Shown: in pieces, positions 1 through 64,000 of the stretch | Layout: the number at the start of each line of letters is the position of its first letter | Position numbering within the stretch: position 1 is the first letter of the stretch | Assembly (NCBI GenBank): GCA_963788685.1 | Contig: CAWBHP010000013.1 | Location: forward strand, 167,012 to 231,011 | Source: an uncultured Chloroflexia bacterium | GTDB taxonomy: Bacteria > Chloroflexota > Limnocylindria > Limnocylindrales > CSP1-4 | Reading direction: 5' to 3' | DNA: 64,000 nt | Notes under the pieces: generated by a model | The model's database searches: none | Told to the model about the DNA's origin: nothing | What the model saw: the letters and a program-made list of their open reading frames with translations, nothing else | Made by a program: the position numbers and the translations under genes

Positions 1-184
1 CCCAGGCGCATCGCCGGATCGTGGGTCCCGCGGAGGTGTGGCGCGAGGGTCAGGCGGAGGTCAAGGGGACGGTCGAGCGGGATCGTCCGAGCGGGCACCG
101 GCCCAGTCTGTCACGTGGTTGCGAGATTCGCACGAAAGGGTCGCATCCGCCCAAATTCTCGTTCCCTGCTAAGGTTTCCTTGAC

Positions 185-786
185 GTGCGACGCCCCAGAG
201 TCGTCGCGAGCACGCTTCTCATAATCGTGCTCGCCGCGGTCGCCGTCCCAGGGTCCGCCGGATCCCGGGGCCCCAGCCCCGAAACCGTGAACGATACGAA
301 CCTCTACTTTGGCGTGGAGGTTTCATCCGTCGCGTGGGACGAAGATGACGACACCAGCCTTGGACCCGGCATACCGATCAAACGGTGCGCTGGACACGAA
401 CTCGATCCTGCTCGACCCGGACTCTCGACCGGCCCCTTCAGGCCGCCCGCCGGGCTCTCTGAGCCAGCCCGCGGCCCAGGCTGGCGTGGTCGTCCTGCCG
501 ACGTGGCATTTCGACGGCAACGTGAGTTGGTATGGCCCCGGCTTCTACGGGAAGCGAACGGCGTGCGGCCAGGCGATGACAGAGTCGCTCATCGGCGTCG
601 CCCACAAGACGCCTGCCATGCGGGACGAAGATCACGTTCAAGAACCCGGCTAACGGCAGGACGGTCACGGCTCCGGTCGTCGACCGGGGACCGTACGTGT
701 CGGGGCGGCAGTGGGACCTGACGGGCGGCCTGTGCCTGGCCCTCGGTCACTGCTACACGGGCTCGCTCTACTGGAAGTACGGCTAG
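185..786 (+). CDS. RlpA-like double-psi beta-barrel protein with a signal peptide; at least two frameshifts (about 300-420 and about 610)
   Basis: The N-terminal signal peptide is MRRPRVVASTLLIIVLAAVAV. The motif SWYGPGFYGKRTACGQ lies in a second frame, and KTLPCGTKITFKNPANGRTVTAPVVDRGPYVSGRQWDLT...YWKYG* lies in a third. Confidence 0.55.
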
Positions 787-982
787 GCCCGCCCGGACTC
801 GTCCTCGCCGCTCGTCCTCCCTCGATAATCGCCTGGAGCGATGGATCCCAGCCCCACTCGCTCTGAATGGTCACGGCTGATCGGCGACAGCGATCATCGA
901 GCTGTGCGCTGGCTCGCGAGACGCTTGTAGCCACACTAAACGGCCCCGATTCATCGCTGCCTGTGATCACGGAGTTGGTTCG

Positions 983-1696
983 TCACCGTCCGAATCGAAC
1001 GCCGGGTGGAGGCTCCGCCATGACGTGGGTACGTCGTCCGTCCAGTCGGATCCAAACGATCCCGGCTCCGGGCCACGCGTCGTCGCCGGTGAGCGACGCC
1101 ACGAGGTCCGCGGCCCGAGCTGGGTAGGCCGCCGCGAGGGTCGATTCGAACTCGTTTACGAGCGTCCGGGTCGCTCGCGTCGAACGGAGGACGAGGAGCC
1201 TGCTGACGCTCGGCGGCTTGGTCCCGCTGACCATGAGATCGGCGATCGAGGTCGATTGAAGAGAGTCCGCCTTCTCCCTGGCCCACCGTATCTGCTGCTC
1301 GAGGCGCCGAAGCTGAGAATGGAATTCGGCCGCCACGAGGAGACCGGCTTCTTGATCGGCCACGACGAGATCGATCACTCCCCTGACAGGGCTGCGGACA
1401 GGAACCTCCGGAAACCGCGCCCATCGAGGATGAAGGATGCGAAGCATCGCCTCGACCATCGGTGCCTGAATGCGGTCGCGCAGGTGCGGCCCGGTTCCAG
1501 GAAAGAAGCGGAATGACGCGTCTCCTCCGAGGGCAGTCGCGAGCGCAACGACGATCGAGAGGCTTGGCTCTGCTGTTCCGGCCTCAATCTCCGCGAGATA
1601 CGACTGGGAGATACCAGCGACGGTCGCGACCTGACGCTGGCTGAGGCCGGCATCCTCGCGCGCGGAGCGGAAGCTCTCGCCGACAGCCCGAACCAT
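983..1696 (-). CDS. XRE-family helix-turn-helix transcriptional regulator
   Basis: The motif LSQRQVATVAGISQSYLAEIEAGTAEPSLSIVVALATALG is followed by a C-terminal domain of about 170 aa. The ATG is at 1696. Confidence 0.65.
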   Translation of the reverse strand: MVRAVGESFRSAREDAGLSQRQVATVAGISQSYLAEIEAGTAEPSLSIVVALATALGGDASFRFFPGTGPHLRDRIQAPMVEAMLRILHPRWARFPEVPVRSPVRGVIDLVVADQEAGLLVAAEFHSQLRRLEQQIRWAREKADSLQSTSIADLMVSGTKPPSVSRLLVLRSTRATRTLVNEFESTLAAAYPARAADLVASLTGDDAWPGAGIVWIRLDGRRTHVMAEPPPGVRFGR

Positions 1697-1832
1697 TCCG
1701 CGGGCGCGCCGATCAGCCTCCTGCTGCAGCCGTGTTGTGCCGGGCGCGGTCATGCGCGCATTGAACTCGAGCCCGCTTATCTGCGGCTTTGCGGAACCCC
1801 GGCGGAGGCGGCGCGGGCGTAGGATCGCCGGG

Positions 1833-2387
1833 ATGGCACGAACAAGCGACCGATCGGCCCTTCCGGGCTGGCTGCTCTTGGCGACACCCGTCATCGCTCT
1901 GATCGCGATCGTGTTCGTATGGACGGCGATCGACAATATCGGCGAGATCGGGCCGCTCGATAAGGCGAAGCTTGGTTGGCTCGTTGCGGTACCGCTGACA
2001 CTGATGCTGCCGGTCCTGACCGCTTGGGCCGGAGGCCGCCTCGGGCGGTTTTGGCGACCGATCCTGGCCGCGCTCGTCGGACTGGCTGCGGGCTTCGCCG
2101 TCGGCTGGCCAATCTGGGTCGAGCTTGCCGGCCAATGTTCGGCCGTCGGTCGCCCAACACCCCTCGGCTCAGTCGCGGCCACGAGCACGATCGTCGGCTT
2201 GACGGTGTTCGCAGCGGTGCTCGCTGCCGGCGCGGCCCTGGATTCCAACCGATCGCCCCGCATTACTGCGGGTCTCGCGCTCGCGGCCTCCGCGGTCGTC
2301 TGCGCGATCGGTTTCGCTATCTGGGTAGCCTTCGCGTTCGTGCTCTTCTTCGGGCAGTGCTCCGTCCGCCCCGGGATCACGCCCTGA
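1833..2387 (+). CDS. hypothetical multi-pass membrane protein
   Basis: It has hydrophobic helices throughout and lies divergent from the XRE regulator. Confidence 0.45.
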   Translation: MARTSDRSALPGWLLLATPVIALIAIVFVWTAIDNIGEIGPLDKAKLGWLVAVPLTLMLPVLTAWAGGRLGRFWRPILAALVGLAAGFAVGWPIWVELAGQCSAVGRPTPLGSVAATSTIVGLTVFAAVLAAGAALDSNRSPRITAGLALAASAVVCAIGFAIWVAFAFVLFFGQCSVRPGITP

Positions 2388-2411
2388 CGGCACCCGCGGT
2401 ACCCTGCGGCC

Positions 2412-2693
2412 ATGTGCCGCAGTATCAAACCCCTCCGCAGATCAGAATCCGATACCACGACCGGCGAGATCGAGGCCGCCGCTCTCCAGTTTGTTCGCAA
2501 GGTGAGCAACTACCGGGCGCCATCGGCTCGGAACGCCGAGGCGTTCGAGACGGCCGTCGCCGAGATTGCCAGCGCCTCGCGTCGGATGCTCGAGACGCTT
2601 GGCGTCGACATCGTCGAGGGTCCGAACCGCTGGACGCCCGGCTCCGGTTCGCCCCACCGCCACTCCGCCACCGCGCCCGAACACACCCACTGA
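2412..2693 (+). CDS. DUF2277-like small protein
   Basis: The protein starts MCRSIKPL and contains the motif AALQFVRKVSNYRAPSARNAEAFETAVAEIA. Confidence 0.5.
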   Translation: MCRSIKPLRRSESDTTTGEIEAAALQFVRKVSNYRAPSARNAEAFETAVAEIASASRRMLETLGVDIVEGPNRWTPGSGSPHRHSATAPEHTH

Positions 2694-2706
2694 TCGTCTC
2701 GATCGC

Positions 2707-3918
2707 ATGAGCGTCACGCTCGCGCCGTGGTGGGTCCGCCCGGGCCTCGAAGCGCGTGACGGCCGCCTCACGATCGCAGGTGAGGACGCGGAAGCGCTCG
2801 CCCGGCAGCACGGGACGCCGCTCTTCGTCTACGACCGGACGAGGTTCGCCGAGAACGCCCGCCGACTCGCCGCGGCGCTCGACCGCGCCGGGCTCCGACA
2901 TCGGCTCCGCTTCGCGCTCAAGGCGCACCCGGACCCGCGGGTCCTCGAGGTCCTTCGCGGTCTCGTCGGGATCGATGCCTGTTCGCCGGGCGAGGTGACC
3001 CGAGCCCTCGAGTGCGGGTTCGCGCCGGAGGAGATCAGTTTCACGGGCACGAACGTCTCCGAACGGGACCTCGACGTGCTCCTGGCCGTGCCGATCCACA
3101 TCAATCTCGACGCGATCAGCCAGGTCGAGCGGCTCGGACGGCGCGATCCGGGGCGGACCATCGGGCTGCGCATCAATCCGGCCGCGGGAGCCGGCTATCA
3201 CACGGGCCTCGCTTACAGCGGCGAACGTCCCACGAAATTCGGCATCTACGAGGAGCGCATCCCCGATGCGCTCGCCGCGGCCGCCCGCCACCGCCTCACG
3301 ATCGACACGATCCACTTCCATGCCGGATCGGGCTGGCTCGGGGCCGACGGGCTGGCCGCGTTCGAGACGGCGCTCGCCCGGGTCGCCGCGATTGCCGCCC
3401 GCCTCATCGCCGATGGCCATCCGATCGTCGAAGTCAACGTCGGTGGCGGACTCGGCGTGCCCGCCCGGTCGACGGAAGCTCCGGTCGACCTCGACGCCTA
3501 CGCCGCGGCCCTCGCCCGCCAACTCGGGCCGCTCGGCGTGGCCGTCGGCTGCGAGCCCGGCGACTACATCGCAAAGGATGCCGCGATCCTCCTCGGCGAG
3601 GTCGTGACCGTCGAGGAGCGCGGCGGGACGACGTTCGTCGGCCTCGACCTGGGCTGGAACGTGAACTGCTCGTACTTCATCTATCGCTACCTGCAGGAGA
3701 TCGTCGTCTGCCGGGCGGCCGATGCGCCCCGCACGGAGGTCGTCACGGTGGCCGGCCACATCAACGAGGCGGGCGACGTGTTCGCCGAGGACTACCCGAT
3801 CCAGCCGGTCATCGAGGGCGACATCGTCGCGCTCCTCAACGCCGGCGGCTACCACGAGGCGATGAGCTCGACTCATTGCCTTCGACCAATGGCCGGAGCC
3901 GTCTTCCTCGACCGCTAG
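2707..3918 (+). CDS. lysA: PLP-dependent group IV decarboxylase of the diaminopimelate/ornithine decarboxylase family (LysA-like), intact
   Basis: Motifs include PLFVYD, FALKAHPDP, HFHAGSG, CEPGDYIA and the C-terminal GGYHEAMSS. The 403-codon frame is uninterrupted. Confidence 0.8.
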   Translation: MSVTLAPWWVRPGLEARDGRLTIAGEDAEALARQHGTPLFVYDRTRFAENARRLAAALDRAGLRHRLRFALKAHPDPRVLEVLRGLVGIDACSPGEVTRALECGFAPEEISFTGTNVSERDLDVLLAVPIHINLDAISQVERLGRRDPGRTIGLRINPAAGAGYHTGLAYSGERPTKFGIYEERIPDALAAAARHRLTIDTIHFHAGSGWLGADGLAAFETALARVAAIAARLIADGHPIVEVNVGGGLGVPARSTEAPVDLDAYAAALARQLGPLGVAVGCEPGDYIAKDAAILLGEVVTVEERGGTTFVGLDLGWNVNCSYFIYRYLQEIVVCRAADAPRTEVVTVAGHINEAGDVFAEDYPIQPVIEGDIVALLNAGGYHEAMSSTHCLRPMAGAVFLDR

Positions 3919-4428
3919 TCGGAGACGCTCCCCAGATTTCCCCAGCTGCGGTGCCGGTCGACGACGACTCTGATGATCGGGCGACGCTCCAGCTGGTGGC
4001 TGGCGTATTGCGGATACCTGGCCCGGAGCGCGACCACGGCCACTCCGTGCTCCTCGGATGTCGTCGCCTCGTCGGGTTCAATGAGCTCCGCGAGGCCGTC
4101 CAGTCGGAGCCATCCGAGCGCGGACCAGTCCTCCGACCAGGCGTGGACCAGGAGCGACACGTGCAGGGTTGGCGGCGATGTCGCGAACTCGCTCCAGGTC
4201 GTGCGGATCGGCGACGCGCTTGGGCTTCTCGTCCAGCGGCGACCAGATCCGCAGTGGCACGTCGGCGGCGTCGAACGCGAAGCAGATCGGGACGAGTCGC
4301 GGCCGGCCATCGGGAGCCGTCGTCCCGAGGACCGCCGATCGCGCTGCGGCGAGGAAGACCAGTTCGGCCTGCGTCAATTCGTTGCCGGCGGCCATCGCCG
4401 AATGATGCATCACTAGACTGTCCCTCAT
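3915..4428 (-). CDS. PPOX-class F420-dependent oxidoreductase / pyridoxamine 5'-phosphate oxidase family protein; one frameshift at about 4150
   Basis: The motif GRPRLVPICFAFD...ANP lies in one frame and VSLLVHAWSEDWSALGWLRLDG in another. Confidence 0.55.
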
Positions 4429-5286
4429 GGCCGATCTCCTCCCGCCGACCCGCCACGTCACGACGACCCGGATCGTCGCCGTCCGCGGCTCCGAACTGGA
4501 ATACCGCGCCGACCGCGTCGTCGGCGAGGAGCCGCTCGAGATCCGGGCGGCCGGGCCCGGGCAGGAGCCGGTGGCGGTCGCGGTCACGATGCGCACGCCC
4601 GGGTTCGAGGACGAGCTCGCGGTCGGGTTCCTCCGGACCGAGGGGCTGATCGAGGGTCCGGAGGTCCTGAGGATCGAGCGCGGCGATCCGGCCGAGATGA
4701 GCCAGCCGGACGACCGGGTCACCGTCCGCCTGGCCCGGGCGTTCGACGCCTCCGTCGTCGCTGAGCGCCATTTCGTCGCGACCGCCTCGTGCGGAATCTG
4801 CGGCAAGGCCTCGCTCGACGAAGTCGCGATCCGCTCCGAGCCGCTCCCGCCCGGACCGGTCGTCGAGCGGCGCGTCGTCCTCGCTCTTCCGGATCTGCTT
4901 CGGGCCGCTCAGCGGGCGTTCGACGAGACGGGCGGGCTCCATGCCGCGGGCTGTTCACGCCGGCCGGCGAGTTGCTCGCCTTGCACGAAGACGTGGGGCG
5001 CCACAACGCGCTCGACAAGCTGGTCGGGTCGCAGGTCCTCGCCAAGGCGATGCCCCTCCACGAACGGATCCTCATGGTCAGCGGCCGGGTGAGCTTCGAG
5101 ATCATCCAGAAGGCCGCCGTGGCCGGCATCCCGATCGTCTGCGCGGTCTCGGCGCCGTCCGACCTGGCAGTCGAGGCGGCGGATCGGCTGGGCGTGACGC
5201 TCGTCGGCTTCCTGCGCGGCGACGGCTTCAACGTCTACGCCCACGACGAGCGGATCGACCTGCGGGACATCCTCGGCTTGGGCTGA
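4427..5286 (+). CDS. fdhD: formate dehydrogenase accessory sulfurtransferase FdhD; one frameshift at about 4945
   Basis: Motifs include SCGICGKASLD, TGGLHAAG (frameshift follows), LFTPAGELLALHEDVGRHNALDK and SFEIIQKAAVAGIPIV. Confidence 0.8.
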
Positions 5287-5365
5287 CGGGTGTAAGGTCA
5301 GGGCGACCCCCAGCGCCTCCCGCGCCGCTCCAACTGACACTGCCCTGCCACGAAGGAGCCTCCCG

Positions 5366-7221
5366 ATGACCGCGACCTCGAGCCGACCTTTCGCCCGCCG
5401 CTCCCTGCCGGCCACGATCGCCGGACTCCTCCTCGCCGCGGCGCTCGCCCCCGCCGCGACCTCCGCGGCGGCGATCCCCACGTTCGTCCCGATCGGGGCG
5501 GGCTATGCGGCCGACACGCTTGAGCAATTCGCCGCGGAGGCGGCGGCCATCGACGCGTCGGGAGAGGTGTCGATCCTCGTCCTGCCGATCACGTACGGCG
5601 TCGACCCGCTGTCGATGTCGAACGGCCTTCGGAACAAGAACTTGACCTTGGCCGACGGGCGTCGCGGCCAGATCGAGGATGCGTGCCTTGCGGTCATTCC
5701 CGCCGGCGAGACCTGCGACGTGGTGCTCGCACCGGTCCTTGTTCGGGACGACGCGTTCGACTCCGGCGAACGTCGGATCTCGTCACGCCGGGCCTGGACG
5801 GGATCTACGTCCTCGGTGGCGACCAGGTCGTCGCGATGCAGGTCGTCGCCAACACGCCGTTCGAGGACGCCCTCGCGGCCGCCCAGGCGGCGGGCGCCGT
5901 GACCAGCGGGAACAGCGCGGGTGCGGCGGTCGAGTCGGCCGACATGATCGCCGGCTACACCGGGGCGAACGGACCCGAGCAGGGATTCGAGCAGGGCGCC
6001 GTGGACCTGTGGCTCTATGGCGGCCCGACGGACGACACCCGCGGCCTCGTCTTTGGGCTCCAGAACGTCCTCCTCGACCAGCACGTCCTCCAGCGCGGCC
6101 GGATCGCCCGGCTCATCGCGACTGCCCACCTGGCCGGCACGGTCGGGATCGGGCTCGATGCCGACACGGCTGCCACGATCAAGAACGGGAGCACTGTCAC
6201 CGAGATCGGCGGGCTGTCGGCGGCATTCGTCGCGGACTCGCTGACGTTCCCGGCGTTTGCCCAGTACGACAGCTCCGGGACGCTCTCGATCCGCCGCGAG
6301 GCGACCCACGTTCTGGCACCCGGCGACGGCTACGACATCCCGTTGCGGCAACCGATTCCCGCGGGTTCGGCCGGGTCACTCCCGGCGCCGGACCTGACCG
6401 GACGCTCGTTCCCGAACCTCCTGCCCCCGCCGAACGCCGGCCCGCTCCTGCTGGCGGGCGGCTCGCCGTCGGGCGCGGTCCTCGATCGATTCGTCGTGGA
6501 TTCCGGCGGGTCCGGCAGCTCGATCGTCGTCCTTGCGGCCGGCTACGCCAAGCCGGAGGTCGCGACGAAGGACGCCAAGGCGTTCGCGGCTGCATTCTCG
6601 GCTCGTGGTGCGTCGGCGAGCTGGTTCCTCGTCAACGCGAAGACGAACGAGGCCCAGGTCGTGGCCGCCTTGAACGCTGCCGACGGCATCTTCCTGACGG
6701 CCCCGGATCCGTCGACAGTGCTGGGCTCGCTCGCGGCGAAGCCCCAGGTCACCGCCCAGATCGTCGGCCTCTGGGGCAACGGCCGGGCGCTGCTCGCGAA
6801 CGACGCGGCCGCGTCGGCGATCAGCGAGAACTTCACCACCGATCCGCGGCCGGCGGCCACGACGGGAGCGATCGAAGCCGCGGCGATCGCCGAGTTCCGG
6901 CCCGACAGCACGACCGTCGTCGAGGGCCTCGGCTGGATCAACGTCGCCGTCGAACCGGGCATCGTCTCGAATCGCCACTGGGGCCGGCTCTACAACATCG
7001 TCGCGGAGCCGTTCCCCGCGGAGGGGATCGCGATCGGGATCGATGCCGGCACCGCGGTCGAGTTCCGCCCGGAATGGTCCGCACCGCAGGTCGTCGGCGA
7101 CAGCGTCGCCGTCCTCCTCGACGGGCGGTACGCGTCGTTCGGCGTCGGGTCGAACGGTGCGCTGTCGGCGCACTGGGTGATCCTGGACACGTTAGTCGGC
7201 GGCGAGGAGGTCGCGCCCTAG
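5366..7221 (+). CDS. secreted protein with two tandem cyanophycinase-like (peptidase S51) domains; one frameshift at about 5785
   Basis: A signal peptide is followed by GDQV...SGNSAGAAVESADMIAG...LLDQHVLQRGRIARL...GIGLDADTA. A second S51-like repeat runs from about 6430 to 7200 (GIAIGIDAGTAVEF). Confidence 0.6.
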
Positions 7222-7430
7222 CCGCTGCTGTGTGCGCCCGCCGCGCCGTTACGCGACGCGTACCGACGGGCGGGCGAGGCCGGCGCCAAGCCCGCTTCAA
7301 GGCCCTCCAGCCGCCAACAGTTACGCGAGGCGTGCCATTTGGCGGTAAGAAGGGGTTCGACCGGCCTTGCGCGGTCGGCTGGCGGTCCCTTGGTACGGGA
7401 GGCGTAACGCAGACGCGAGTCGCGGGGCGT

Positions 7431-8510
7431 CAGCCGCCGCGTGGCCCACGGTTCTGGACGAACTGGAAGCCGAAGCGGCCCTTGATGCAGAGGTGGCCGT
7501 CGGTCACCGACGAATCGAGCGGCGAATCGACCTTCACGATCGTGTTGTCCTGGACGTGGAGATTGAGCGCGCAGCCGACGCCGCAATACGGGCAGATCGT
7601 CTCGGTCACCGTCTGGGCGCTCTCGTCCCAGGTCCCGGCGGCGCGCATGTCGAACTCGGACTTGAACATCAACGCGCCCGTCGGGCAGACGCCGATGCAG
7701 TTGCCGCAGTAGACGCACGCCGAATCGGGCAGCGGGACCGCCTCCTCCGTGGAGATGCGGGCGTCGAAGCCGCGCCCAGCGACGGCGATCGCGAACGTGT
7801 TCTGGGCGTCCTCGCCGCAGGCCTCGACGCACTTGTAGCAGAGGATGCACTTCGAGTAGTCGCGGACGTACAGGTTGTTGTCGACCATGACCGGCTGAGC
7901 GACGGTCTGGGCCTGCTGGGCGTCGGCGCCGGTCGGGGCGTGGTGGTGGCCCGGCTCGTGGGCGTCGCGTTCGCCGGCCTCGGCGGGCGGCGCCGATGGT
8001 CCGTAGCGAGCGGTGTCGGCGCCGTAGCGCTCGATGTAGCCGCGCGGCCGACGGCGCGGTCGAGAGATCGACCGACGAGCCGAGGAACTCGAGGACCATC
8101 TTCCGGCTGTGGCGGACCCGCTCCGAGTCCGTCGAGACGTCCATCCCGGCCTCGACCTTGCGCGAGCAGGCCGGGACGAGGACGCGCGAACCCGTGACCT
8201 CGACGACACAGACGCGGCAGACGTTGACCGGGGTCAGGTTGTCGAGATAGCAGAGGGTCGGCGTGTCGATCCCCTGGGCCCGACATGCGTCGAGGATCGT
8301 GGAGCCGACCGGCACCGAGACCGCGGCGCCGTCGATCGTGATCTCGACCTCGGGGCGGGGTGGGGCCGGTGGCGGGGCCGGCGGACGGCTCGGGCGGGCT
8401 GCCGGCTTGAGGATGATCTCGGTGAGCGGCTGGGCGCCCGGGGCCTCGTGTTCGTGCGGCGAACGCCGATCGGGGGCGGGATCGCGATCCATGCTCAGCC
8501 CGTCGCTCAC
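7431..8510 (-). CDS. fdsA: NAD-type formate dehydrogenase alpha subunit, N-terminal fragment only (2Fe-2S, two 4Fe-4S domains, and the CPYCGVGC cluster motif); frameshift at about 8050; ends [16 protein letters not shown]
   Basis: Motifs include [64 protein letters not shown] and [24 protein letters not shown]. No molybdopterin domain follows. Confidence 0.75.
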
Positions 8511-9658
8511 AGCGCCACCAATTCCGGCTGGCGCATCGCGCTCTCGATCGCCGATGACGCCGTCTGGCCCAGGCCGCAGATGCTCGCATCGCGCATCGCC
8601 TGGCCGATCTCGGCGAGGAGCGCGAGCTCGTCCGTCGCGGCTGCCGAGCGGGCGCCGCGGCGGCGAGCCGGGCGAGGAGCTCCTCCTGGCGGACCGTGCC
8701 GACCCGGCACGGGACGCACTGGCCGCATGACTCGTCGCGGAAGAACTGGGCGATCCGGCGGAGCGTGTCGACCATGTCGGCGGTCTCGTCGAAGGCCATG
8801 ACGACGCCGGAGCCGAGGGTCGCCCCGATCGCGCGCGTCGCCTCGAACGTGAGCGGCGTGTCGAGCGCGTCCGGGCCGACGAAAACGCCCGCCGCGCCGC
8901 CGAGGAGGACGGCCTTCAGGTTTCGGCCGCCAGGGACGCCGCCTGCCAGCTCCAGCAGCTCGCGAAGGGTCGCCCCGAATTCGACCTCGTAGACGCCCGG
9001 GTCTCGCGACGTGGCCGCTGACGCAGAAGAGCTTCGGGCCGGTCGAGCCCTCCGTGCCGATCGCCCGGAAGGCGTCGGGGCCGCCGTTGTCGGCGAGGAT
9101 GAGGAGGACGTTGACGAGCGTCTCGACGTTGTTGACGGCCGTCGGCTTGCCGAACAGGCCGACTTCGACGGGGAACGGCGGCTTGTTGCGCGGCTCGCCG
9201 CGCTTGCCCTCGATCGACTCGAAGAGCGCCGTCTCCTCGCCGCAGATGTAGGCGCCGGCGCCGCGCCGCAGCTCGATGTCGAGGTCGCCGAGGAGACCAG
9301 CGTCCTTGCTCGCGGCGATCGCGTTCGCGATCCGCGCCTCGGCGAGCGGGTACTCGCCGCGGATGTAGAGGTACGCCTTGTCGGCGCCGACCGCGAATGC
9401 CTCGATCGCCATCGCCTCGACGACCGCGAACGGATCGTGCTCCATCAGGACGCGGTCCTTGAACGTTCCCGGCTCCGACTCGTCCGCGTTGCAGACGAGG
9501 TAGTGCGGCTCAGCGGCCTGCGCGGCGACCGCCGCCCACTTGCGGCCGGTCGGGAACGCCGCGCCGCCGCGCCCGACGAGGCCCGAAGCCGTCACCTCCT
9601 CGATGACGGCCTGGGCCCCGATCTGTGCGGGCTCGCTCGAGGGCCCGAAAGCCGCCAC
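8507..9658 (-). CDS. fdsB: formate dehydrogenase beta subunit (NuoF-like, NAD/FMN-binding); at least three frameshifts
   Basis: Motifs include [44 protein letters not shown] and FCVSGHV. In other frames are [13 protein letters not shown] and [10 protein letters not shown]. Confidence 0.7.
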
Positions 9659-10371
9659 TGGCGCGGTAGGCGTCGAGGGACGTCGGGTCGACGACGCCGA
9701 CGCGGGCGAGCAGCCGGAGCCCGGGCCCGCCGGCCTGCGGGACCGACGCGCTCGCCAACGGTCGGAGACTCGGCCGGTGCCGGAGTGATGCCGTTCGTCG
9801 CATCAGCGAGGCGAGCCGAGACGCCGACCGCGTCGACCGGCGCGGCAACCTGGGTCAGCGGATTCTCACCGGCAACCGTGAACATCGCGGCCGGCGCGCG
9901 CTCGCACAGGCCCAGGCACGGCGACGGCAGCCAGGTCGACATGCCGTCGGCCATCGGCGCGCCGGCCGGACCAAGCGTTCGCTCGAGGTCGGCCGTCAGG
10001 CCGGCGGCGCCCGCGAGCCGGCAGGCGATGTCGTCGCAGACGTGGGCGACGACGGGTGGCCGCGCCTTCGTCGCGAACAGGGCGTAGAACGTGGCAACGC
10101 CGTAGGCCTCCGCCGGCGGGACGCTGAGGCGGCGGCAGACGTAGTTGAGCGCCGGCTGGCTGATCCAGCCGATCCGCGACTGGACGGCGTGGAGTGCCGG
10201 GATCAGGAGGTCTCGGCGGGAGCGCGCATCGTGTCCGCCGCGAGCGACATGGCCCTCGGTCTTCGGGTCGCGCGCTCCGCCACGCCAGGCCGATTCCGCC
10301 GGCCCGAGGACCGCGTCCACGGCTGCCCGCTCGGCCGGCGATGCGAGCGGCCCGATGACGTGGAGGTCCAT
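9592..10371 (-). CDS. fdsG: formate dehydrogenase gamma subunit (NuoE-like 2Fe-2S thioredoxin-like); C-terminal end uncertain
   Basis: The motif is [41 protein letters not shown]...VCDDIAC. Confidence 0.65.
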
Positions 10372-10399
10372 GGCCTGAGTGTAGCGATCCTGAGCCGTG

Positions 10400-10944
10400 T
10401 CAGCCAGTGACGCGGGCGACCCACGCTCGGGCGATCGGATGGAGGGCCGCGTAGGCGTCCCACGTGCCGCGGGCCCAGCCGTCGACCGCCGCGCGATGAT
10501 CGACCAGGTCAGTTGCGGCCCGGACGGCGGCGATCGTCAGCGGCCCGCGCGTCTTGGGGAGAGGCGGCTTCGTCGAGCTCCGGCCGGCGGCTGAGCCACC
10601 GCTGGATCGCGGCATTGAGCTCCTCCTCGCGGCCACGGTGCTCCATCGCGATGCAGAGGCCGGTCAGATGCGCTGCCAACGAGGTCGCGGAGGCGCAGTA
10701 GCGCTCAGCGTGCTGCAGGCAGTAGGTATCGACGACCATCCGGCGCCGGGCGGCGAAACGGATGTCGGCGTACTCGCGCGCCGACTCGTCGTCGAAGATT
10801 GCCTGACAGCCCTCGACGCCGCCCTCGACGACGAGGCCGCAGCCGGAACACGCGTCCCGTCGATCGGCGGCGCGCTGACCTGGCTCGGCCGCGATCGGGG
10901 TGCCGGGACGGGAGCGCCGCCGGCGGTCGGACGTCTTCGGCCAT
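10400..10944 (-). CDS. hypothetical cysteine-containing protein between the fdhA 3' end and fdsG; apparent frameshift
   Basis: Fragments read ...DACSGCGLVVEGG...MVVDTYCLQHAERYCASATSLAAHLTGLCIAMEH... and ...DLVDHRAAVDGWARGTWDAYAALHPIARAWV*. No family was recognised. Confidence 0.25.
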
Positions 10945-12856
10945 TCAGCCGGCGCCGGCGGCCACCGGCAGCTTCTCGATGCGGATCGCCGTGGCCTTGA
11001 ATTCGGCGGTGCCGGACTTCGGGTCGGTCGCGTCGATCGTCAGGAGGTTCGTCGCGACCTCGTCCTGGAAGTGGAGCGTCATGAACGTCAGGCCCGGTCG
11101 GAGCGACGGGTCGATCCGGATCGGCGTCTCGACCTGGCCGCGCCGGGAGATCACGCTGACCCGCTCGCCTTCGGTCAGGCCGAGCCGCTCGGCGTCCTCG
11201 GGGCTGATGTCGAGCGACTCGCCCCGCCGCAGCGGCGAGGTGTAGCCGCCGGTCTGGACGCCGGTGTTGTACGAGTCGAGCCGGCGGCCCGTCGTCAGCC
11301 GGATCGGGAAGTCGTCGTCGAGCTTGTCGACCGGCGGGTCGTGGTCGACCGCGACGAACGGCACCCGATTGCCCGGGACCGGGTCCTCCCAGAGCCGGCT
11401 GTGGAGGAACAGCTCGCCCGGGTGGTCCTCGTCGTAGCACGGCCACTGGAGCCCGCCGAGCTCCTCGAGGCGCTTGTAGGACATGCCGGCGTGGACCGGC
11501 GACAGCGCTCGGACCTCGTTCCAGGTGTCCTCGGCGGTCTGCCAGCCGAACTCCTGGCCCATCCGTCGAGCGAGCTCGGCGATGATCCACAGGTCGTCGC
11601 GGGCCTCGCCGGGCGGGTCGAGGGCCTTGCGGACGCGCTGGACGCGGCGCTCGGAGTTGGTGACCGTGCCCTCTGCCTCGGCCCAGGCGGCGGACGCGGG
11701 CAGGACGACGTCGGCGAGCTCGGCGGTCGCGGTCAGGAAGAGGTCCTGGACGACCATGAAGTCGAGGCCCTCGAGGAGGCGTCGGGCGCGAGCCTGGTCG
11801 GCCTCCGACTGGAGCGGGTTCTCGCCGATGACGTACACGGCCGTCAGGTCGCCGCGCTCCATCGCGTCGAACATGCCCGACAGGTGCCAGCCGCGCTTCG
11901 GCGGCACGGTGACGCCCCAGTGCTTGTCGAATTTCGCCCGGAGCTCGTCGTTCTCGACGTGCTGGAAACCGGGCAGCCGATCCGGGAGGGCGCCCATGTC
12001 GCCGCCGCCCTGGACGTTGTTCTGGCCACGGAGCGGGTTGACGCCGCTCCCGTAGCGACCGACATGGCCGGTGAGCAGGACGAGGTCGATCAGGGCGAGC
12101 ACGTTGTCGACGGCGTTGTGGTGCTCGGTGATGCCGAGGGTCCAGCAGATCATCGCCTTGGGAGCGGTCGCGAAGGCGTGGGCGAGCTCGCGGATCGCGT
12201 CGGCTGGGACGCCCGTCTCGCGCTCGGCGTAGTCGAGGGTGTAGCTCTCGACCTTCGCCTTGTAGGCGTCGAAGCCGTCGGTCGCGCGGTCGATGAACTC
12301 CTTGTTCTCGAGCCCCGCGGCGATGATCTCGCGGCCGATCGCGTTGGCGAGGGCAATGTCGCTGCCGACGTCGAGGCCCATCCAGACGTCGGCCCATTCG
12401 GCCGACGACGTTCGGCGCGGGTCGATCGCGTAGAGCCGGGCGCCCTTGCGGACGCCGCGGAGGAGGTGATGGAAGAAGATCGGGTGCGTCTCGCGGGCGT
12501 TGCTGCCCCACAGGACGATCAGGTCCGTCTCTTCGGCCTCACGGTATGAACTTGTGCCGCCACCGGCACCGAACACGGTCGCCAGACCGGCGACGCTTGG
12601 GGCGTGTCAGGTGCGGTTGCAGCTGTCGATGTTGTTGCTGCCCAGCACGGCCCGGCTGAACTTCTGCGCCGCGAAATTGACCTCGTTGGTCGCCTTCGAG
12701 CACGAGAAGACGCCGAAGGTCGTGGGCCCGTGGGCGGCCTTCGCCGCCTGGAAGCTGGCCACGACCTTGTCGAGTGCCTCGTCCCAGCTCGCGGGGCGCA
12801 GCGTCGGCGCCCTTCGAGTCGCGAACGAGTGGCTGGGTCAGTCGAACGTAGTTCAT
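10945..12856 (-). CDS. fdhA: formate dehydrogenase alpha subunit, molybdopterin (bis-MGD) catalytic portion. It is a selenoprotein with an in-frame UGA at 12607..12609, lacks the N-terminal Fe-S domains, and has a frameshift at about 12808.
   Basis: RLTQPLVRDSKG...SWDEALDKV...SCSKATNEVNFAAQKFSRAVLGSNNIDSCNRT-U-HAPSVAGL matches the E. coli FdhF region around Sec140. GVNPLRGQNNVQGGGDMGALPD is also present. Confidence 0.85.
12578..12594 (-). promoter_or_regulatory. SECIS-like hairpin (GUCGCC-GGUCU-GGCGAC) starting 11 nt 3' of the UGA
   Basis: It is a perfect 6-bp stem with a GGUCU apical loop, at the same position and with the same loop as the E. coli fdhF SECIS. Confidence 0.5.
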
Positions 12857-13004
12857 CGGCACGGGTGTGCCTCCTGCGGAACGACGACATACAGAGTCTA
12901 ACGCGAGGGCTGTCGTGCCTGGTGCGCCATCGCGGCGTTGCCACCTGCGCGGTTTCGAAGGGCCTAGACTCCCGATCTGCACCGAAAGCGATGGGAGGGT
13001 TCGC

Positions 13005-13428
13005 GTGGATACACCTCAGAAGCGACGCTGGATCGGGCTGATCGTCATCGTCATCGTCGCCGGCGTCGCCGCGGCCTGCGCGGGCGCACAGCGCAAGCCC
13101 CTCGGCCTCGGCCGCAGCGGTGAGCCCCGCGGCCCCATCCGCGGCGACCGGCTCGGACGTCGCTCGCACGCTCGACGGGCCGGCCGAGGCCAAGGCCGGA
13201 TCGGCGATCGTCGTGACGTGGACCGGCGAGGTCCGGAACGGCGACTACGTGACCATCGTGCCAAGCGGCGGTTCGTACAAGGCAGATGACCCGTACGTGA
13301 ACATCTACGACACCACGTCCGCCACGCTCAAGGCACCTGCGGCGGCAGGGGAGTACGAGATCTGGTGGATCGAGGGCGACACGATCGACGTAGTCCTGGC
13401 TCGTCATCCGATAACGATCACGCCATAG
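13005..13428 (+). CDS. small putative lipoprotein or secreted protein; frameshift at about 13085
   Basis: A GTG start gives VDTPQKRRWIGLIVIVIVAGVAAACAG (lipobox-like), then ...SDVARTLDGPAEAKAGSAIVVTWTGEVRNGDYVTIVPSGG... follows in the +1 frame. Confidence 0.4.
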
Positions 13429-13561
13429 CGTTTCGCCGGTAGCGTTCGGATAGCGTTCCGCTGGCGCGCTGCTGTCGATCGGGAGGGCCTGGCCCCAACT
13501 CGCGGCCGCTGGCGGTGGCGTCGAGACCCCGCAGGGGGCGGTAGTGGGCGAACGCGAACCG

Positions 13562-14500
13562 TCACATCGCCGAAACGCGCCTCGGGCTGATGATCCGCGC
13601 CACAGCGGCTACGGCATCGTCGAGGGTCTCGGGCAACCGAGTGGCTCCGATCGCATCGGATATGTCATCGGCCAACGGACCGCCGACGGCGCAGATCAGC
13701 GGCCTGGATGTTGTCCGAAGGGCCTCGGCGACGACCGCAGCCTCGGCGACGTCGGAGTCTGTGACGACCGCCACGACCGCCACGGGTGCGCCGGTCTCGC
13801 GGACGGTACGCAGCCAGCTGTCGAGCGGCACGTTGGCGCCCAGGTAGAGCACGTCGAGCCCGATGCGCCTGGCGGCGACCGCGAAGGCAAAGGCGCCGAT
13901 CTCATGTTGACCCGCCGGCGGCAGCCCGACGATCACCTTCGGGATCCGATCACTGCGCCCGGCAGCGTCGAAGAATCGCGCGAGCCTGCGCCGGACCGTT
14001 TCGCTGGCGGCGTGCTCGACGGCGACGTCGATCTCGCCAGCCGACCACGCGTCGCCGATGCCTCGCAGCGCCGGGAACACGATGTCGTCCATCGCGGACT
14101 CGAAGCGCTGGGCGGCGAAAGACTCGTCGAGGATCTGCTCCATGGCCGGCACATCGAACTGATGGGCCGCCACGAGGAACGCATCGACCGCGAGCTCAGC
14201 CGATCGCGACGACGCGCCGCGATCGTCCGAGACCGGAGCCGCGCCCGGCGCGACATCCCACCCACCCACGGCAGCGTCTGCCCCCACCGCGAGCACGTGC
14301 TCGGCGGCCTGGCTCGGGCGCCAGCCCTCGTTCTCCACAAGACGGCGCATCGCCATCAGCCGTCCAATGGATTCGTCGTCGTACAGGCGATAGCCAGCCG
14401 CGGTCCGGCTCGGCCGAACGACCCCGTAGCGACGCTCCCAGACGCGAACCGTTGGGATGGTGAGGCCGGCTCGTGCGGCCGCTTCCTTGATCGTGTACAT
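13562..14500 (-). CDS. CarH/LitR-type light-responsive MerR-family regulator with a B12 (AdoCbl)-binding domain
   Basis: The MerR helix-turn-helix is MYTIKEAAARAGLTIPTVRVWERRYGVV. The Wx9EH motif is AWSAGEIDVAVEH. The Rossmann-like B12 domain has GQHEIG...SWL...VGGP. Confidence 0.8.
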   Translation of the reverse strand: MYTIKEAAARAGLTIPTVRVWERRYGVVRPSRTAAGYRLYDDESIGRLMAMRRLVENEGWRPSQAAEHVLAVGADAAVGGWDVAPGAAPVSDDRGASSRSAELAVDAFLVAAHQFDVPAMEQILDESFAAQRFESAMDDIVFPALRGIGDAWSAGEIDVAVEHAASETVRRRLARFFDAAGRSDRIPKVIVGLPPAGQHEIGAFAFAVAARRIGLDVLYLGANVPLDSWLRTVRETGAPVAVVAVVTDSDVAEAAVVAEALRTTSRPLICAVGGPLADDISDAIGATRLPETLDDAVAAVARIISPRRVSAM

Positions 14501-14557
14501 CGCGGCGCTACGTTGCGTGGAGCGACGTGATGGCCCAGATGGGCCGGCCTGGGCGCG

Positions 14558-15388
14558 TCACGGTCGCAGCGTCCCGGCGAACACCTGCCATGCAAGCAGC
14601 GTCTTCGCGATGAGGCTGAGCACCATGTACGCCCGTTCACCGAAGACGTAGTCGCGCCATCGTCCGATTCGGCGGTACTGGAGGACCATGTTGATCGCGA
14701 AGACATTGAATGAGATGAACAGCGAGATGTAGATCGCGATCACAAAGCCCGGAATGGGGGCCGCGCCTGGCGCGGTGATCCCGGTCACCAGCGCGACCCC
14801 GATGACGATCCACGGCACGGCGCCGGCGACGCAGCCGAACACGTAGTGGAGCCACTGGACCCGTTGTCGTCCCTCATTCGCGATCTCCATGCTCCATCCG
14901 AACAGGATCATCACCGCATTCACGCCGAAGATCGCAATGAGCGTCCCGATCTCGCGGATGCCGGTCAGGCTGGCGATGACCACGATCATGACGCTCGACG
15001 AGAACGCGTACTCGATCCACCGCGCCGGATTCTGACCGCGCGCCAGGTTTCGTTCGTACCAGGCGCGGAACGGGACCGCGACCGAGAGATGGGCGAGGGC
15101 GCTAAGCAGAAAGAAGAGCGCGACCGCCGGTCCGATCGGCAGGTCGAAGAGCGGCTGCTGGGCCTCGATGAGAGTCCGAGTTGAGGGCTCGAACCTCAGA
15201 TAGCTGCTGACGACTGGGGAGCTGACGACCGGATCCTTCGCAACGCTCAGCGCCAGCATTGCCAGGAACTGGGTGCCGTGCAGGGCCGCGAGCGCCAGGT
15301 TCCATCGGGACAGGAGCGCGCCACGCCCGCTGTCGATCGGGACTGGCAGGGGGATAGGCGCCGTGATCGCGGACATCGGTATCTCCAT
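14558..15388 (-). CDS. heliorhodopsin
   Basis: RWIEYAFSSSVMIVVIASLTGI..IAIFGVNAVMILFGW and GERAYMVLSLIAKTLLAWQVFAGTLRP are near-identical to heliorhodopsin 48C12 motifs, including the retinal-binding lysine in SLIAK. Confidence 0.88.
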   Translation of the reverse strand: MEIPMSAITAPIPLPVPIDSGRGALLSRWNLALAALHGTQFLAMLALSVAKDPVVSSPVVSSYLRFEPSTRTLIEAQQPLFDLPIGPAVALFFLLSALAHLSVAVPFRAWYERNLARGQNPARWIEYAFSSSVMIVVIASLTGIREIGTLIAIFGVNAVMILFGWSMEIANEGRQRVQWLHYVFGCVAGAVPWIVIGVALVTGITAPGAAPIPGFVIAIYISLFISFNVFAINMVLQYRRIGRWRDYVFGERAYMVLSLIAKTLLAWQVFAGTLRP

Positions 15389-15409
15389 GGGCCGATTGCG
15401 AGATTCGTC

Positions 15410-15463
15410 TGTTCATGGTTTGTCGAATATATCACGGGCCAAAGATTTGACAAACCATGAACA
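15410..15463. promoter_or_regulatory. perfect 15-bp inverted repeat (TGTTCATGGTTTGTC, 24-nt spacer, GACAAACCATGAACA) in the AT-rich divergent promoter; candidate operator
   Basis: The repeat is read directly from the sequence. It lies between the heliorhodopsin start and the DUF4397 gene start. Confidence 0.5.
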
Positions 15464-15558
15464 TCGCTGCTACCTTAGGCCAACCCTCATCAAAGGGTGA
15501 ACAACAACAGGCGTCGAGGCAACAGTCCGGACGCCTCAATCCAGAAGGAGCCAGCACC

Positions 15559-16431
15559 GTGAACCGTCTTCTCGTTCGAGTCACCCGCGTCGTCGCCGGC
15601 GCCGCGTTGGTGCTCACCATCGCCGCCCCGGTGAGTGCGGCAGACACGGCACAGGTCCGTGTCCTGCATGCCTCGCCCGACGCACCGGCCGTCGACGTCT
15701 ATCTCGACGACACAATCGTCGACGCCCTGACGAACGTCCCGTTCGGGACCAGTTCGGACTACCTCGCGATCCCCGCCGGGGACCACAACGTGAAGGTCTA
15801 CGCCACCGGCACGACGAGCGCGCCCGTCATTGACGCGGACGTCACCGTCGCGACCGGCAAGAAGTACACGATCGCCGCCACCAACGCGGTTGCCGCGATC
15901 GAGGCCCAAGTGCTCGAGGACACCCCGGCGCCGGACTGCGATACCGCCCAGGTGCGGGTCGTCCACTTCAGTGCCGACGCTCCCGCGATCGACGTCGCCC
16001 CGGCCGGCGCCGCGCCCGCCGATGCGGTCGTCAAGAACCTCGCCTACCCGAACGCGTCTGACTACCTGGCACTGCCGGGTGGCACGTACGACCTCGAGGT
16101 TCGGCTGGCCGGAACGACGACGGTCGCGCTGGCCCTGCCGGGCGTCGCGATCGAGGACTGCAACGCCTACAGCGTGTTCGCGATCGGCTCCGCGGCCGGG
16201 ACCCCGGTCGGCGGAAAGGCCCTCCAGGTCGTCGCGGCCCTCGACGGCGCGGCCGAGGCCGGGCCGAAGCCGGGGCGGGGCGACCCCGCCCGCGACCGAC
16301 ACCGCCGTTTCGGGCTCAGGCCCGTCGGCGCTCAGTGCCGGTTCCGTGATCGGGTTCGTCGTCGTGGCCGTCGCCGCCATCGGCACCGTCCTTGCCCTCT
16401 CGTTCCGGCGCGCCGGGCACCGAGGGCCTAG
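15559..16431 (+). CDS. DUF4397 repeat protein with a signal peptide and a C-terminal transmembrane anchor; frameshift at about 16280, end uncertain
   Basis: The GTG start is preceded by GAAGGAG. The repeats are VRVLHASPDAPAVDVYLDD.. and VRVVHFSADAPAIDV. The anchor VIGFVVVAVAAIGTVLALSF is in the +1 frame. Confidence 0.55.
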   Translation: MNRLLVRVTRVVAGAALVLTIAAPVSAADTAQVRVLHASPDAPAVDVYLDDTIVDALTNVPFGTSSDYLAIPAGDHNVKVYATGTTSAPVIDADVTVATGKKYTIAATNAVAAIEAQVLEDTPAPDCDTAQVRVVHFSADAPAIDVAPAGAAPADAVVKNLAYPNASDYLALPGGTYDLEVRLAGTTTVALALPGVAIEDCNAYSVFAIGSAAGTPVGGKALQVVAALDGAAEAGPKPGRGDPARDRHRRFGLRPVGAQCRFRDRVRRRGRRRHRHRPCPLVPARRAPRA

Positions 16432-16643
16432 GGGACTCCCGTACTCGACCTTCCCAGCGCGAGCCGGTCGCCCCTCCGGCCGGCTCTCGCCTCCTCGGGA
16501 AGGCGACGGGTCTGGCGGTCGAGCGACCTCGCACGCTCGTCGACGAGCTGCTCGAGCTGGCGGTCGTCCCCAGCTTCTCCCGGATCGGGCCGGCCGTCCG
16601 CCGGCGGCTGTTCGGTTGGGCGGCCCGCCGCCCGAGGCTGCGC

Positions 16644-17536
16644 ATGCCGGGCGGACCGTCCTGATCACCGGGCCGACGTCCGGGCTGGGCCGCGCGGCCG
16701 CCGGCGGCTCGCCGGGCTCGGCGCGCGGGTCGTCCTCGTCGGCCGCGAGCGAGGCCGGTTGGCCGCGGTCCGCGACGAGCTCGTCGCGGCCACGGCGAGG
16801 ACCGCTTCCCGATCGTCGTGGCCGACATGGCGTCGCTCGCCTCGGTCCGGGCGGCCGTGACGCGGATCCTGGACGACCGAGCCGCGGCTCGACGTGGTCA
16901 TCGACAACGCGGGCGCGATCCTCCCGAAGCGAACCGAGGGACCCGACGGGATCGAAGCGACGTTCGCGACGATGGTCGTCGGCCCGTTCGTCCTGGTCTC
17001 CGGCCTGCTGCCGCTGCTCCGTCGGAGCGGCGGCGCCCGGGTCATCGCGGTGACATCGGGCGGGCAGTACGCCCAGCGGCTCGACCTCGACGACTTGCAG
17101 CTCGCCGGCGGGCCGTTCGACGGGACGCGTGCGTACGCCAGGTCGAAGCGCGCCCAGGTCGGCCTCGTCCGTGAGTGGGCTCGGCGGCTCGGGAGGTCCG
17201 GAGTCACGCTTCGCATCGATGCATCCCGGTTGGGCCGACACGCCCGGACTCGCGGAGGCCCTGCCGGCCTTCCACGACCTCATGCGTCCGCTGCTCCGAA
17301 CGCCCGACCAGGGCGTAGACACGCTCGTCTGGCTCGCCGCCTCAACCACGAGCCACGGGGCGAATGGCCGCCTGTACCTCGATCGTCGGCCGCGCCCGTT
17401 CGACCGAGTCCCTGCCACGCGGCTCTCCGCGACTGATCGGCGGCGCCTCTGGGACAGCGTCGTCGCCCTCAGCGGGGCGCCCGACCCGGCCCCCGACCCG
17501 GACCTCATCCCAACCAGTGACCGGAGATCGACATGA
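16644..17536 (+). CDS. short-chain dehydrogenase/reductase (SDR) family oxidoreductase; about four frameshifts; possible N-terminal extension
   Basis: Motifs include TVLITGPTSGLGRAAA, VIDNAGAILP, YARSKRAQV and MHPGWADTPGL. The stop overlaps the next ATG (ATGA). Confidence 0.6.
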
Positions 17537-17994
17537 CCACGCTCACGAACGGATCGAGACACCCTGCCCATCGACGAGGCGTTCGCCTACGTCGCCGACT
17601 TCGCCAACTCCCAGGAGTGGGACCCGGGCGTCGCCACCGCCGAACGGCTCGACCAGGGCCCGGTCGGCGTCGGGTGCGCGCTACCGGCTCGGCGTCCGGA
17701 TGGGCGGCCGGGTCGCCCCGATGGAGTACCGGATCCCGGTCTTCGAGCCGCCGACGCGGGTCGTCCTGCCGGTGCCGGGTCCGGCGTGACGGCGGTCGAC
17801 GACATCCGCTTCGAGCGCCCGGCGACGCGGGACGCGCGTCGACTACACCGCCGACATCAAGCTCGGCGGCCTCCTCGGCCTCGTCCAGCCGTTCCTCGGC
17901 GGCGCCTTCGCGCAAGCTCGGCCGGAACGCGGCCGACGGCATGCAGCGGACGCTGCGACGGCGCGCGCGGCCGGCGACCGAGGCGGACGCGTCG
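17533..17994 (+). CDS. SRPBCC (polyketide cyclase/dehydrase-like) family protein; several frameshifts
   Basis: Motifs include ETLPIDEAFAYVADFANSQEWDPGVATAERL, RYRLGVRMGGRVAPMEYRIPVFEPPTRVVL and DIKLGGLLGLVQPFLGGAF. Confidence 0.5.
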
Positions 17995-19274
17995 ATGAAG
18001 GTCGCCATCGTCGGGGCCGGCGTCAGCGGCCTGACCGCCGCGTACGCGCTGACGCGAGCCACGAGATCCGCCTGTTCGACGCGGAGCCGTCGTCGGGCGG
18101 CCACGTCAAGACGGTCGCGGTGGAGACGGCGCCGGGCCGGTCGCGGTCGACACGGGCTTCATCGTCTACAACGAGCACACCTACCCGACGTTCATCCGGC
18201 TGCTCGCCGAGCTCGGCGTCGCGACCCAGCCGAGCGACATGTCGCTCGGGTCGGCCTGCCGGGCCTGCGGCGTCGAGTTCAGCTCGCGCGGCATCGGCGG
18301 CTACTTCGCCCAGCCGACGCGCCGTCGCTCGCCCGGGCCAGTGGCGGATGATCGCCGACATCCTGCGGTTCTACCGCGAGGCCCGAGCGACGCTCGACGC
18401 ACCGGCGCCCTCGACCGGGACGCTGGGCGACTTCCTCGACGACGGCGGCTATCGGCGCGGGCTTCCGCGACCACTTCCTCGTCCCGATCACGTCCGCCGT
18501 GTGGTCGACGGGCGCGGCCCGGATCCTCGACTTCCCGATCGACTACCTGCTCCGGTTCCTGGACCACCACGGCCTCATCGGCTACGGCAACGCGCCTCCA
18601 GTGGCGGACGATCCAGGGCGGCTCGATGCGCTACGTGGACCGGATCGTCGCAGCGCCTGCCGCCTGGCACGATCCGAGCCGGCAGCCCGGTCGTCGACGT
18701 CGTCGCGCCGCGTGGCGGGCGTCACGGTCCGGACCGAGGACGGCACGCCGGAGCGCGTTCGACGCGGTGGTCATGGCCACGCATGCCGACCAGGCCCTGG
18801 CCGTCCTCCACGACGCCGACGGCTGCGAACATGCCGCGCTGGGCGGCTTCGACTACTCGACCAACCAGGTCGTCCTCCACACGGACGAGCGCGTCCTGCC
18901 ACGCCGACTCGGCGCGCCGCGCGTCGTGGAACGTGGACCAGGAGGATTGCCGCGCGGCCGGGCGAGGCGCTCACGATGACGTACCACATGAACCGGCTGC
19001 AGTCGCTGGCCGGCCCGATCGCAGTACTCCGTGTCGGTCAACCCCGGCGACCGCGTCCGACCCGACCGGGTCATCGTGGAGCGAGCCATGAGCCATCCGA
19101 TGTACACGTTCCGGACGCTCGAGGCGCAGGCGGCCCTGCGCGGCCTGCAGGGCTGGCGTCGGCACGTAGTTCGCCGGGGCGCACCTCGGCTACGGCTTCC
19201 ACGAGGACGGCTGCCGGTCCGGGTTGGAGGTCGCCGACCTCGATCCGGCCGCGGCCGCGGAGCGAGCCGCATGA
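17995..19274 (+). CDS. FAD/NAD(P)-binding amine-oxidase-like oxidoreductase (UfaD-like desaturase); many frameshifts
   Basis: Motifs include [77 protein letters not shown] and [14 protein letters not shown]. Confidence 0.6.
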
Positions 19275-20020
19275 GGTCGCACCTGCTGGAGGGCATCGTC
19301 CGCCACCGGCGCGTCCGGCCGTTCACGTACGCGCTGGAGCACGGCGTGTTCTACGTCGCGCTCGACCTCGACGAGCTCGACGAGGTGCCGCGGCGGCTTC
19401 GGTTCGTCAGCCGGAACCGCCGGAACCTGCTGTCGTTCCGCGACGACGATCACCTGGTCCCGCCGGCCGCGCGACGTGCGCGCGTCGGTCCTGCGAACAG
19501 CTGCGGGCCGAGGGCGTGGATCCCGACGGCTGGCAGGTCACGCTGGTCACGAACCTCCGGTGCCTCGGCTACGTGTTCAACCCGGCCAGCTTCTTCCTCT
19601 GCCGCGATCGCGCCGGCGAGCTGCGGGTCGTCATCGTCGAGGTCCACAACACGCACGGCGAGCGGCACCTGTACACGCTCCGCGCGCGGACGACGGCGGC
19701 CGGCGGCTTCGTCGACTCGATGGACAAGGCGTTCTACGTCTCGCCGTTCATCGAGATGGCCGGGCGCTACACGGTCCGGGTCCGCGACGAGCCGGCCGCG
19801 TCTGCGGATCACGATCAACGAAGCCCAGGACGGACGGCCTCCTGCTGCACACGAGCCTCGACCTGACCCGCCGACGCCTGTCCGACCGGATGGTCGCTGC
19901 GGATGCTCCTGCGCCACCCGCTGGTCAGCCACAGGACGATCGGGCATGATCCACTGGCACGCCCTGCGGCTGTGGCTGCGCGGGGCCCGATTCCACCGCC
20001 ATGGGGAGGCGACACGATGA
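19271..20020 (+). CDS. DUF1365 family protein (UfaO-like); several frameshifts
   Basis: Motifs include [78 protein letters not shown] and [12 protein letters not shown]. Confidence 0.6.
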
Positions 20021-21283
20021 CCACGCCGACGACGTCCAGCCGCTCGCGCCGCGCGCTCGGCCGATCCCGATCCTGCTCGCCGGCTCGCGCTGGCGCATCG
20101 CGACCGGCGGCGGCGGACGCGATCGCGGTCGGGCACCTCGCGGTCGTCCTGCCGGACGGCAGCCGCCGGACGTTCGGCGATCGCGGCCGCCGACCGGCCG
20201 CGCCGAGATCCACATCCACGACACGCGAGCGCTGACCCGGCTCCTGTCGACGGCGAGACCGGTGGCGGCGAGGCCTACATGGACGGCCTGTGGTCCAGCC
20301 CGGACCTCGCCGGCCTCCTGCGCTGGGCCGCCCTCAACCGCGAGGCGCTGGCGCTGTCGGCCGGCTGGTTCCGGGCGCCGGCCCAGCTCCGGCGGACGAT
20401 CGCCCACCGCGCTCCGACGGAACACGAAGGGCCAGAGCCGCCGGAACATCGCGGCCCACTACGACCTCGGGCAACGACTTCTACCGGCCGTTCCTCGACG
20501 AGACGATGACCTACTCGAGCGCGGTGTTCGCCTCGCCCGACCAGTCGCTCGCGGACGCCCAGCGCAACAAGTACCGGCGCATGGCCGACGGCGCCGGCCT
20601 GCGTCGCCGGCCAGCACGTCCTCGAGATCGGGACCGGCTGGGGCGGGTTCGCCCTCTACGCGGCGGGCGAGCTCGGCTGCCGCGTGACGTCGGTCACGAT
20701 CTCGCAGGAGCAGCACGCCCTGGCCCGCGAGCGGGTCCGCGCGGCCGGGCTGGAGCGACCGGGTCGACATCCAGCTGCGCGACTACCGCGACATCGACGG
20801 GCACGTACGACGCGATCGTCTCGATCGAGATGCTCGAGGCGGTCGGCGCCGAGTACTTCGCGACGTTCTTCGAGGTCTGCGATCGCGGCGCTCGTGCCGG
20901 GCGGCCGGCTGAGCCTCCAGTCATCACGTTCCCCGATGCCGCCTACGAGCGCCAGCTCCGCGGCGCGAACTGGATCCAGACGTACATCTTCCCGGGCGGC
21001 CTGTGCCCGTCGCTGGCCGTCATCGAGCGGGCGACCGCGCGACACGCGGCTGCTCGTCACGCGACGTCACCGACATCGCCGCCGGACTACGTCCGGACGC
21101 TGCGTGCGTGGCGGACGCGGTTCATGGAGCCGGCTCGGCGACGGTGCGCGCGATGGGCTTCGACGACCGCTTCATCCGGATGTGGGAGTACTACCTCGCG
21201 CTGAGCGAGGCGGGCTTCGCGACCGGGATCAGCCAGGACCTCCAGATCGTGCTTCGAGAAGCGCCGCGGCAATCGCTGGTTAG
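20017..21283 (+). CDS. cyclopropane-fatty-acyl-phospholipid synthase family SAM-dependent methyltransferase (UfaM-like); many frameshifts; 3' end approximate
   Basis: Motifs include [108 protein letters not shown] and [22 protein letters not shown]. Confidence 0.65.
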
Positions 21284-21339
21284 TTCCAGCATCGGTCGCC
21301 GGCGAGCCTTCTCGGCGGACTCTGGCGGCCTTCGCCCCC

Positions 21340-22026
21340 TCAGCCGGTATCTAGCGGCGTCCGGACGTCGCGGCGGGCCTTGCGGACGATGCGGACGAAG
21401 CTGCGGAGATGGGCCAGCGGCCGGATGTGCGCGGCTCGCCGGCATAGATCGTCCGGATCGGGACCCAGGCGATCGGCCGCCCGTCCCGGATGCAGGTCGT
21501 GATCATCTCGACCTCGAACTCGAAGCCGCCCTCGTCGCTGGCAGCGTCGCCTCCATGAGCCGCCGACCGAGGAGCCGGTAGCCCGACTGGTTGTCCGGGA
21601 TCGGCTGGCCGACCGCCCACGAGAACGCCCTGCCGCCGAGCACGTTCGAGAGCCGCCGGACCGGCGGCATCGCCCGGAAGTTGCGCCGGCCGATGACGAG
21701 GTCGGGCCGCGGCTCGGCCGCCCAGGCCGCGAGGAAGCGGGGATCTCCGCGGGATCGTGCTGGCCGTCGGCGTCGAGCGTCAGTGACCGCGTCGGCGCCG
21801 TCGGCCAGGGCGCGTCGGAACCCGGCCCGCAGCGCCGCGCCCTTGCCCTGGTTCGGGCGCTGCTCGATGACGGTCGCCCCGGCCGCCCGGGCCCGCGCGG
21901 CGGTGTCGTCGCCGAGCCGTCGTCGACGACGAGGACCGGCAGGTGGGCGGCGGCGCCCCGAACGACCTCGCCGATCCGCGGCCCCTCGTTGTAGCCCGGG
22001 ATCAGCGCGACGATCACGCCAGGCCG
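21340..22026 (-). CDS. family 2 glycosyltransferase (dolichyl-phosphate-mannose-synthase-like); frameshifts
   Basis: Motifs include VIVALIPGYNEGPRIGEVV..LVVDDGS, DADGQHDPAEIP and GFEFEVEMITTCIRDGRPIAWVPIRTIYAGE. Confidence 0.55.
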   Translation of the reverse strand, partial: RPGVIVALIPGYNEGPRIGEVVRGAAAHLPVLVVDDGSATTPPRGPGRPGRPSSSSARTRARARRCGPGSDAPWPTAPTRSLTLDADGQHDPAEIPASSRPGRPSRGPTSSSAGATSGRCRRSGGSRTCSAAGRSRGRSASRSRTTSRATGSSVGGSWRRRCQRRGRLRVRGRDDHDLHPGRAADRLGPDPDDLCRRAAHIRPLAHLRSFVRIVRKARRDVRTPLDTG

Positions 22027-22029
22027 ACG

Positions 22030-23074
22030 CCGGCGCCCTCCTCGACGCGGCCGACGCGCCAGGCTCGACGCCGGCAGCTCGAGCGCCGCCTCGACGGCCG
22101 CCAGCCGCTCGGCCGGGATCGCGGCCAGCAGCCCGCCGGACGTCTGGGGGTCGTGGGCGAGGGTCACGAGCTCGGCGGCGACGCCGTCGGCCGCGTGCAG
22201 CGCGGGATGGACGAACCGCCGGTTGTGCGCCGCGCCGCCGGTCTCGACGCCAGCTCGGGCGAGATCGAGCGCGCCGGGGAGCGCCGGCAAGGTCGCGGCG
22301 TCGAACACGAACCGCGTGCCCGATGCGCGGGCCATCTCGAGGCCGTGCCCCAGCAGCCCGAAGCCGGTCACGTCGGTCGCGCCGGCGATTCCGTTGGCGA
22401 CGAGGATCTCGGACGCCGCCCGGTTGAGCGTGCGCATCTGGTCGATGGCGCCGGCCGAAGTCGGCCTCGGTCGCCTTGCCCTGCCGGTGGCCGCTGACGA
22501 GCAGGCCCGTTCCGAGCCGCTTCGTGAGCAGCAGCACGTCGCCCGGCCGCGCGCCGCCCTTGCGCAGCAGCCGGTCCGGATGGCCCGCCCCGATGACCGC
22601 CAGCCCGTATTTCGGCTCCGCGTCGCGGATCGTGTGGCCACCGGCGAGCGTGCCGCCGGCCTCGCGGACCTTCGACGCGGCGCCCTCGAACACGGCCGCG
22701 AGCGTGTCCCGCGGCAGGTCCTCGGGAAAGGCCGCGATCGACAGCGCGAAGAGGACGCGGCCGCCCATCGCGAAGACGTCGCTCAGCGCGTTCGCCGCCG
22801 CGATCTCGCCGAATGTCCGCGGCGTCGTCGACGAGCGGCGGAAAGAAGTCGAGCGTGCCGATGATCGCGAGGTCGTCCGAGACCCGGTAGGCAGCCGCGT
22901 CGTCGGGCGGCGTCAGGCCGGCGATGAGCTCGTCCGGCGCGGCCGGCCGCCGGGCCCGACACCGAGCCCGGAGAGCGCGTCGGCCAGCAGGTCGGCCCCG
23001 AGCTTCGCCGCGCAGCCGCCGCAATCGGTCAGTTCGGTCAGGCGGATCGGCGGCAGCGTCTCAAGAGCACCCAT
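22030..23074 (-). CDS. selD: selenide, water dikinase (selenophosphate synthetase) SelD, Cys-type; about three frameshifts; 3' end approximate
   Basis: Motifs include [80 protein letters not shown] and [10 protein letters not shown]. Confidence 0.75.
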
Positions 23075-23289
23075 CGAGCGGATGATAGGCGCGGCGTCCC
23101 TGAAACGACGCCCAGCAGCCACTGCGTTCGTCGCACTCAACTGCGTTCGTCGCGGATGGGCGTCGAGGGCGAGGCGCCCGGCGAGGACCGGAGCGAGCGC
23201 ACCCAAGGTGCGTGAGCGAGGACCGCTGCCGGGCAACGCCGCCATCGGCGTCCAGGCGCGACAGCCGTTCCCCGCAAGTAAGATTTGGT

Positions 23290-23386
23290 GGGAGCGGTCG
23301 GGTCCCGGTGGGCCCCCTGGTCTTCAAAACCAGTGGCGCAGCGCCAGGCGCGGCGCAGTGGGTTCGACTCCCATGCGCTCCCGCCA
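23290..23386 (+). tRNA. selC: tRNA-Sec (anticodon UCA)
   Basis: The anticodon arm is CUGGU-CUUCAAA-ACCAG. The D-arm has a 6-bp stem with a 4-nt loop (GGGUCC-CGGU-GGGCCC). There is a long variable arm, a T-arm GUGGG-UUCGACU-CCCAU, and a 3' GCCA. The acceptor stem has 7 pairs plus one G:G mismatch. Confidence 0.8.
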
Positions 23387-23395
23387 GGAGGATCG

Positions 23396-24774
23396 ATGTC
23401 GACCGAGACCCGTCCCCACCCGCCGAGCGTCGAGCGCCGTCGCGGCCGCGAGCCGGACGCGGCTGGGGGAGGGCCGCAGTCCTGAAGCGATCGTCGACGT
23501 CGCGCGCGCGGTCGTCGCCGAGGAGCGGGACCGACTCGCGGCCGGCGCCGAGCCGCGCACCGTCGACGCGCTCGCCGACGAGGTGGCCGCCCGGCTCGAC
23601 CGCCTCGGCGAGCCGGCGATTCACCGCGACGATCAACGCGACGGGCGTCATCGTCCACACGAACCTCGGGCGCGCGCCGTGGCCGCACGCGGCGATCCAG
23701 GCCGCGGAGGCGGCCGCGCGCGACTATCTCCTTCTCGAGCTCGACCGCGATTCCGGACGCCGCGGGCGCGCGCTTCCGGGCGGCCGAGGAGCACCTCGTC
23801 GCCCTGACCGGGGCCGAGGACGCGCTCGTGACGAACAACAACGCGGCGGCGGTCGCGCTGGCCGTCGGCCTCGCCGGGCGGGGTGGCGGTGTCGTCGTCG
23901 GCCGCGGGCGAGCTGGTCGAGATCGGCGGCGGCGTCCGGATTCCCGAGATCATCCGGCGGGCCGGGGCGAAGCTGATCGAGGTCGGGACGACGAACCGGA
24001 CCCGCGCCGAGGACTTCGAGCCGCCGCTCGCCGAAGGCCGGGCGCGGGTCGTCCTCCGGGTCCATCCCTCGAACTTCCGCCAGACGGGCTTCACGGAGGC
24101 GCCAGATCCCGCGGCGCTTGGCCGACGCTCGCTCACGGCCACGGCGCGATCGTCGTCGACGATCTCGGCTCCGGCGCGCTCCTGCCGACGGAGCGCTACG
24201 GCCTCGCCCACGAGCCGATGCCCGCGCGAGCGCCTGGCCGCCGGCGCCGACATCGTGACGTTCAGCGGCGACAAGCTCGTCGGCGGCCCCCAGGCCGGTC
24301 TCGTCGTCGGCCGCGCCGACCTCATCGCCCGGATCCGGCGCGACCCGCTGGCGCGGGCGATGCGGCCCGACAAGGTGACGCTCGCGGCGATGGCCGCGAC
24401 GCTCGGCCTCTACCGCGCCGGCCGGCGCCGAGGCGGAGATCCCCGTCTGGCGGATGATCGCCGCGGCGCCGGACGCCCTCCGCGAGCGTGCCGAAGCGCT
24501 CGCCAAGCGGCTCGCGGGCGCGGTCGAGGTCGTGTCGACCGAGGCGACGGTCGGCGGCGGTTCGCTGCCGGGCGAGACGCTGCCATCGTTCGGCCTGGCG
24601 CTGCGTGGCGGGTCGGCCGATCGGACGCTTGCCGCCCTGCGGCGGGGGAGCCCGGCAGTCGTCGGCCGGATCGAGGGCGGTCGGGTCATCCTCGACCTGC
24701 GGACGGTCGATCCCGGGCGCGACGCGGAACTGGAAGCGGCGATCAGCGCAGCCGTGGCGCCGCCGAGCCGTCAT
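23396..24774 (+). CDS. selA: L-seryl-tRNA(Sec) selenium transferase SelA; many frameshifts
   Basis: Motifs include [67 protein letters not shown] and VGGGSLPGE. The stop overlaps the selB ATG. Confidence 0.7.
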
Positions 24775-26646
24775 GACCGTCGTCGTCGGGACCGCGGGCC
24801 ACATCGACCACGGCAAGACGACGCTGCTCCGCGCGCTGACGGGGATCGATGCCGATCGTCTGCCCGAGGAGCGGCGGCGGGGGATGACGATCGACGTCGG
24901 CTACGCCCACCTCGATCTGCCGGACGGCACGCAGCTCGACTTCGTCGACGTCCCGGGGCACGACAAGCTCGTTGGAAACATGCTCGTCGGGGCGGGCGAG
25001 ATCGACGCCGCACTCCTCGTCGTCGCGGCCGACGACGGACCGCGGCCGCAGACGCTCGAGCACCTCGAGCTGCTCGACGCGCTCGGCATCGCCGATGGCC
25101 TGGCGGTCGTCACGAAGGCCGACGCCGTGGCACCGGAGCGGGCAACCGAAGTGGCCGCCGCCACGCGTGACCTGCTCGACCGAACGATCCTCGCCGGCGC
25201 CCCGGTCATCGTCGTCTCCGCGACCACAGGGGCGGGCCTCGACGAGCTCCGGACGGCGCTCGTCGCGCTCGTCGATCGCGTCCTCGCCCGGGGTCTGCCC
25301 GGCGGCCCCGCCCGGCTCGCGATCGACCGAGTCTTCAGCGTCAAGGGTCGCGGCACGGTCGTCACCGGGACGCTCCGCGGCGGCCCGATCGAGCGGGGAA
25401 TGACGCTGCGCCTGCTGCCCGGCGGGCGCGAGGCACGAGTCCGCGAGATCCAGGTCCACGGCGGGACCGTCGAACGGGTCGCCGCCGGCGGTCGAACCGC
25501 GCTCAACGTGGGCGGCGTCGAGGGCGGAGGACCTCCACCGCGGCATGGTCCTGGCCGGACCGCCAGCGGCCGACTGGACCGCCCCGCAGCCGCTGCGCGA
25601 CCGACCGGCTCCTCGTCGCCCTCCACCCGGTCGCGGACCTGGGCGGCGGGGTTCCGGGGATCCCGGCGGATCGGGCGCGGGTCCGGCTCCACACCGGGAC
25701 GGAGCAGGTCGGCGCGGTCGTCGGGCGGAGCGGCCGGGACACCGCCGAACTGCCGGGCGGCGAGGTCGCCGCGATCCTCCGGCTCGAGCGGCCCGTCGCC
25801 GTCGCCGCAGCGGATCGCTTCGTCCTTCGCCGGCCGTCGCCGGGCGGAACGCTGGCCGGCGGCCGGATCCTCGACGCGGTGCCACCGCGTGGCGTGTCGC
25901 GGCGCCGCACGACGCCCGAGCGCCTGGCCGCCCTCGCCGCGGCCGCGACGGGCGATGACGTGGCCTCCGCGCGACTCGACCTCCACGGCGCCATCGCCGG
26001 GAATCCCGTGCGGCTCGCGGACGATCTCGCGGCGGCGCTCCGGCTGGACATCCTCGCCGGCGTCGGCGCCTCCGGCGAGTGGCTGCCAATCGCCGACGTG
26101 CGGGCGCGCGGCGCATTGAGCCTTCGCCGCCTCGTCACGCTTTCGGCGGCGGACGCCCGTGCCGTCGCGTCGACCGTCGTTGAGGAGCTCGTCCGCGATG
26201 GCCGGTTGGCGGTGGATGGCGATCGAATCGCGGCGGCGGGCAGCGCGCCGGCGGGACCCCGGCCCGAGACGCTGGCCGCTATGGCTCGCCTCGAGTCGGC
26301 GCTCGACGTCCCTGCGCCGCCGCCGTTGTCGGAAGCCGCCCTCGCCGCAGCGTGCCCGTCCGATGGCATTCGGGCGCTGGAATCGGCCGGTCGGATCGTC
26401 CGCCTCGACGACGATCTGGCGTATGCCGCGGCTGCCTACCGCCGGCTCGAGGCGCGCGCCGTCGAGCTGGCCACGGCGTCCCCGCTCGCGCCTGCCGCCC
26501 TGCGCGACGCGACGGGAACGAGCCGCAAGTACGTCATGGCGATCCTCGAGGACCTGGATCGACGGGGAGTCCTGCGCCGAACGCCGGCCGGCCACGTGCC
26601 CGGTCCGCGCGCGGCCGCGGCCGCGGCCCCGACGACCCGGCCATGA
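24773..26646 (+). CDS. selB: selenocysteine-specific elongation factor SelB; frameshifts at about 25530-25600
   Basis: The G-domain is [24 protein letters not shown]...[10 protein letters not shown]-terminal winged-helix domains end [16 protein letters not shown]. Confidence 0.75.
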
Positions 26647-27267
26647 GCGGCTCCGACAGCGGCGCCATCTCGGGCATCGTCCTGGCCGGCGGTCGGGCGA
26701 GCCGATTCGGGTCCGACAAGCTGACCGCGGCGTTCGACGACGTTCCCCTCCTGGATCGGGCGGTCGCGGCCGTCGCCGCCGGCTGCTCGGAAGTCATCGT
26801 CGTCCTCGCCCCGGACGACGATCGCGAGCTGCCCGTCGCGGCCGTGCCGGTCCGGCGCGTGTTCGATCCGGCGCCTCACCGCGGGCCGCTCGTCGGGCTG
26901 CTCGCCGGCCTCGAAGCCGCGCGGGAGCCGGTCGTCCTCGTCGCCGGTGGCGACATGCCGACGCTCTCGCCCGACGTCCTGGCGGCGCTCGTCCGGGCCT
27001 TGACCGCGGCCGAGGCCTGGGCGGATGCCGCGGTCCTCGTCCAACGCGGCGTGGCTCGGCCCCTTCCCGCGGTCGTTCGCAACGGGGCCGCGACCCAGGC
27101 CGCCCGCCGCGTCATCGCCGACGGGGAACGGAGCCTCGATGGCGCTCCTCCGCGCCCTGCCGACCCGCGAGCTCGCCGAGGCCGAGTGGCGCGGCCTCGA
27201 TCCGGACGCCGCGACCCTGCGCGACATCGATCGGCCGGAGGATCTCCCCGAATCGTCCCGGACATGA
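26643..27267 (+). CDS. mobA: molybdenum cofactor guanylyltransferase MobA; frameshift at about 27125
   Basis: Motifs are ISGIVLAGGRASRFGSDKL and VVLVAGGDMP. The ATG overlaps the selB stop. Confidence 0.65.
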
Positions 27268-27268
27268 C

Positions 27269-27303
27269 GAACGCGTCCGCCGGAGGGACGGACGCGTTCG
27301 TGG
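27269..27303 (+). terminator. perfect 13-bp-stem hairpin (ACGAACGCGTCCG, 9-nt loop, CGGACGCGTTCGT) immediately 3' of mobA
   Basis: The hairpin is read from the sequence. It has no U-tract, which is typical for high-GC intrinsic terminators. Confidence 0.4.
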
Positions 27304-27329
27304 GAGGTGGGAGCAGGGAGCTGGGAGGT

Positions 27330-27530
27330 CAGCTCCGGTACGGGTAGTCGGTGAGCTTCGGCAGGAGCGTGGGGCCCGCCGCCGGGCTGGTCAGGATCGA
27401 CCGAACGCTCGTCAGCGCGGCGCCGATCCGGCTGGCGCTCCGGCTGCCGGAGCGCTTGGCCTGCTTTGCCAGGCGGTTCGCCGCGGCTTCGGCCTGCAGC
27501 TCGTTGCTGGTGGCTCTTGACGTAGATCAT
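27330..27530 (-). CDS. hypothetical small protein (about 66 aa) with one apparent frameshift
   Basis: Fragments read MIYVKSHQQ... and NELQAEAAANRLAKQAKRSGSRSASRIGAALTSVRSILTSPAAGPTLLPKLTDYPYRS*. Confidence 0.25.
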
Positions 27531-27666
27531 TGCGGGGCTGTTCACGTCAGGTCTCTCCTTTCCGGATCCCGTTGGTCGGGATCACAAGGAGAGAATGCCC
27601 CGTGCCACTCGCACGGCCCACCGTCGTGCGACGTCAATTCGTCTACGTCATTCGGCCGATGGTGTC

Positions 27667-29318
27667 TCAGCCGCCGAGGGCAGGGTCCTCGAACACAGCC
27701 TCGCCGCCGACAAACGTCGCGAGGACCCTGCGCATCCCCGATCGGTCCGGCGTCAGGGGCGAACAGGTCGCGGTCGACGACGGCGAGGTCGGCGAGCTTT
27801 CCGGGCGCGATCGTGCCCGTCTCGTCGTCGAGGTGGTTCACGTAGGCCGATCCGAGCGTGAATGCCGCGATCGACTGCTCGAGGGTCAGCCGCTCGTCCG
27901 GCAGGAAGGGTCTGGCCGTATCGCGCGAGTCCGGGTAGATGCGGTTCACGGCCACCTCGATCTCGAGGAGCGGATTGGGTGTCGACACGCTCCAATCGGA
28001 GCCCATCGCCAGTCGCGCACCCGCTCGCAACAACGACCCGAACGGGTACTGCCAGCGAGCCCGCTCAGGGCCGAGGAACGGGATCGTCAGCTCGTCCATG
28101 TTCGTCTCGTGGCAGGCCCAGAGCGGTTGTGCGTTGGCGACTGCGCCGAGAGGCGCAAACCGCGGCACGTCGTCGGGATGGATGACCTGGATGTGCGAGA
28201 TGTGCGGCCGGGTGTCGGTCATGCCGTTGGCCAGCCGAGCCGCCTCGATCGCGTCGAGGGCGACCCGCACCGCCAGATCGCCGATGGCGTGGAAGTGTGC
28301 CTGCAGCCCGGCAGCATCAAGCCGGGTGACGTGCTCCCGTAGCGGCTCGGCATCGACGAAGTTCATGCCGCGATTGGTCGTCGGCCTGCCGTCGCGATCG
28401 AGGTAGGGGTCGATCATGGCCCCGGTGAACGTCTCGAGGACGCCGTCGAGCGCGATCTTCACGCTGTTTGCGCGCAGCCGGCCGTGTGATCCCGTCGCCG
28501 AACGCGCGACGAGTTCGTCGATCTGCTCGGCGCCTTTCGTGCGCTCCCACCAGAGGGCCGCCTCGACCCGCGCGGTCATAAGCCCCGTCTCCGCCGCTCG
28601 CCGGTAGACCGCGAGATCGTCGGGCGTGACGATCGCGTCCTGCCAGGCCGTGATGCCGAGCGAGTGGAGGTAGGCCTGCGCGAGTTCGAACGCCGCAAGC
28701 CACTCGTCCGGTCCCGGGGACCGGCACGAGGCGCTCGACGAGCTCGGCGGCGTCCTCGTGCAGCGAGCCCGTCGGCGTGCCGTCCGGATCCCGCTCGATC
28801 CGCCCGCCGAACGGGTCGGGCGTGTCGCGGGTGATGCCCGCGAGCTCCAGGGCGCGGCTGTTCACCCACGAGGAATGGCCGTCCCGGTTCGGAAAGAAAC
28901 CCGGCCGATCGGGCAGGACCGAATCGAGGTCCTCGCGCCGCGGCGTGCCGCCAGGAAAGTCGCCCATGTACCAGCCACTCCCGATGATCCAGTCGTCGTC
29001 CGGATGCGCGTCGGCGTAGGCGCGAATCGTCGCCAGCACGGCCTCGCGGCCCTCGGCCTCGCGCAGATCGCACTGCATCTGGTCCATGCCGCCCGACAGG
29101 GGATGGACGTGGGCATCCTGGAAGCCCGGCAGGAGCAGCCGCCCACCGAGGTCGATGACCCGGGTCGTCGGGCCGATCGCCGACGCGATCTCGCCGGCGC
29201 TCCCGACGGCGGAGATCCGATCTCCGTGGACGGCGACCGCCTCCGCCGTCGGCCGCGCCGGGTCGACGGTGTGGACGTGGCCCCCGGTGAAGACGATGTC
29301 GGCGGGTCGGTCTGGCAT
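27667..29318 (-). CDS. amidohydrolase-3 family metal-dependent hydrolase; two frameshifts (about 28575 and about 27700)
   Basis: Motifs include IVFTGGHVHTVD, LLPGFQDAHVHP, HFHAIGDLAVR, MGSDWSV and LADLAVVDRDLF. Confidence 0.65.
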
Positions 29319-29396
29319 CACGCCCACGATGGCACACGCCGCCGGGTTGCGCGCAGCACGGCCCACCGCGCGGAACGGCCCGCGTAGACTCTCGCG

Positions 29397-29954
29397 ATGG
29401 CGACCGTTCACCTCCTGCACGCGGGCTACATCCGCGAGAACGGGACGAGGGTCGGGAGCAGCATCACGTTTGTCCGGGACGGCGACGCGCTGATCGTCGT
29501 GGACCCGGGCCTCGTCGCCTCTCGCGGGCTCATTCTCGAGCCGCTCGCCGCGCTCGGCGTCGCCGCGGAGGCCGTGACCCACGTCTTCCTGAGCCACCAT
29601 CATCCCGATCACACGATGAACGTCGCGCTGTTCCCGAACGCCGAGGTCGTCGACTTCTGGGCTCGCTATCGGGACGACCTGTGGCTCGATCACGGCGGCG
29701 ACGGCTGGAGCATGACGCCGCACACGCAGCTGTGGCTGACGCCCGGTCACTCCGAGGAGGACGCGTCGCTCATCGTCGACGCCGACGACGGCGTCTACGC
29801 GATGACGCATTGCTGGTGGCGGACCGACAGGACGCCGGCACTCGATCCGTATTGCGCGGACCAGGCGCTCCTCGACTTCCATCGCGAGCGCGTCCTCGCC
29901 GCCGCGGACGTCGTCATCCCGGGCCACGGCGAGCCGTTCCGAACCCGATCCTGA
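29397..29954 (+). CDS. MBL-fold metallo-hydrolase
   Basis: Motifs are HVFLSHHHPDH and PGHGEP. The gene is intact. Confidence 0.65.
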   Translation: MATVHLLHAGYIRENGTRVGSSITFVRDGDALIVVDPGLVASRGLILEPLAALGVAAEAVTHVFLSHHHPDHTMNVALFPNAEVVDFWARYRDDLWLDHGGDGWSMTPHTQLWLTPGHSEEDASLIVDADDGVYAMTHCWWRTDRTPALDPYCADQALLDFHRERVLAAADVVIPGHGEPFRTRS

Positions 29955-29968
29955 ACGAGCGGCGCGCC

Positions 29969-30757
29969 TCAGGCCGCGCGGCGGGCCAGGATGTTGAGGC
30001 GGACGTAGTCGATCCGGGCCTCGGGCAGGGCAGATGCGACGGCGTGCACGAACGCGTCCCGCTCGGACTCCGGGAGGCGTGCCACGTGCGACCCGAGAAC
30101 GACGGTCCGCAGGTACGCCTCGAACGGGGCGCCCGGCTCGAAGGACGTTGGCTCCTCGGTCAGCCAGCACTCGACATCGACGAAGCCTGCGGCTGCCAAC
30201 CGCTCGGATGTCGCGGCCGGCGTCTCGAAGTGCGAGTCGCCGAGCCAGCCGTCGCCGGTCACGGCCAGCACCCGCCGGACGGACGCGACGTTGCCGACGC
30301 CGCCGCACTGCGCGACGAGGCGTCCGCCCGGCCGGACAACCGCGGCGAGGTTCCGGAAGAGCGCGTCGTGGTCGGGGACCCAGTGGAACGTCGCGGTCGA
30401 GAGGATCGCGTCGACCGGCTCGGCCAGGGGCAGCGACTGCCCGAGATCGGCGACCACGTACTCGACCCGTTCGCCGAAGCGGGCGAGTCGGGTGCGAGCC
30501 TGCTCGATCATCGCCGGCGAGCCGTCCAGCGCGACGACGGAGCCGCGCGGGAGGCGCTCGACGAGAAGCTCGGTGACCCGGCCGCTGCCGCAGCCGGCAT
30601 CGAGGACTCGCTCGTCGCCGCGAAGCGGCAGCCGATCGAGGACCGCGGCGCCCCAGCGCGTCATCGGATCGGCGACCTTGTCGTACGTCGCGGCGTCCCA
30701 GTCACGCGGTGCCGTCACCGGCTCAGAGGCCTCCCCGAATCGAAACGCTCCCGGCAC
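29969..30757 (-). CDS. class I SAM-dependent methyltransferase (trans-aconitate methyltransferase-like)
   Basis: The motif is VLDAGCGSGRVTELL. The gene is intact. Confidence 0.6.
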   Translation of the reverse strand: MPGAFRFGEASEPVTAPRDWDAATYDKVADPMTRWGAAVLDRLPLRGDERVLDAGCGSGRVTELLVERLPRGSVVALDGSPAMIEQARTRLARFGERVEYVVADLGQSLPLAEPVDAILSTATFHWVPDHDALFRNLAAVVRPGGRLVAQCGGVGNVASVRRVLAVTGDGWLGDSHFETPAATSERLAAAGFVDVECWLTEEPTSFEPGAPFEAYLRTVVLGSHVARLPESERDAFVHAVASALPEARIDYVRLNILARRAA

Positions 30758-30797
30758 TCGGGCGCCGGGAGCGTTTCGGAATCTTCCGATTGAACCG

Positions 30798-31500
30798 TCA
30801 GGCGACGGGCTTGACGACGACCGACTTGGCCATCTTGTCGTGATAGCCCTGCCGCTTCGGGTCGTTCGCGGTCGTGTAGATCAGGTAGATCGTCCAGCCG
30901 AGACCGGCCAGCGACAGGAGCAGGCCGACGACGCCTCCGATGATGTTCGACGCCATCCCGGCGACGAAGCCGGGCGCGAACATCACGAGGTAGCGGGTAA
31001 TCGCCTGGTTCTGGTTGAGGGCGTTGCCGTCTGCCTCGTTGACCGTCATCAGGCCGAGCACCCGCTGGCCGGGCGACGCCTTCATCGTCGTCCAGGTGTA
31101 GACGAAGTAGACCCCACCCAGGACGATGTTGATCGCGACGACGATCAAGGCGCCGATCAGGAACGCGCCGGTACCCACGGCGAAGAGGGACGCGAACAGG
31201 ATCGCGAACAGGACCGCGTTCACGACGACCGCGAGGATGATCAGGATGATGTAGTCGATGAGGTAGGCGCCGATCCGGATGCCGAGGTCGGCATAGGCGA
31301 TCCCAGCCGTAGGACCGGCGGCCGACTTCGGCGGGCTTCCATTGCTGCGCCTGCTGCGCGAACGTCGGAGCGGCGCCGGGTGTCGGGGCCTGCTGCCAGT
31401 TGCCGCCTGCCGGCTGAGCTGGGTCGCTGGGCTGCGCTGGATCGGGCGCTCCGGGCGCGGGTTCCTGCCCGGCAGGATCGCTAGGACCGGGTCCGGTCAT
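30798..31500 (-). CDS. RDD family membrane protein with a Pro/Gln-rich N-terminus; frameshift at about 31320
   Basis: Fragments read GIAYADLGIRIGAYLIDYIILI and MNAVLFAILFASLF.... Confidence 0.5.
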
Positions 31501-31639
31501 TTGCGTGTGCCTCCCTTTCAACCCCGCGTCCCACTCGGCGCGGGCATCCGTCTCGTGTCGCCTGCCAAGTAGACGTGGGCCGGGCCGGCGACGTCATCGA
31601 GGATACACGTCGAACCAAGCGCGAGAACACGTTTGTTGT

Positions 31640-33215
31640 TGCGCCCGACCTCATGGCGACCGCGCTCGGTCGGGCCTCAGCCGGCGCACCGCGGAGACCG
31701 ATCATGTTGGCCGCCGAACCGGACACCAGCAGCACGGCTGCCAGGATGGTCGCCACGCGGAAGGCGTCGACCGACGCCTCCTTTGCGGCCTCGGCGGCTT
31801 CGGGCGGCACGTCGACGGTGGGAGGGTTGAGCGGCGGGTACTGCGCCCGGACGGCGGGATTCGAGGTGTCGAGGTCGGGAACGCGCGTCGAGAGGGCGCT
31901 GTAGAACGTCGCCGACACCACGATGAAGACGACGGCCCCGATGAGCGGCGAGCCGACCCTCGATAGGGCGTTGTTGATCGCTGAGCCGAGGCCCGCGTGG
32001 CGGGTTGGGATCGAGCCCATCAGCATGCGTCGTCAAGGGCGCAACGACGAAGCCGATCCCCACGCCGAAGATCAGGAGCGCCGGCAGGACGTCGATGAGG
32101 ACGGAGACCGGTGGGACGAGCGTGCCGGGGTCGGCAAGCGACGCACGCCATGCCTCCGATGTCGCGGGGATCCGAGCCCACCAGAGCAGGCCCACGGCCA
32201 TGATCAGCGGCCCGGCGACCAGGAACGGCTTCGGGCCGAATCTGCCGGCGAGCGCGCCGACGCGCGGTGACAGGACGACGAGGAGGAGGCCGGTTGGAAA
32301 GCCGGAAAGGGAAGCTGCCGTTGCGGTATAGCCCAGCGTCGCCTGGAGCAACACCGACTGATAGAACCCGCCGACGTACAACGCGCCGTAGATCAGGAAG
32401 GTCGAGAGGTTGATCACCGCGAACTCGCGGTTTCTGAACAGCTCGAGCGGGACGAGCGGGTGCGGTCGGCGGAGCATGAGAAGCGGGAACGTCACGAGGG
32501 CGACGGCTCCGACGCCGAGTGCCACCCACGCAAGCGTATCCCGCCATTCGAGCTGCTGACCTCGCGTGGCACCGAACGCGAGGCCACCAATCGCAATGGC
32601 CCCCACCGCCGCGCCGAGCCAGTCCAGGTGTCGGTCGGCGTCCGAATCGCGCGACTCCCGCATGTGCCTCAACGTCGCCCACAGAGCAAGCGCTAGCAGC
32701 GGGACGTTGATCAGGAAGGCGGCCCGCCACGAGAGCGAGTCGACGAGGAGCCCGCCGATCGGTTGACCGAAGAGCGCGAGGCCGGATGTCGACGCCGCCC
32801 AGATTCCGAACGCACGGGACCGAGCCGCTCCATCGAACGTCGCGGTGATGATGGACAGCGAGCCCGGGACGAGCAAGGCTCCCGACGCGCCCTGGAGGAT
32901 CCGGAACAGGACGATCAATTCGAGGCTGGGCGCGATTCCGCAGAGCAGCGACGAGACGCCGAACCCGGCCAGGCCGATCGCGAAGACTTTCCGTCGACCG
33001 TACATGTCGGCCAGCGCGCCGGCGAGGATCAGCAGCGCCGACAGGACGGCCAGGTAGCCCGACTGAACGTAGGCCTGGCCCTCCAGGACGCCGAGGAACG
33101 AGCTCGGCAGGCGGCCGATCGCCGGCAGCGCGAGGTTCACGATCGTGCCGTCGAGGAAGACGATTCCTGAACCGAGAATCGCCGCCAGCAGGGTCCATCG
33201 CTCCGTCCTGGTCAT
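31640..33215 (-). CDS. MFS transporter (DHA2/EmrB-like, 14 transmembrane segments); frameshift at about 32030; 3' end approximate
   Basis: The motif is GTIVNLALPAIG...MYGRRKVFAIGLAGFGVSSLLCGIA. Confidence 0.6.
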
Positions 33216-33242
33216 CGCCCGGCAGTTTCGCACAGGCGCGGC

Positions 33243-33963
33243 TATGCTCCCGCTCATGCCCGGAGCCGTGGCCCTCGTGGGATCCGGCGAGTTCCTGCCC
33301 GCCATGTCGGAGTTCGATGCGGGCCTCCTCGCTGCGACCGGCCGCACCAGGCCCCGCGTCGCGATCCTGCCGACGGCCTCCTGGCCAGATGGCGAGGAGG
33401 CATTCGATCGGTGGGCCTCGATGGGCGTCGCCCACTTCTCGGGCCTCGGCGCAGAGGTTGAGCCGGTCCGGGTCCGGGACCGCGAGGACGCCGATGATGC
33501 CGCCCACGTCCAGGCGATCGGCGAGGCCGACCTCATCTATCTCTCCGGCGGCAAACCCGGTCATCTCTCGTCGGTGCTCGACGGCTCCGGCGTCGGCTGG
33601 GCGCTGCGCCAGGCCCACCAACGGGGAGCGGTGATCGCCGGTTGCTCAGCCGGCGCGATGGCGCTGGCCGAGCGGCACTTCGACATGCGCCGGCGGCGCC
33701 TCATGTGGCCGGTCCGGTGGCGCGACGGCCTGGGCCTTGTCGTCGGCGCATCGGTCGTGCCCCATTACGACGCCTGGCCGGAGCCGCTGTCGGCCCTGCT
33801 CGTGCTCCAGGCTCCACGCGGTTCCGCGGTGCTCGGGATCGACGAGGAAACGGCACTCGTCGGCCGCGACGGCTCGTGGCAGGTCCACGGCCGGGCTCGG
33901 GTCACCGTCTGGCAAGGCCGCCACCGGGAGCGGTTCCGAGCCGGGGATGTGTTCCGGCTCTAG
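33243..33963 (+). CDS. peptidase S51 (cyanophycinase/dipeptidase-E-like, type 1 glutamine amidotransferase fold)
   Basis: Motifs are VAILPTAS and ADLIYLSGGKPGHL...GAVIAGCSAGAMAL. The gene is intact. Confidence 0.6.
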
Positions 33964-34049
33964 GCCCGGACACTCGGAACGCCCCGGTGACTGGGTCCGG
34001 GGCGTTCGGGGCGGCTGGTCAGGCCGCGGTGTTCGGGGTAGCCGACTCG

Positions 34050-34440
34050 TCAGTCGGGCTTGACCTCGCGGAAGCAATCCGAGCAGTAGACCGGCCGGTC
34101 CATCCTCGGCTTGAACGGGACCTGGGCCTGGTTGCCGCACGACGAGCAGATCACCGCGAAGTACTCCCGGGCGATCCGATCGTCGCCTCGCTCGTAGCCG
34201 CGCGGCCCGCCGATTTCACGGACGTCATAGCCCGCATCGCGGCTGGCGCGGCGGCTCGCCCGACAGCTCGCGCAGCGCTTGGGGTCGGACGAGAACCCCT
34301 TCTGCCACGTAATACTCCTGGTCGGCCGCCGAGTGGATGAACTCCACTCCACAGTCGACGCAGTTCAGCGTCCGATCGGAATAGGTCACCAGTCTTCCTC
34401 TCCTCTGCGCTGTTCGCCGGTCCGCCTCGGGCGTGGACAT
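34050..34440 (-). CDS. zinc-ribbon protein with CxxC pairs; frameshift at about 34300
   Basis: Fragments read TLNCVDCGVEFIHSAADQEYY...KRCASCRA and AVICSSCGNQAQVPFKPRMDRPVYCSDCF. Confidence 0.4.
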
Positions 34441-34793
34441 CGGCGGGCGGGACGTTGCGAGGAGCGTCGGGGAGTGCCGGCGCCGCGCTATCCAGGTGCC
34501 GATGTGGAGTCCCTGTTTCGGGGCGCACCGGTGTGTCGTCGGCGAGACCATACAACGGGTCGAAAAATTCGGCGTTGCGGCGGCTAAGGCCCGTCGCGCG
34601 GGGTCGTCGCTGGCATCTGGCGACCGTGACAGCCGACCTGTCACAATGGGAGGCGAGATTCGGGGTGGCGAGCGAGGGCCAGGGGGCGCCTCGCTCGCAA
34701 TGATCCGCCGGCGGGGGCTCCGGGCGGCATCTGGGAAACCACCTCGCCTCGTCGCTCCGGCCGTGACGGGACAGGGAGGCCAGCCGCAACCGG

Positions 34794-35972
34794 ATGCTCC
34801 GATTGCTTCACACAGCAGACGTCCACCTCGGTGCACGCCACGCAGATCTGGGGGACGCGGCCGCAACCCAGCGCGAGCGCCAGTTCGCCGCGTTCCGGGC
34901 GGCGATCTCGATGGCCATCGACGAGAAGGTCGACATCGTCCTGATCGCGGGTGACCTGTTCGACTCCAACACCCAGCCGAAGCGCTCGGTTGAACGGGTC
35001 GCGGCCGAGCTCAAGCGCCTCGGCGAGGCGAAGATCCGGACCGTCATCCTTCCGGGCACGCACGACTGCTACGACCGCTCGTCGATCTATCGTTCGTACG
35101 ACCTTGCGGCGATGGCCGGGGCTGGGCCGGACGACGATTTCGTCACCGTCCTGACGCCGGATCGGCCGTCGGTCCATCTGAGCGCCTGCGATGTGATCGT
35201 CTATGGGACCGTCTTCGCGACGAAGCGAGCGCCTCACAGCCCGCTTCGGGACCTGCGGGTCGCGGCGGACGAGGGCAAGGCGGCCTGGCACGTCGGGATG
35301 GTCCATGGCTCGCTCGCGATCCCCGATCGGACCGATCGCGACGAGGTCGTGGTCACCAAGGAAGAGATCGCAGCGACCGGCCTGGACTATCTGGCCCTCG
35401 GCCACTGGCACTCCGTCCAGCGAGGCAAGGCGGGCACCACGACGTACGCCTATTCGGGCGCCCCCGAGCCGGTCGCGGTCAACCAGGATGGAGCGGGCAA
35501 TGTCCTCCTCGTGAGCCTCGAGGAGAACGGGCCTGCGAGGACCGTCACGATCGAGGAGCGGCGCGTCGGGCTGACGCGCTTCGAGAAGCTCGAGCTGGAC
35601 GCTGCGAGGATCAAGAACCAGCCCGATCTCATCGGCACGCTCCTCAAGAAGGGCGACCCGAATCTCGTCCTCGAGGTGCGGCTGACGGGCGTCCGGCCGG
35701 ACGAGCTCGACCTCGACACGACCGAGGTCGAGGAGCAACTCGACGGCTCATTCCTGCGGGCGCGCGTCCGCGACTCATCGATCCCGGCCCTGTCCTCGGG
35801 CAGCCTGCCCTCACCCGATACGATCGCCGGCGCGTTCATCCGCGACGTCGAGGCCCGGATCGCCGAGCTCGAGGCGGATCCGGCGGATGCGTCGAGCGGC
35901 GAAGCGGCCGAGCTCCGGGACGTCCTCCGGCTCGGCCGGCTCCTGCTCGCCGGCCACGAGGTGACCCTGTGA
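34794..35972 (+). CDS. sbcD: DNA repair exonuclease SbcD (Mre11 family)
   Basis: The motif is MLRLLHTADVHLG...DIVLIAGDLFD...GHWH. The gene is intact. Confidence 0.8.
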   Translation: MLRLLHTADVHLGARHADLGDAAATQRERQFAAFRAAISMAIDEKVDIVLIAGDLFDSNTQPKRSVERVAAELKRLGEAKIRTVILPGTHDCYDRSSIYRSYDLAAMAGAGPDDDFVTVLTPDRPSVHLSACDVIVYGTVFATKRAPHSPLRDLRVAADEGKAAWHVGMVHGSLAIPDRTDRDEVVVTKEEIAATGLDYLALGHWHSVQRGKAGTTTYAYSGAPEPVAVNQDGAGNVLLVSLEENGPARTVTIEERRVGLTRFEKLELDAARIKNQPDLIGTLLKKGDPNLVLEVRLTGVRPDELDLDTTEVEEQLDGSFLRARVRDSSIPALSSGSLPSPDTIAGAFIRDVEARIAELEADPADASSGEAAELRDVLRLGRLLLAGHEVTL

Positions 35973-35997
35973 CCACGGGTCGGGGCCGCTCACGCGG

Positions 35998-38196
35998 ATG
36001 AGGATCACCAGGCTCAGCGTCCGGGACTTCCGCCGCTACCGCGAGTTCGAGGTGCCGCTCGCCCCGGGCCTGACGATCATCCACGGCCCGAACGAGGCCG
36101 GCAAGACGACGATCCAGCGGGCGCTGGAACTCATCCTCACGAAGAAGGCGACCTCCAACGCGGCGGAGATGGACGGCCTGCGGTCGTGGGATGCGCCGCT
36201 CGAGGCTCGCCCCGTCATCGCCATCGACTTCGAGATCGAGGACGAGGAGAACGGCGTCCAGCGTGGCTCGATCGAGAAGGCATTCCGCGGCGCGAAAGGC
36301 ACAGTCCGCCTCGAGATCGGTGGCGAGGTCATCACGGACCCGACCCTCGCGGACCAGGCGCTCGCCGAGCTGACCGGCATCCCGACGGAGGCCTTCTTCC
36401 GCTCGACGGCGTCGATCCGCCATCACGAGCTGGCCGATCTCGATCGGGACGAGGCTGCCCTCCGTGACCGCCTCCAGGCATCGATCAGCGGAGCAGACCG
36501 CGGGACCTCGCGCGCCAGGCGGAAGCTCGAGCGGGCGATCTTCGACCTCAGCACGAAGGGCGCCAAGAACCCCGGCCGGCTCAAGGTCGCCGAGGAAGCC
36601 GTCGATCAGGAAGGGGCCGCCGTCGAACAGGGTGAGCTCGCCCTGGCCCAGTTGGAGCGTGACCGCGACACGCTCTCCGGATCGAGGGAGCGCCGCGCGG
36701 CATCCGACGCCGATCTCGCGGAACGCCGGTCGTTGCTCGAGAAGGCTCGCCAGGCCGAGCGGCTGACGGCCGAGCGCGTCGCCGCCCAGGAGCGGTTCGA
36801 GCGGTTCCGCCACGCGGTCAAGACCGCCGAAGAACTGGCTGAGCTCCATACCAGCCACCCCTCGCCGAATCCGCTGGCCGTGCTCGAGCAGGTGACGAAC
36901 CGCCTGCGCCGGCTCGACGCCACGATCAGGGAGCTTCGGGCCGCCCTGTCCGGTGAAGTCGCCGTCCAGTTCGACGTCCCGGCGGAGCCGACCTGGCGTC
37001 CGCTGTCCCGCGTCGCGATCGGGCTCGTCCTGCTCGGTGTCGTGCTCGCGGCGGGGACGTTCGCCGCCCGGCTCACCCGGGTGCTCGACCTCGGAACGGC
37101 GCCCCAGCTCATCGGCGGAGCGATTGCCGGGATCGGCTTCATCCTCGCGTTCGTCGCCTTCTGGTTGCGTCGCAACGATCGGATGCAGACCGAGCTGCGC
37201 GATGTCGAGATCGACCGCCGCCTGCGCGGACGATCGGAGATGGAGCAGGAACTCAAGCAGGCCGAGGCGGACACCGTGCAGCAGCTGGCCGGGATCGGGC
37301 TCGCCGACCTGCCGGCCGCCGAGGCGCTGCTCGAGGTCGAGCAGGAGCACGTGGCCCGGATCGAGCGACTCGCCGCGCAACTCGAGGGGCTCGTCGGACA
37401 GGAGCCCACCGAGGCGCTGCCCGGCCTGCGCGACGCCGCCGCCCTCGAGATCGAACAGAAGACCCACGCCCTCGAGGCGCTGGGCCCGATCGCCAGCGAG
37501 CCACGAGCGCGCGAGCGGCTGGAGGTCGAGGTTCGCGACCTCGAGAGCGCGCTCGAGCGTGCCCGCGATGACGAGGCGAACGCGCGGGCGCGGGTTGAGG
37601 CGAATGTCGTCGACGCCGAAGCGGTCGCCGCGCACGCCGAACGGCTGGCCCACTGGCAGGAGCAGCTGGCCGCGCTCAAGCGCCGGGCGCGGATCTACGA
37701 GCGGACCCTCAGCGAGATCGAGCGCGCCGAGCAGGCGACGATGAAGTCAGCGACGCGCTACCTCGAGACCAAGATGGTCGCCGACATCGAACGCGTGACG
37801 GAGGGGCGGTATCGGCGCGTCCAGGTCGACGACAAGACGCTCGACATCCGCCTCCACGCGCCGGAGCGAGGTGACTGGGTCGACGTCACGTCACTCAGCC
37901 AGGGGACCCTCGATCTCGTCTATCTCGTGGCCCGCATCGGGCTGGTCCGCCTCGTGACCGGCGACAAGCGGCCGCCGCTCATCCTCGACGACCCGTTCGT
38001 GACGCTCGACGACGCACGAGCCACGCGGGCACTCGAGCTCCTGCGCGACGTTGCGAACGACTTCCAGGTGATCTACCTGACGACGTCGGATCGCTATGAC
38101 GCGTCGGCCGATGCGGTGGTCCCGCTCGCCGGACCGACGGAGGTCGACGACCTCGCGGGCGTGGGCGCCGAACCGGAGCGGGTCGCCCACGGCTGA
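35998..38196 (+). CDS. sbcC: SbcC/Rad50-like ATPase
   Basis: A Walker A motif (IIHGPNEAGKTT) is followed by long coiled-coil and a C-terminal ILDDPFVTLDD. The gene is intact. Confidence 0.75.
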   Translation: MRITRLSVRDFRRYREFEVPLAPGLTIIHGPNEAGKTTIQRALELILTKKATSNAAEMDGLRSWDAPLEARPVIAIDFEIEDEENGVQRGSIEKAFRGAKGTVRLEIGGEVITDPTLADQALAELTGIPTEAFFRSTASIRHHELADLDRDEAALRDRLQASISGADRGTSRARRKLERAIFDLSTKGAKNPGRLKVAEEAVDQEGAAVEQGELALAQLERDRDTLSGSRERRAASDADLAERRSLLEKARQAERLTAERVAAQERFERFRHAVKTAEELAELHTSHPSPNPLAVLEQVTNRLRRLDATIRELRAALSGEVAVQFDVPAEPTWRPLSRVAIGLVLLGVVLAAGTFAARLTRVLDLGTAPQLIGGAIAGIGFILAFVAFWLRRNDRMQTELRDVEIDRRLRGRSEMEQELKQAEADTVQQLAGIGLADLPAAEALLEVEQEHVARIERLAAQLEGLVGQEPTEALPGLRDAAALEIEQKTHALEALGPIASEPRARERLEVEVRDLESALERARDDEANARARVEANVVDAEAVAAHAERLAHWQEQLAALKRRARIYERTLSEIERAEQATMKSATRYLETKMVADIERVTEGRYRRVQVDDKTLDIRLHAPERGDWVDVTSLSQGTLDLVYLVARIGLVRLVTGDKRPPLILDDPFVTLDDARATRALELLRDVANDFQVIYLTTSDRYDASADAVVPLAGPTEVDDLAGVGAEPERVAHG

Positions 38197-39052
38197 GCTG
38201 TTCGGGCCCGGCTCGGCGGTCGTCGTCTTCGGTCTCGCTTCGGCGATCGCCTGGGGCAGCGGCGATTTCGGCGGCGGCTGGGCGAGCCGGCGCGCCCCGG
38301 TCCTCGGCATCACGCTGGTCGTCCAGGTCGTCGGTGTCCTCCTGGGCGTGATCCTTGCGTTCGCGGCACGAGAACCCACCCCTGCGCCGACGACGGTGGC
38401 AATCTCCGTGGCCGCCGGCGTCACGGTGTCAATCGGGATCGTCGCGCTGTACCACGGTCTCGCGGTTGGCCGGATGGGCGTCGTCGCCCCGGTCACTGGC
38501 CTGCTTGCCGCCTTGCTGCCGGTCGGCGCCGGAATCGTCAGGGACGGCCTGCCGGCAACTCCGGTCCTCGCCGGCATCGTGCTTGCACTCGTCGCCGTCG
38601 TGCTCGTCTCGCGGGTGCCGGGGACGGCCGGCTCGCGATCGGGCATCGAGCTCGCGATCGTCGCCGGGGCGGGCATCGGCCTGTTCAACATCCTGGCCGG
38701 GGAGCTGCCCGACGGCCAGGTCTTCGGGCCGCTCGTCGTCATCAAGGTTGCAGCCGCGACCGTCATCGTGGCCATCCTGCTGGTCGGCCGGCGGACCTGG
38801 CGGATGCCGCGGCGGCTAGCGGCGACCGCGGTGGCGGTCGGTGTCTTCGACATGGCCGGCAACGCCTGTTACGTGCTGGCCACCCAGGCCGGTCGGCTCG
38901 ACGTCGCGGCCACCCTCTCTTCGCTCTATCCCGTGACGACGATCCTCCTCGCCGTCGCCTTCCTTGGCGAGCGCGTGACGCGGAGTCACGCCCTCGGCAT
39001 CGCCGCGGCCATAGCGGCGATCGCGTTGATCAGCGCGGGCTCGGCGGGCTAG
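38096..39052 (+). CDS. EamA/DMT family transporter; start uncertain (ATG at 38096 overlaps sbcC; an alternative CTG lies at about 38198)
   Basis: It has ten hydrophobic helices, including GSGDFGGGWASRRAPVLGITLVVQ. Confidence 0.55.
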   Translation: MTRRPMRWSRSPDRRRSTTSRAWAPNRSGSPTAELFGPGSAVVVFGLASAIAWGSGDFGGGWASRRAPVLGITLVVQVVGVLLGVILAFAAREPTPAPTTVAISVAAGVTVSIGIVALYHGLAVGRMGVVAPVTGLLAALLPVGAGIVRDGLPATPVLAGIVLALVAVVLVSRVPGTAGSRSGIELAIVAGAGIGLFNILAGELPDGQVFGPLVVIKVAAATVIVAILLVGRRTWRMPRRLAATAVAVGVFDMAGNACYVLATQAGRLDVAATLSSLYPVTTILLAVAFLGERVTRSHALGIAAAIAAIALISAGSAG

Positions 39053-39076
39053 CGCGGCGCGGCGGGGCTGGAGCCT

Positions 39077-39640
39077 TTAGGCCGACGTGCCATCGAGGGG
39101 CCGACGCTCCAGAACGACCTCGTCGACATCCGCCGCCGACCGCAAGACGTGAACGGCCGCGAACCCCTCGCCGGAAATGCCGCTGGACGTCGCGCCAGCG
39201 ATGCCGCCGTCGCCGAGGGTGCGGGCGAGCCGGTCGAGGTGTCGATCGACCACCGATGGGTCCACCACCCGGCCCTTGCGGGCCGAGTTCCAGGCGTGCA
39301 CGACATCCGCGGGCAGGGCGAGGACGATGGCGATGGCCGGGACGCCGGCAGCCCTGGCCCGCTCCACGAAAGCTCGCCGGGCATAGCGCTCGACGTTCGT
39401 GGCGTCGACGACGACAAGCCGGCCGGCCCCGAGACGTCGGACGACCTCTCGATGAAGAATCGAGAACGCGGTTCGGGTCGTCCGCTGATCGGCCTCGTCC
39501 CCGCTGAGAAGCGCGCGATAGGCGTCGGAGGAAAGCACCTCGTCCGGGGCGAAATGGCGCGCCGCGAATGTCGACTTGCCGCTGCCTGCCGGCCCGACGA
39601 GCACCACGAGCGAGGGATCCGGGACTGCGATGACCCGCAC
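39077..39640 (-). CDS. P-loop kinase (AAA_33, polynucleotide-kinase-like domain)
   Basis: The motif is LVVLVGPAGSGKST. The gene is intact. Confidence 0.55.
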   Translation of the reverse strand: MRVIAVPDPSLVVLVGPAGSGKSTFAARHFAPDEVLSSDAYRALLSGDEADQRTTRTAFSILHREVVRRLGAGRLVVVDATNVERYARRAFVERARAAGVPAIAIVLALPADVVHAWNSARKGRVVDPSVVDRHLDRLARTLGDGGIAGATSSGISGEGFAAVHVLRSAADVDEVVLERRPLDGTSA

Positions 39641-39657
39641 GCGGCCTGGCCGGCTGG

Positions 39658-40171
39658 TTACTCGGCGCCGATACCGGCAGCCGGCTGCGGCCCGTCCGCC
39701 GCGTGCCTGGGGCCCGCACCCAGCTCCGTGGCTTCAGCCTCGGCCACTCGCTTGAGGTTCAGATACGTCCGATGAAACGCCCGCTGAACGCGACTCCCGG
39801 TCAGGGCGCCGAGGACGCCTCGAACGATCTCTCCCGGGAGCTCGTACTCGAGCGAGACACGGACCTCGGAACCGCCGTCGGCAGGATCGATGAATGTCGT
39901 CCACCGGACCCAGCCGCCGCGTGCTGTTCCCGCGGCCACGGTGGATCCTCGGGCGGTCCGCAGCAGTAACGACGAAGCGCGCCTTGATGCGCCGGCCGGC
40001 GACCCGATAGAAGCCGGAGTAGCTCGACCCGACGCCGCCCGGCCGTCCGGAGATCTCGCCCATGTCGGCGAGGAGCGTCTGCCATTCCGGGGCCCGCGAC
40101 GGGTCCGCGATCAGGTCGAAAACGGCCTCCGGCGACGCGTCCACGTGGATCGTGGTCGACAGGTGGCTCAC
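39658..40171 (-). CDS. SRPBCC family protein; frameshift at about 39945
   Basis: Fragments read MSHLSTTIHVDASPEAVFDLIADPSRAPEWQ and RVSLEYELPGEIVRGVLGALTG. Confidence 0.45.
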
Positions 40172-40235
40172 AGTCGTTCCCCCAAACCGATGCGCGCTCC
40201 GTCGCTAAGTCCAACGCCGGGATAGAGATGCTACG

Positions 40236-41109
40236 TCAGCGCGACGCGCGACGCACCTCCCAGCCGGCGCCCGACTCCGCGCGGCGGACCTCGTAGGCGG
40301 GCTGGTCGTACATCGGCCGGGCCGCGAGCGACGTGGCCGTTCTCGAGGCGGAACCGCGAGCCGTGCCAGGGGCACTGGATGCAGCCGTCGACGAGGGTGC
40401 CCTCGGCGAGCGGGCCGCCGGCATGGGCGCAGGTCTCGTGGAGGGCGTGGATCGTTTCGCCGCTCCGCACGAGGATCAGGTTGTTCGCGCCCGCCTTCAC
40501 CTTCGTCGGGCCACCCTCCGGGATGTCCGGCAGGTCGCCCAGGTCGAGCGCGACCCACTTCGTCCCGGCGCCTCGCCACGCATGGCGATTGACGTGCGTA
40601 CCGATCAGGAACACGAGATCGCCGCCGATGGCGGCGCCCACAGCGATAACGAGGTAACCGACCACAAGGAGCACGAACGGCACGGTCCGGTCGACCGGGT
40701 TCCCTGCCCGTATGACCAGTGAGATCGTGAGTAGAACGAGAGCCGTCGTCATCACGACCGCGTGGACGGTCGCGCGCATCCGGGCCGTCCCGTCGGTGTC
40801 CGTGTAGTCCGCGAGGCCGGTGACCGCCGCGCCAATGATCGACAGAACGGCGACGAGGAGGGCGACGTCGGCCGCAACGCTGCGCGGCTGGCCGAGGATG
40901 TCGAGGACGAGCGCAACGGTCAAGGCTCCGATCGGGACGTCGGTCAGGGCGGAGTGGACCGGATGGCCGAGCCACGTGCCGTTGAGGAAGTCCTTGACCG
41001 GACGGATCGGCCGGAACAGCGCCGACAGCCAGCGGTGGTTGAACTCGCCGAACGGCTTCGCCCAGCCCGCCTGAGCATCGACGATACGGGTCACAAAGCG
41101 GCCGATCAT
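40236..41109 (-). CDS. DUF2231-like membrane domain fused to a C-terminal Rieske [2Fe-2S] domain; frameshift at about 40330
   Basis: It has four or five transmembrane helices, then CAHAGGPLAEGTLVDGCIQCPWHGSRFRLENG (CxH...CxxH). Confidence 0.5.
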
Positions 41110-41182
41110 CTTGGCACCTCCCGGCTGAGTCTACGTCCGGTGGCCCGGTTCGGATCGGCCAAAGCCGGTACGCTTCGCCGCC

Positions 41183-42471
41183 ATGTCGTCGCAGCTCACC
41201 TCCGCGAGCCAGGCCGCCGACGGAGGCACCGGCCGCGACGACTGGCGGGTCATCGTCGCGATCTTCTGGATCACGTCGATGATCGAGGGGCTCGGCGTGA
41301 GCCAGGTCTTCGCGTTCCTGCCGTCCTACCTGCGGGAGATGGGCGTCCCCGAAGGCGATCGGCTGCCCTTCGTCGGGCTGTTCGGGTCGCTCATCTTCGT
41401 CGTCGGCGCGCCGTTCGTGCCGCTGTGGGGCGTCTGGGCCGACAAGTACAGCCGCAAGGCCGTCATCGTCCGGAGCGCGCTCGTCGAGGCGGTCGTGTTT
41501 GCCTGCGTCGCCCTGTCGCGCGAGCCGTGGCAGCTCGCGCTCAGCATCCTGCTGATCGGGCTGCAGCTCGGCAACACCGGCGTGATGCTGGCGGGCATCC
41601 GGGACGTCGTCCCGCGCCACCGGCTCGGGACGATCATCGGGATCTTCGGGGCGTCGGGACCGATCGGATTCGCGGTCGGGCCGGCGCTCGGCGGCTTCCT
41701 CATCGATGCACTCGGGTTCTCGATCTCGGGCATGTTCTGGGTGTCCTGCGCGCTGTCGGTCCTGACGGCGGCCCTCGTCTGGTTCCTGTCGCGCGAGGTT
41801 CGGCCGGAGGTCGTCCCGGTCGGGCGCGTGCTCGACCTGGCGTACGGCGCCGTCCGCGGCGTCCTCGCCGATCCGGCCGTGCGACGGATCTTCGCGATCT
41901 ACGGAGTCGCGTTCCTCGCCAACCAGATGAGCCGGCCCTACCAGCCGGTCGTCGTCGAGGAGCTGTTCGGGACGGGGCCCGGTCTCGCGTCGGCGATCGG
42001 GTTCGTCATCGGGACGGCGGCGCTGGCCGGGGCGTTCGCCTCGCCCCTCGGTGGACTGCTCGGCGACCGGTTCGGGTTCCGGCCGGTCCTGATCGGGTCG
42101 CTCGCCGGCGGCGCCGCGGCCCTGCTCTCGGTGACGATCGCGCCTGGCCTCGAAATCCTCGCCCTTGCCTTCTTCGCGTTCGCGGCGTTCAACGGCACCG
42201 TCGGGGCGATGGTCTTCAGCCTGCTCGCGACGGAGGTGCCGGCGGAGCGACGATCCGCGACGCTCAATCTCGTCTACCTGCCGCTCTACGGTGCGGGGAT
42301 CGTCGGGCCGGCTTTGGGCGCGGGCGGTCGCCGCCGTGGCCGGCGTCGAATGGCCCGTTCTGGCTCGGCGCGGCCGTGTTCATCACCGGCGCCGTGGTGG
42401 TCGCGCTCCGGGTCAGGTCGCGGGCTGACGCGGCTCCGGCCGGACCTGCCGTTCCGCCAGCAGCGGAATGA
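41183..42471 (+). CDS. MFS transporter; frameshifts at about 42310-42360
   Basis: It has twelve predicted helices, including GLFGSLIFVVGAPFVPLWGVWADKYSRK. Confidence 0.55.
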
Positions 42472-43303
42472 CGGCCAGCAGCATCGAGATGCCGCCGTAC
42501 CAGAGGGCCGGCAGGGCGAGCATCGACGCGACCGGCACGGTCCAGCGGCGGTCGGTCCGGGCGCCCCAGACGACGAGGGCGACGGCCGCGGGAAGCCGGA
42601 TCAGCAACGGGATCGGCACCGAGGCCCACGTCCCGCCCTTGCCGGCGTTGGCGCCGATCACCTCGAACCAGCGCGGCCAGGCGTCCGGGATCGTCACCCA
42701 GGAGACGGCCGCGATCGCGGCAGTCGCCCCGAGCGCGATCGCAAGAGACCGCCACTCGCCGCGGACGGCGAACCAGAGCAGGCCGATCCCGGGCGTGATC
42801 TTCGTCAACAGGACGAGCGCCCACGTGGCCGGCCAGCGGAACCCGAGGACGATCGCCACCGCGAGCAGCAGCGAGACGTTGCCGCCGGCGACCTCCATCG
42901 CGGTGAACGGGAAGAGCAGCCCTGCCGCGAGCAGTCGCGGGCCGGTGAGGAACCGGACGGCCCCGATGAGCAGCGCCGTCCAGACGGCCATGAACGCTTG
43001 CCACGGCAGCGCCGTGAGAGGTGAGACGAGCTGGAGGAAGGCCGGCGAGTAGACGTAGGCGATCGGGTCGTTCCATGCCGAGTGGAGGTACGGGTCGGCG
43101 AGCGTCGCCTGGTAGTAGCAACGGGCGTCCTGGCCGGTCCCCCAGAGCCGGCCCCACGGTTCGGCGAAGACGACGACGAGCGCCCAGGCGACGACCGCGA
43201 CGACGATCCCGACGACGGGTGGCGTCTCGAGGTCGGACAGGCGGAATTGCCTCAGCCGCGCACCGATTGCGTTAGCCCTCGAGGTCTCCGCGAGATCGGC
43301 CAT
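42413..43303 (-). CDS. DUF2029 / GT87-like integral membrane protein (putative glycosyltransferase)
   Basis: It is polytopic and contains YVYSPAFL...LLTKITPGI. The gene is intact. Confidence 0.45.
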   Translation of the reverse strand: MADLAETSRANAIGARLRQFRLSDLETPPVVGIVVAVVAWALVVVFAEPWGRLWGTGQDARCYYQATLADPYLHSAWNDPIAYVYSPAFLQLVSPLTALPWQAFMAVWTALLIGAVRFLTGPRLLAAGLLFPFTAMEVAGGNVSLLLAVAIVLGFRWPATWALVLLTKITPGIGLLWFAVRGEWRSLAIALGATAAIAAVSWVTIPDAWPRWFEVIGANAGKGGTWASVPIPLLIRLPAAVALVVWGARTDRRWTVPVASMLALPALWYGGISMLLAVIPLLAERQVRPEPRQPAT

Positions 43304-43332
43304 CGGCCGATTATGGCGGGCTCGCCGATCGG

Positions 43333-44290
43333 TTAGGTCGGGCGGCGCCGGGTGACGACGAACGCGCCGCCGACGAGGAACACGAGACCGAGGATCGCCT
43401 CCGCGGCGGCCTCGCGCGTCTCGACGGTTCGGTAGCGGTCACCCGGGATGATCAGGGACACGTTCGGGTACTGCGGGCCGAACTCGCTCTCGAACGCCCG
43501 CGGATCGATCCGGATCAGCTCGTCGTACGTCACGAGCCGCCCGTCCGGCAGCTCGAGCCGGTTGTCGAGATAGAGGTCGTTGTTCGAGTAGAACGTGTTC
43601 TCGTCCTGCCGCTGGATGACGGCCTCGTCGAGCAGGATCTCCCGGTGCAGGAGGCCGATCGCGACGATCGTCAGCATGCCCAGGATCAGGCCAAGCAGGA
43701 ACGTCGGCACCGCCCGGCCGAAGAGGGCCCCGACGGCGACCGCGGTCGATGCCAGCAGGAACGCCTGCGTTGCCATCAGGACACCGCGGAACCGGAAGCC
43801 GACAAACGATGCGGCGAGGTCCGTCTCGGGGATCAGCGCCCGGGTCAGATGTTCCGCCGCGGCGCCGACGATGAAGGTCAGCGCCAGCACCAGGACGATC
43901 ATCGGCACGACGCGATGAAGGAACCAGCGGAGGCGCGACGGGGACAACGACCAGGCGAGGGACGTCGTGCCGCGCTCGATCTCGCGGGAGATGACAGGCC
44001 CACCGATCAGGAGCCCGGCGATGATCGGGTAGAGCACCATGAGCGTGGAAACCGGGTTGGCCAGGCCGGCGATCCGGTTGAACGCCTCGTACTGTGCGAT
44101 GCACGACTCCGGCAGCTCGCCCGTCTCGAACGATCGGCTGGCAATCAGGTGGCAGGCCGACGTTCGCCAGGGCCCAATGGGCGATGATCGCGCCGACGAC
44201 CAGCAGTGCGCCGAGGACGACGACCGCGCCGACCTCGAAGCGGTGCATCCGGAACGTCAGCCGGACGATCCGGCCAATTCGGCGGATCAC
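43333..44290 (-). CDS. ABC-2 type transporter permease (copy 1); about two frameshifts
   Basis: Motifs are REIERGTTSLAWS and RLPDGRLVTYDEL. The ATG overlaps the upstream ATPase stop. Confidence 0.55.
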
Positions 44291-45204
44291 GATGCGACCC
44301 CCGGAACCGGCTCATCGGCCTCCAGCTGGCCCCGTCGGCGGCCCGCGGCGAGATGGCCGATGACGACCTCTTCGAGCGTCGCCGCCCGCCCGATGACCGG
44401 AGGGGCGCCGCCGTTCCCGGCTCCCTCGCCGTTCGCGCCCACCCGAACGAGCGTCAGTCGTTCATCGGTCGTCGTCGGGAACGTCCCGACCGTCCCGGGC
44501 CGACCCGGTTCCCAGGACGGCGCTTCAACGACGCGGTGATGGGCGAGGGCGTCCTCCACGCTCAGGTCGAGCAGCGTCCTGCCTCGCCCGAGGACGACGA
44601 GCCGGTCGCAGGCCTGCTCGATGTCGGTGATGACGTGCGACGAGAGCAGCGCCGTGTGGCCCTCGCCACGGACCGCGGTCACGAGGACGTGGAGGAACTC
44701 GCGTCGAGCCAGCGGGTCGAGGCTCGCAAGGGGCTCATCGAGGAGCAGAATCCGGGCCCGCGTCCCGAGGGCCAGCGCCAGCCCGACCTGGGCCTGCTCG
44801 CCGCCCGAGAGCTGGTTCGCCTGGGCGGCGAGCGGGATGCCGAGCCGCTCGACGTAGCCCTTCGCGAGGTCCGCGTCGAAGCCGGTTCGGAACGTGATCG
44901 CCAGCTCGATGTGCTCGGCGATCGTCAGCTCGCGGTACAGGGCCGGCTGCTGCGGCACGTAGCCGGAGCGCATGACCGCCGCCTTGCGCTGGCGCTGCGG
45001 ATCGATGCCGGCGATCGAGAGCCGGCCCTCGGTCGGCGGCTCGAACCCGATCCAGCCCCGGATGAGCGTCGACTTGCCCGACCCGTTCGGCCCGACGAGC
45101 GCGGTGATGCTGCCCTCGGGGACGGCCAGGTCGAGGCCGCGCAGCGCCCACGGCCGGCCGCGGTAGCGCTTTCCGTAGCCGTGCGCCTCGAGGACCGCCG
45201 TCAT
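44287..45204 (-). CDS. ABC transporter ATP-binding protein (copy 1)
   Basis: Motifs are GPNGSGKST, LSGGEQAQVGLALAL and LLLDEP. The gene is intact. Confidence 0.75.
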   Translation of the reverse strand: MTAVLEAHGYGKRYRGRPWALRGLDLAVPEGSITALVGPNGSGKSTLIRGWIGFEPPTEGRLSIAGIDPQRQRKAAVMRSGYVPQQPALYRELTIAEHIELAITFRTGFDADLAKGYVERLGIPLAAQANQLSGGEQAQVGLALALGTRARILLLDEPLASLDPLARREFLHVLVTAVRGEGHTALLSSHVITDIEQACDRLVVLGRGRTLLDLSVEDALAHHRVVEAPSWEPGRPGTVGTFPTTTDERLTLVRVGANGEGAGNGGAPPVIGRAATLEEVVIGHLAAGRRRGQLEADEPVPGVAS

Positions 45205-45268
45205 CTGCCCCTCCCCAGGTCGCCGGCGATCGCCCGGCTCCTCGCGATGGTAGCGGGTCGACCGTCGC

Positions 45269-46180
45269 TCAACCCGGGCGTCTGCGCTGGACGATGGCCG
45301 CGGTTCCGGCGAGCATCACCACAGCGATCCCGCCGAGGACTGCCGCCTCCCGCGCCTCGACGGCCCGATACCGCTCGCCCGGGATGACCAGAGCGACGAT
45401 CGGATATTTCGCTTGCCCGGTCTCGTCGTTCAACGCCGCTGGGTCGATCTGGTACAGCTCCTCGTAGCCGACGAGTCGGCCGTCCGGCAGGCGGAAGAAC
45501 TGGTCGATGTAGCGGTCGCCGCGGCCGATATTTGCTTCGTCGGCGATGACCGCCTCCTTCGCTGTGTAGTCCGCGTGGAACTTCGTGACGAATGTCAGCC
45601 CCAAAGCACCGAGGATCAGCGCCACGATCACCGTCGGCAGGACGCGTCCGATGACGGCGCCGAGACCCATCGCCCCCGCCGTGATCACGAGGGCAGTAAT
45701 CGCGATGAGGACGCCGCGAGTGCCGTAAGCATCGAAAGCGTTCGCGACGTCGACGCCGGGCGATCCGCGCCGCGACGAGGCGGTCGGCGGCGAACCCTGC
45801 CACGAACGTGAGAGCGAGCACAACGGCGAGGATCGGCAAGCATCCGCGCCAGGTACCAGCGGAATCGCGACGGCGCGATCGACCAGGCAAGTCGGGTCGT
45901 GCCCGCGTTCGATCTCGCGGGCGATCAAGCGGTCCGCCGAGGAACAGCCCAGCCGCATACGGCAGGATCGCGATGAAGCCGAGGACGGGCGATGCCTGGC
46001 TCTGGTCGATGTCATAGAACGACCGGCCGAGCGCCTCGCAGCGGTGAAGACAGCGACGCATTTGCGTCAGCACGCGCCCCGAACCCGACGGCGTCGAGCT
46101 GGCCGGCGACCTAATACGCCGCCATGACGAGGAACACTGTCGCGATCCCAGGAGCGCGACGAGCTTCGAAGCGGTGCATC
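45269..46180 (-). CDS. ABC-2 type transporter permease (copy 2, paralog); many frameshifts
   Basis: Motifs are MRDSIRLSFLMHRFEA, REIERG and RLPDGRLVGYEELYQIDPAAL. Confidence 0.5.
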
Positions 46181-47076
46181 AGGAACGAGAGCCGGATCGA
46201 GTCGCGCATCAGGCGGCCACTTTCCGCTCCGCCTTGGCCGGTCTCGTCCGGCCGGCCGGCGGCCAGATGCCCGATCACGACTTCCTCGAGTGTCGCCGGT
46301 CTGCCCGCCCGCCCCTTGATCAGGGTGAGGCGCTCGCCCGTCGACGATGGAAACGAGCCGACGACCTGCGCGCCGATCGGCCGTGGCTCGGCCCCGGCGA
46401 CGATTCCGTGGCCGGCGATCGCCTCGCTGATCGAGACCGCGAGCAGCGACCGCCCCCCGCCGAGGACGATGAGGCTGTCGCAGGCCTGCTCGATGTCGGT
46501 GATCACGTGGGACGAGAGCAGGGCGGTCGAGCCAGCTGCCCGGACGGCCTCGACGAGCACCTGGAGGAACTCTCGGCGGGCGAGCGGATCGAGGCTCGCG
46601 AGCGGCTCGTCGAGAAGGAGGACCGGCGCCCGCGTGCCCAGCGCGAGCGCCAGCCCGACCTGCGCCTGCTGTCCCCCAGACAGCTCGTCGGCGCGGGAAT
46701 CAAGCGGGATGGAGAGGTCGTCGAGATAGCCGCGGGCCAGGGAGCGGTCGAAGCCCGGCCGGTGGTACGCGGCGAACGTGATGTGGTCCTCGACGGTGAG
46801 CTCGCGATAGAGCGACGGCGCCTGGGGCACGTAGCCGGCCAGCGAAACCGCCGCGCCCCGGTTGCGGACCGGGTCGACGCCATGGATCCGGAGCTGCCCT
46901 GTCGTGGGCCGTTCGAAGCCGACCCACGCCTTCAGGAGCGTCGACTTGCCCGACCCGTTCGGCCCGACGAGCGCCGTGATGCTGCCTTCCTCGACCACGA
47001 GGTCGAGATCGCGCAGCGCCCAGCGCCGCCGGCCGTATCGCTTGCCCAGCCCCGTTGTCTCGAGCACCGCCGTCAT
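46177..47076 (-). CDS. ABC transporter ATP-binding protein (copy 2, paralog); stop lost into the permease reading frame
   Basis: The motif is GPNGSGKST...LSGGQQAQVGLALAL. About 75% of residues are identical to copy 1. Confidence 0.7.
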
Positions 47077-47228
47077 CCAGCCCCTCCCGTTGTCCCGGAC
47101 TCAGCGAGCGCCGGGTTGCCCCCAGCGTGGCGACGCGGCCTCCGTGCGACGAGCGGTCGCATCCCGAGACAGCGTTGCGGGATTCCCCGGACCGCGATCG
47201 GACCCGTGGCCTGCTACCTTCGGTACCA

Positions 47229-48927
47229 ATGAACGCGCGCACGCACACCTGGGTAGCCGGCACCATCGCCGCCTTCGCGCTTGGCGTCAGCCTGCTCGTG
47301 ATGCTGTTCGGAACGTACGAGCCGGGCCTGCGCCTTGGCGTCGCCGACGGCGGGCTGATCGTGACCGAAGTAACGCAGTACGGCCAGGCTGCCCGTGACG
47401 GCGTCAGACCCGGGATGCGGGTCATCAACCTGAATGGCCAGCAGCTGATCCAGCTTCCGTCCTGGAACTATCCTGAATACCAGGAGCCGCCGATAGACGG
47501 CAGCGCCCCACCAGATCCGGTCTTGGTCGGGCCGGCCGTCCCGACGCCGGTCACTCTGTCCGACGATCAGCTCCAGCGGCTCGCGGCAAGCCGGATAGAC
47601 CAGGCGGATCTCATCGAGCCGGGGCAGCTCGCCGCGTGGTCGGTCGACAACCAGTGCTGCCCGATCGGCGTGTACTACCCAGGGTCCTGGTCGATCACCG
47701 AGGCGAGCCTGGCCCTGATTCCGGGGCTTGCGTTGCTGCTCCTCGGGGTCTGGTGGCTCGACACCGGGCGCGGTGGGGAGTCGCTCCGCGCAATCGCCTT
47801 GCCCGCGGCCGCCGCGGCCGCGACTCCGCTCCTCGTCCAGCCGATCATGGCGACGATGAGTCCGGGCCTCGTGATTCTCGCCGGGCTGCTGACCGTGGCC
47901 GCCATGATTCCGCTCGCCGTTGGGCTGGCGGACAAGATCGAGGACGAGCATGACCGTCGGCTCGTCATCATCGCGACGGCGCTCTTATCGGTGGTCGGGG
48001 CCGTCAGCGTCGTGTTCGTCATCACGAACGGCGCCTTCGGGTCGGATGTCGAGTTCCTCCGCTGGTTATCCGTCGGCGCGATCCCGCTCGTTCCGGGTCT
48101 CGCCGCCGCAGGCCCGCTGAACCTGGGCGGTCTCCGCGGCGCGGGGATCACGAGCCGGAAAGCTCATGCAATCGACCGAGCTCGCCCTCGCCGGCGCCAC
48201 GCCGCTGTTCGCCCTCGCGACGGACCGGCCGCCCTACATCTGGCCGATCGCGCTCTGGCTCGGGGCGATCGCCGTCGCCGGCCGGTTCACCGTCCGGCCG
48301 CTGGCGCGCCTCGCGACCCGCGCCCAGCTCCAGCGCGACCTGATCGTCGCGGCGACGGAGGCCGAGCGCGCCCGGGTCGCCGCCGACATCCACGACGACG
48401 CGCTCCAGGAGCTGACGCTCCTCGTCCGGCGGCTCGAGACGGCCGGCGACACGGAGGGCGCGGAGCTCGGCCGAACCGTCGCCGATCGGCTGCGGGCGAT
48501 CTGCGGCGACCTGCGGCTGCCGATCCTCGACGACCTCGGCGTCGGGCCGGCGCTCGACTGGCTCGTCCTGCGGATCGAGCGGCTCGCCGGCGGCGAGGTC
48601 CGCCTCGAGCGGACCGACGGGACGCGGCCGCCGCCCGACGTCGAGCTGGCGTTCTTCCGGGTCGCCCAGGAGGCGCTCGCCAACGCGGTCAAGCACGGCC
48701 GGCCGCCGATCGTCGTGCGCTACCGGGCGACCGATCCGGGCGCCTCGCTGTCGATCGACGACGCCGGGCCCGGGATCGCCCCGGACGCCGGCGCGGCCGC
48801 CGAGCAGGGCGGCCACTTCGGGCTGCTGAACATGCAGCAGCGCGCGGAGGCGATCGGCGCGATCCTCGACATCCGCCGCTGGCCGAGCGGCGGGACGCAC
48901 GTCGCGCTGGAGTGGCGCCAGCGTTGA
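47229..48927 (+). CDS. sensor histidine kinase (HisKA_3/NarX-like) with a PDZ-like extracytoplasmic domain and several transmembrane segments; frameshift at about 48140
   Basis: The PDZ-like region is GLIVTEVTQYGQAARDGVRPGMRVINLNGQQL. The H-box is ERARVAADIHDDALQEL. The HATPase region is LAFFRVAQEALANAVKHG...DDAGPGI. Confidence 0.65.
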
Positions 48928-49572
48928 CGATCGAGGCTGAGGACGCCGCGCCGCCGATCCGGGTCGCGATCGTCGACGACCACCCGGTCGCTGCGCGAGG
49001 GAACGGCGGCGCTGCTCGCGGCCCAGCCCGGGCTCGAGGTCGTCGGCGTCGCGTCGCTCGCTGGACGAGGCGGACGGCGCTCGTCGGCCGCGGGGCCGCG
49101 TCGACGTCCTGCTCCTCGACATCCGGCTCGGCACGGACAGCGGCCTGCGCTGCTGACGCGGCCGATCCGCCGCGAGCCCGCGGCCGGCGGTCGTCGTCCT
49201 GACCGCCTACGACTACCCGCAGTACGCGGAGGCGGCGCTCCGGCTCGGGGCGGCGGGCTTCGTGCTCAAGACCGCGCCGATCGCGGAGCTCCTCGACGCG
49301 ATCCGGCGGGCCGCCGCCGGCGGCCTGGCGTTCGGTGTCCGGCCCGGCCGGGGCGCGGCCGTCGCGCGGCTCAGCGAACGGGAGCTGGACGTCGTCCGGC
49401 TCGTCGTCGACGGCCGCTCGAACGACGAGATCGCGGCGCGCTCGGGATCGGCGCGAAGACCGTCGAGACGCACCTGCGCCGGCTGTTCGAGCGGTTCGAC
49501 CTCGCCTCGCGGACCGAGCTGGCGACGCGGGCACTTCGCGAGGGCTGGCTGGACGTCCCGCCCGCAATCTGA
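48924..49572 (+). CDS. NarL/LuxR-family response regulator; frameshifts
   Basis: The receiver domain has IRVAIVDDHP and VLLLDIRL. The LuxR helix-turn-helix is LSERELDVVRLVVDGRSNDEIA...KTVETHLRRLF. Confidence 0.6.
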
Positions 49573-49583
49573 CGGTCCATGCG

Positions 49584-49900
49584 TGCGTTGGCCGCTCCGC
49601 CCCGCACGCGTTGGCGCTCGCCCGGCGCTGCCGACCGACGACGGCTGGACCGCCGGTTCGCGGGCGGGCCCTCGCGCCGCCCGTTGGCTCGCCGGGCGTG
49701 CCAACCGACGAAGGAAGGGCGATTCGGTCGTCCGAGGCGCCCTCGGCCTCCGGTTGGCTCGCCCGGCGTTCCAAAGCGGCGACGAGGAAGCCGGCGGCGA
49801 TTCCGGCCATCCGAGGCGTCCATCGGCCAGCTCCGTTTGGCTCGTCCCAGGGTCGTTCGCCCGAGCTCGCACGGCCGAGACTCGCGCGATCACCCGGTAC
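49584..49900. repeat. array of four or five degenerate tandem repeats (about 70-83 bp) with core GTTGGC(G)CTCGCCCGGCG, in the 5' leader of corA
   Basis: Copies of the core start at 49586, 49609, 49682, 49752 and 49835. Units B and C also share cgaNgaaggaag..gattc..gg.c.tccgaggcg. Confidence 0.55.
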
Positions 49901-49977
49901 GAACGGGCGGTGGTACGCCGAGACCGGTGAACGGCTAGGATTGCGCCGGAACCCCTACCGATGAAGCCTCCCAGTCG

Positions 49978-50974
49978 ATGCCGAACCTGCCGCTCCCACG
50001 CCCTCGCCTTCGCCGTGGCGTCCCGGGCAGTGCGGTCCTGCCCGGCGACGTAGAGGGTCGCCGACCCGGAGATCATCGAGAGCAGCGGCCTCCGCTGGAT
50101 CCACATCGAAGAGCCCCGCCTGGCCCACCGCGAGTGGCTCGAGACGAACTTCAACTTCCACCCGCTCGACTTCGAGGACGTCTATTCCCGCAACCAGCGC
50201 CCGAAGCTCGACTCGTACGACGACTACATCTTCATCGTCCTCCACTTCCCGATCTTCGAGAAGGCGACCGGGCGGCTGCTGTCGGCCGAGCTGGACCTCT
50301 TCATCGGGCCCGACTACCTGATCACGCTGCCCGACACCCCGCTGCCGCCACTCAGCGCGATGTTCGAGCGGCTCAAGACGCGAGAGGACCTGCGCGAGCA
50401 GAACTTCTCGAAGGGCTCGGGCTACCTGCTCTACAAGATCGTCGACACGAACGTCGACTCCTCGTTCCCGATGCTCCGCAAGATGGGCAACAAGCTCGAC
50501 CGGCTCGAGGACGACATCTTCGAGGGCCGCTCGTCGGAGATCGTCCGCGATATCTCGAACGCCAAGCAGGAGATCATCAACTTCCGCAAGATCGTCCGGC
50601 CTCAGCGCGCCGTGCTCCGCGATCTCGAGCGGACGAAGCAGCGCTACCTGGCCGAAGAACTCGAGATCTACTTCGACGACATCTCGGACGCGGCGGAGCG
50701 GATCTGGGACACGCTCGAGAACTACAAGGAGGTCGTCGAGGCTCTCGAAGGCACGAACGAGAACCTTCTCTCGCACCGCCTGAACGACTCGTTTCGCGTG
50801 CTGACGGCGGCCAGCGTCATCCTCCTCCCGCTCACGCTCATCGCCAGCATCTTCGGGATGAACGTCCACTTTCCGGGCGAGGGCGAAACGATCACGTTCT
50901 TCGCGATCCTCAGCCTGATGGCGCGTGTGCTCGTCGTGCTCGTGGTCGTCTTCCGTAGGCGCGGCTGGCTGTAG
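49978..50974 (+). CDS. corA: magnesium/cobalt transporter CorA; frameshift at about 50055
   Basis: Motifs are LRWIHIEEPRLAHREWLETNFNFHPLDFEDV and, at the C-terminus, IFGMNVHFPGE (the GMN motif). Confidence 0.75.
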
Positions 50975-51015
50975 GCGAATCTCGGAGCGTACAGTCATCG
51001 GGAGAGGCACCCTCG

Positions 51016-52680
51016 ATGACCAGCACTGACCCACCGCCCGCCGGCACCCAGACGGCCGTCCCGCTGTCGTGGAACGACGAATTCGGCCGGCTGTCGGCCG
51101 CCGCAACGGCTGGCTCCCTCGAGATCGCCGATCTCGGAGCGGCTCGCGGTCGCAGCTCACATGCTCGGCCGGACCGACGACGCGACCCGGGCCTGGGAGG
51201 CAGCCCATCACGCAGCTGTCCGGGCCGGCGAACCGGCACGTGCCGCGGGACATGCTTTCCATCTCGTCATGGGCTTTGGCCAGCGGGGCGAGGTCGCCCA
51301 GGCCGGCGGCTGGTTCGCCCGAGCCTCGCGACTGGTCGAAGAGGCAGGCGACTGCGTCGAGGCCGGCTATCTGCTCGTTCCGGTGGCCCTCCGCGCCCTC
51401 GACGAGCGGCGATCCGGACGAGGCGTTGGCCGCGCTTCGAACAAGCAGGCGTCATCGCCGAGCCGGTTCGCGAAACCGCGAGCTCTCGGCGCTGTCCCGG
51501 CTCGGTCAGGGGCAGTGCCTGATCGGCATCGGTGAGACCGAGCGCGGCGTCGCCCTGCTCGACGAGGCGATGGTCGCGGTGACCGCCGGCGAGGCTATCG
51601 CCGATCGATCACGGGGATCGTGTACTGCGCCGTCGATCGAGGCGTTCCAGCGCGATCTTCGACCTCCGCCGCGCGCAGGAGTGGACGGCGGCACTGACGC
51701 GCTGGTGCGATGTCGCAGCCCGACATCGTCCCGTTCCGCGGCCGCTGCCTCGTCTACCGCGCGGAGCTCATGCAGTTCCACGGCGCAGTGGCGGCGAGGC
51801 GATCGCCGAGGTCGCGCCGTGCTGCGGACTGGCTGTCGCGGCCACCGCCCGAGCCCGCGATCGGGGAGGCGCTCTACCAGCAGGCCGAGCTGCACCGCCT
51901 GCGCGGGGACTACGCGGCGGCGGAGGCGGCCTATCGCGAGGCCGGCCAGTGGGGTCGTCGCCCGGAACCCGGGCTGGCGCTGCTTCGCCTTGCCCAGGGA
52001 CGACGCCGACGGCGGCCGCGGCGATGATCCGGCGGGCCCTCGATGAGACGCGGACGGGCTCTCGCGGCCCCGACTGCTGGAGCCATGCGTCGAGATCCTG
52101 TTGGCGGCCGGCGACGATCGAGGCGGCGCGCGATCGGCGGCCGACGAGCTGGCGCGCCTCGCCGCGGCCGCGCGACGCGCCCCTGCTTCAGGGCGATCGC
52201 CGCGCGGGCCGACGGGGCAGTGCGCTTGGCGGCGGGCGAGCCGCGCGGCGCGCTCGGCGTTCCTGCGGCGGGCGTGGGAGCTGTGGCAGGACGCTCGATG
52301 CCCCGTACGAGGCGGCCCGCGTGCGGGTGCGGATCGGCCTTGCATGCCGGGCGCTCGGCGACGCACGACACGGCCGCGATCGAGCTCGAGGCAGCCCGCG
52401 AGGTGTTCGAGCGAGCTCGGGCGCGGCCCCGGACGCTCGCCCGGCTCGAGCGATCGCTCGGACGGCGACGCCGTGCAGCTGACCCGGCGGCCTGAGCCGC
52501 GCGCGAGATCGAGGTCCTCCGGCTCGTCGCCGGCGGCAAGACCAACCGCGGCGATCGCCGAGCGAGCTCGTCGATCAGCGAGCGGACCGTCGACCGCCAC
52601 GTCAGCAACATCTTCACGAAGCTCGACGTGTCGACTCGCGCCGCCGCGACCGCGTTCGCCTACGAGCACGACCTCGTCTG
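51016..52680 (+). CDS. large LuxR-family transcriptional regulator (helical N-terminal domain plus C-terminal LuxR helix-turn-helix); many frameshifts
   Basis: The C-terminus reads [14 protein letters not shown]...[35 protein letters not shown]. The N-terminal region is spread across three frames. Confidence 0.45.
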
Positions 52681-52827
52681 ACCGCAGGTACCCATGCCCG
52701 GCCGCGGCGCGGATTGGGTACTTCCGCCGATGCGGCCGCGGCTCGCCCCGCCATAGCGGTCGTGCCGGCGACTGGGCGATCCCCTGGTCGCCTCCGAACC
52801 CGGACGGCGGAGGGCACCGTGAGCGCG

Positions 52828-53969
52828 ATGACGGACACGACCGAGCAGATCGACACGGTCGTCATCGGCGCGGGCCAGGCCGGCCTGTCGGCCGGCTACC
52901 ACCTCGCGAAGCGCGGGCATGCCGTTCCTGATCCTCGATGCCGACGCGCGGATCGGCGACCACTGGCGGCGACCGCTGGGACTCGCTCCGGCTCTACAGC
53001 CCGGCCCGGTACGACTCGCTGCCCGGGCATGCGCTTCCCGGCGCCGTCGTCCCACTGGCCGACCGGCCGCGAGATGGCGCGACTACCTCGAGGCGTACGC
53101 GCGACGGTTCGACCTGCCCGTCCGGAGCGGGACGCGCGTCGATCGCGTCGAGCCGATCGACGGCGGCTTCGTCGTGTCGACCGCGGACGGCGCGCGCCTC
53201 GCCGCGCGCCAGGTCATCGTCGCGACCGGGCCGTTCCGCCAGCCCAACGTCCCGGCGTTCGCCGCCGAGCTCGACCCGTCGATCCGGCAGCTGCACTCGC
53301 ACGAGTACCGCAACCCGGCCCAGCTCGCCGACGGGCCCGGTCCTCGTCGTCGGCCTGTCGCACTCCGGCGCCGACATCGCGTTCGAGGCCGCCAACGCCG
53401 GCCACCGGACGATCCTGTCGGGCAAGTCCCACGGCCAGGTGCCGATCCGGGTCACCGACACGAAGCGGGCCATGCTCGGCTGGCCGGTCGTCGAGTTCGT
53501 GTTCGGACACGTGCTCACGATGCGCACGCCGATGGGGCGGCGGATGCGCCCCGAGATCCGCAAGGGCGGCGGCCCGCTCATTCGGATCCGCCTGGGGGAC
53601 CTGGACCGGGCCGGCGTCGAGCGCCACGACGCGAAGACCGTCGGCGTGCGGGACGGCCGCCCGGTGCTCGCCGACGGCACGGTCCTCGACGTCGCGAACG
53701 TGATCTGGGCGACCGGCTACCGGCCCGACTACTCGTTCATCGCGGCGCCGATCGTCGGCGAGGACGGCTGGCCGATCGAGGAGCGCGGCGTCAGCCCGAC
53801 GGTGCCGGGCCTGTACTTCCTCGGCGTCCCGTTCCAGTACGCCTTCTCGTCGATGCTCGTGGCCGGCGCCGGCCGCGACGCGGGGTACGTCGTCGAGCAG
53901 GTCGCCAAGCGGGTCGCGCGCCACGCGACGGCGCCCCGCTCGGCGGCACCGGCGCCGGCGGCTCGCTGA
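52828..53969 (+). CDS. flavin-containing monooxygenase-like NAD(P)/FAD oxidoreductase; several frameshifts
   Basis: Motifs include IDTVVIGAGQAGLSAGYHLAKRG, LVVGLSHSGADIAFEAA, VIWATGYRPDYSF and LYFLGVPF. Confidence 0.55.
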
Positions 53970-53995
53970 AGCGTCGTCCGGGAGGGGTTGTTCCG

Positions 53996-54956
53996 ATGAC
54001 TGACCACGCGATCGCGACGCCGCAGGCGAACCTCGTCCGATCGAGCGATATCTCGGACGCGGAGACGCGGCTGTGGCAGCACCACGGATTGGCGCCGCGG
54101 AACCGATTCGTCGAGCATCGCCCGGCCACGGGCACGGCTCCGCGTGCAGGAGGTGGGATCGGGACCGCCGGTGCTGTTCGTCCACGGCACCGTCGGTCCC
54201 GGTTCATGGGCCGTCGCTTGATCGCCGGCATGCGCGGGGTGCCGGTTCTCGTCCTCGATCGTCCGGGCTGGGGACTCAGCACGCCGGTCGAGTATCCGCG
54301 CGGCGGCCGTACCGGCCTACGTCGCGGACCTGATCTGCCGGGGTCCTCGACGGGCTCGGCATCGACCGGGTCGACGTGGTCGGCGGATCGATCGGCGACG
54401 TCTGGGCGCTCAGCCTTGCCGAGCACCATCCGGACCGTGTCGGACGGATCGTGCTTCTGGGCGGCGGACCGATCGTCTCCGAGGTCCGCGTGCCCGGCGT
54501 CATCGGCGCACTCGCCTCGCCGATCGGCGCGGTGATCGTCCGCCTGCCGCTGAAGCGGGACCGCGTCCGAGTCGATCCTTCGCGAGAGCGGCCACGGCGC
54601 CAGCCTCGAGGACGGGCGCGATCGCCGGACGAGTTCATCGACTGGCGGTCTGGCTGCAGCCAACGACACGGCGTCGATGCGCCACGAGCGCGAGATGGTC
54701 CGCGGCATCGTCCGTGGATCAGGCTGGCGGCCGGGCTTCATGTTCGAGGACGACACAGCTCGGCCAGATCGAGCAGCCGACGACTGCATGGTCTACGGGA
54801 CGGCCGACGCCGACCGGTGGCGTCGACATGTGGGCGCGGGTGGTATCTGCGATGCCGCGCGCCGAGCTGCGGTTGATCGACGGCGCCGGCCACATGCCCT
54901 GGTTCGACGAGCCGGCACGGGTCGCCGCGGGGTCAACCGGTTCCTGGCCGGCGTGA
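53996..54956 (+). CDS. alpha/beta hydrolase; many frameshifts
   Basis: Motifs include PPVLFVHGT, VDVVGGSIGDVWALSLAEHHPDRVGRIVLLG and IDGAGHMPWFDEP. Confidence 0.5.
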
Positions 54957-54969
54957 CCGGCCGACTGGC

Positions 54970-56104
54970 TCAGGCCGGCAGGTCGCGCTCCTCGGGGCCG
55001 ATGTAGCGGACGTCCGGGCGGATCAGGCGGTTGTCGCCGGACTGCTCGAGGACGTGGGCGGTCCAGCCGGCATGGCGGGCCAGGGAGAACGTCGCCGGGA
55101 AGAGGTCGGGCGTCAGGCCGACGCCCTGGAGGACCGGCGCCGCGTAGAACTCGACGTTCGTCTTGAGCGCCCGCTCCGGGTGCCGCTCGGCGAGGACCCG
55201 CAGCGCCGACGTCCTCGACCTGGATCGCGAGCTGGAGCCAGTCGGGCTTGTGCTCCATCCCCTCGGCGACCTTGCGCAGGGCGGCCGCTCGCGGGTCGTA
55301 CGCCCGGTAGACGCGATGGCCGAAGCCCATGAGCCGCTCGCCGCGGTCGAGCGCACCGCGCAGCCACTCCTCGGCATGCTCGACCGATCCGACCTTGGCC
55401 AGCTGGTCGACGACCTCCGACGGGGCGCCGCCGTGGAGCGGCCCCTTCATCGTCCCGATCGCCCCGGCGACCGCCGACGCGATGTCGGAGCGGGTCGAGG
55501 TGATGACCCGGGCGGTGAACGTCGAGGCGTTGAAGCCGTGCTCGGCGCCGACGATGAAGTAGGCATCGAGCGCCCGCGCCGTGCCGGGCTCCGGTCGCTC
55601 GCCCTTGAGCTGGTAGAGGAAGCCCTCGACGAGATCGAGCGACGGGTCTGGCTCGACCGGGTCCTTGCCCTCCCGCAGCCGGGCAAACGCAGCAAGGGCC
55701 GATGGCGAGAACGACGTCAGCGCTCGGGCCTGCTCGACCGTCGGCGGCCACGGCAGGTCCTGGGTCGCGCCCCACGCGGAGACGGCGGTTCGCAGCGCGT
55801 CCATCGGCTTCGTCGAGGTCGGCAGCGCCTTCAGGATCTCGAGGACCGGCCCCGGGATCGGGCCGGTCGGCAGCCGGTGGTCGGGCGCCCAGTCGCCGGT
55901 CCACAGGAGGTTCGCGACGGCCGGGTAGCTGCCGCGCTCGACGAGATCGCCGATCCGATAGCCGCGATAGATGAGCCGTCCACGTTCGCCGTCGACCTTG
56001 CTGAGGGCGGTCTCGCCGGCGAGCACGCCCTCGAGCCCGGGTGAGTAGGGCCGCTCGTCCGCGGGAGGCGCGGTCGTCGCCGCTGGCGTCTGTGTGTCGG
56101 TCAT
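54970..56104 (-). CDS. citrate synthase / 2-methylcitrate synthase family; frameshift at about 55230
   Basis: Motifs include LIYRGYRIGDL, GFGHRVYRAYDPRA, LKTNVEFYAAPVLQGVG and ARHAGWTAHVLEQ. Confidence 0.7.
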
Positions 56105-56143
56105 GCCCTGATGGTAGTCCGGGCGGATCGGACGCGTCGGCGG

Positions 56144-56395
56144 TCAGTTCTTCGGGCTCATCGCCTCGAGGATGACCCGCACGACGATCGATCCGAAGAA
56201 GGAGACCAGGACGGCCGCGATGAAGCCCTGTCCCTGGGTGAATCCCATCTGGCCGGCAAGCCAGCCGCCGACGATCGCGCCGAGGACTCCGACCACGACG
56301 TTCGGGAGGCAGCCGCGGGCGGTACGGCCGCCGACGACGGCGCCCGACAATGCGCCTCCCAGGAAGCCGATGATGATCCAGTAGAGGAGGTCCAT
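56144..56395 (-). CDS. GlsB/YeaQ/YmgE family transglycosylase-associated membrane protein
   Basis: It is 83 aa with two transmembrane segments and contains IIIGFLGGALSG. The gene is intact. Confidence 0.55.
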   Translation of the reverse strand: MDLLYWIIIGFLGGALSGAVVGGRTARGCLPNVVVGVLGAIVGGWLAGQMGFTQGQGFIAAVLVSFFGSIVVRVILEAMSPKN

Positions 56396-56399
56396 CGGC

Positions 56400-57257
56400 T
56401 CAGTCTGCCATGTCGGCCGGGCCGAGGAACGACTCCACCGCGGCCACGAACTCGGCGACGTGGGTGTGATGCGCCGCGTGCCGCGCGCCGTCGATCACCA
56501 CGACGCGCCCATCCCGAAGCCGCGCGTCGAGCGCGTCGGTGGCGTCGCGAAACGGCGCCGCGCTCTCCCCGCCGAGCAGCTGCAGGACAGGCTGAGCGAC
56601 GCCGGCCAACGCCTCGAGCGATGCCGCCGGCGACGCCTCACCCTCGAGTTCCCGAAGCGTCGTCCCGACGGCCGCCGCCCGGACCGGCCAGATCGGGTCT
56701 GCCCGGAACGCTGCGAGGTCGGAAGGCGGCATGCGGACGATTTCCCGCATGAACGTCTCGAGCGCCGCGTCCCGGTCGCCGGCGTCGACGAGCGCGGCGA
56801 TCCGCCGCTCGACGCCCGCCGGCCGATAGCCGCCGCTGGCACCGGCCTCGCCGGCACCCGGCGTCCCCGTGGGCTCGGCGCGCCCTCGTAGACGACCAGC
56901 CTGCGCGATGCTTGGCGTCAGCAACGCGGCCCCCAACGCACATCGCCCGCCGTACGAGTGGCCGACGACGTCGACGGGCGCGCCCGACTCGGCGGCCACT
57001 ACGTCGGCGACCGCGGCCAGGTCCTCGTACTCGCGCTCGATCGAGTAGCGCCGGCCCATCGCCGGAGGCGCCTCGGCCGCGCCGGTCGAGGGCATGCAGA
57101 CGGAATCGGCGCTCGAGGACCGGTCCGACGGATCGCCACGTGGTGTGATCGGCCGTCGCGCCGTGAACGAGCATGAGCGGCGGTCCCTCGCCGGAGGAGA
57201 AGACCGCGATCGGCGTGCCGTCGGGCGATACGACGCTTCGCTGATCGGCCGTCACGG
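56400..57257 (-). CDS. alpha/beta hydrolase; frameshift at about 57070
   Basis: Motifs are LMLVHGATADHTTW and VDVVGHSYGG. Confidence 0.55.
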
Positions 57258-57722
57258 CCGCCAGCGGTAGAGCACGTCCGGTTGGCCTTCCTCGTTGCCC
57301 GACCCGTCGCCGAGCATCGCGACCACGAAGCCGTGCCGCTCGTAGAACCGCCGGGCGCGGTCGTTGACCTGGAACGTGTACAGCTCGAGACCGCCCGGCC
57401 GCCGCTCTTTCGCGAGCTCCATCAGGCGGCTGCCGATCCCGTGGCGGTGCCACGGCGGGTCGACGTAGAGGTGGCCGATGCCCGGTTCGTCGAGGACCAT
57501 CATCGCGACGACCCGGCCGCCGATCTCGGCGACCCAAGTCTCCATCCGGGGCACCACCTCGTCGGCCAGCCAGCCGCGGCACTCCTCGTCCGTGTGGGCC
57601 AGCGGGAAGTCGTACGTCGACTTGAATGCCGCGAGGTAGACGTCCGCGACCGCCGAGGCATCGGCCGGGACGGCCCGGCGGATCGTCAGGCCGTCCGCGG
57701 CCGTCGCGGGCGGCTCCGTCAC
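57252..57722 (-). CDS. GNAT family N-acetyltransferase
   Basis: The motif is HLYVDPPWHRHGIGSRLMELA. Confidence 0.6.
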   Translation of the reverse strand: MTEPPATAADGLTIRRAVPADASAVADVYLAAFKSTYDFPLAHTDEECRGWLADEVVPRMETWVAEIGGRVVAMMVLDEPGIGHLYVDPPWHRHGIGSRLMELAKERRPGGLELYTFQVNDRARRFYERHGFVVAMLGDGSGNEEGQPDVLYRWRP

Positions 57723-58567
57723 CGACCGAGCGCGGAGGCTGCCGCTTCGTCGAGGATCCAGGTCGCCCCGGCGCGGCGCGCCAGCTGGGCCGGCCATCGG
57801 CGTTCGTCACGCTCCGGACCCAGGACCTCCGCGAGGATCGCGGCCTTATCGGCGCCGTGGGCAACGACGATGATCTCGCGCGCCACGTCGAGGACCCGCG
57901 GGTTGAGCGTGACCCGGGCGACGTGCGGCTCGACATGCGTCGGCGCCGGCACGCCCACGACGGTGTCGTCCTTGTCGAACGTCTCGGACCCGGGGAACAC
58001 CGACATGACGTGGCCGTCCGGACCGATGCCCAGGAGCACGAGATCGAAGGCCGGCCAGCGGCCCTCGACCGGCGGCCCCAGCTCACGGAGCATCTCCGCG
58101 TAGCGCTGCGCCGCCCAGATCGGCCCGACGCCCTCCGCAATTGCCTGCCCGGTTGGAATCGGGTGGACGTTCTCGGCCGGGATCGGCGCGCCCGCGGTCC
58201 GTCGACCGACGACGTCCGCTCCGGAGCCGCCCGTGCCGGACTGGCCGCTGAGCGCCCCGATCTCGAGCAGGTCGGCCTCCGCGATCTGGGCGTTCGACAG
58301 CGGGTGGTCGGCGGGGACGAACCGGTCGTCGCCCCACCACAGCTCGACGAACTCCCAGGGCACGCGGTCGCGCAGCGGCGGCGCGGCGAGGTTGCGGTAG
58401 ATCGCGGCCGGCGCCGAGCCGCCGGTCGTCGCCCAGTGCGCCCGCTCCCGCTCCGCGACCGCGTCGATGAGCGTCGACGCGATCATCTCGGCGGCGGTCC
58501 GGGCACACGCCTCCGGGTCGGGGCGGATCGCGATCTCGGGTTCGTTCGTGATGGGGCTGACCGTCAT
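57719..58567 (-). CDS. pgl: 6-phosphogluconolactonase
   Basis: Motifs are WATTGGSAPAAIY and DLVLLGIGPDGHVMSVFPGS. The ATG overlaps the opcA stop. Confidence 0.75.
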   Translation of the reverse strand: MTVSPITNEPEIAIRPDPEACARTAAEMIASTLIDAVAERERAHWATTGGSAPAAIYRNLAAPPLRDRVPWEFVELWWGDDRFVPADHPLSNAQIAEADLLEIGALSGQSGTGGSGADVVGRRTAGAPIPAENVHPIPTGQAIAEGVGPIWAAQRYAEMLRELGPPVEGRWPAFDLVLLGIGPDGHVMSVFPGSETFDKDDTVVGVPAPTHVEPHVARVTLNPRVLDVAREIIVVAHGADKAAILAEVLGPERDERRWPAQLARRAGATWILDEAAASALGR

Positions 58568-59772
58568 GGCAGGGGCCCGCCGGCCAGCTCGGCGGCCATC
58601 CGGGTCGCCCCGACCGCGACGGGGTCCCGACCGCCCGCCTCGATCGCCTCCTCCAGGAGGTCGACGTCGGTGCGGCGGGGAGCGTTGAAACCGCGCTCGA
58701 GGCAGTGAACGCCGTCCTGCCAGACGCGGGCATGAACCGCGTCCTGCTCGGCTGTGACGTCTGCTCGAAGCTCGGAGCCGCGGTAGTCGGCCCGGAGCTC
58801 GATCCGGAGGGTCGTCCCCGGCGGCATCTCCGAAAGGACGGGGCGGACGACGACCGCGACATCCGTCCGATCGAGCCGGAGCGTCGCCCCAAGGCCGCCA
58901 CCGAAGGTCGTCAGCGGGGCGGCTCCGCCGTGCCGGGCGGCCGCCGGGCGGACCGGGCTCGCGACCGGCGCGAGCGGTTTCTCGACGCGCATCCCGAGGC
59001 GCGACGCCAGCCACGCCGCGTGGTAGACCGGCTTGACGACGTTCGTCATCTCGACGCCGCCCTCCTCGCGCACGCCGTACGTCACGCTGATCCGCCTGAG
59101 GTGGCGGAGGTAGGGCAGGAAGTCGGGGATGTCGAAGATCGAGGCGATCGCCTCCCGCCAGCGCGACTGGCGGACCAGCGCGAAGTCGGAAATCGCGATC
59201 GGCCGGCGCTCCTGGAGCGCCGCCAGGTGGCGGATCTGGTCGAGGCCCGTCCCGTGCCACGTCGAGCCATCGACGACGAGCCGGTCGGCCATGTCGAAAA
59301 CGTCGTTGGCGGGCTCCGTCCCGAACGGCGGCTCGTCGGGCCACCAGACCGTCACCGGCAGGTCGTGGATGAGGAGCGGGGCGACGATCGCGTCGAGATG
59401 GCGGCCCGACTCGCCGCCGCACATCAGGTAGATCGTCTCGGCGCAGGTCGCCGGCGCGTTCTCCCGGGGCAGGACGCAATGGGCCTGGATCTGGGCGTCG
59501 AGCCAGGACGGACCGTCGGGATCGGCCGGTGACACGATGAGGGTCCGCGACGGATGGCGCCCCGTCAGGTGCTCGATCGTCGCCGCGCAGCGCTCGCCGA
59601 CCTCCGGCCGGCGGGCGATGACGACGAGATTCATCACGCTGGTCCGGGCGGCGACGTGGCGGTCCGCGACCTCGTCGCCGTCGGCGTCCGGGTGGAGGTT
59701 CGGCTGGGCCCAGATCTTCGCCAGCTCCTGCTCGATGCCGTCGATGCTGCTTGCTCGCGCGCGCCAGCGCAT
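58564..59772 (-). CDS. opcA: glucose-6-phosphate dehydrogenase assembly protein OpcA; start uncertain
   Basis: This is the conserved zwf-opcA-pgl order. The motif is RTSVMNLVVIA...LPVTVWWP. Confidence 0.6.
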   Translation of the reverse strand: MRWRARASSIDGIEQELAKIWAQPNLHPDADGDEVADRHVAARTSVMNLVVIARRPEVGERCAATIEHLTGRHPSRTLIVSPADPDGPSWLDAQIQAHCVLPRENAPATCAETIYLMCGGESGRHLDAIVAPLLIHDLPVTVWWPDEPPFGTEPANDVFDMADRLVVDGSTWHGTGLDQIRHLAALQERRPIAISDFALVRQSRWREAIASIFDIPDFLPYLRHLRRISVTYGVREEGGVEMTNVVKPVYHAAWLASRLGMRVEKPLAPVASPVRPAAARHGGAAPLTTFGGGLGATLRLDRTDVAVVVRPVLSEMPPGTTLRIELRADYRGSELRADVTAEQDAVHARVWQDGVHCLERGFNAPRRTDVDLLEEAIEAGGRDPVAVGATRMAAELAGGPLP

Positions 59773-59806
59773 GCCCTGGTCGCTGGGAGCGGTGGAGGTC
59801 GCCCAC

Positions 59807-61384
<1,578 letters not shown>

Positions 61385-61524
61385 CGTCCGCGGGGCATCC
61401 TTCGGCCGCGGCGCGGGATACGGATGCTCGTGCTGCCCCGGCTCCGGTGCGTCCGGCGCGGCGACGGGCTCGTCAGGCGCGGACGCCGGCGCGGCGTTTC
61501 GGCGTTGCGGTCTCGGTCATTGCC

Positions 61525-62425
61525 TTACTCGGTCTTTACCGCGTGACCACCGAACTCGTTGCGGAGCGCGGCGAGGACTTTGGCGCCGTACGAATCATCC
61601 TGGCGCGACCGGAAGCGCATCAGCAGTGACAGCGTGATGACCGGCGCGGGAACGTCGTGATCGATCGCGTCCTGGACCGTCCAGCGGCCCTCACCGGAGT
61701 CGGCGACGAAGCCCTTGATGTGCTCGAGGTCCGGGCCGTTTGCCTTGAATGCCCGCGCGGCAAGCTCGAGCAGCCATGACCGGACGACCGATCCCTGCAT
61801 CCACAGGTCGGCGATCGCTGCGAGGTCGAGTGGGTACTCGGACGCGTGCATGATCTCGAAGCCCTCGGCGTAGGCCTGCATCAGGCCGTACTCGATGCCG
61901 TTGTGGACCATCTTCACGTAGTGACCGGCACCCGGGCCGCCGACATGGAGGTAGCCGCCCTCCGGCGCGAGTGACTTGAACAGCGGCTCGAGCGGCTGGA
62001 CGGCCTCCCGATCCCCGCCGACCATCAGGCAGTAGCCGACCTGGAGGCCCCAGATGCCGCCGCTCGTGCCGGCGTCGACATAGTCGAATCCCCTTCGCCG
62101 CCAGCTCGACGTGGCGGCGCTGGTCGTCATGGAAGTTCGTGTTGCCGCCGTCGATGATCGTGTCGCCCGACTCGAGGTGCTCGAGCAGCTCGGCGATCTG
62201 GGCTTCCGTGGCGTCACCGGCGGGGACCATGATCCAGACGGCCCGCGGCGCCTTGAGCTTCGAGACGAGCTCCTCGATCGAGAACGCCGCAACGGCGCCC
62301 TCGCCCGCGATCTCCTTCGTCTTCTCCGGCGTCCGGTTGTAGGCCACGACCTCATGGCTGTCGCGGAGGAGGCGGCGGACCATGTTCGCGCCCATCCGAC
62401 CGAGTCCGACGAAACCGATCTGCAT
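61525..62425 (-). CDS. gnd: 6-phosphogluconate dehydrogenase (decarboxylating), short form; frameshift at about 62085
   Basis: Motifs are MQIGFVGLGRMGANMVRRL, GGNTNFHDD and HVGGPGAGHYVKMVHNGIEYGLMQAYAEG. Confidence 0.75.
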
Positions 62426-62467
62426 CCGTTGGGCCTCCCTGTCAGGCGTGGTCGTGGTCTGGTGCTC

Positions 62468-64000
62468 TCAGGACGAGGCGAGGGCCTCGGCGAGTGCGGC
62501 TTCGAGGGTCGCCAGGTCCGCCTCTGGATCAGTCAGGTGGACCCTGACGATCGGCAGGTCGTGCGACTCGATCGCTTCGAAGTCACCCTGGGCCTGGGCA
62601 TCGATCAGCTGGCCGAAGGTATACGGCCAACCCGGGATCGGGCGATCGGCCGGATGGTCCGACGTGAGCTGGATGAACCAGCCGATCGGGGCGCCGCCCT
62701 TGTGGAGCTGGCCGGTCGAGTGGAGGAAGCGCGGACCGTAGCCCGCGGTCGTGGCGCAGCCGGTCGCCTCGCGGAGGAGGACGCGGATCCGGGCGATCGC
62801 CTCGTCGCGGGCGGCCGTCGGGGCGATGAAGGCCTGGATCGAGAGATAGGCGTTCGGGCGGCGGCGGGCGAGGTGACGTCGCAGCTCTCCGGCGAGCGTC
62901 GGGTCGCCGCTCTCGCTCAGCCGGAGCGGCGCGTCGCCGAACAGGGCCAGCCCGCCGGACGTCGCAAGCGGCGTCGCCGCGGCGGCGTCCGTCGCTCGGC
63001 GGTCGCGTCCGTCGGCGTGACGCTCGAGCAGCGCGCGCGTCCGCTCCTTGGCCTCTTCGACGTTGGGCTGGTCGAACGGATCGATGCCCAGCACCGCGCC
63101 CGCGATCGCCGTGGCGACCTCCCAGCGGATGAACTCGGCGCCGATGTCGATCGGGTCCGCGAGGCGGATCCTGATGACGGGGTGTCCGGCCCCCTCGAGC
63201 GCATCGGCCAGTGCGTCCGCTTCGGTCGACCTGCTGGCCCGAGGAGCCGGCGACTGATCAGCCGGACGATGACCCGGTCGGGGCCGTAGAGGGTCGGCGA
63301 GCCGAGTCGGCTCCCGGTCGACGGGCACGATTCCCAGGCCGCGCTTGCCCGTGCTCTCGGCGATGAGCTGCTCGGCCCACGCGCCGAAGGTCGCGATGTC
63401 CGGGATCCGGCAGGAACGTGAGCTTGTCGCGGCCCGCCTTGGCGAGGGCGCCGAGGGCCAGCCCGAGACTCAGCCCTGGGTTCGCCGTCGGCTCCGGCTC
63501 CTGGCAGGCGGCGAGCATCGCGGCGGCCGACGCGAGGAGCGAGTCGAGGTCGAGCCCGATGAGGGACGCCGGAACGAGCCCGACGTAGGTGAGCGCGGCG
63601 TAGCGCCCGCCGATGTCCGGCGGATTGAGGAACGTCTCGCGCAGGTCGTCGTGATGGGGGATCGCCTCGACGCTCTTGCCCGGGTCGGTGATGGCGATCA
63701 TCAGCTCGCCGGCGTGCTCGTTGCGCGGGGCGTGGCGGCTTCGGAGGGCCTTCTCGGTGCGGTCCCAGGCATCGGCCTGGAAGGCGAGTGGCTCCGTGGT
63801 CGTGCCGGACTTGCTGGCAACGATGAAGAGCGTCGCGAGCGGGTCGAGGTCGTCGACGATTGCCGCGACCGCGGCCGGATCGGTCGAGTCGAGGACCCTC
63901 AGGTCCAGCCAGCCCTCGCCGCTGCCGAATGTCTGGACGAGGACCTCCGGGGCGAGGCTGCTGCCGCCCATACCGGCGACGATCGCCGTCGTGAACCCCG
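62468..64000 (-). CDS. pgi: glucose-6-phosphate isomerase; 5' end lies beyond the window; frameshift at about 63300
   Basis: Motifs are GMGGSSLAPEV, FIVASKSGTTTEP and PNAYLSIQAFI. Confidence 0.65.

Follow-up and report, generated by a model that had tools for sequence, protein, structure and literature searches.

Genes of the locus

The window analysed here, a 64,000-nucleotide stretch of an uncultured Chloroflexota contig, carries genes for a formate dehydrogenase and for the decoding of UGA as selenocysteine (Sec). The features on which the analysis rests are given below, each with the evidence used to assign it.

4424..5283, plus strand: fdhD, formate dehydrogenase sulfurtransferase and maturation factor (NF001943 FdhD; one frameshift)
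7430..8510, minus strand: iron-sulfur (FeS) subunit resembling the N-terminal third of FdsA (Pfam and tblastn; two frame segments)
8510..10371, minus strand: fused NuoE-NuoF-like diaphorase, nuoEF (five frame segments)
10403..10944, minus strand: DUF5946 gene (two frames; tblastn against the related locus L001, PF19371 on both fragments)
10945..12862, minus strand: fdhA, predicted Sec-containing catalytic subunit (read-through translation, Pfam, NCBIfam, PDB)
12594..12578, minus strand: predicted apical hairpin of a SECIS element, GUCGCC-GGUCU-GGCGAC (fold, fdhF-like loop offset, invariance), with the stem arm GTCGCC at 12594..12589, the loop GGTCT at 12588..12584 and the second arm GGCGAC at 12583..12578
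12609..12607, minus strand: predicted Sec codon UGA, in frame, codon 83 from the ATG
12802..12803, minus strand: extra base in fdhA (GAC-G-CTG, against GAC-CTG or GAG-CTG in relatives)
22017..23074, minus strand: selD, selenophosphate synthetase, Cys form (TIGR00476; five frame segments)
23288..23386, plus strand: selC, tRNA-Sec (anticodon UCA, CCA encoded; ARAGORN, Rfam RF01852)
23396..24771, plus strand: selA, Sec synthase (about seven frame switches; TIGR00474 on the last fragment)
24773..26631, plus strand: selB, Sec-specific elongation factor (at least one frame switch; TIGR00475, PF09107, PF25461)
26643..27264, plus strand: mobA-like molybdenum cofactor guanylyltransferase (one frame switch; TIGR02665, NF002741)

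The fdhA gene starts at GTG 12862 or ATG 12856, with a GGAGG at 12874..12870, and ends at the TGA at 10947..10945; after removal of the extra base it encodes about 636-638 aa, 97% identical to the read-through protein of L001. Pfam assigns to FdhA the domains PF00384 Molybdopterin (229 bits) and PF01568 Molydop_binding (92 bits) and no others, the Fe4S4 domain PF04879 being absent from the Pfam result, and NCBIfam TIGR01591 (Fdh-alpha) is matched over model positions 141-672 with 549.8 bits. The PDB matches begin at about residue 70-79 of FdhF-type chains and cover residues 322-931 of FdsA, and pairwise alignment gives no counterparts in FdhA for C8, C11, C15 and C42 of FdhF.

Both ARAGORN and Rfam report the tRNA-Sec, the latter with 70.6 bits against a threshold of 47 for RF01852, and it is collinear with the tRNA-Sec of relatives without an indel. 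Over their whole length SelA and SelD match L001 with 77-100% identity, in about eight and five frame segments, respectively. The N-terminal fragment of SelB matches TIGR00475 above the cut-off (289.3 bits), and its C-terminal fragment carries the SECIS-binding winged helix (PF09107 SelB-wing_3, 46 bits, and PF25461). MobA falls below the cut-offs of TIGR02665 and NF002741 because a fragment alone was scored. In the SelD motif D-C-G-G-C-A-A-K both Cys codons are TGC, as had been read from the sequence at the outset. The original prediction of a complete selD-selC-selA-selB-mobA set can be followed in part: all five genes are present, 10 kb from fdhA, but as open reading frames the set is incomplete, with one to seven frameshifts in each protein gene.

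The arrangement mobA-selB-selA-(selC)-selD beside fdhA-nuoEF-FeS-fdhD is a recurrent one in the lineage. selD and fdhA are direct neighbours in most relatives; in the window they are separated by an inserted block of 8.5 kb (21.3-13.5 kb). The DUF5946 gene is part of the operon in the closest relatives only.

The predicted selenocysteine codon and its hairpin

Read on the minus strand, the site runs ...ATC GAC AGC TGC AAC CGC ACC TGA CAC GCC CCA AGC GTC GCC GGT CTG GCG ACC..., which with the TGA read through gives IDSCNRT-U-HAPSVAGLAT; the longer peptide across it is ...AVLGSNNIDSCNRT-U-HAPSVAGLATVFGAGGGTSSYR. The base after the UGA is a C (UGAC), the same as in E. coli fdhF. Pairwise alignment places U83 of FdhA opposite Sec140 (U140) of E. 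coli FdhF, alignments to PDB entries place the UGA at the Cys/Sec site of solved formate dehydrogenases, and H84 and R276 correspond to H141 and R333 of FdhF, so that the catalytic His and the formate-site Arg are kept. A TGA occupies this position in 83 of the 83 related loci, all of them from metagenome-assembled genomes or metagenome contigs of the Chloroflexota group ‘Ca. Limnocylindria.’ Together, the alignment and this conservation uphold the assignment of the TGA to the Sec site of FdhF.

Gene callers do not recognise the site: they cut fdhA into an upstream piece of 82 aa and a downstream piece of 543 aa, and the best 120 database homologs are all ORFs of 542-547 aa called directly after the TGA. 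This splitting, and the error-prone assembly, could be taken to mean that the TGA is a base-call error for a Cys codon TGC, or a true stop between two genes. Against the first, the errors of the window are indels and not substitutions; against the second, the 82-aa and 543-aa pieces are contiguous parts of one Molybdopterin domain; and the presence of TGA in all 83 independent assemblies effectively refutes either version, which we regard as exceedingly improbable. The probability that UGA has been reassigned throughout the genome of this lineage, for example to Trp or Gly, is more negligible still. Nothing speaks for it except the in-frame TGA itself; against it stand a dedicated tRNA-Sec, SelA and SelB, and the fact that TGA is the commonest ordinary stop, ending 14 of 20 genes in L001 and 17 of 20 in L003 (31 of the 40 called genes in these two loci) as well as fdhA itself. 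This stop-codon usage rules out reassignment: the code is standard and the recoding site-specific.

The hairpin begins after a gap of 12 nt (12606..12595), and not 11 nt as originally counted. Its GGUCU loop is that of the E. coli fdhF SECIS, as had been proposed, and the offset is identical too, with the first loop G lying 18 nt past the TGA in both (TGA-CACGGCCCATCGGTTGCA-GGTCTG in E. coli, read from NC_000913). The stem consists of six contiguous Watson-Crick pairs, and the bulged U of E. coli (U17) is absent; in E. coli, a bulged U in the upper stem matters for SelB binding. Conservation does not extend to the predicted lower stem, where C replaces G36 in about a quarter of the loci. A search of the window against Rfam returned the tRNA-Sec only, and Rfam holds no matching bacterial SECIS family.

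Two readings of this hairpin were weighed: an element that recruits SelB, and a mere consequence of encoding the conserved peptide V-A-G-L-A-T. The minimum-energy folds of a 60-nt and of a 181-nt context both contain the hairpin, so that folding in the mRNA, on which the original prediction depended, is borne out; the folds are no more stable than those of shuffled sequence (z = -0.82 for 60 nt, +0.38 for 181 nt), and with neither z-score significant we dropped thermodynamic significance as an argument. Perfect hairpins with a 6-bp stem and a 5-nt loop number 67 per strand in the window, which puts the hairpin by itself within chance, although no other has the GGTCT loop. Four of the six stem pairs are dictated by the first and second codon positions of VAGLAT, and since the stem never varies in the 83 loci there is no compensatory covariation signal either way; we therefore used synonymous-site entropy in place of covariation.

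It is the conservation that lifts the hairpin beyond chance. The 17 nt are without change in 83 of 83 related loci, and the codons V88-A89-G90-L91-A92 show zero synonymous variation in 84 sequences, five wobble positions thus being fixed where the peptide would leave them free. Only seven of the 400 codons of at least four-fold degeneracy in the gene are invariant (1.75%), and five of the seven are V88-A92, consecutively; the flanking codons A85, P86, S87 and V94 vary freely (H = 1.0-1.6), and the hairpin is the six-codon window of lowest synonymous entropy in fdhA, the strongest such constraint in the gene. This fixation, and a loop that matches the experimentally defined E. coli fdhF element in sequence and offset, make an origin of the hairpin as a mere by-product of coding very unlikely. 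The comparison supports an fdhF-like SECIS following the UGA, predicted to bind SelB, and on the evidence of the aligned sequences we regard the in-frame TGA, together with its hairpin, as a true selenocysteine site of a formate dehydrogenase, and one that is under strong conservation.

Frameshifts in the window

The extra base at 12802/12803 shifts the frame of fdhA 18 codons past the ATG, and in the gene as assembled the frame of the Sec codon has a stop 76 codons upstream. The base was found by alignment with L001 and two further related loci (L002 and L003), and the frame switch is seen in tblastn as well; nearly all relatives have an unbroken frame, and the extra base is unique to the window. 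On account of this upstream stop and of the missing Fe4S4 domain, a pseudogene or a frameshift, whether real or programmed, was considered and rejected: the stop follows from the base found in the window only, and the missing domain is explained by a conserved gene split, described below. The interruption of fdhA is probably an assembly error.

This is one of many such cases. At least 20 single-base indels occur in 30 kb, breaking fdhA, selA, selB, selD, mobA and nuoEF among others (the density was judged over the first 30.8 kb, a GC3 frame plot being too coarse for 30.8-64 kb). In the assembled sequence frameshifts interrupt fdhA and all of the sel protein genes, and the module is for this reason not demonstrably functional in the source organism. 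It could accordingly be a decaying relic there, with real mutations, no selenoprotein made, and the UGA and SECIS retained from an ancestor; the frame switches are indeed many, with the highest density in the sel genes (13 in 5.2 kb; the 5.4-kb fdh operon has seven). However, the switches, at least 20 in all, also affect unrelated neighbours (the amidohydrolase, PNPOx, DPBB, GT2 and FdhD genes), and each is flanked on either side by sequence of 80-100% identity, which would not be expected of drifting pseudogenes. Most of the indels are an extra G or C beside the same base, a typical read-error pattern, and not one nonsense codon was found in 4633 aligned codons. The lack of nonsense codons in particular makes assembly error the most likely source of the indels, so that the frameshifts in the fdhA, sel and fds genes most likely have no biological meaning; decay of the module is unlikely, if less remote than the alternatives weighed for the codon and the hairpin. 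Any claim on gene integrity in this window will need a polished assembly.

A predicted split, NAD-linked enzyme and its known relatives

The genes downstream of fdhA indicate what kind of formate dehydrogenase is encoded. The diaphorase fusion combines 2Fe-2S thioredoxin-like, FMN/NADH-binding 51K, SLBB and NADH_4Fe-4S domains; its fragments in the window match PF01257, PF01512 and PF10589, one of them reaching 279.6 bits for nuoF_fam. The FeS protein (360 aa) has a Fer2_4 domain, two Fer4 domains and then, at its C-terminal end, Molybdop_Fe4S4, which in the window lies on the fragment 7433..8041. In L001, the ortholog of this protein can be aligned with residues 18-306 of FdsA (9wxb_B and 6tg9_A), the CPYCGVGC motif among them, and the FeS protein and FdhA between them cover FdsA residues 18-306 and 322-931. 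The two halves, FeS and catalytic, are two genes separated by nuoEF, in an order (fdhA-nuoEF-FeS) that is conserved in the lineage. What fdhA encodes is just the catalytic half of a predicted NAD-linked, FdsA-type alpha subunit. Of the selenium-dependent formate dehydrogenase first proposed, the Sec enzyme stands; a stand-alone FdhF it is not, the protein being of a split FdsA type accompanied by NuoEF and the FeS protein.

For ‘Ca. Limnocylindria’, this suggests an FdsA-type alpha subunit that has been split, with permuted gene order, and that receives its FS0 cluster (Molybdop_Fe4S4) in trans from the 360-aa protein, a proposal whose chances we judge to be evenly balanced. Should it hold, the Sec-containing half would be translated first, without an iron-sulfur cluster of its own, and the enzyme, a Mo/W formate dehydrogenase that occurs naturally in two pieces, would be of interest for the way in which a cluster beside the cofactor is put together where two subunits meet. 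The split might relate to early, slow UGA decoding, at codon 83, in a short gene. The literature searched gave no description of such an FdsA arrangement and nothing specific on DUF5946 or on a formate dehydrogenase of Limnocylindria. The C-terminal FeS fragment, searched against 1.84 billion representative proteins, matched little besides fragments of the same lineage, a result that is uninformative on the spread of short proteins ending in Molybdop_Fe4S4.

By analogy with E. coli, SelD would supply selenophosphate, SelA would convert Ser-tRNA-Sec to Sec-tRNA-Sec, and SelB-GTP carrying Sec-tRNA-Sec would bind GUCGCC-GGUCU-GGCGAC through its C-terminal winged helix. The loop G-U, 18-19 nt past the UGA, would tether SelB to the ribosome with the UGA in the A site, and the codon at 12609..12607 would be decoded as Sec, the active-site metal ligand of a cytoplasmic Mo/W-bisPGD formate dehydrogenase. 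The cofactor in its guanine dinucleotide form would come from MobA, with FdhD sulfurating and inserting it. In the assembled enzyme FdhA would contribute Sec and the bisPGD domains, the 360-aa protein the 2Fe-2S, 4Fe-4S and cofactor-adjacent clusters, and the NuoE-NuoF fusion the sites for FMN and NAD+; NAD+ is proposed as the acceptor from the NuoF-like module, the one feature that points to it. Taken jointly, we consider it highly probable that the UGA specifies Sec in an NAD(H)-linked, FdsABG-like formate dehydrogenase with a split alpha subunit, and that the frameshifts are assembly errors. With the Sec site, SECIS, sel genes and mobA all found, the coherent selenium-dependent module that had been predicted does appear to be present.

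Selenocysteine would thus be used by an abundant class of uncultured Chloroflexota from soil and freshwater, apparently for one enzyme, an NAD-linked formate dehydrogenase. For annotation, the consequence is that the “YjgC-like 543-aa oxidoreductases” are to be merged with the upstream 82-aa ORF and marked as selenoproteins; in all 120 of the closest database entries standard gene callers have split the gene at this codon. The module leaves knowledge of Sec decoding unchanged, and the division of the alpha subunit is, structurally, a curiosity of modest weight.

Compared with known systems, the selenocysteine formate dehydrogenase module is of an ordinary kind, and the division of its alpha subunit into two genes is unusual. 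Among bacterial selenoproteins FdhA is the most widespread; its gene often clusters with sel genes, and SelD is the Cys form where FdhA is the selenoprotein (Zhang, Romero and Gladyshev 2006, PMC1794560). In the single-selenoprotein fdhA-selABC(D) clusters described there, as here, fdhA adjoins the Sec-decoding genes and SelD is the Cys form; here, however, the 8.5-kb block intervenes and the host belongs to an uncultured Chloroflexota class.

E. coli FdhF (PDB 1aa6) is 40% identical to FdhA over 630 aligned residues and shares with it Sec140, His141 and Arg333, the Molybdopterin and Molydop_binding domains, a UGA followed by C, and a SECIS with the same GGUCU loop at the same distance. FdhA has nothing that corresponds to the first ~56 residues of FdhF, which contain the four Cys and Lys44 of the 4Fe-4S site. 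The E. coli stem has the bulged U and lies 11 nt from the UGA, whereas the stem here has six perfect GC-rich pairs at 12 nt, and FdhF is partnered by hydrogenase 3, in contrast to the NuoEF diaphorase here. FdsABG (Rhodobacter capsulatus, 6tg9, and the related 9wxb; Cupriavidus necator) likewise has NuoE-like and NuoF-like modules and an FdhD equivalent, FdsC, and since there is no Tat signal the enzyme should be cytoplasmic, as FdsABG is. FdsA, however, is one polypeptide with an active-site Cys, whereas here there are two polypeptides, the C-terminal half is encoded first and Sec replaces Cys; NuoE and NuoF are fused, and the closest relatives have the DUF5946 gene in the operon. The tungsten enzyme Fdh1AB of Methylobacterium extorquens (7e5z, 7vw6) also has a NuoE-NuoF fusion as its beta subunit, and its alpha subunit matches FdhA at E = 1.7e-122; that alpha subunit is unsplit, at 989-995 aa, and uses Cys.

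A conserved in-frame TGA in fdhA

12862 (GTG) or 12856 (ATG), minus strand: fdhA start, with GGAGG upstream at 12874..12870
12609..12607, minus strand: Sec-codon TGA, in frame within fdhA

The minus strand around the site reads ATC GAC AGC TGC AAC CGC ACC TGA CAC GCC CCA AGC GTC GCC GGT CTG GCG ACC GTG. Read-through of the TGA yields a single continuous protein, ending at the stop at 10947..10945, with Molybdopterin and Molydop_binding domains; its closest solved relatives are formate dehydrogenases of the FdhF and FdsA types. In an alignment to E. coli FdhF (NC_000913 translation; 40% identity over 630 residues), the TGA stands opposite U140, the next His opposite H141, and R276 opposite R333. 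We fetched 83 related loci (80 species-representative genomes, two JGI metagenome contigs and one ENA contig), and TGA occupies the Sec position in 83/83; together with the U140 alignment, this bears out the original prediction of a Sec codon. TGA is also the usual stop in the lineage, terminating 31 of 40 genes in the related loci L001 and L003 as well as fdhA itself, so the genetic code is standard and the recoding local. With TGA in all 83 loci, a miscalled TGC is ruled out.

The best 120 matches among 5.8 billion proteins (P0001-P0120) are all ORFs of 542-547 aa that start directly after the TGA: gene callers have split the gene there in every relative. These entries, truncated at the Sec codon, are annotated “YjgC-like molybdopterin oxidoreductase” or “formate dehydrogenase major subunit,” and the N-terminal piece of the homologs (82-84 aa) is called as a separate gene. 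All genome matches (80-95% amino-acid identity) come from MAGs that carry the label Chloroflexota, “Ca. Limnocylindria” or Limnocylindrales, save a few whose differing labels are probably binning errors.

The putative SECIS hairpin

12594..12589, minus strand: 5' arm, GTCGCC
12588..12584, minus strand: loop, GGTCT
12583..12578, minus strand: 3' arm, GGCGAC

The stem begins 12 bases after the TGA, not 11 as originally counted; as predicted, the hairpin folds in the mRNA context, being present in the minimum-energy structures of both 60 nt and 181 nt. Its stability shows no excess over shuffled sequence (z = -0.82 and +0.38, respectively), 67 equally good hairpins occur per strand of the window at 71% G+C, and the amino acids V-A-G-L-A-T fix four of its six pairs; folding energy is no argument for the hairpin as a SECIS.

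The sequence-based case for a SECIS is carried by the unique loop, its offset and synonymous invariance. The GGTCT-loop hairpin is the only one in the window, and its first loop G lies 18 nt past the TGA, just as in E. coli fdhF (TGA CACGGCCCATCGGTTGCA GGTCTG in the window, TGA CACGCCCCAAGCGTCGCC GGTCTG in fdhF), so that the claimed identity with the fdhF loop holds; the E. coli element has a bulged U, whereas the window hairpin has none. Codon alignment of 84 sequences (the 83 loci and the window) revealed no synonymous change at V88, A89, G90, L91 or A92, with free variation in the flanking codons. Across the whole gene, 7/400 codons of at least fourfold degeneracy are invariant, five of the seven being V88-A92, and VAGLAT is the lowest-entropy six-codon window of fdhA. 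If codons are taken as independent, a run of five invariant ones would arise by chance at about 1e-9 per position; the run reflects selection on the RNA itself. The 84 sequences give no covariation support for the pairing, because nothing varies in the hairpin, and the predicted lower stem (GACACG/CGUGUU) is not conserved.

Broken frames and assembly quality

In the window, the Sec frame is closed by a stop 76 codons before the TGA, and an ORF of only 51 aa results from its first start codon. Alignment with the related loci L001, L002 and L003 places one extra base at 12802/12803 (GAC-G-CTG in the window, GAC-CTG in the relatives), which puts the true fdhA start out of frame with the remainder of the gene. 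Frames are unbroken in the relatives, except for two with one extra in-frame stop, the Sec TGA falling at codon 83-88 in all; for a few, the extracted sequence stopped short of the terminal stop.

Against L001, window positions 1..30840 contain 20 or more single-base indels that disrupt conserved ORFs: frame switches number about seven in selA, four each in selD and nuoEF, two each in the amidohydrolase and DPBB genes, and one each in selB, mobA, DUF5946, FeS, fdhD and PNPOx, while intact genes in 1-30.8 kb include Orn/DAP decarboxylase, methyltransferase and lactamase_B. There is a small residual probability that some of these indels are real. Identity on either side of each switch is 80-100%, most events add a G or C next to an identical base, and 4633 aligned codons contain no nonsense codon besides the Sec TGA; this pattern is the signature of an unpolished assembly, probably a long-read one, and not of pseudogenes. 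The original interpretation is supported, and needs correction on spacing, enzyme type and the frames broken by assembly errors.

Selenium genes and a predicted split alpha subunit

4424..5283, plus strand: fdhD
7430..8510, minus strand: FeS protein, 360 aa (Fer2_4, two Fer4, C-terminal Molybdop_Fe4S4)
8510..10371, minus strand: fused NuoE-NuoF, downstream of fdhA
10403..10944, minus strand: DUF5946, downstream of fdhA
22017..23074, minus strand: selD, motif DCGGCAAK, both Cys TGC
23288..23386, plus strand: selC, tRNA-Sec
23396..24771, plus strand: selA
24773..26631, plus strand: selB (N-terminal part, TIGR00475 above cut-off; C-terminal part, SelB-wing_3)
26643..27264, plus strand: mobA

Genes were found with the clean relative L001 as guide and by scans of the window's own fragments; the coordinates predicted for the selD-selC-selA-selB-mobA set are correct, and SelD is of the Cys type, as proposed. 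The suggested tRNA-Sec search succeeded with both tools: ARAGORN finds one tRNA only in the 64 kb, the tRNA-Sec at 23288..23386, and the same gene is the sole above-threshold Rfam match (70.6 bits against a threshold of 47). In alignment A2, the acceptor stem of the lineage tRNA-Sec (23290..23382, plus strand) consists of seven standard pairs, after which position 8 is a conserved G.G mismatch; the tRNA also has a covarying fifth T-stem pair (G:U or G:C) and an encoded CCA, and its ARAGORN length, 97 or 99 nt, is set by flanking complementarity.

The order fdhA-nuoEF-FeS-fdhD is repeated across the 83 loci, usually preceded by mobA-selB-selA-selC and selD. FdhA is the bacterial selenoprotein of widest occurrence (67/75 Sec-using genomes), often clusters with sel genes, above all as sole selenoprotein, and is then usually accompanied by the Cys form of SelD (PMC1794560); judged against such clusters, the module is a textbook case whose host is new, and the earlier observation is confirmed.

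The immediate upstream neighbour of fdhA, in the same orientation, is a MerR-family regulator (13562..14500, minus strand) with B12-binding_2 and B12-binding domains, CarH/LitR-like and so possibly light- or cobalamin-responsive; it occupies the same place in L003. A block at about 14500..21350, between selD/GT2 and fdhA, encodes a cyclopropane-fatty-acid-synthase-like methyltransferase, DUF1365, FAD amine oxidase, polyketide cyclase, SDR and DUF4397; its counterpart is L003 2700..8429, and in L001 and L002, which do not have it, selD-GT2 adjoin fdhA. The glycosyltransferase family 2 gene (21352..22017, minus strand), kept in some relatives, overlaps or adjoins the selD end (4-nt overlap in L001); nothing evident ties it to selenium metabolism. 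DUF5946 occurs in the closest relatives only (6/63 loci with enough flank); in L001 it lies at 11633..12175, between fdhA and nuoEF.

The FdhA N-terminus corresponds to about residue 57 of FdhF, and, by domain scan and FdhF alignment, FdhA lacks the Fe4S4-site residues, four Cys and one Lys. The FeS protein matches residues 18-306 of FdsA (structures 9wxb and 6tg9), CPYCGVGC motif included, and FdhA matches residues 322-931, so that together they make up one FdsA-type alpha subunit, predicted to be split directly after the Fe4S4 domain with its C-terminal half encoded first. The FdhA N-terminus bears no twin-arginine signal, and the best reading of the sequence is a cytoplasmic, NAD(H)-linked, Sec-containing formate dehydrogenase with Mo or W.

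A literature search of partial coverage turned up no description of either the split alpha subunit or DUF5946. What interest remains concerns mostly the split architecture of FdsA and the systematic mis-annotation of Sec fdhA in databases. In enzyme type the predicted enzyme resembles FdsABG and Fdh1AB, but differs from them in its two-piece alpha subunit.

Follow-up and report, generated by a model that had tools for sequence, protein, structure and literature searches.

The regulators of the CarH family recognise operators with an 11-bp consensus, nnnnTnnACAn (PMC9304148), and the SignatureFinder analysis ties four of their sequence elements, GxxW, EH, GxxH and GxxxP, to light-responsive adenosylcobalamin binding (PMC11796333). 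The related class II LitR proteins of Pseudomonas have a light regulon with a photolyase, an SDR, an FAD oxidoreductase and the furan-fatty-acid methylase UfaM (PMC9758184). Functions have also been described for the UfaM, UfaD and UfaO homologues of Rhodobacter, which belong to a singlet-oxygen regulon (PMC7380195).

Heliorhodopsins were discovered in 2018, and the roles proposed for them rest largely on the genes that adjoin them. Cobalamin-binding, photolyase, oxidative-stress and SDR neighbours have already been published (PMC11109279; bioRxiv 10.1101/2021.02.16.431466); among the helR operons, Cho et al. 2024 (PMC11109279) distinguish a group with a "MerR family transcriptional regulator", and they read the heliorhodopsin neighbours as protein-protein interaction partners. 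Neither the main texts of Cho et al. and Chazan et al. nor the text supplements of PMC11109279 (the Supplementary Data for the MerR group aside) name the MerR neighbour as a CarH photoreceptor, give an operator or promoter, or propose light-gated transcription of heliorhodopsin, and those text supplements make no mention of which MerR proteins neighbour heliorhodopsins. The looser links of heliorhodopsins to MerR-family and cobalamin-binding neighbours were known before; the promoter and operator evidence presented here is new. Light induction is no general property of heliorhodopsins, since those of Aurantimicrobium have transcripts that increase in darkness (PMC8591293). The locus described below adds a testable regulatory link to this picture. 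It lies in a 64-kb stretch of DNA, called the window throughout, to which all positions refer.

The two photoreceptor genes

The pair consists of the following features.

14558-15376, minus strand: heliorhodopsin gene, first cistron, 272 aa from the ATG at 15376 (alternative ATG at 15388)
15383-15386, minus strand: Shine-Dalgarno sequence GGAG, 6 nt 5' of the start at 15376, read from the sequence
14501-14557, minus strand: spacer from the heliorhodopsin stop codon to the carH ATG, without promoter or intrinsic terminator
13562-14500, minus strand: carH/litR-type gene, second cistron, 312 aa, from Pfam domains and alignment to Thermus CarH

Both reading frames are intact and lie on the same (minus) strand with the heliorhodopsin upstream, so that the co-orientation and the 57-bp spacing (14501-14557) given in the preliminary description are borne out, as is the identity that it assigned to each gene. 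The heliorhodopsin frame (14558-15388) matches the Pfam family Heliorhodopsin PF18761 far above its cut-off (E 7e-93; 310.8 bits against 26.7) over positions 1-242 of the 242 in the profile, and the NCBIfam HeR equivalog at 311 bits (cut-off 100). Its Schiff-base Lys, counter-ion Glu and both conserved His align with those of the solved heliorhodopsins 48C12 and TaHeR. In the alignments to 6su3/6is6, the TM7 Lys (K241 of 48C12) is found in SLIAKTLLAWQ against SLVAKSALAWQ and the TM3 Glu (E107) in RWIEY against RWVEY; the His of TM1 (H23; ALAALHGTQ against AGVFHLLQ) and of TM2 (H80; SALAHLSV against SALFHFIV), whose roles are dealt with by Chazan et al. (bioRxiv 10.1101/2021.02.16.431466), are both present. 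Translation probably begins at the ATG at 15376, which is preceded by the conserved GGAG; the arrangement GGAG-N6-ATG recurs in the loci L001, L002, L003 and L081. Among the 20 well-scoring reading frames scanned in the 64-kb window there was no gene for retinal synthesis (blh, crt), carotenoids or B12.

The second gene has the domain order of a class I CarH/LitR protein: a MerR winged helix-turn-helix (MerR_1, 54.5 bits, cut-off 21.6; MerR, 40 bits, cut-off 28.2), a four-helix-bundle B12-binding_2 domain (40.8 bits, cut-off 23) and a Rossmann-type B12-binding domain whose Pfam score, 28.9, falls just under the gathering score of 32.1. Against Thermus thermophilus CarH (3whp/5c8d) the match has E 1e-30; residues 1-71 align to the DNA-binding domain of 3whp/5c8d, and also to 2jml, and residues 119-249 to the cobalamin-binding domain in 3whp, 5c8d and 8c31. 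The Wx9EH motif, whose role is to cap the 5'-deoxyadenosyl group, reads AWSAGEIDVAVEH and aligns to AWHRGEIGVAEEH of Thermus CarH, and the lower-axial His that would ligate the cobalt is kept (PPAGQHEIG). Across 21 homologues, W152, E162, H163, H199, G149, G221 and P225 are invariant, which includes the GxxW (G149..W152), EH and GxxxP (G221..P225) elements. Taken together, the MerR and B12 domains, Wx9EH and the axial His support the assignment to class I of CarH/LitR.

The protein also departs from the characterised ones. The GxxH element reads A-G-Q-H, with the Gly shifted by one position; in the His199 loop, which corresponds to (D/E)xHxxG and contains QHEIG, the His is invariant and the acidic residue at -2 is a Gly. 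The position of Thermus His132, directly after the Trp, is occupied by Ser, and by Ser, Ala or Glu in relatives. In Thermus CarH this His is the upper-axial ligand of the light state and forms a bis-His adduct; it is not known as a family-defining residue. The best NCBIfam family of the regulator is NF052513 (TransRegCarH), at 143 bits, far below the cut-off of 400, and the protein is not an equivalog of that curated CarH set. The Rossmann and equivalog scores under their cut-offs, the Ser at His132 and the Gly at -2 were counted against the reading that we favour below. Both genes are under purifying selection, with dN/dS of 0.11-0.23 for the heliorhodopsin and 0.19-0.32 for the regulator.

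Promoter, operator and spacer

Upstream of the heliorhodopsin lies a compact control region.

15448-15453, minus strand: -35 hexamer TTGTCA of the heliorhodopsin-carH promoter, inside operator site L (consensus scan)
15426-15431, minus strand: -10 hexamer TATATT of the same promoter, with the extended TG at 15434-15433 (consensus scan)
15410-15426, minus strand: operator site R, two tandem 11-bp CarH-type repeats, TCGACAAACCATGAACA (pattern searches)
15447-15463, plus strand: operator site L, two tandem 11-bp CarH-type repeats, TTGACAAACCATGAACA, the mirror image of R
15487-15503, plus strand: site 2, one full repeat and one pseudo-repeat, TCATCAAAGGGTGAACA (pattern search)
15471-15476, plus strand: putative divergent -10, TACCTT, with TTGACA at 15447-15452 as its -35 and an 18-nt spacer

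The intergenic region has a GC content of 0.54-0.57 against 0.71 for the window, which agrees with the AT-rich promoter region in GC-rich surroundings described earlier. A consensus scan of 13300-15700 (2.4 kb) found a single sigma-70-like promoter, a strong one in front of the heliorhodopsin: TTGTCA, 16 nt, TG-n-TATATT, with 10 of 12 positions matching (0.3 expected). Transcription is predicted to start at about 15419. In an alignment of 10 loci, GTCAA of the -35 region and the TAnnnT positions of the -10 are invariant.

Sites L and R mirror each other as a perfect 15-bp inverted repeat, with arms at 15463-15449 (L) and 15424-15410 (R). Site R sits just downstream of the -10 and covers the predicted start, and L carries the -35. 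A MerR-style activation promoter, with a 19-20-bp spacer and the operator between the hexamers, was considered and rejected, since the 16-nt spacer and the sites overlapping the -35 and the start make a repressor layout. The inverted repeat was also considered as an RNA hairpin of the heliorhodopsin mRNA and rejected, because its left arm lies upstream of the predicted start.

It is the specificity of the repeat that gives these sites their weight. The strict doublet pattern, TnnACA-N5-TnnACA, is confined in the 64-kb window to the heliorhodopsin promoter, and an extended pattern of the arm has two matches there against 0.13 expected. (A relaxed pattern, with RCR for ACA, was dropped for its many GC-rich chance matches in the window.) In 798 kb surrounding 80 heliorhodopsin loci the strict doublet occurs nine times, each time at the same control region. 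Among metagenomic relatives of carH it lies upstream of the gene in 60 of 61, and 124 of 125 metagenomic doublets fall within -130 to +5 of a carH start, where 0.5 would be expected per 186 kb. Their offsets are fixed, at -10, -47 and -78/-89. The first is the position of site R and is found in 24 metagenomic carH loci; site L, at -47 from the relic ATG described below, occupies the commonest offset of minus-orientation doublets; and site 2, at -89 from the same ATG, belongs to a -88/-89 class that is present in metagenomes. Site 2 is part of a conserved element, TGTTCACCCTTTG, and the only further match in 64 kb to a pattern of one NCA unit and one ACA unit; in L082 and L084-L089 its counterpart is a complete doublet, and its core is invariant in alignment A1. 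Apart from the -35 and -10, the invariant columns of the 10-locus alignment are the T and ACA of the repeats, the "nn" positions varying between species. These three sites are highly specific, conserved in position and made of CarH-type 11-bp repeats that overlap promoter elements, and CarH is predicted to bind them. A promoter bracketed by operators that are otherwise nearly confined to the fronts of carH genes lends strong, though indirect, support to the light-gated expression of heliorhodopsin that had been suggested.

Site L also contains a perfect TTGACA facing the divergent gene. The TA of the putative divergent -10 is invariant in alignment A1, the site itself being too weak for the consensus scan, and the control regions of L085 and L087 show an equivalent, TTGAC(A/G)-N18-TA(T/G)TGT, when their opposite strand is read.

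The 57-bp gap contains no promoter-like or terminator-like site in the consensus scan. RNA folds of this gap and of three orthologous spacers are no better than those of shuffled sequences (z -0.55 to +0.71) and show no U-tract; an intrinsic terminator or internal promoter in the gap is accordingly rejected. The heliorhodopsin-carH spacers are poorly conserved except at the carH start. No cobalamin riboswitch or other RNA element was found at the locus with Rfam, which gave only a tRNA-Sec elsewhere in the window. In relatives that have carH alone, a leaderless carH begins within the operator; here the same promoter and operator precede the heliorhodopsin, and carH has, to judge from the sequence, visibly lost a promoter of its own. 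A gap with neither promoter nor terminator and a carH without its own promoter favour the single transcription unit that had been proposed.

Origin and distribution of the pair

In the carH-only relatives, the ATG or GTG of carH is in site R, where CAAACCATGTACAcgatcaag encodes MYTIK. The window retains a relic of this start, CCATGAACA, with an ATG at 15416-15414 inside site R, which indicates insertion of a heliorhodopsin gene between carH and its promoter. The heliorhodopsin frame would have arrived with its own Shine-Dalgarno sequence, between the promoter/operator of an ancestral leaderless carH and the carH coding sequence. The relic ATG also opens a 104-aa frame (15102-15416), which was considered as a leaderless gene and rejected: it overlaps the heliorhodopsin out of frame, and the relic ATG is ATT in the near-identical L004.

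The preliminary description had called for a survey of heliorhodopsin neighbours. The pairing proved real and recurrent, but it is not general: heliorhodopsin followed by carH occurs in only 3 of 80 species-level heliorhodopsin loci, and a full-length CarH within 6 kb in any arrangement in 5 of 80 (CarH profile search), so that a universal heliorhodopsin-CarH pairing is rejected. Outside one small clade of Limnocylindrales-type Chloroflexota, only a few arrangements of independent origin link the two genes. The heliorhodopsins that carry the operator form one clade; most others have neither carH nor operator, including those of about 70% identity from related Chloroflexota metagenome-assembled genomes. 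L081 has the pair again, behind the same promoter but with different genes on its flanks. In L002 and L003, the promoter and operator precede heliorhodopsin with no adjacent carH (in L002, fdhA directly follows the heliorhodopsin), so regulation there would be in trans or by another factor. Further linkages arose independently: carH is divergent from the heliorhodopsin in L052, divergent from a DUF378 gene that is followed by heliorhodopsin in L094 and L139, divergent from a DUF4397 gene with further genes and then heliorhodopsin in L058, and near a convergent heliorhodopsin-SDR pair in L119.

Neighbouring genes

Two features lie beyond the control region, in the divergent direction.

15559-16431, plus strand: divergent DUF4397 gene, product secreted or membrane-anchored (Pfam DUF4397, E 7e-44; GTG start after GAAGGAG)
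16530-21270, plus strand: cluster of SDR, SRPBCC/Polyketide_cyc2, UfaD-like, UfaO-like and UfaM-like genes, their frames broken by frameshifts

The window is, or closely matches, a metagenome-assembled genome of a soil Chloroflexota with many frameshifts near the locus. Because of these, GC3-based gene calling was too crude around 16200-21200, and the cluster genes were assigned by mapping the intact L002 proteins onto the window; this tblastn search shows many frame changes within genes, and the GC3 frame plot agrees. Judging from their domains only, the enzymes would be a UfaD-like protein (FAD amine-oxidase-like), a UfaO-like one (DUF1365) and a UfaM-like methylase (cyclopropane-fatty-acyl-phospholipid-synthase-like). 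The CMAS, Amino_oxidase and DUF1365 domains occur in one cluster beside carH in L082-L088 as well as in the window, where the copies are frameshifted; DUF4397 and carH point away from each other in L082, L083, L058 and several metagenomic loci; and L084 has a photolyase near carH. The regulator is consistently linked to the furan-fatty-acid-type cluster and DUF4397, and sometimes to a photolyase. By analogy, this linkage to ufaD/ufaO/ufaM-like and photolyase genes would match the known LitR (PMC9758184) and singlet-oxygen (PMC7380195) regulons.

Interpretation

The locus is probably a light-derepressed, CarH-autoregulated heliorhodopsin-carH operon within a CarH-controlled photo-oxidative-stress locus, and the light-gated co-transcription of the two genes is well supported in silico. 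In the dark, CarH oligomers with bound adenosylcobalamin would occupy the 11-bp TnnACA doublets that overlap the -35 (L) and the transcription start (R), with the third site 40 bp further out, and so block RNA polymerase. Site L also bears the -35 of the putative divergent promoter, that of DUF4397 and the furan-fatty-acid-type cluster, so that repression would extend to both directions. Light from UV to green would photolyse the Co-C bond and disassemble the oligomer, and both promoters would become active. A heliorhodopsin behind a recognisable CarH operator and promoter should be synthesised in a light-switched and B12-dependent manner; most likely it is made only in the light, as a member of a photo-stress gene set. 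carH, read from the heliorhodopsin transcript, would provide negative feedback. Should this regulatory link prove wrong, the locus consists of two ordinary photoreceptor genes, neighbours by chance.

An unlikely alternative is a complex of the two photoreceptors, in which the heliorhodopsin binds CarH and light-dependently alters its DNA binding or location, as a co-sensor or anti-repressor anchored in the membrane, in which case co-transcription would help to assemble the two in stoichiometric amounts, instead of or besides light-gating. Heliorhodopsins are reported to bind and modulate proteins encoded next to them, namely glutamine synthetase (PMC9529153) and an ABC transporter (PMC11109279); PMC11109279 counts MerR-family neighbours among ten groups proposed for likely protein-protein interactions; and in Pseudomonas a class II LitR serves as effector for a short-LOV photoreceptor whose gene lies beside its own (PMC9758184). 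The joint movement of the pair into different flanks (L081) points the same way. However, the CarH described here appears to have a complete B12 photosensory module of its own, its orthologues in most genomes have no heliorhodopsin nearby, and L002 retains heliorhodopsin and operator with carH not adjacent. Heliorhodopsin and adenosylcobalamin absorb in ranges that overlap in the green, so that a complex would open no new spectral window. The divergent or distant placement of the genes in the other arrangements fits co-regulation better than obligatory co-assembly.

We think it very improbable that the adjacency is incidental, the product of a rearrangement, with a constitutive heliorhodopsin and an inverted repeat that is bound by another factor or is no more than the promoter itself. 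The rarity of the pairing (3 of 80, or 5 of 80 for any CarH within 6 kb), the cobalamin-binding neighbours that Chazan et al. (bioRxiv 10.1101/2021.02.16.431466) find equally near proton-pump rhodopsins, and the repeat without adjacent carH in L002 and L003 speak for it; against it, 124 of 125 doublets lie at carH starts and match the experimentally defined CarH repeat (PMC9304148), T and ACA are conserved while the other repeat positions drift, and the pair is under purifying selection and recurs in other flanks and architectures. We give just as little credence to a switch set by cobalamin availability, or working independently of B12 like Myxococcus CarA, rather than by light: family members independent of B12 and light exist (CarA, PMC9304148; LitR classes II-V, PMC9758184), and the missing Thermus His132, the AGQH and the Rossmann score below the gathering threshold would suit one, but Wx9EH, the axial His, GxxW and GxxxP, elements tied to light-responsive adenosylcobalamin binding (PMC11796333), are invariant across the lineage, and the neighbours (the L084 photolyase, the ufaD/ufaO/ufaM-like genes, the heliorhodopsin) are typical of light and photo-oxidative stress.

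Returning to the light-derepressed operon, a further step is possible but rather doubtful: that the heliorhodopsin, once induced, acts as a membrane light sensor and a working part of the CarH photo-stress module, either through feedback on CarH, in the role of a retinal-based co-sensor or anti-repressor, or by activating the co-regulated enzymes of the furan-fatty-acid-type cluster, which would remodel membrane lipids. Heliorhodopsin would then have a defined role in photo-oxidative membrane protection, and this would be the first coupling of a retinal photoreceptor with one based on B12. Under the operon reading itself, co-regulation with photolyase-type and furan-fatty-acid-type genes would fit the earlier suggestion that heliorhodopsins are involved in oxidative stress and lipid remodelling. 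The analysis also defines an operator grammar (doublets at -10, -47 and -78/-89, leaderless carH) for a large uncultured group of CarH relatives, apparently mostly from Chloroflexota; with this grammar, light regulons could be predicted in metagenome-assembled genomes, and the locus offers what may be a compact natural green-light switch.

Comparison with known systems

The regulator resembles the CarH of Thermus thermophilus (LitR, TT_P0056), Bacillus megaterium and the myxobacteria in domain order, Wx9EH and lower-axial His. As in the characterised systems, 11-bp TnnACA repeats overlap the -35 and the start of a sigma-70-type promoter (PMC9304148), the regulator gene would be among the targets of its own product and the control region may serve both directions. 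It differs from them in that the controlled gene would be a heliorhodopsin instead of carotenoid genes, and in the operator itself, where three doublets, one in inverted orientation, are spaced about 37-40 bp apart (37 bp between the two inverted ones), against three to four contiguous tandem repeats; this geometry counts against the favoured reading. Relative to Thermus CarH, identity is about 30% overall, His132 is replaced by Ser, and the ancestral carH is leaderless.

The class II LitR proteins of Pseudomonas (PplR/PmlR) offer a second parallel, for there too a LitR-family regulator adjoins a second, unrelated photoreceptor (PMC9758184), and the cluster flanking carH resembles their light regulon in its types of genes. 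However, they have no B12 Rossmann domain and take their light input from a LOV protein, whereas the regulator described here has a full B12 module; and the second photoreceptor is a membrane retinal protein here and a short-LOV protein there. Finally, in its set of domains the cluster is like the RSP1087-1091/ufaM locus of Rhodobacter sphaeroides (PMC7380195), with its UfaD-type FAD desaturase-like protein, DUF1365 (UfaO), SAM-dependent fatty-acyl methylase (UfaM) and SDR, but that locus is under sigmaE-ChrR, an ECF sigma/anti-sigma pair, where we propose control by a CarH repressor.

A heliorhodopsin gene next to a CarH gene

An ORF scan of the minus strand finds two consecutive reading frames, 14558-15388 and then, after a gap of 57 bp, 13562-14500, and the closest relatives of the window carry the label Candidatus Limnocylindrales. 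The first frame matches Pfam PF18761 over the whole profile (E 7e-93), scores 311 bits against the NCBIfam HeR equivalog (cut-off 100) and, when aligned to 48C12 (6su3) and TaHeR (6is6), keeps the Schiff-base Lys (SLIAKTLLAWQ), the counter-ion Glu (RWIEY) and both conserved His; judged by profile and alignment, it is a canonical heliorhodopsin. Its true start is probably the ATG at 15376, since GGAG-N6-ATG-TC is kept in the orthologous loci and the upstream ATG is not.

The second frame has MerR_1, B12-binding_2 and B12-binding domains (Pfam) and aligns to Thermus thermophilus CarH (3whp/5c8d) with E 1e-30, an alignment in which both the Wx9EH motif (AWSAGEIDVAVEH) and the cobalt-ligand His (PPAGQHEIG) are present. 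Seven positions (W152, E162, H163, H199, G149, G221 and P225) are invariant among 21 homologues, and these constitute most of the light-responsive signature described in PMC11796333. The protein deviates in having Ser at the position of Thermus His132 and Gly for the acidic residue at position -2 from the axial His; its Rossmann-domain Pfam score is slightly under the gathering score, and it reaches 143 against the NCBIfam CarH equivalog cut-off of 400. Both genes are under purifying selection (dN/dS 0.11-0.32). The heliorhodopsin and CarH pair of the preliminary description was borne out in every particular: profile matches, key residues and the 57-bp gap.

The promoter and its candidate operators

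The region upstream of the pair is, as had also been claimed, AT-rich, with a GC content of 0.54-0.57 in a window of 71% GC. The only sigma-70-like promoter that a consensus scan detects in 13300-15700 lies here, upstream of the heliorhodopsin, and it matches 10 of the 12 consensus positions (0.3 such sites expected).

Features of the heliorhodopsin-carH control region
15453-15448, minus strand: -35 element, TTGTCA, followed by a 16-nt spacer
15431-15426, minus strand: extended -10 element, TG-n-TATATT
15463-15449: inverted-repeat arm in candidate operator site L, TGTTCATGGTTTGTC
15424-15410: inverted-repeat arm in candidate operator site R, GACAAACCATGAACA
15487-15503: site 2, a third and weaker candidate operator 40 bp further out than the inverted repeat, TCATCAAAGGGTGAACA

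The promoter is flanked by a perfect 15-bp inverted repeat, whose arm pattern occurs twice in 64 kb against 0.13 expected. Each arm consists of two tandem 11-bp units with TnnACA, the repeat that the CarH proteins of Thermus, Bacillus and myxobacteria bind as adenosylcobalamin-loaded oligomers, over the -35 or the -10 (PMC9304148). Beyond the two arms, a pattern of one NCA unit plus one ACA unit is matched in the window by site 2 alone. Sites R, L and 2 lie at exactly -10, -47 and -89 from an ATG at 15416, apparently a relic of a former carH start. Site L also holds a perfect TTGACA in the opposite orientation, and we infer only that TTGACA-N18-TACCTT could serve as a divergent promoter for the DUF4397 gene and the genes beyond.

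As a candidate operator, the strict doublet (TnnACA-N5-TnnACA) is meaningful on three independent tests: the heliorhodopsin loci, the metagenomic carH loci and a footprint-like pattern of conservation. In the 798 kb covered by 80 heliorhodopsin loci of species-representative genomes it occurs nine times, always at the heliorhodopsin/DUF4397 control region (L001, L002, L003, L004, L048 and L052), with no background match elsewhere. Metagenomes scanned with CarH as the query gave 64 loci (43-84% identity); the doublet stands upstream of carH in 60 of the 61 with at least 100 bp of upstream sequence, and 124 of 125 doublets fall between -130 and +5 of the carH start, in sharp offset classes of -10 (plus orientation) and -47/-36 and -78/-89 (minus orientation). 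For the entire 186 kb, shuffled sequence yields 0.5 matches. When 10 loci are aligned across the control region, invariance is confined to the -35 and -10 hexamers and to the T and ACA of each repeat; species differ from one another at the "nn" positions, with both arms of the inverted repeat changing in parallel.

One heliorhodopsin locus, L048 (5544-5965), has its operator arms 382 nt apart, as against 24, with some 360 bp inserted between -35/site L and -10/site R.

Probable insertion into a carH transcription unit

For comparison we used carH orthologues that have no adjacent heliorhodopsin (L082-L089, 64-71% identity). They share the promoter of the window (-35 TTGTCA or TCGTCA, -10 TATATT or TATGCT), and their carH has little or no leader, the start codon (ATG or GTG) falling within site R (…CAAACCATGTACACGATCAAG = MYTIK…). 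In the window, site R has kept the sequence CAAACCATGAACA; downstream of it come a 5' UTR of about 40 nt, a Shine-Dalgarno sequence and then the heliorhodopsin ORF, and 57 bp past the stop codon of this ORF carH (MYTIKEAA…) begins. This is read most simply as an insertion of the heliorhodopsin gene between the promoter/operator of an autoregulated carH and its coding sequence, and such an insertion is the best argument for co-transcription of the two genes. In the four loci where carH follows the heliorhodopsin the intervening gaps are poorly conserved, contain no promoter-like or terminator-like signal and, as RNA, fold no better than shuffled sequence.

The carH gene models of L082, P0126, P0172 and P0237 carry N-terminal extensions of 5-16 residues, with annotated starts upstream of the operator and the conserved MYTIK start inside site R; these models appear to have missed leaderless starts.

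Distribution of the pairing

The pairing is not general among heliorhodopsins. Among the 80 loci, carH follows the heliorhodopsin in L001 (92% heliorhodopsin identity), L004 (100%) and L048 (83%), and a search with a CarH profile detects a full-length regulator in only 5 of the 80, within some 6 kb of the heliorhodopsin. In the heliorhodopsin tree the operator-bearing genes form one clade (the window, L004, L001, L002, L003 and L081); the basal L005 and a large sister group (~70% identity) have neither operator nor carH. L002 and L003 retain the promoter, operator and DUF4397 gene, and in L002 fdhA directly follows the heliorhodopsin; regulation in these two loci would have to act in trans.

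A real link between the two genes is argued by L081, which has the same gene order and a near-canonical operator within entirely different flanks, together with independent arrangements elsewhere: heliorhodopsin and carH are divergent in L052; in L094 and L139 carH diverges from a DUF378 gene, with the heliorhodopsin next after it; in L058 carH diverges from DUF4397, with further genes and then the heliorhodopsin beyond; and L119 has a convergent heliorhodopsin-SDR pair near carH.

The small membrane protein gene (MRYLQALALLLVIVGGVNWLL…) that separates operator and heliorhodopsin in L094 (3545-3900) and L139 (1419-1760) is presumably DUF378-like, from our reading of its sequence; a long GC-rich hairpin follows it, and the heliorhodopsins there have ~72% identity. 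The CarH-like protein of L058 is distant (30% identity), and between its gene and DUF4397 (3540-3690) five 11-bp-phased TnnGCA units surround a TTGACA, which suggests that this branch of the family uses a variant repeat, with GCA for ACA.

Neighbouring genes

A five-gene cluster adjoins carH in the window and in nearly every context retrieved by exact protein (L082-L088; the contig of L089 is too short for this check, showing only a cut upstream gene). It encodes an SDR, a Polyketide_cyc2/SRPBCC protein, an amine-oxidase-like FAD protein, a DUF1365 protein and a cyclopropane-fatty-acyl-phospholipid-synthase-like methylase. DUF4397 is often also near carH, and in L084 a photolyase follows it. 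Three of the products, the FAD protein, the DUF1365 protein and the methylase, have the same domains as UfaD, UfaO and UfaM, the producers of furan fatty acids in the Rhodobacter singlet-oxygen regulon (PMC7380195), and in Pseudomonas a phrB-SDR-FAD oxidoreductase-ufaM cluster is under class II LitR control (PMC9758184). Given these domains and parallels, the locus is best seen as a putative photo-oxidative-stress module, controlled by light in a B12-dependent manner, which has gained a heliorhodopsin. It fits an earlier statistical impression that ties the neighbours of heliorhodopsins to lipid remodelling, oxidative stress and proteins that use light (bioRxiv 10.1101/2021.02.16.431466). The 64 kb show no genes for making retinal or B12.

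Many frameshifts affect 16200-21270 (+), where gene integrity cannot be judged from the window; the heliorhodopsin and carH ORFs nearby are intact. There and at 8500-10400 (-) the frame changes repeatedly within single genes (SDR, SRPBCC, UfaD-like, DUF1365, CMAS-like and NuoEF-like), a pattern more consistent with assembly indel errors than with pseudogenes. The SDR is inverted in L002 (3844-4824), L082, L084 and L088 relative to the window (16530-17497) and L085-L087, so the operon structure on the divergent side differs among close relatives.

The 700 bp between carH and fdhA, a stretch absent from L002, contain a 102-aa ORF (13120-13428, +) with only a weak Ig-like Pfam match (Ig_TgrO1, E 0.003); this ORF may represent one piece of a longer, frameshifted gene. 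The formate dehydrogenase alpha subunit gene downstream of carH (10945-12862, -) has an in-frame TGA at 12609-12607, the canonical selenocysteine position (…IDSCNRT*HAPSVAGL…). With a tRNA-Sec (23288-23386, +) and a SelB-like EF-Tu-family GTPase (GTP_EFTU; 24605-26119, +) some 11 kb away, the locus probably encodes a selenoprotein FdhA and part of its decoding machinery.

Proposed regulation and alternatives

In the dark, adenosylcobalamin-bound CarH would sit on sites R, L and 2 and block the heliorhodopsin-carH promoter at its -35 and its start. Light would photolyse the cofactor, the oligomer would dissociate and both directions would be derepressed, so that heliorhodopsin would be made only when light is available and CarH from the shared transcript would reset the switch. 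We consider this mechanism, taken as a whole, probable. The analysis shows its sequence-level steps; that CarH binds, that the switch depends on B12 and light, and that the two genes are co-transcribed is what we infer.

Direct contact between the two proteins has the precedent of a short-LOV/LitR pair (PMC9758184), and heliorhodopsins have been reported to interact with the products of neighbouring genes (PMC9529153, PMC11109279); we nevertheless think it unlikely, as the window CarH carries a complete sensor of its own and CarH usually works without a heliorhodopsin. Set beside the independent arrangements of the two genes, an incidental adjacency with a constitutively expressed heliorhodopsin is very improbable, and we give equally little credence to a regulator that senses B12 status or does not react to light. 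Heliorhodopsin transcripts of at least one actinobacterium increase in darkness (PMC8591293), so none of this extends to heliorhodopsins as a whole.

Comparison with known systems

Each protein is an unexceptional member of an established family, the regulatory logic follows that known for CarH/LitR, and MerR-family and cobalamin-binding neighbours of heliorhodopsins are already listed in the literature. What appears to be new, as far as the literature searched shows, is that the heliorhodopsin neighbour is a predicted bona fide class-I CarH, that the heliorhodopsin promoter would be the CarH autoregulatory promoter/operator, that a heliorhodopsin seems to have been inserted into a leaderless carH unit, and the putative operator grammar of a large uncultured CarH lineage.

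Follow-up and report, generated by a model that had tools for sequence, protein, structure and literature searches.

[quoted passage not shown] The true start of HeR is probably the ATG at 15376, which has GGAG in front of it. On the plus strand, the divergent unit opens with a gene for a secreted DUF4397 protein (15559-16431; PF14344, E 4.5e-44). On the same strand lies an SDR / FAD amine-oxidase / DUF1365 / cyclopropane-fatty-acid-synthase-like (ufa-like) cluster, which is split across frames in the assembly and was located from Pfam fragments, so that its coordinates (~16500-21300) are approximate. This cluster is likely to be the downstream part of the DUF4397 unit, and the same SDR/amine-oxidase/DUF1365/CMAS gene set adjoins carH in three other loci (L081, L083 and L084).

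An earlier note on this DNA, made from the letters alone, had preferred a GTG as the start of the DUF4397 gene, and the comparison with other genomes agrees with this choice. The GTG at 15559 is preceded by GAAGGAG (15544-15550) and directly followed by a signal peptide. Moreover, orthologues align from residue 1 of this version of the protein, and the gene of locus L167 was called at the equivalent GTG.

The regulator, a protein of 312 aa, has a MerR-type DNA-binding domain at its N-terminus (PF13411, E 1.3e-14; PF00376, E 3.4e-10). Its residues 1-71 align to the DNA-binding domain of the Thermus thermophilus CarH (TtCarH), with conservation of both the WERRYG of the recognition helix and the RT..G.RLY of the wing. 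The best solved relatives of the protein are the TtCarH structures 5C8D and 3WHP (E ~1e-30). Compared with TtCarH, the DNA-binding and B12 domains are joined by a linker with ~25 additional residues. Judging by its sequence, the window regulator looks competent as a CarH.

Between the HeR start and the DUF4397 gene lies the sole low-GC stretch of the neighbourhood (15400-15499), with a GC content of 0.46 as against ~0.62-0.77 in the flanking coding sequence and up to 0.84 further downstream. The earlier note had pointed to this AT-rich patch, and the identity of both neighbours was confirmed by Pfam. The patch carries a perfect 15-nt inverted repeat exactly as had been described, namely TGTTCATGGTTTGTC at 15410-15424, a 24-nt spacer and GACAAACCATGAACA at 15449-15463. 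In a repeat search, the pairing of the arms reaches 19 nt (15410-15428 and 15445-15463; 95% complementary), with 16 nt between them. The first in-frame ATG of the DUF4397 frame (15457) indeed sits inside the right arm.

A search for inverted repeats of at least 13 nt within 60 nt returned 42 cases in the window, two of which are perfect 15-mers. The second is a GC-rich hairpin (30741-30778), which leaves the palindrome as the only AT-rich one of the two. When the 15-mer arm was searched with up to 3 mismatches, both arms were its sole matches in the 64-kb window, while 0.18 were expected. Chance is an unlikely explanation of the palindrome.

The arms have an internal structure of their own. 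CarH operators are built of tandem 11-bp repeats of the form 5'-nnnnTnnACAn-3', and TTGACA often lies in one of the repeats (PMC9304148). In the window, each arm holds exactly two tandem 11-bp repeats with the TnnACA core. The left arm belongs to site A (15410-15426, minus strand, TCGACAAACCATGAACA), and the right arm to site B (15447-15463, plus strand, TTGACAAACCATGAACA). Site A is inverted with respect to site B, and the two pairs lie 20-23 nt apart. The palindrome can thus be read as two pairs of direct repeats that face each other, and it looks palindromic because these pairs are opposed. No TnnACA was seen, on reading the sequence, in the 11-mers beside either pair, and the element contains no run of three or four contiguous co-oriented repeats of the kind found in Thermus and Bacillus megaterium.

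This anatomy bears on the statement of the earlier note that LitR-type regulators bind inverted repeats, which the literature contradicts: for the characterised CarH/LitR proteins that depend on B12, the binding sites are direct repeats of 11 bp in tandem, not palindromes (PMC9304148, PMC8156234). Our search for a literature basis for inverted-repeat binding by B12-dependent LitR found nothing relevant.

The sites are specific to this position. The strict two-repeat pattern TNNACANNNNNTNNACA has 2 matches in the 64 kb, which are sites A and B, against 0.12 expected, and as many as 2 matches were reached in only 1 of 100 shuffled sequences. We also built a position weight matrix (PWM) from homologous sites and ran it over the 64-kb window and over shuffled sequence. 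Site B scored 27.9 bits and site A 23.3 bits. The next best match in the window scored 10.7 bits, a value that falls inside the range of the maxima obtained with shuffled sequence (8.5-16.8 bits). The idea that another copy of the half-site might lie upstream of the ufa-like genes found no support, as neither the 15-mer with at most 3 mismatches nor the strict pattern nor the PWM revealed one in the 64 kb.

The sites are interwoven with promoter elements. A scan for consensus promoters between 15300 and 15650 gave a single hit, on the minus strand, which matches 10 of 12 positions and has the TG of an extended -10 (0.2 such hits expected). This is the predicted promoter of HeR-carH (15426-15453), composed of the -35 box TTGTCA (15453-15448), a 16-nt spacer and the extended -10 TGaTATATT, whose hexamer lies at 15431-15426. 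For the DUF4397/ufa-like unit, we read from the sequence a putative promoter on the plus strand (15447-15476), with the -35 box TTGACA (15447-15452), an 18-nt spacer and the -10 box TACCTT (15471-15476). With 3 of 6 consensus positions, this -10 box falls below what the consensus scan can call. Orthologues have TACCTT, TACTTT or TAGATT in the same place, and TAnnnT was seen 18 nt from the -35 box on the opposite strand in the anchorable part of the 63 carH loci described below, namely the 53 with TTGTCAA as anchor.

Site B would therefore be common to two back-to-back promoters, with TTGTCA serving HeR-carH and TTGACA serving DUF4397, as it holds the overlapping -35 boxes of both. Transcription is predicted to start at ~15419-15420 on the minus strand and at ~15483 on the plus strand. 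Site A abuts the TATATT box: it starts at the last T of this box and crosses the predicted minus-strand start. The placement of the element over a -35 box and against a -10 box is of the sort expected of a CarH operator. A leaderless reading frame of 104 aa (15416-15102), with its ATG inside site A, was also considered. It is out of frame with HeR, its ATG is absent in L004 and L001, and we regard it as spurious.

The earlier note had placed the limits of the element at 15410 and 15463. These limits hold for the palindrome, while the element as a whole seems to reach further, to a candidate third site. Site C (15487-15503, plus strand, TCATCAAAGGGTGAACA) consists of one degenerate repeat (TCA) and one full repeat (TGAACA), and the partial copy was also detected by the repeat search. 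It falls within the leader of DUF4397, at ~+5 to +21 of the predicted transcript and at a distance of 40 nt from site B. The centres of the ACA/TGT triplets of all six repeats fall at 15411, 15422, 15451, 15462, 15491 and 15502, that is, in alternating steps of 11 and 29 bp (11/29/11/29/11) that make up a 40-bp period. Measured between site centres, A and B are 37 bp and B and C 40 bp apart.

At the position of site C, L081, L083 and L084 carry full tandem pairs at an offset of 40-41 nt. The same stretch may have another, or an additional, role in a small 5'-UTR hairpin (ACCCT..AGGGT) of 5 pairs, 2 of them with compensatory change, and the conservation of site C could be due to this hairpin.

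We scanned species-representative genomes with the HeR protein. The scan places the window in the Chloroflexota, 'Ca. Limnocylindrales'. The divergent DUF4397/HeR arrangement recurs in L001, L002, L003, L004, L048 and L167/L168. We aligned seven orthologous regions, namely the window and six loci. The invariant columns of this alignment are TGT..A..GTTTGTCAA, which covers site B and the -35 box, TA...T in the -10 box, and GAC.AAC..T..ACA in site A; the spacer and the rest of the arms are variable. The invariant positions are the CarH core positions and the promoter hexamers, and the T and the ACA of the core never vary. The -35 and the TA...T of the HeR-carH promoter, invariant across these orthologues, are also conserved in the set of 63 carH loci.

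L004 belongs to a near-identical strain whose HeR is ~99.6-100% identical to that of the window (99.6% by BLAST). Its 54-bp element differs by 4 substitutions, 0 of which affect core positions, and its arms match at 14 of 15 positions. That the repeat is perfect in the window is therefore incidental. Selection acts on the repeat core and the promoter hexamers.

Among 80 HeR loci (0.8 Mb), the strict pattern has 9 matches, all of them upstream of HeR and all in loci that carry carH or DUF4397. They occur at the orthologous position or, in L052, beside a carH-like gene. HeR genes among these 80 loci that have neither carH nor DUF4397 as a neighbour have no such site, the distant L052 apart; there, HeR is divergent from a distant carH-like gene. 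The palindrome as a generic repeat, which the earlier note had named as an outcome that would speak against its reading, was seen neither in the 64 kb nor in the 80 HeR loci, and the idea was rejected.

Homologues 68-88% identical to the window protein are encoded without HeR in L081-L086, and all of these loci carry the same operator, with a full tandem pair at the site C position. Here, carH is usually divergent from a DUF4397 / SDR / cyclase / amine-oxidase / DUF1365 / CMAS cluster. Many further loci came from a metagenome scan with the regulator, and 63 distinct upstream regions were compared, from carH genes whose products are 43-100% identical to the window protein.

In these 63 loci, usually without HeR, the order of the elements does not change: site C comes first, followed by site B with the -35 box, by the -10 box and by site A, with the last T of the -10 box being the first T of site A. 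At a threshold of at least 7 of 8 core matches, for which the background is 7.7e-5 per position, site B was found in 44 of the 63 loci, at -36 to -39 relative to A. Site C was found in 55, most often at -31, -42 or -53 (±1) relative to B, in 11-bp steps. Site A, whose position served as the anchor, was found in 62 of the 63, a figure to be read with the fact that in most loci its outer repeat is confounded with coding sequence, the peptide MYTIKEAA having been used to find the loci. In most of the 63 loci, site A takes its second repeat from the ATG-TAC-A of carH (the start and codons 2-3), and the start codon of the gene was counted inside the site A homologue in 62 of them. The carH mRNA would therefore be leaderless or nearly so.

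Since the same layout stands before 63 carH homologues, usually without HeR, the operator belongs to carH and to the DUF4397/ufa-like cluster. Its ancestral tie is to these genes and not to HeR, and HeR was inserted between the operator and carH in the subclade of the window. No operator or remnant of one is present directly upstream of the window carH, in the HeR-carH intercistronic sequence. In L084, a remnant of 11-15 codons of the HeR 5' end lies between the operator and carH, from which we conclude that HeR was lost again in this locus. L091 and L136 have a DUF378-HeR operon divergent from carH. HeR has thus joined the operator in several ways, exemplified by the window subclade, by L091/L136 and by L052.

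These observations allow us to assume, with good though not full confidence, that the palindrome forms the central part of a CarH-type operator, through which HeR-carH and the divergent unit are repressed in the dark and released in the light. The earlier note had proposed a CarH/LitR operator common to the two units, and this part of it gains comparative support from the 7 orthologous regions and the 63 carH loci. The tandem 11-bp repeats of the expected form, two per arm, agree with this assumption, and so does the genomic linkage to carH and to light-protective genes (DUF4397, SDR, cyclase, amine oxidase, DUF1365, CMAS and photolyase). The photolyase gene follows carH in L083. Together with it, the CMAS/DUF1365/amine-oxidase/SDR content of the divergent unit fits a light-stress, photoprotective regulon.

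In the circuit that we infer, the CarH homologue encoded in the same operon would bind the element in an AdoCbl- and light-dependent manner. Loaded with AdoCbl in the dark, it would oligomerise and occupy sites B and A, and probably C. Such occupancy would block RNA polymerase at both promoters, and the CarH homologue would in this way repress its own synthesis. UV-to-green light would photolyse the cofactor, the oligomer would fall apart, and both units would be transcribed.

Inverted pairs with centres 37 bp apart lie outside the geometry of the TtCarH-DNA structure. It is possible that CarH reads A and B as part of three separately bound units, or that long linkers bridge the sites.

The alternative that survives best accepts that the co-encoded protein binds the element, and holds that it does so independently of B12 and light, in the manner of CarA, or in response to another signal. 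In that case, the element would be an operator for autoregulation that is not directly switched by light. The B12 module gives this alternative its main support. The regular expression for the canonical motif ExHxxG-x41-SxV/T-x22-27-GG fails on the window protein, which reads GQHEIG ... AVGG. Gly stands in place of Glu (or Asp), and Ala replaces the Ser of the triad, a position aligned to TtCarH by eye, while the Gly and the later GG are present. The first substitution is clade-wide, the -2 position before the His being Gly in 79 and Ser in 37 of the 120 closest homologues. Furthermore, PF02310 scores 28.9 bits, below the Pfam cut-off of 32.1. Because the motif is partly non-canonical and the domain score falls under the cut-off, dependence on AdoCbl and light is open to doubt, and AdoCbl dependence of the window protein is not assured.

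Other features of the same protein speak against a CarA-like mode. The Wx9EH motif lies in the four-helix bundle, where it caps the adenosyl group; it defines the AdoCbl-dependent CarH and is absent from the B12-independent CarA (PMC8156234). In the window protein this motif is intact (W152-x9-E162-H163, aligned to that of TtCarH), as it is in 120 of 120 closest homologues, and the lower-ligand His (His199) is kept as well. The regulon content (photolyase, ufa-like cluster and rhodopsin) is also typical of a light response. We consider B12- and light-independent regulation unlikely.

It could also be that some other transcription factor, encoded at an unlinked place, uses the element as its operator, and that CarH is merely co-located with it. 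Such a reading would accommodate L002, where the operator is kept and HeR is followed by formate dehydrogenase genes, with no carH within 6 kb, and it would account for the fact that the arms share more than TnnACA needs, for example GACAAAC, which is invariant bar one A-to-G change in L003. On the other hand, L002 still has a DUF4397 gene that requires its promoter, and another part of this fragmented MAG could contain carH. The element matches the experimentally defined CarH repeat, and it stands directly upstream of carH, or around its start codon, in dozens of loci whose CarH proteins range from 43 to 100% identity. This makes an unlinked factor highly improbable.

Least credible of all is the notion that there is no repressor site and that the symmetry reflects two back-to-back sigma-70-type promoters, an RNA or DNA hairpin, a terminator or the end of a repeat element: TTGACA/TTGTCA and the -10 boxes do explain part of the conservation and the arms could pair as a hairpin, but the conserved outer repeats (TGT..A and GAC.AAC..T..ACA) are not promoter elements, no predicted transcript holds both arms, no terminator-like site was found between 15300 and 15650, and there are no other copies in the 64 kb nor any generic spread in the 0.8 Mb of HeR loci.

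Two further candidates were rejected. A riboswitch or other known RNA had as its sole Rfam match the miRNA family mir-552, which reached 20 bits where the gathering score is 100 and is a spurious match due to chance. The LexA/SOS box has the consensus GAAC-N4-GTTC, and the GTTC and GAAC of the arms, ~44 nt apart, do not fit it.

Returning to the CarH-type operator, we compared it with known systems. The closest is the operator of the T. thermophilus CarH (LitR) at the carH/crt promoter (PDB 5C8E; PMC8156234, PMC9304148), which has the same 11-bp T-nn-ACA repeats, with the -35 box in one of them. There, too, the gene is autoregulated and its product joins a MerR DNA-binding domain to an AdoCbl module with Wx9EH. 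The difference lies in the arrangement. The Thermus operator has three contiguous co-oriented repeats, to which a single tetramer binds with three of its four DNA-binding domains, whereas the window element has 2+2(+2) repeats in three sites, of which A is inverted with respect to B and C.

Repeat number is known to vary, from three in Thermus to four in B. megaterium (PMC9304148). The B. megaterium operators contain four tandem repeats, or three and a pseudo-repeat, and resemble the window element in that their 11-bp repeats lie over the -35 or the -10 box and in that degenerate 'dr' repeats are tolerated, which is comparable with site C (PMC9304148). In contrast to the window, all of their repeats are contiguous and co-oriented, and none has a palindromic arrangement.

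Myxobacterial CarH/CarA operators are as large as that of the window (M. xanthus Pcrt spans ~55 bp) and have TTGACA in a repeat (PMC9304148). In this group, dimeric CarH, as in Cystobacter, needs two tandem repeats, and some operators, such as those of Sorangium and Haliangium, serve two divergent promoters. Their design is plastic, and the M. xanthus site can also be read as inverted repeats (PMC9304148). They differ in having 4-5 contiguous repeats upstream of and over the -35 box, whereas in the window two-repeat units bracket the -10 box and the predicted start site. Unlike in myxobacteria, the carH start codon lies in the operator in most members of the window clade, with a leaderless or near-leaderless mRNA as the probable consequence.

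The window regulator shares its MerR-type DNA-binding fold with the classical MerR proteins, and it is worth setting out why their mode of action does not apply. Classical MerR operators are palindromes in an over-long -35/-10 spacer of 19-20 bp, and activation proceeds by distortion of the DNA. At the locus described here, the spacers are 16 and 18 nt long and the arms lie outside them, one covering the -35 box and the other placed downstream of the -10 box. The inner half-sites, 29 bp apart, are too distant for a MerR coiled-coil dimer, and the logic would be one of repression, not activation.

Surveys of heliorhodopsin genes list MerR-family regulators/cobalamin-binding proteins, photolyase, SDR and oxidative-stress/lipid genes among the neighbours of HeR, and suggest a connection with oxidative stress and with the remodelling of lipids (Cho et al. 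2024, PMC11109279; Chazan et al. 2021, bioRxiv 10.1101/2021.02.16.431466). No cis-element is described in these two surveys, and the MerR neighbour is not assigned in them as the regulator of HeR. Our literature search found no paper that names both heliorhodopsin and CarH. A CarH operator that overlaps promoters is of a known kind; what is unusual is the architecture and the rhodopsin cargo.

A bolder proposal joins two claims, and we hold it to be rather doubtful as a whole. It states that three evenly spaced two-repeat sites, one of them inverted, represent a new CarH binding mode and that HeR is a genuine, repeatedly recruited member of a B12-photoreceptor regulon. The new mode, which would be unlike what is seen in Thermus, Bacillus and myxobacteria, could consist of several CarH oligomers in an array, or of a single oligomer that bridges sites ~40 bp apart by means of long linkers and wraps both divergent promoters. 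HeR may contribute to membrane photoprotection jointly with the co-regulated cluster of fatty-acid-modifying genes, or even with CarH itself.

The operator design is widespread in Chloroflexota: inverted two-repeat units stand on either side of the -10 box, a further unit follows at a distance of ~40 bp, and the start codon of carH lies within the operator. As such, it is a challenge to the view that a single tetramer occupies 3-4 contiguous repeats, and an operator this compact and bidirectional could serve in green-light optogenetic promoters. The locus offers a concrete circuit that can be tested. If the proposed regulation is true, a single B12-photoreceptor operator would bring about the joint expression, in the light, of HeR, of the repressor that acts on this operator and of the ufa-like lipid-modifying cluster. 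Such a circuit would put heliorhodopsin in the photo-oxidative-stress response.

In two related loci, L084 (positions 4828-4878) and L085, we found a short ORF between the operator, a candidate CarH-type DNA element, and carH, the gene of a CarH/LitR-like regulator. It reads MEAPMFMLTAPIHAG up to its stop codon and is similar to the first codons of the heliorhodopsin gene HeR (MEIPMSAITAPIPLP). The short ORF looks like a remnant left by the deletion of HeR from a HeR-carH operon.

At locus L002, carH is absent and the operator is nonetheless kept, with an ACA to ACG change in the outer repeat of its site B. Formate dehydrogenase genes follow directly after HeR here (5930-7200), and the counterpart of the small ORF at 13000-13428 of the window is missing as well. 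At L048, a GC-rich insertion of about 370 nt (5565-5935) lies between site B and the -10 box of the HeR promoter with site A. Alignments of HeR and of carH from L048 each run over two frames, indicating frameshifts; either decay of the locus or an error in long-read assembly could explain this.

Broken frames were also observed in the window itself. Between 16500 and 21300, the SDR, amine-oxidase, DUF1365 and CMAS genes as well as the C-terminus of DUF4397 are split over reading frames, and overlapping ORFs share out single Pfam domains. The pattern suggests indel errors in a MAG assembled from long reads, and not genuine pseudogenes.

For the window HeR, the first ATG as annotated (15388, minus strand) lacks a ribosome-binding site. 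A GGAG at 15386-15383 precedes the ATG at 15376 (minus strand), which is the counterpart of the start called in locus L167 (MPAITAPI...) and is probably the true start.

On the plus strand, two small hairpins are predicted in the 5′ leader of DUF4397. One, ACCCT..AGGGT, lies within 15484-15536, overlaps site C of the operator and is conserved among 7 sequences, with two compensatory changes. The other, GGCGTC..GACGCC, occupies 15511-15536. A search of Rfam gave no match for these leader hairpins (15484-15536). Elsewhere in the window, CGAAACGCTCCCGGC and GCCGGGAGCGTTTCG (30741-30778) form a GC-rich, hairpin-like perfect 15-nt inverted repeat with an 8-nt loop, the only one in the window besides the operator palindrome.

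In locus L058 (3534-3676), a DUF4397 gene and a distant carH-like gene (30% identity) diverge, and the intergenic region carries TGCAA/TGCAC motifs with 11-bp spacing in place of TnnACA. The product of the carH-like gene may be a CarH relative with changed repeat specificity. In L083, the next gene after carH, in the same orientation, encodes a DNA photolyase (6965-8527), which fits a light-damage regulon.

In L091 (2726-3872) and L136, HeR forms an operon with a gene for a 77-aa membrane protein, which by eye resembles DUF378. This operon is divergent from carH, and a CarH-type operator lies between them. The arrangement is a second, independent route by which HeR was placed under a CarH-type operator.

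Follow-up and report, generated by a model that had tools for sequence, protein, structure and literature searches.

A candidate furan-fatty-acid-like lipid operon beside a CarH-like regulator and a heliorhodopsin gene in Limnocylindria

In bacteria that make furan fatty acids, UfaM acts as a cis-vaccenate 11-methyltransferase and UfaD as a methyl-branched acyl desaturase, and UfaO converts 11Me-10t,12t-18:2 and O2 to 9M5-FuFA. The three genes of Rhodopseudomonas palustris are contiguous (ufaD-ufaO-ufaM; RPA2571-RPA2570-RPA2569) and sufficient for 9M5-FuFA (Lemke et al. 2020, PMC7380195). The Rhodobacter sphaeroides set comprises RSP1091-RSP1087 plus ufaM (RSP2144), which is encoded elsewhere, and the CFA-like gene of its ufaD-ufaO operon, RSP1089, is dispensable for furan fatty acids (PMC7380195). 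A methylase gene of this type also occurs in Pseudomonas, where regulators of the LitR/CarH family adjoin light-inducible phrB, an SDR, an FAD oxidoreductase and ufaM (PMC9758184). CarH itself is recognized by the motif Wx9EH (PMC8156234) and by the signature GxxW, EH, GxxH, GxxxP (PMC11796333); its operators consist of 11-bp direct repeats of consensus nAnnTnnACAn and overlap the -35 element and spacer of the promoters (PMC8156234).

Here we describe a locus in a 64,000-nucleotide stretch of DNA from a MAG of an uncultured bacterium that belongs to the Limnocylindria (Chloroflexota) and not to the actinobacteria; the whole of this stretch is referred to below as the window. We consider it reasonably probable that this locus holds a functional furan-fatty-acid-like membrane-lipid operon of Limnocylindria, derepressed by light through a CarH-like protein, whose many frameshifts are assembly errors. 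Both the identity of the product as a furan and the regulation by light are inferred.

Gene content and the origin of the frameshifts

Domains were called with Pfam on the raw frame pieces and on frame-corrected proteins, and frameshifts were counted by frameshift-aware alignment against a related locus, L001, in which the orthologues are intact. Five plus-strand genes occupy approximately 16.5-21.3 kb of the window, and all five families that the initial annotation had named were confirmed in the order given: SDR, SRPBCC, FAD amine-oxidase-like enzyme, DUF1365 protein and CFA-synthase-like methylase (Table 1). The translational coupling that it had described is likewise present, with ATGA start/stop overlaps at 17533, 17995, 19271 and 20017 joining all five genes. 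Its span of 16644-21283 needs adjusting at both ends: the SDR starts some 100-130 nt 5' of 16644, near 16.5 kb, where the conserved N-terminal segment RTLVDELLELAVVPSFSRIGPAVRRRLFGW is encoded, and the methylase stop can be placed only to 21283-21354 because of a late frameshift.

The SDR carries a conserved N-terminal extension of about 65 aa, and its best NCBIfam matches, PRK06196 and PRK06197, both fall under the cutoff. The SRPBCC protein is 83% identical to that of L001, one further frame correction, implied at the C-terminus, being needed to reach the ATGA stop. Neither the SDR nor the SRPBCC protein has a role in the published furan pathway. The FAD enzyme, 423 aa long in relatives, is 91% identical to the intact protein P0001, and its nearest solved structure is LkcE. 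The methylase (418 aa in relatives) is a two-domain protein, with CMAS at residues 134-398 preceded by an N-terminal region of about 130 aa. The transcription unit is headed by the DUF4397 gene, the first past the promoter, whose 3' part is frameshifted and whose product has a signal peptide and a C-terminal membrane anchor; the same slot is filled in L007, L020, L023, L028, L030 and L032.

Table 1. Features of the locus (positions within the window)
Feature	Position	Strand	Basis and remarks
CarH/LitR-like regulator	13562..14500	-	Pfam MerR_1, B12-binding_2, B12-binding; intact ORF, 312 aa
Heliorhodopsin	14558..15388	-	Pfam Heliorhodopsin 7.4e-93, 1-242 of 242; intact ORF, 276 aa
Predicted operator, 19-nt inverted repeat	arms 15410-15428, 15445-15463		inverted-repeat search
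Leftward sigma-70-type promoter, heliorhodopsin-carH	15426..15453	-	TTGTCA, 16-nt spacer, TG-extended TATATT
Rightward promoter, lipid operon	15447..15476	+	TTGACA, 18-nt spacer, TACCTT
Third direct-repeat pair, slightly degenerate	15487..15503	+	..CAAAGGGTGAACA, 3' of -10
DUF4397 protein	15559..16431	+	Pfam DUF4397 7.4e-44; GTG start as in L028
SDR oxidoreductase	16510..17536	+	adh_short 9.7e-27; 6 frameshifts; start approximate
SRPBCC / Bet v1-like protein, ~153 aa	17533..17998	+	Polyketide_cyc2 1.1e-14; 5 frameshifts
FAD amine-oxidase-like (UfaD-like) enzyme	17995..19274	+	Amino_oxidase 2.9e-18 and NAD_binding_8; 12 frameshifts
DUF1365 (UfaO-like) protein, 246 aa	19271..20020	+	PF07103 1.1e-74, 1-234 of 235; 6 frameshifts
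CFA-synthase-family SAM methylase	20017..21291	+	CMAS 3.8e-80, 4-269 of 273; 16 frameshifts

Frameshifts do occur in every gene of the set, as the initial annotation had noted, and number at least 45. Their density in 4.85 kb, set against none in the adjacent carH and heliorhodopsin genes and in most of the DUF4397 gene, could be taken for the decay of a cluster of pseudogenes by real mutation, and no assembly made independently from this strain was found for comparison, the closest having 88-89% DNA identity. The pattern of change is nonetheless a different one. Frameshift-aware alignment to L001 revealed no in-frame stop in the five genes, and the window branch has accumulated fewer private substitutions (79) than the intact relatives L001 (147) and L037 (121), and fewer private amino-acid changes (27 versus 44 for L001), whereas its private insertion columns number 40, compared with 0 and 1 in the same two loci. 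The indels differ from those that arise naturally in bacteria: nearly all are of a single nucleotide, one-nucleotide insertions (47) outnumber deletions (12) roughly 4:1, and 77% of the insertions fall at sites other than homopolymers. Signs of relaxed selection, namely an excess of substitutions, stops or deletions, are absent from the window cluster. Candidate frameshifts are patchy over the whole window, where the reading frames of the unrelated neighbours selD, selA and selB are broken as well, and similar patches are seen in other long-read MAGs of the clade (16 in L033, for example) and not in the Illumina MAGs, of which L001, L003 and L005 have the same operon intact (proteins of 423, 246 and 418 aa). 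On the strength of the relative-rate tests and of the kinds of indel observed, the frameshifts are sequencing or assembly errors, and the organism itself has intact genes; pseudogene decay, a possibility raised with the initial annotation, is highly improbable. We note that dense frameshifts in long-read MAGs can mimic pseudogenisation, and that indel spectra and relative-rate tests separate the two without recourse to the reads.

Resemblance of the triad to UfaD, UfaO and UfaM

The likeness of the last three genes to ufaD, ufaO and ufaM, already pointed out in the initial annotation, is borne out by their families and by their order, FAD-DUF1365-CMAS being that of RPA2571-RPA2570-RPA2569 in R. 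palustris. The FAD enzyme has the NAD/FAD-binding, amine-oxidase or phytoene-desaturase-like fold of UfaD; the DUF1365 domain extends, as in UfaO, over a whole protein of about 250 aa that is encoded immediately 3' of the FAD enzyme; and the methylase is, like UfaM, a two-domain SAM methylase of the CFA-synthase family that may act on phospholipids by analogy with CFA synthases. Alphaproteobacterial plasmid clusters taken as proxies encode proteins 42% (FAD, over the full length), 37-42% (DUF1365) and about 41% (CMAS) identical to those of the window (37-44% overall), the SDR being only about 28% identical to its counterpart there. None of the triad proteins matched an NCBIfam model for UfaD, UfaO or UfaM. 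Families, gene order and proxy clusters taken together suggest that the triad consists of homologues of the bacterial furan-fatty-acid enzymes. Triads of this kind were found in 34 of 36 related loci, intact in the short-read assemblies; as judged from the sequences examined, the operon occurs widely among the Limnocylindria, Chloroflexota of soil and freshwater, and shows strong conservation there.

By analogy with Rhodobacter and Rhodopseudomonas, the methylase would transfer a methyl group to a monounsaturated acyl chain of a phospholipid, a second, conjugated double bond would be introduced by the FAD enzyme, and the DUF1365 protein would close the furan ring with O2. The products, furan fatty acids or close relatives of these, would act in the membrane as scavengers of singlet oxygen and radicals.

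The methylase may be UfaM-like or RSP1089-like. Because RSP1089 is dispensable in R. sphaeroides and UfaM is encoded elsewhere in that organism, the enzyme may not be a UfaM orthologue and could correspond to RSP1089. Among solved structures it comes closest to phospholipid CFA synthases (7QOS, 6BQC, 5Z9O), and it scores under the NCBIfam cutoffs of the E. coli Cfa equivalog (PRK11705, 255 bits versus 400), the Brucella-type model (298 versus 600) and CfaB (195 versus 650). Such considerations leave some room for an operon that is real and light-regulated but makes another lipid, be it methyl-branched, conjugated-diene or cyclopropane chains or a product processed by the SDR and SRPBCC proteins. 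The CMAS family spans cyclopropane synthases, to which the solved relatives belong, and methyl-alkene-forming enzymes; RSP1089 is unneeded for furan fatty acids in R. sphaeroides; the coupled SDR and SRPBCC genes lie outside the published pathway; and LkcE is an oxidase/cyclase working on a different substrate. Against these points stand the ring-forming step, the only function demonstrated for a DUF1365 protein, a gene order identical to that of R. palustris, and the position of the methylase below the curated cutoffs of all cyclopropane synthase equivalogs. We thus regard a different lipid product as a possible but doubtful outcome and retain furan fatty acids or their close relatives as the expected one.

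Photoreceptor genes and the predicted operator

The regulator encoded next to the lipid genes possesses the MerR DNA-binding domain, the B12-binding four-helix bundle and the Rossmann subdomain, and its best solved relatives are CarH/LitR of Thermus thermophilus (5C8D, 3WHP; E ~1e-30). Alignment to T. thermophilus CarH (TtCarH) shows the Wx9EH motif to be kept (WSAGEIDVAVEH). Of the B12 motif ExHx2G...SxV/T...GG and the signature given above, it has His, Gly, GG, GxxW (GDAW), EH and GxxxP (GANVP). It reads PPAGQHEIG where TtCarH has PPGERHEIG, with AGQH in place of GxxH/ExH, and AVV in place of SxV, and it falls below the NCBIfam cutoff for the CarH equivalog (TransRegCarH is the best match, at 143 bits versus 400). 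The heliorhodopsin gene is placed between the operator and carH, and its product is 100% identical to that of L028.

No palindrome half-site of the kind that the initial annotation had anticipated was found upstream of 16644; the predicted operator lies instead at 15410-15463, upstream of DUF4397. Each of its arms is made of two 11-bp direct repeats, T..ACA.....T..ACA. The leftward promoter, with 10/12 matches, is the sole match of the promoter scan within 13300-21700. The rightward promoter lies inside the operator and has its -35 region in common with the leftward one. Its TTGACA is invariant in 13 loci (alignment A1) and its -10 is weak, under the promoter-scan threshold; the TAnnnT hexamer was read by eye, at a place where alignment A1 marks one nearly invariant column. 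The third repeat pair aligns with a conserved ACAAAGGGTGGACA in relatives, and the bidirectional promoter/operator architecture as a whole (15410-15503 in the window) is kept in the 13 loci. The repeats are predicted to be a CarH-type operator.

Of the 36 related loci, 22 have a CarH-like gene adjoining the cluster and seven have a heliorhodopsin gene at most 10 kb away. With the window included, heliorhodopsin joins the cluster in three different arrangements: within the carH transcription unit (the window, L028), beside the SDR (L025) or 3' of the methylase (L009, L010, L012, L018, L029). The photoreceptor link that the initial annotation had drawn from a single adjacency is a conserved synteny; the island that it had envisaged is confined to about 13.5-21.3 kb, between a molybdopterin oxidoreductase gene and selenocysteine genes.

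Shared locus ancestry could also place photoreceptor genes beside lipid genes that neither light nor the CarH-like protein controls, the repeats then being either common promoter elements or a binding site for some other regulator. About one third of the loci are without a nearby CarH-like gene, and the repeats agree with the CarH consensus at the T and ACA positions only. The orientation of the SDR varies: in many relatives it is inverted and separates the operator from the other genes, which complicates a one-promoter model, and in several it parts the motif from FAD-DUF1365-CMAS. The distribution of the motif nevertheless argues for control. Its matches number 63 where 1.35 are expected overall, an enrichment of about 45-fold; the 36 related loci contribute 61, the window has none besides its two operator arms, and all but one are at these promoters; the motif lies over the -35 element and spacer, as CarH operators do (PMC8156234); and in L024, L033 and L034 it is kept directly between SDR and SRPBCC although no carH is nearby. 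The joining of heliorhodopsin to the cluster in more than one arrangement also speaks against mere ancestry, and we find a lack of CarH or light control distinctly unlikely.

Under the light-derepressed reading that we prefer, the operon would be transcribed from the promoter at 15447-15476, back to back with the heliorhodopsin-carH promoter, both being buried in T..ACA repeats resembling those to which tetramers of AdoCbl-CarH bind. Repression by the CarH-like protein would keep the two units silent in the dark, until light photolysed the B12 cofactor and broke up the tetramer, allowing both to be expressed. Heliorhodopsins directly modulate glutamine synthetase and an ABC transporter. It is conceivable, if rather unlikely, that the present one, whose three arrangements beside the lipid genes are independent of one another, is a working part of the light response and no bystander, sensing light at the membrane and tuning the lipid enzymes directly, and that the SDR and SRPBCC proteins might supply the reductant or the lipid handling of the UfaO step.

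These findings would extend the furan-fatty-acid type of gene set to the Limnocylindria, a class of Chloroflexota that is abundant and uncultured, and supply a defined operator sequence for a predicted B12/CarH light switch acting on lipid enzymes and heliorhodopsin rather than on carotenoid genes. They also suggest a concrete, testable genomic link between heliorhodopsin function and photo-oxidative membrane protection.

Comparison with described systems

With Rhodobacter and Rhodopseudomonas the locus shares an FAD desaturase-like enzyme, a DUF1365 protein of about 250 aa and a CFA-family methylase of about 400 aa in the same order, an accessory SDR-sized and a small gene, and a photo-oxidative-stress setting. 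It differs in its regulator, a predicted B12-type CarH-like repressor in Chloroflexota as opposed to sigmaE-ChrR in Proteobacteria, in its additional SRPBCC and DUF4397 genes and different SDR subfamily, and in the ATGA coupling of all five genes. The plasmid clusters of Azospirillum thermophilum (NZ_CP029358) and Aminobacter niigataensis (NZ_CP132960) have the FAD-DUF1365 order, to which only the Azospirillum record adds a CMAS-like gene; unlike the window, they carry an ECF sigma factor and a ChrR anti-sigma (sigmaE-ChrR) as regulator and DUF3833, NTF2-like, MFS and another SDR as accessory genes.

The Pseudomonas class II LitR cluster resembles the locus in that a MerR regulator gene stands beside genes for an SDR, an FAD oxidoreductase and a UfaM-type methylase. 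Class II LitR, which has no B12 Rossmann subdomain, acts together with LOV proteins, whereas the regulator of the window has both B12 subdomains and Wx9EH, as in class I; the cluster described here, moreover, has a heliorhodopsin gene and no photolyase gene. Among solved structures, the closest likeness of the regulator is to T. thermophilus CarH/LitR, which has the same MerR, four-helix-bundle and Rossmann B12 domains, Wx9EH, GxxW, GxxxP and the His ligand, and whose operator likewise presents 11-bp repeats with T and ACA over the promoter. In the window, AxxH replaces GxxH/ExH, the repeats form two inverted pairs and a downstream pair, and the neighbouring genes, which are the predicted targets, encode lipid enzymes and a heliorhodopsin where those of Thermus serve carotenoid synthesis.

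Gene content and the apparent frameshifts

The initial annotation placed a furan-fatty-acid-like set of five frameshifted genes at 16644-21283, next to the photoreceptors. Its content and order on the plus strand hold, with five consecutive protein genes lying between about 16.5 and 21.3 kb of the window (GC ~72%); the SDR start, on the other hand, falls some 100-130 nt 5' of 16644, and the methylase stop is uncertain. Searches of the raw frame pieces against Pfam found adh_short, Polyketide_cyc2 (SRPBCC), NAD_binding_8, DUF1365 and CMAS, each spread across two or three frames, and a GC3 frame plot of this region has the dominant frame switching about every 100-200 nt. Start and stop codons overlap as ATGA at 17533, 17995, 19271 and 20017 [Table].

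Table. Coordinates of features in and around the lipid gene set.
Feature	Position	Strand	Remark
Molybdopterin oxidoreductase	10948-12576	-	
CarH-like gene	13562-14500	-	intact
Heliorhodopsin	14558-15388	-	intact
Putative operator, 19-nt inverted repeat	15410-15428 and 15445-15463		built of T..ACA units
Degenerate third repeat pair	15487-15503		
DUF4397 gene	15559-16431	+	between heliorhodopsin/carH pair and SDR
UfaD-like FAD enzyme gene	17995-19274	+	
DUF1365 protein gene	19271-20020	+	
tRNA-Sec	23288-23386		
selD		-	AIRS and AIRS_C split across two frames

Because gapped tblastn HSPs continue through wrong frames and are unfit for placing frameshifts, we threaded the intact proteins of a related locus, L001, through the window with a frameshift-tolerant protein-to-DNA aligner (dynamic programme) of our own writing. 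A total of 45 frameshifts were needed (SDR 6, SRPBCC 5, FAD 12, DUF1365 6, CMAS 16), and no in-frame stop was met along these alignments. Drift long enough to produce 40 or more indels should also have added substitutions by the hundred as well as some stop codons. Scored only at sites with the same residue in two outgroups, the window carries 27 private amino-acid changes vs 44 in L001; private DNA substitutions number 79 in the window, 147 in L001 and 121 in L037, whereas private insertion columns amount to 40, 0 and 1, respectively. One-nucleotide insertions (47) outnumber one-nucleotide deletions (12), longer events are almost absent, and 77% of the insertions lie outside homopolymers; indels arising naturally in bacteria are biased toward deletion, vary in length and are tied to repeats.

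Nor are the frameshifts confined to the lipid genes. A GC3 hidden Markov model run over the whole window placed candidate frameshifts in patches at 4-6, 8-10, 16-26 and 62-64 kb, with clean stretches of several kb separating the dense patches, and the downstream genes selD, selA and selB, which are unrelated to the lipid set, are likewise split across frames. Illumina MAGs of the clade are essentially free of frameshifts, and several long-read MAGs have similar patches; examples of the latter are L033 (FAD gene 10, DUF1365 gene 6) and L034 (8). Local GC correlates with frameshift density (rho 0.73), a figure that we leave uninterpreted because detection power also climbs with GC. Relative rates, indel spectrum, non-specificity and sequencing technology thus form four independent lines arguing strongly that the frameshifts are not real, and the gene set is intact in the organism. 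The verdict on the frameshifts is inferential, since a search for a second, independently made assembly of this strain found none, the nearest sharing 88-89% DNA identity. P0001/L037, a relative with an intact FAD protein, was discarded as such an assembly at 88.5% DNA identity, and L028, whose carH and heliorhodopsin are 100% identical to those of the window, was discarded as the source contig at 89% overall.

The same GC3 model scored 12532-13560 and 1-2705 as non-coding, and three ORFs within 12522-13407 had no Pfam match. A selenocysteine gene set (selD, tRNA-Sec, selA, selB) occupies 21343-26643, and the molybdopterin oxidoreductase at 10948-12576 may be a selenoprotein formate dehydrogenase.

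Related loci and intact orthologs

Scanning a single genome from each species, we recovered 36 related loci, all in MAGs, of which 35 are labelled Chloroflexota, mostly class Limnocylindria, the exception being a 1.6-kb contig binned as Sphingomonadales. These labels rule out the actinobacterial source that the 72% GC had led us to consider. Short-read assemblies carry the operon unbroken and with its ATGA couplings; L001 encodes intact SRPBCC, FAD, DUF1365 and CMAS proteins of 153, 423, 246 and 418 aa, and the order SDR-SRPBCC-FAD-DUF1365-CMAS is present in L004 and L005. After frame correction, the window proteins share 66% (SDR), 83% (SRPBCC), 89% (FAD), 90% (DUF1365) and 83% (CMAS) identity with those of L001 and match Pfam models over their full length (DUF1365 at 1e-74 and CMAS at 4e-80, as examples). 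For the FAD enzyme, the top relative in the database is a protein of 423 aa that is intact and 91% identical.

The orientation of the SDR gene differs among these loci. It is co-oriented and ATGA-coupled in the window, L002-L007, L022, L028, L030 and L032, and in roughly two thirds of loci (L001, L008-L021, L023-L025, L029, L031, L033, L034) it is encoded on the opposite strand to its four companions. The segment was evidently inverted in the course of evolution and, as the inverted SDR lies between the operator and the other genes in many relatives, wiring varies among lineages. We note that the GC3-based gene caller is unreliable at lower-GC loci, for example those of L008/L009 type.

Separately, the segment 13300-16100 (carH, heliorhodopsin, operator and DUF4397) is ~99.6% identical to L028 (CAWHSS010000003.1), whereas its flanks, lipid genes included, are only 80-92% identical; its GC is lower (66-68% vs 72-75%) and it contains no frameshifts. 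This pattern may mean that two species recently exchanged a photoreceptor cassette, or that assembly or binning produced a chimera.

Predicted operator and promoters, and the CarH-like regulator

The intergenic region adjoining carH is strongly conserved in an alignment of 13 loci. Toward the lipid genes, this alignment has an invariant TTGACA followed, after 17-19 nt (usually 18), by a TAnnnT hexamer read by eye. The leftward promoter shares this -35 region and reads, in the window, TTGTCA-16-TG-TATATT, with 10 of 12 matches, and was the sole match in 8.4 kb in a promoter scan. T..ACA units recur here at 11-bp spacing, and the motif T..ACA.....T..ACA occurs 63 times in 635 kb vs 1.35 expected, all but one at these promoters. 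CarH tetramers bind tandem 11-bp direct repeats, nAnnTnnACAn, over their promoter (PMC8156234).

A palindrome half-site was sought upstream of 16644. It is absent there, and a window-wide search returned just the two arms of the operator. As no terminator-like site was seen between DUF4397 and SDR either, the lipid transcription unit likely spans DUF4397 to the methylase, with heliorhodopsin and carH likely forming a divergent unit under the same putative operator.

Thermus thermophilus CarH is the best alignment partner of the window regulator, which retains the His ligand as well as Wx9EH, GxxW and GxxxP but reads AGQH where CarH has GxxH. A CarH-like gene adjoins the cluster in 22 of the 36 loci; heliorhodopsin lies within 10 kb in seven, at three different positions. 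Precedent for pairing such a regulator with lipid genes comes from Pseudomonas, where LitR/CarH-family regulators are encoded beside light-inducible clusters of photolyase, SDR, FAD oxidoreductase and ufaM genes (PMC9758184). Heliorhodopsin neighborhoods have been linked to oxidative-stress genes in a study in which we found no mention of B12 or cyclopropane, and fatty acids in passing only (PMC8612252). The gene set very probably belongs to a B12/CarH-type light regulon including heliorhodopsin, the light response itself being suggested by homology, gene order and motif conservation.

Comparison with furan-fatty-acid systems

In the furan pathway, UfaM adds a methyl group to phospholipid-bound cis-vaccenate, the phytoene-desaturase-like, NAD/FAD-binding protein UfaD produces the 10,12-diene, and the DUF1365 protein UfaO inserts O2-derived oxygen to yield the furan ring (PMC7380195). 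The FAD-DUF1365-CMAS order of the window is exactly that of the contiguous ufaD-ufaO-ufaM genes of R. palustris (RPA2571-2569), which are enough for 9M5-FuFA, whereas R. sphaeroides can make furan fatty acids without RSP1089, the CFA-like gene within its ufaD-ufaO operon, its true UfaM being encoded at another site (PMC7380195). The window methylase may, by analogy, be the counterpart of either UfaM or RSP1089. It is a two-domain enzyme whose closest solved structures are phospholipid cyclopropane synthases, and it scores far under the NCBIfam cutoffs of all Cfa equivalogs; NCBIfam held no matching model for UfaD, UfaO or UfaM.

The nearest solved structure to the FAD enzyme is LkcE, the Streptomyces lankacidin amide oxidase/cyclase (E 2.5e-35, full length). 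Other solved amine oxidases align only at the N-terminal dinucleotide-binding motif; with LkcE the sole solved structure to align along the entire protein, the enzyme stands apart from generic amine oxidases. The DUF1365 protein had no match in a sequence search of the PDB. Its predicted model (pLDDT 82.7), mainly beta with two helices at the C terminus, had no significant solved structural neighbor and weakly resembles fatty-acid-binding barrels; such a fold would fit an acyl-chain substrate and proves nothing. Residues common to Limnocylindria and alphaproteobacterial homologs (H12, DH at 60-61, VFNP, E123-x-x-N-T-x-G-x-R-H132, YVSPF, IHW at 224-225) are candidates for the active site of the uncharacterized UfaO chemistry.

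A protein search of plasmids yielded 95 records with DUF1365 homologs. In those of Azospirillum thermophilum and Aminobacter niigataensis, FAD and DUF1365 genes sit directly beside genes for a sigma factor and a ChrR anti-sigma-E factor; sigmaE-ChrR is a singlet-oxygen regulator pair. Only the Azospirillum cluster also has a CMAS-like gene. Identities of the alphaproteobacterial FAD, DUF1365 and CMAS proteins to those of the window are 42%, 37-42% and ~41%. The published pathway lacks the SDR and SRPBCC of the window operon; the alphaproteobacterial clusters do contain an SDR and small ligand-binding-type proteins (DUF3833, NTF2-like), but this SDR is only ~28% identical to that of the window.

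The window gene set is homologous to the furan-fatty-acid system and belongs to this already known type; homology and gene order suggest that its product would be a furan. What sets it apart are the extra genes coupled to the core set and a predicted regulation unlike that of described systems, with a class I CarH-like repressor in place of sigmaE-ChrR or class II LitR.
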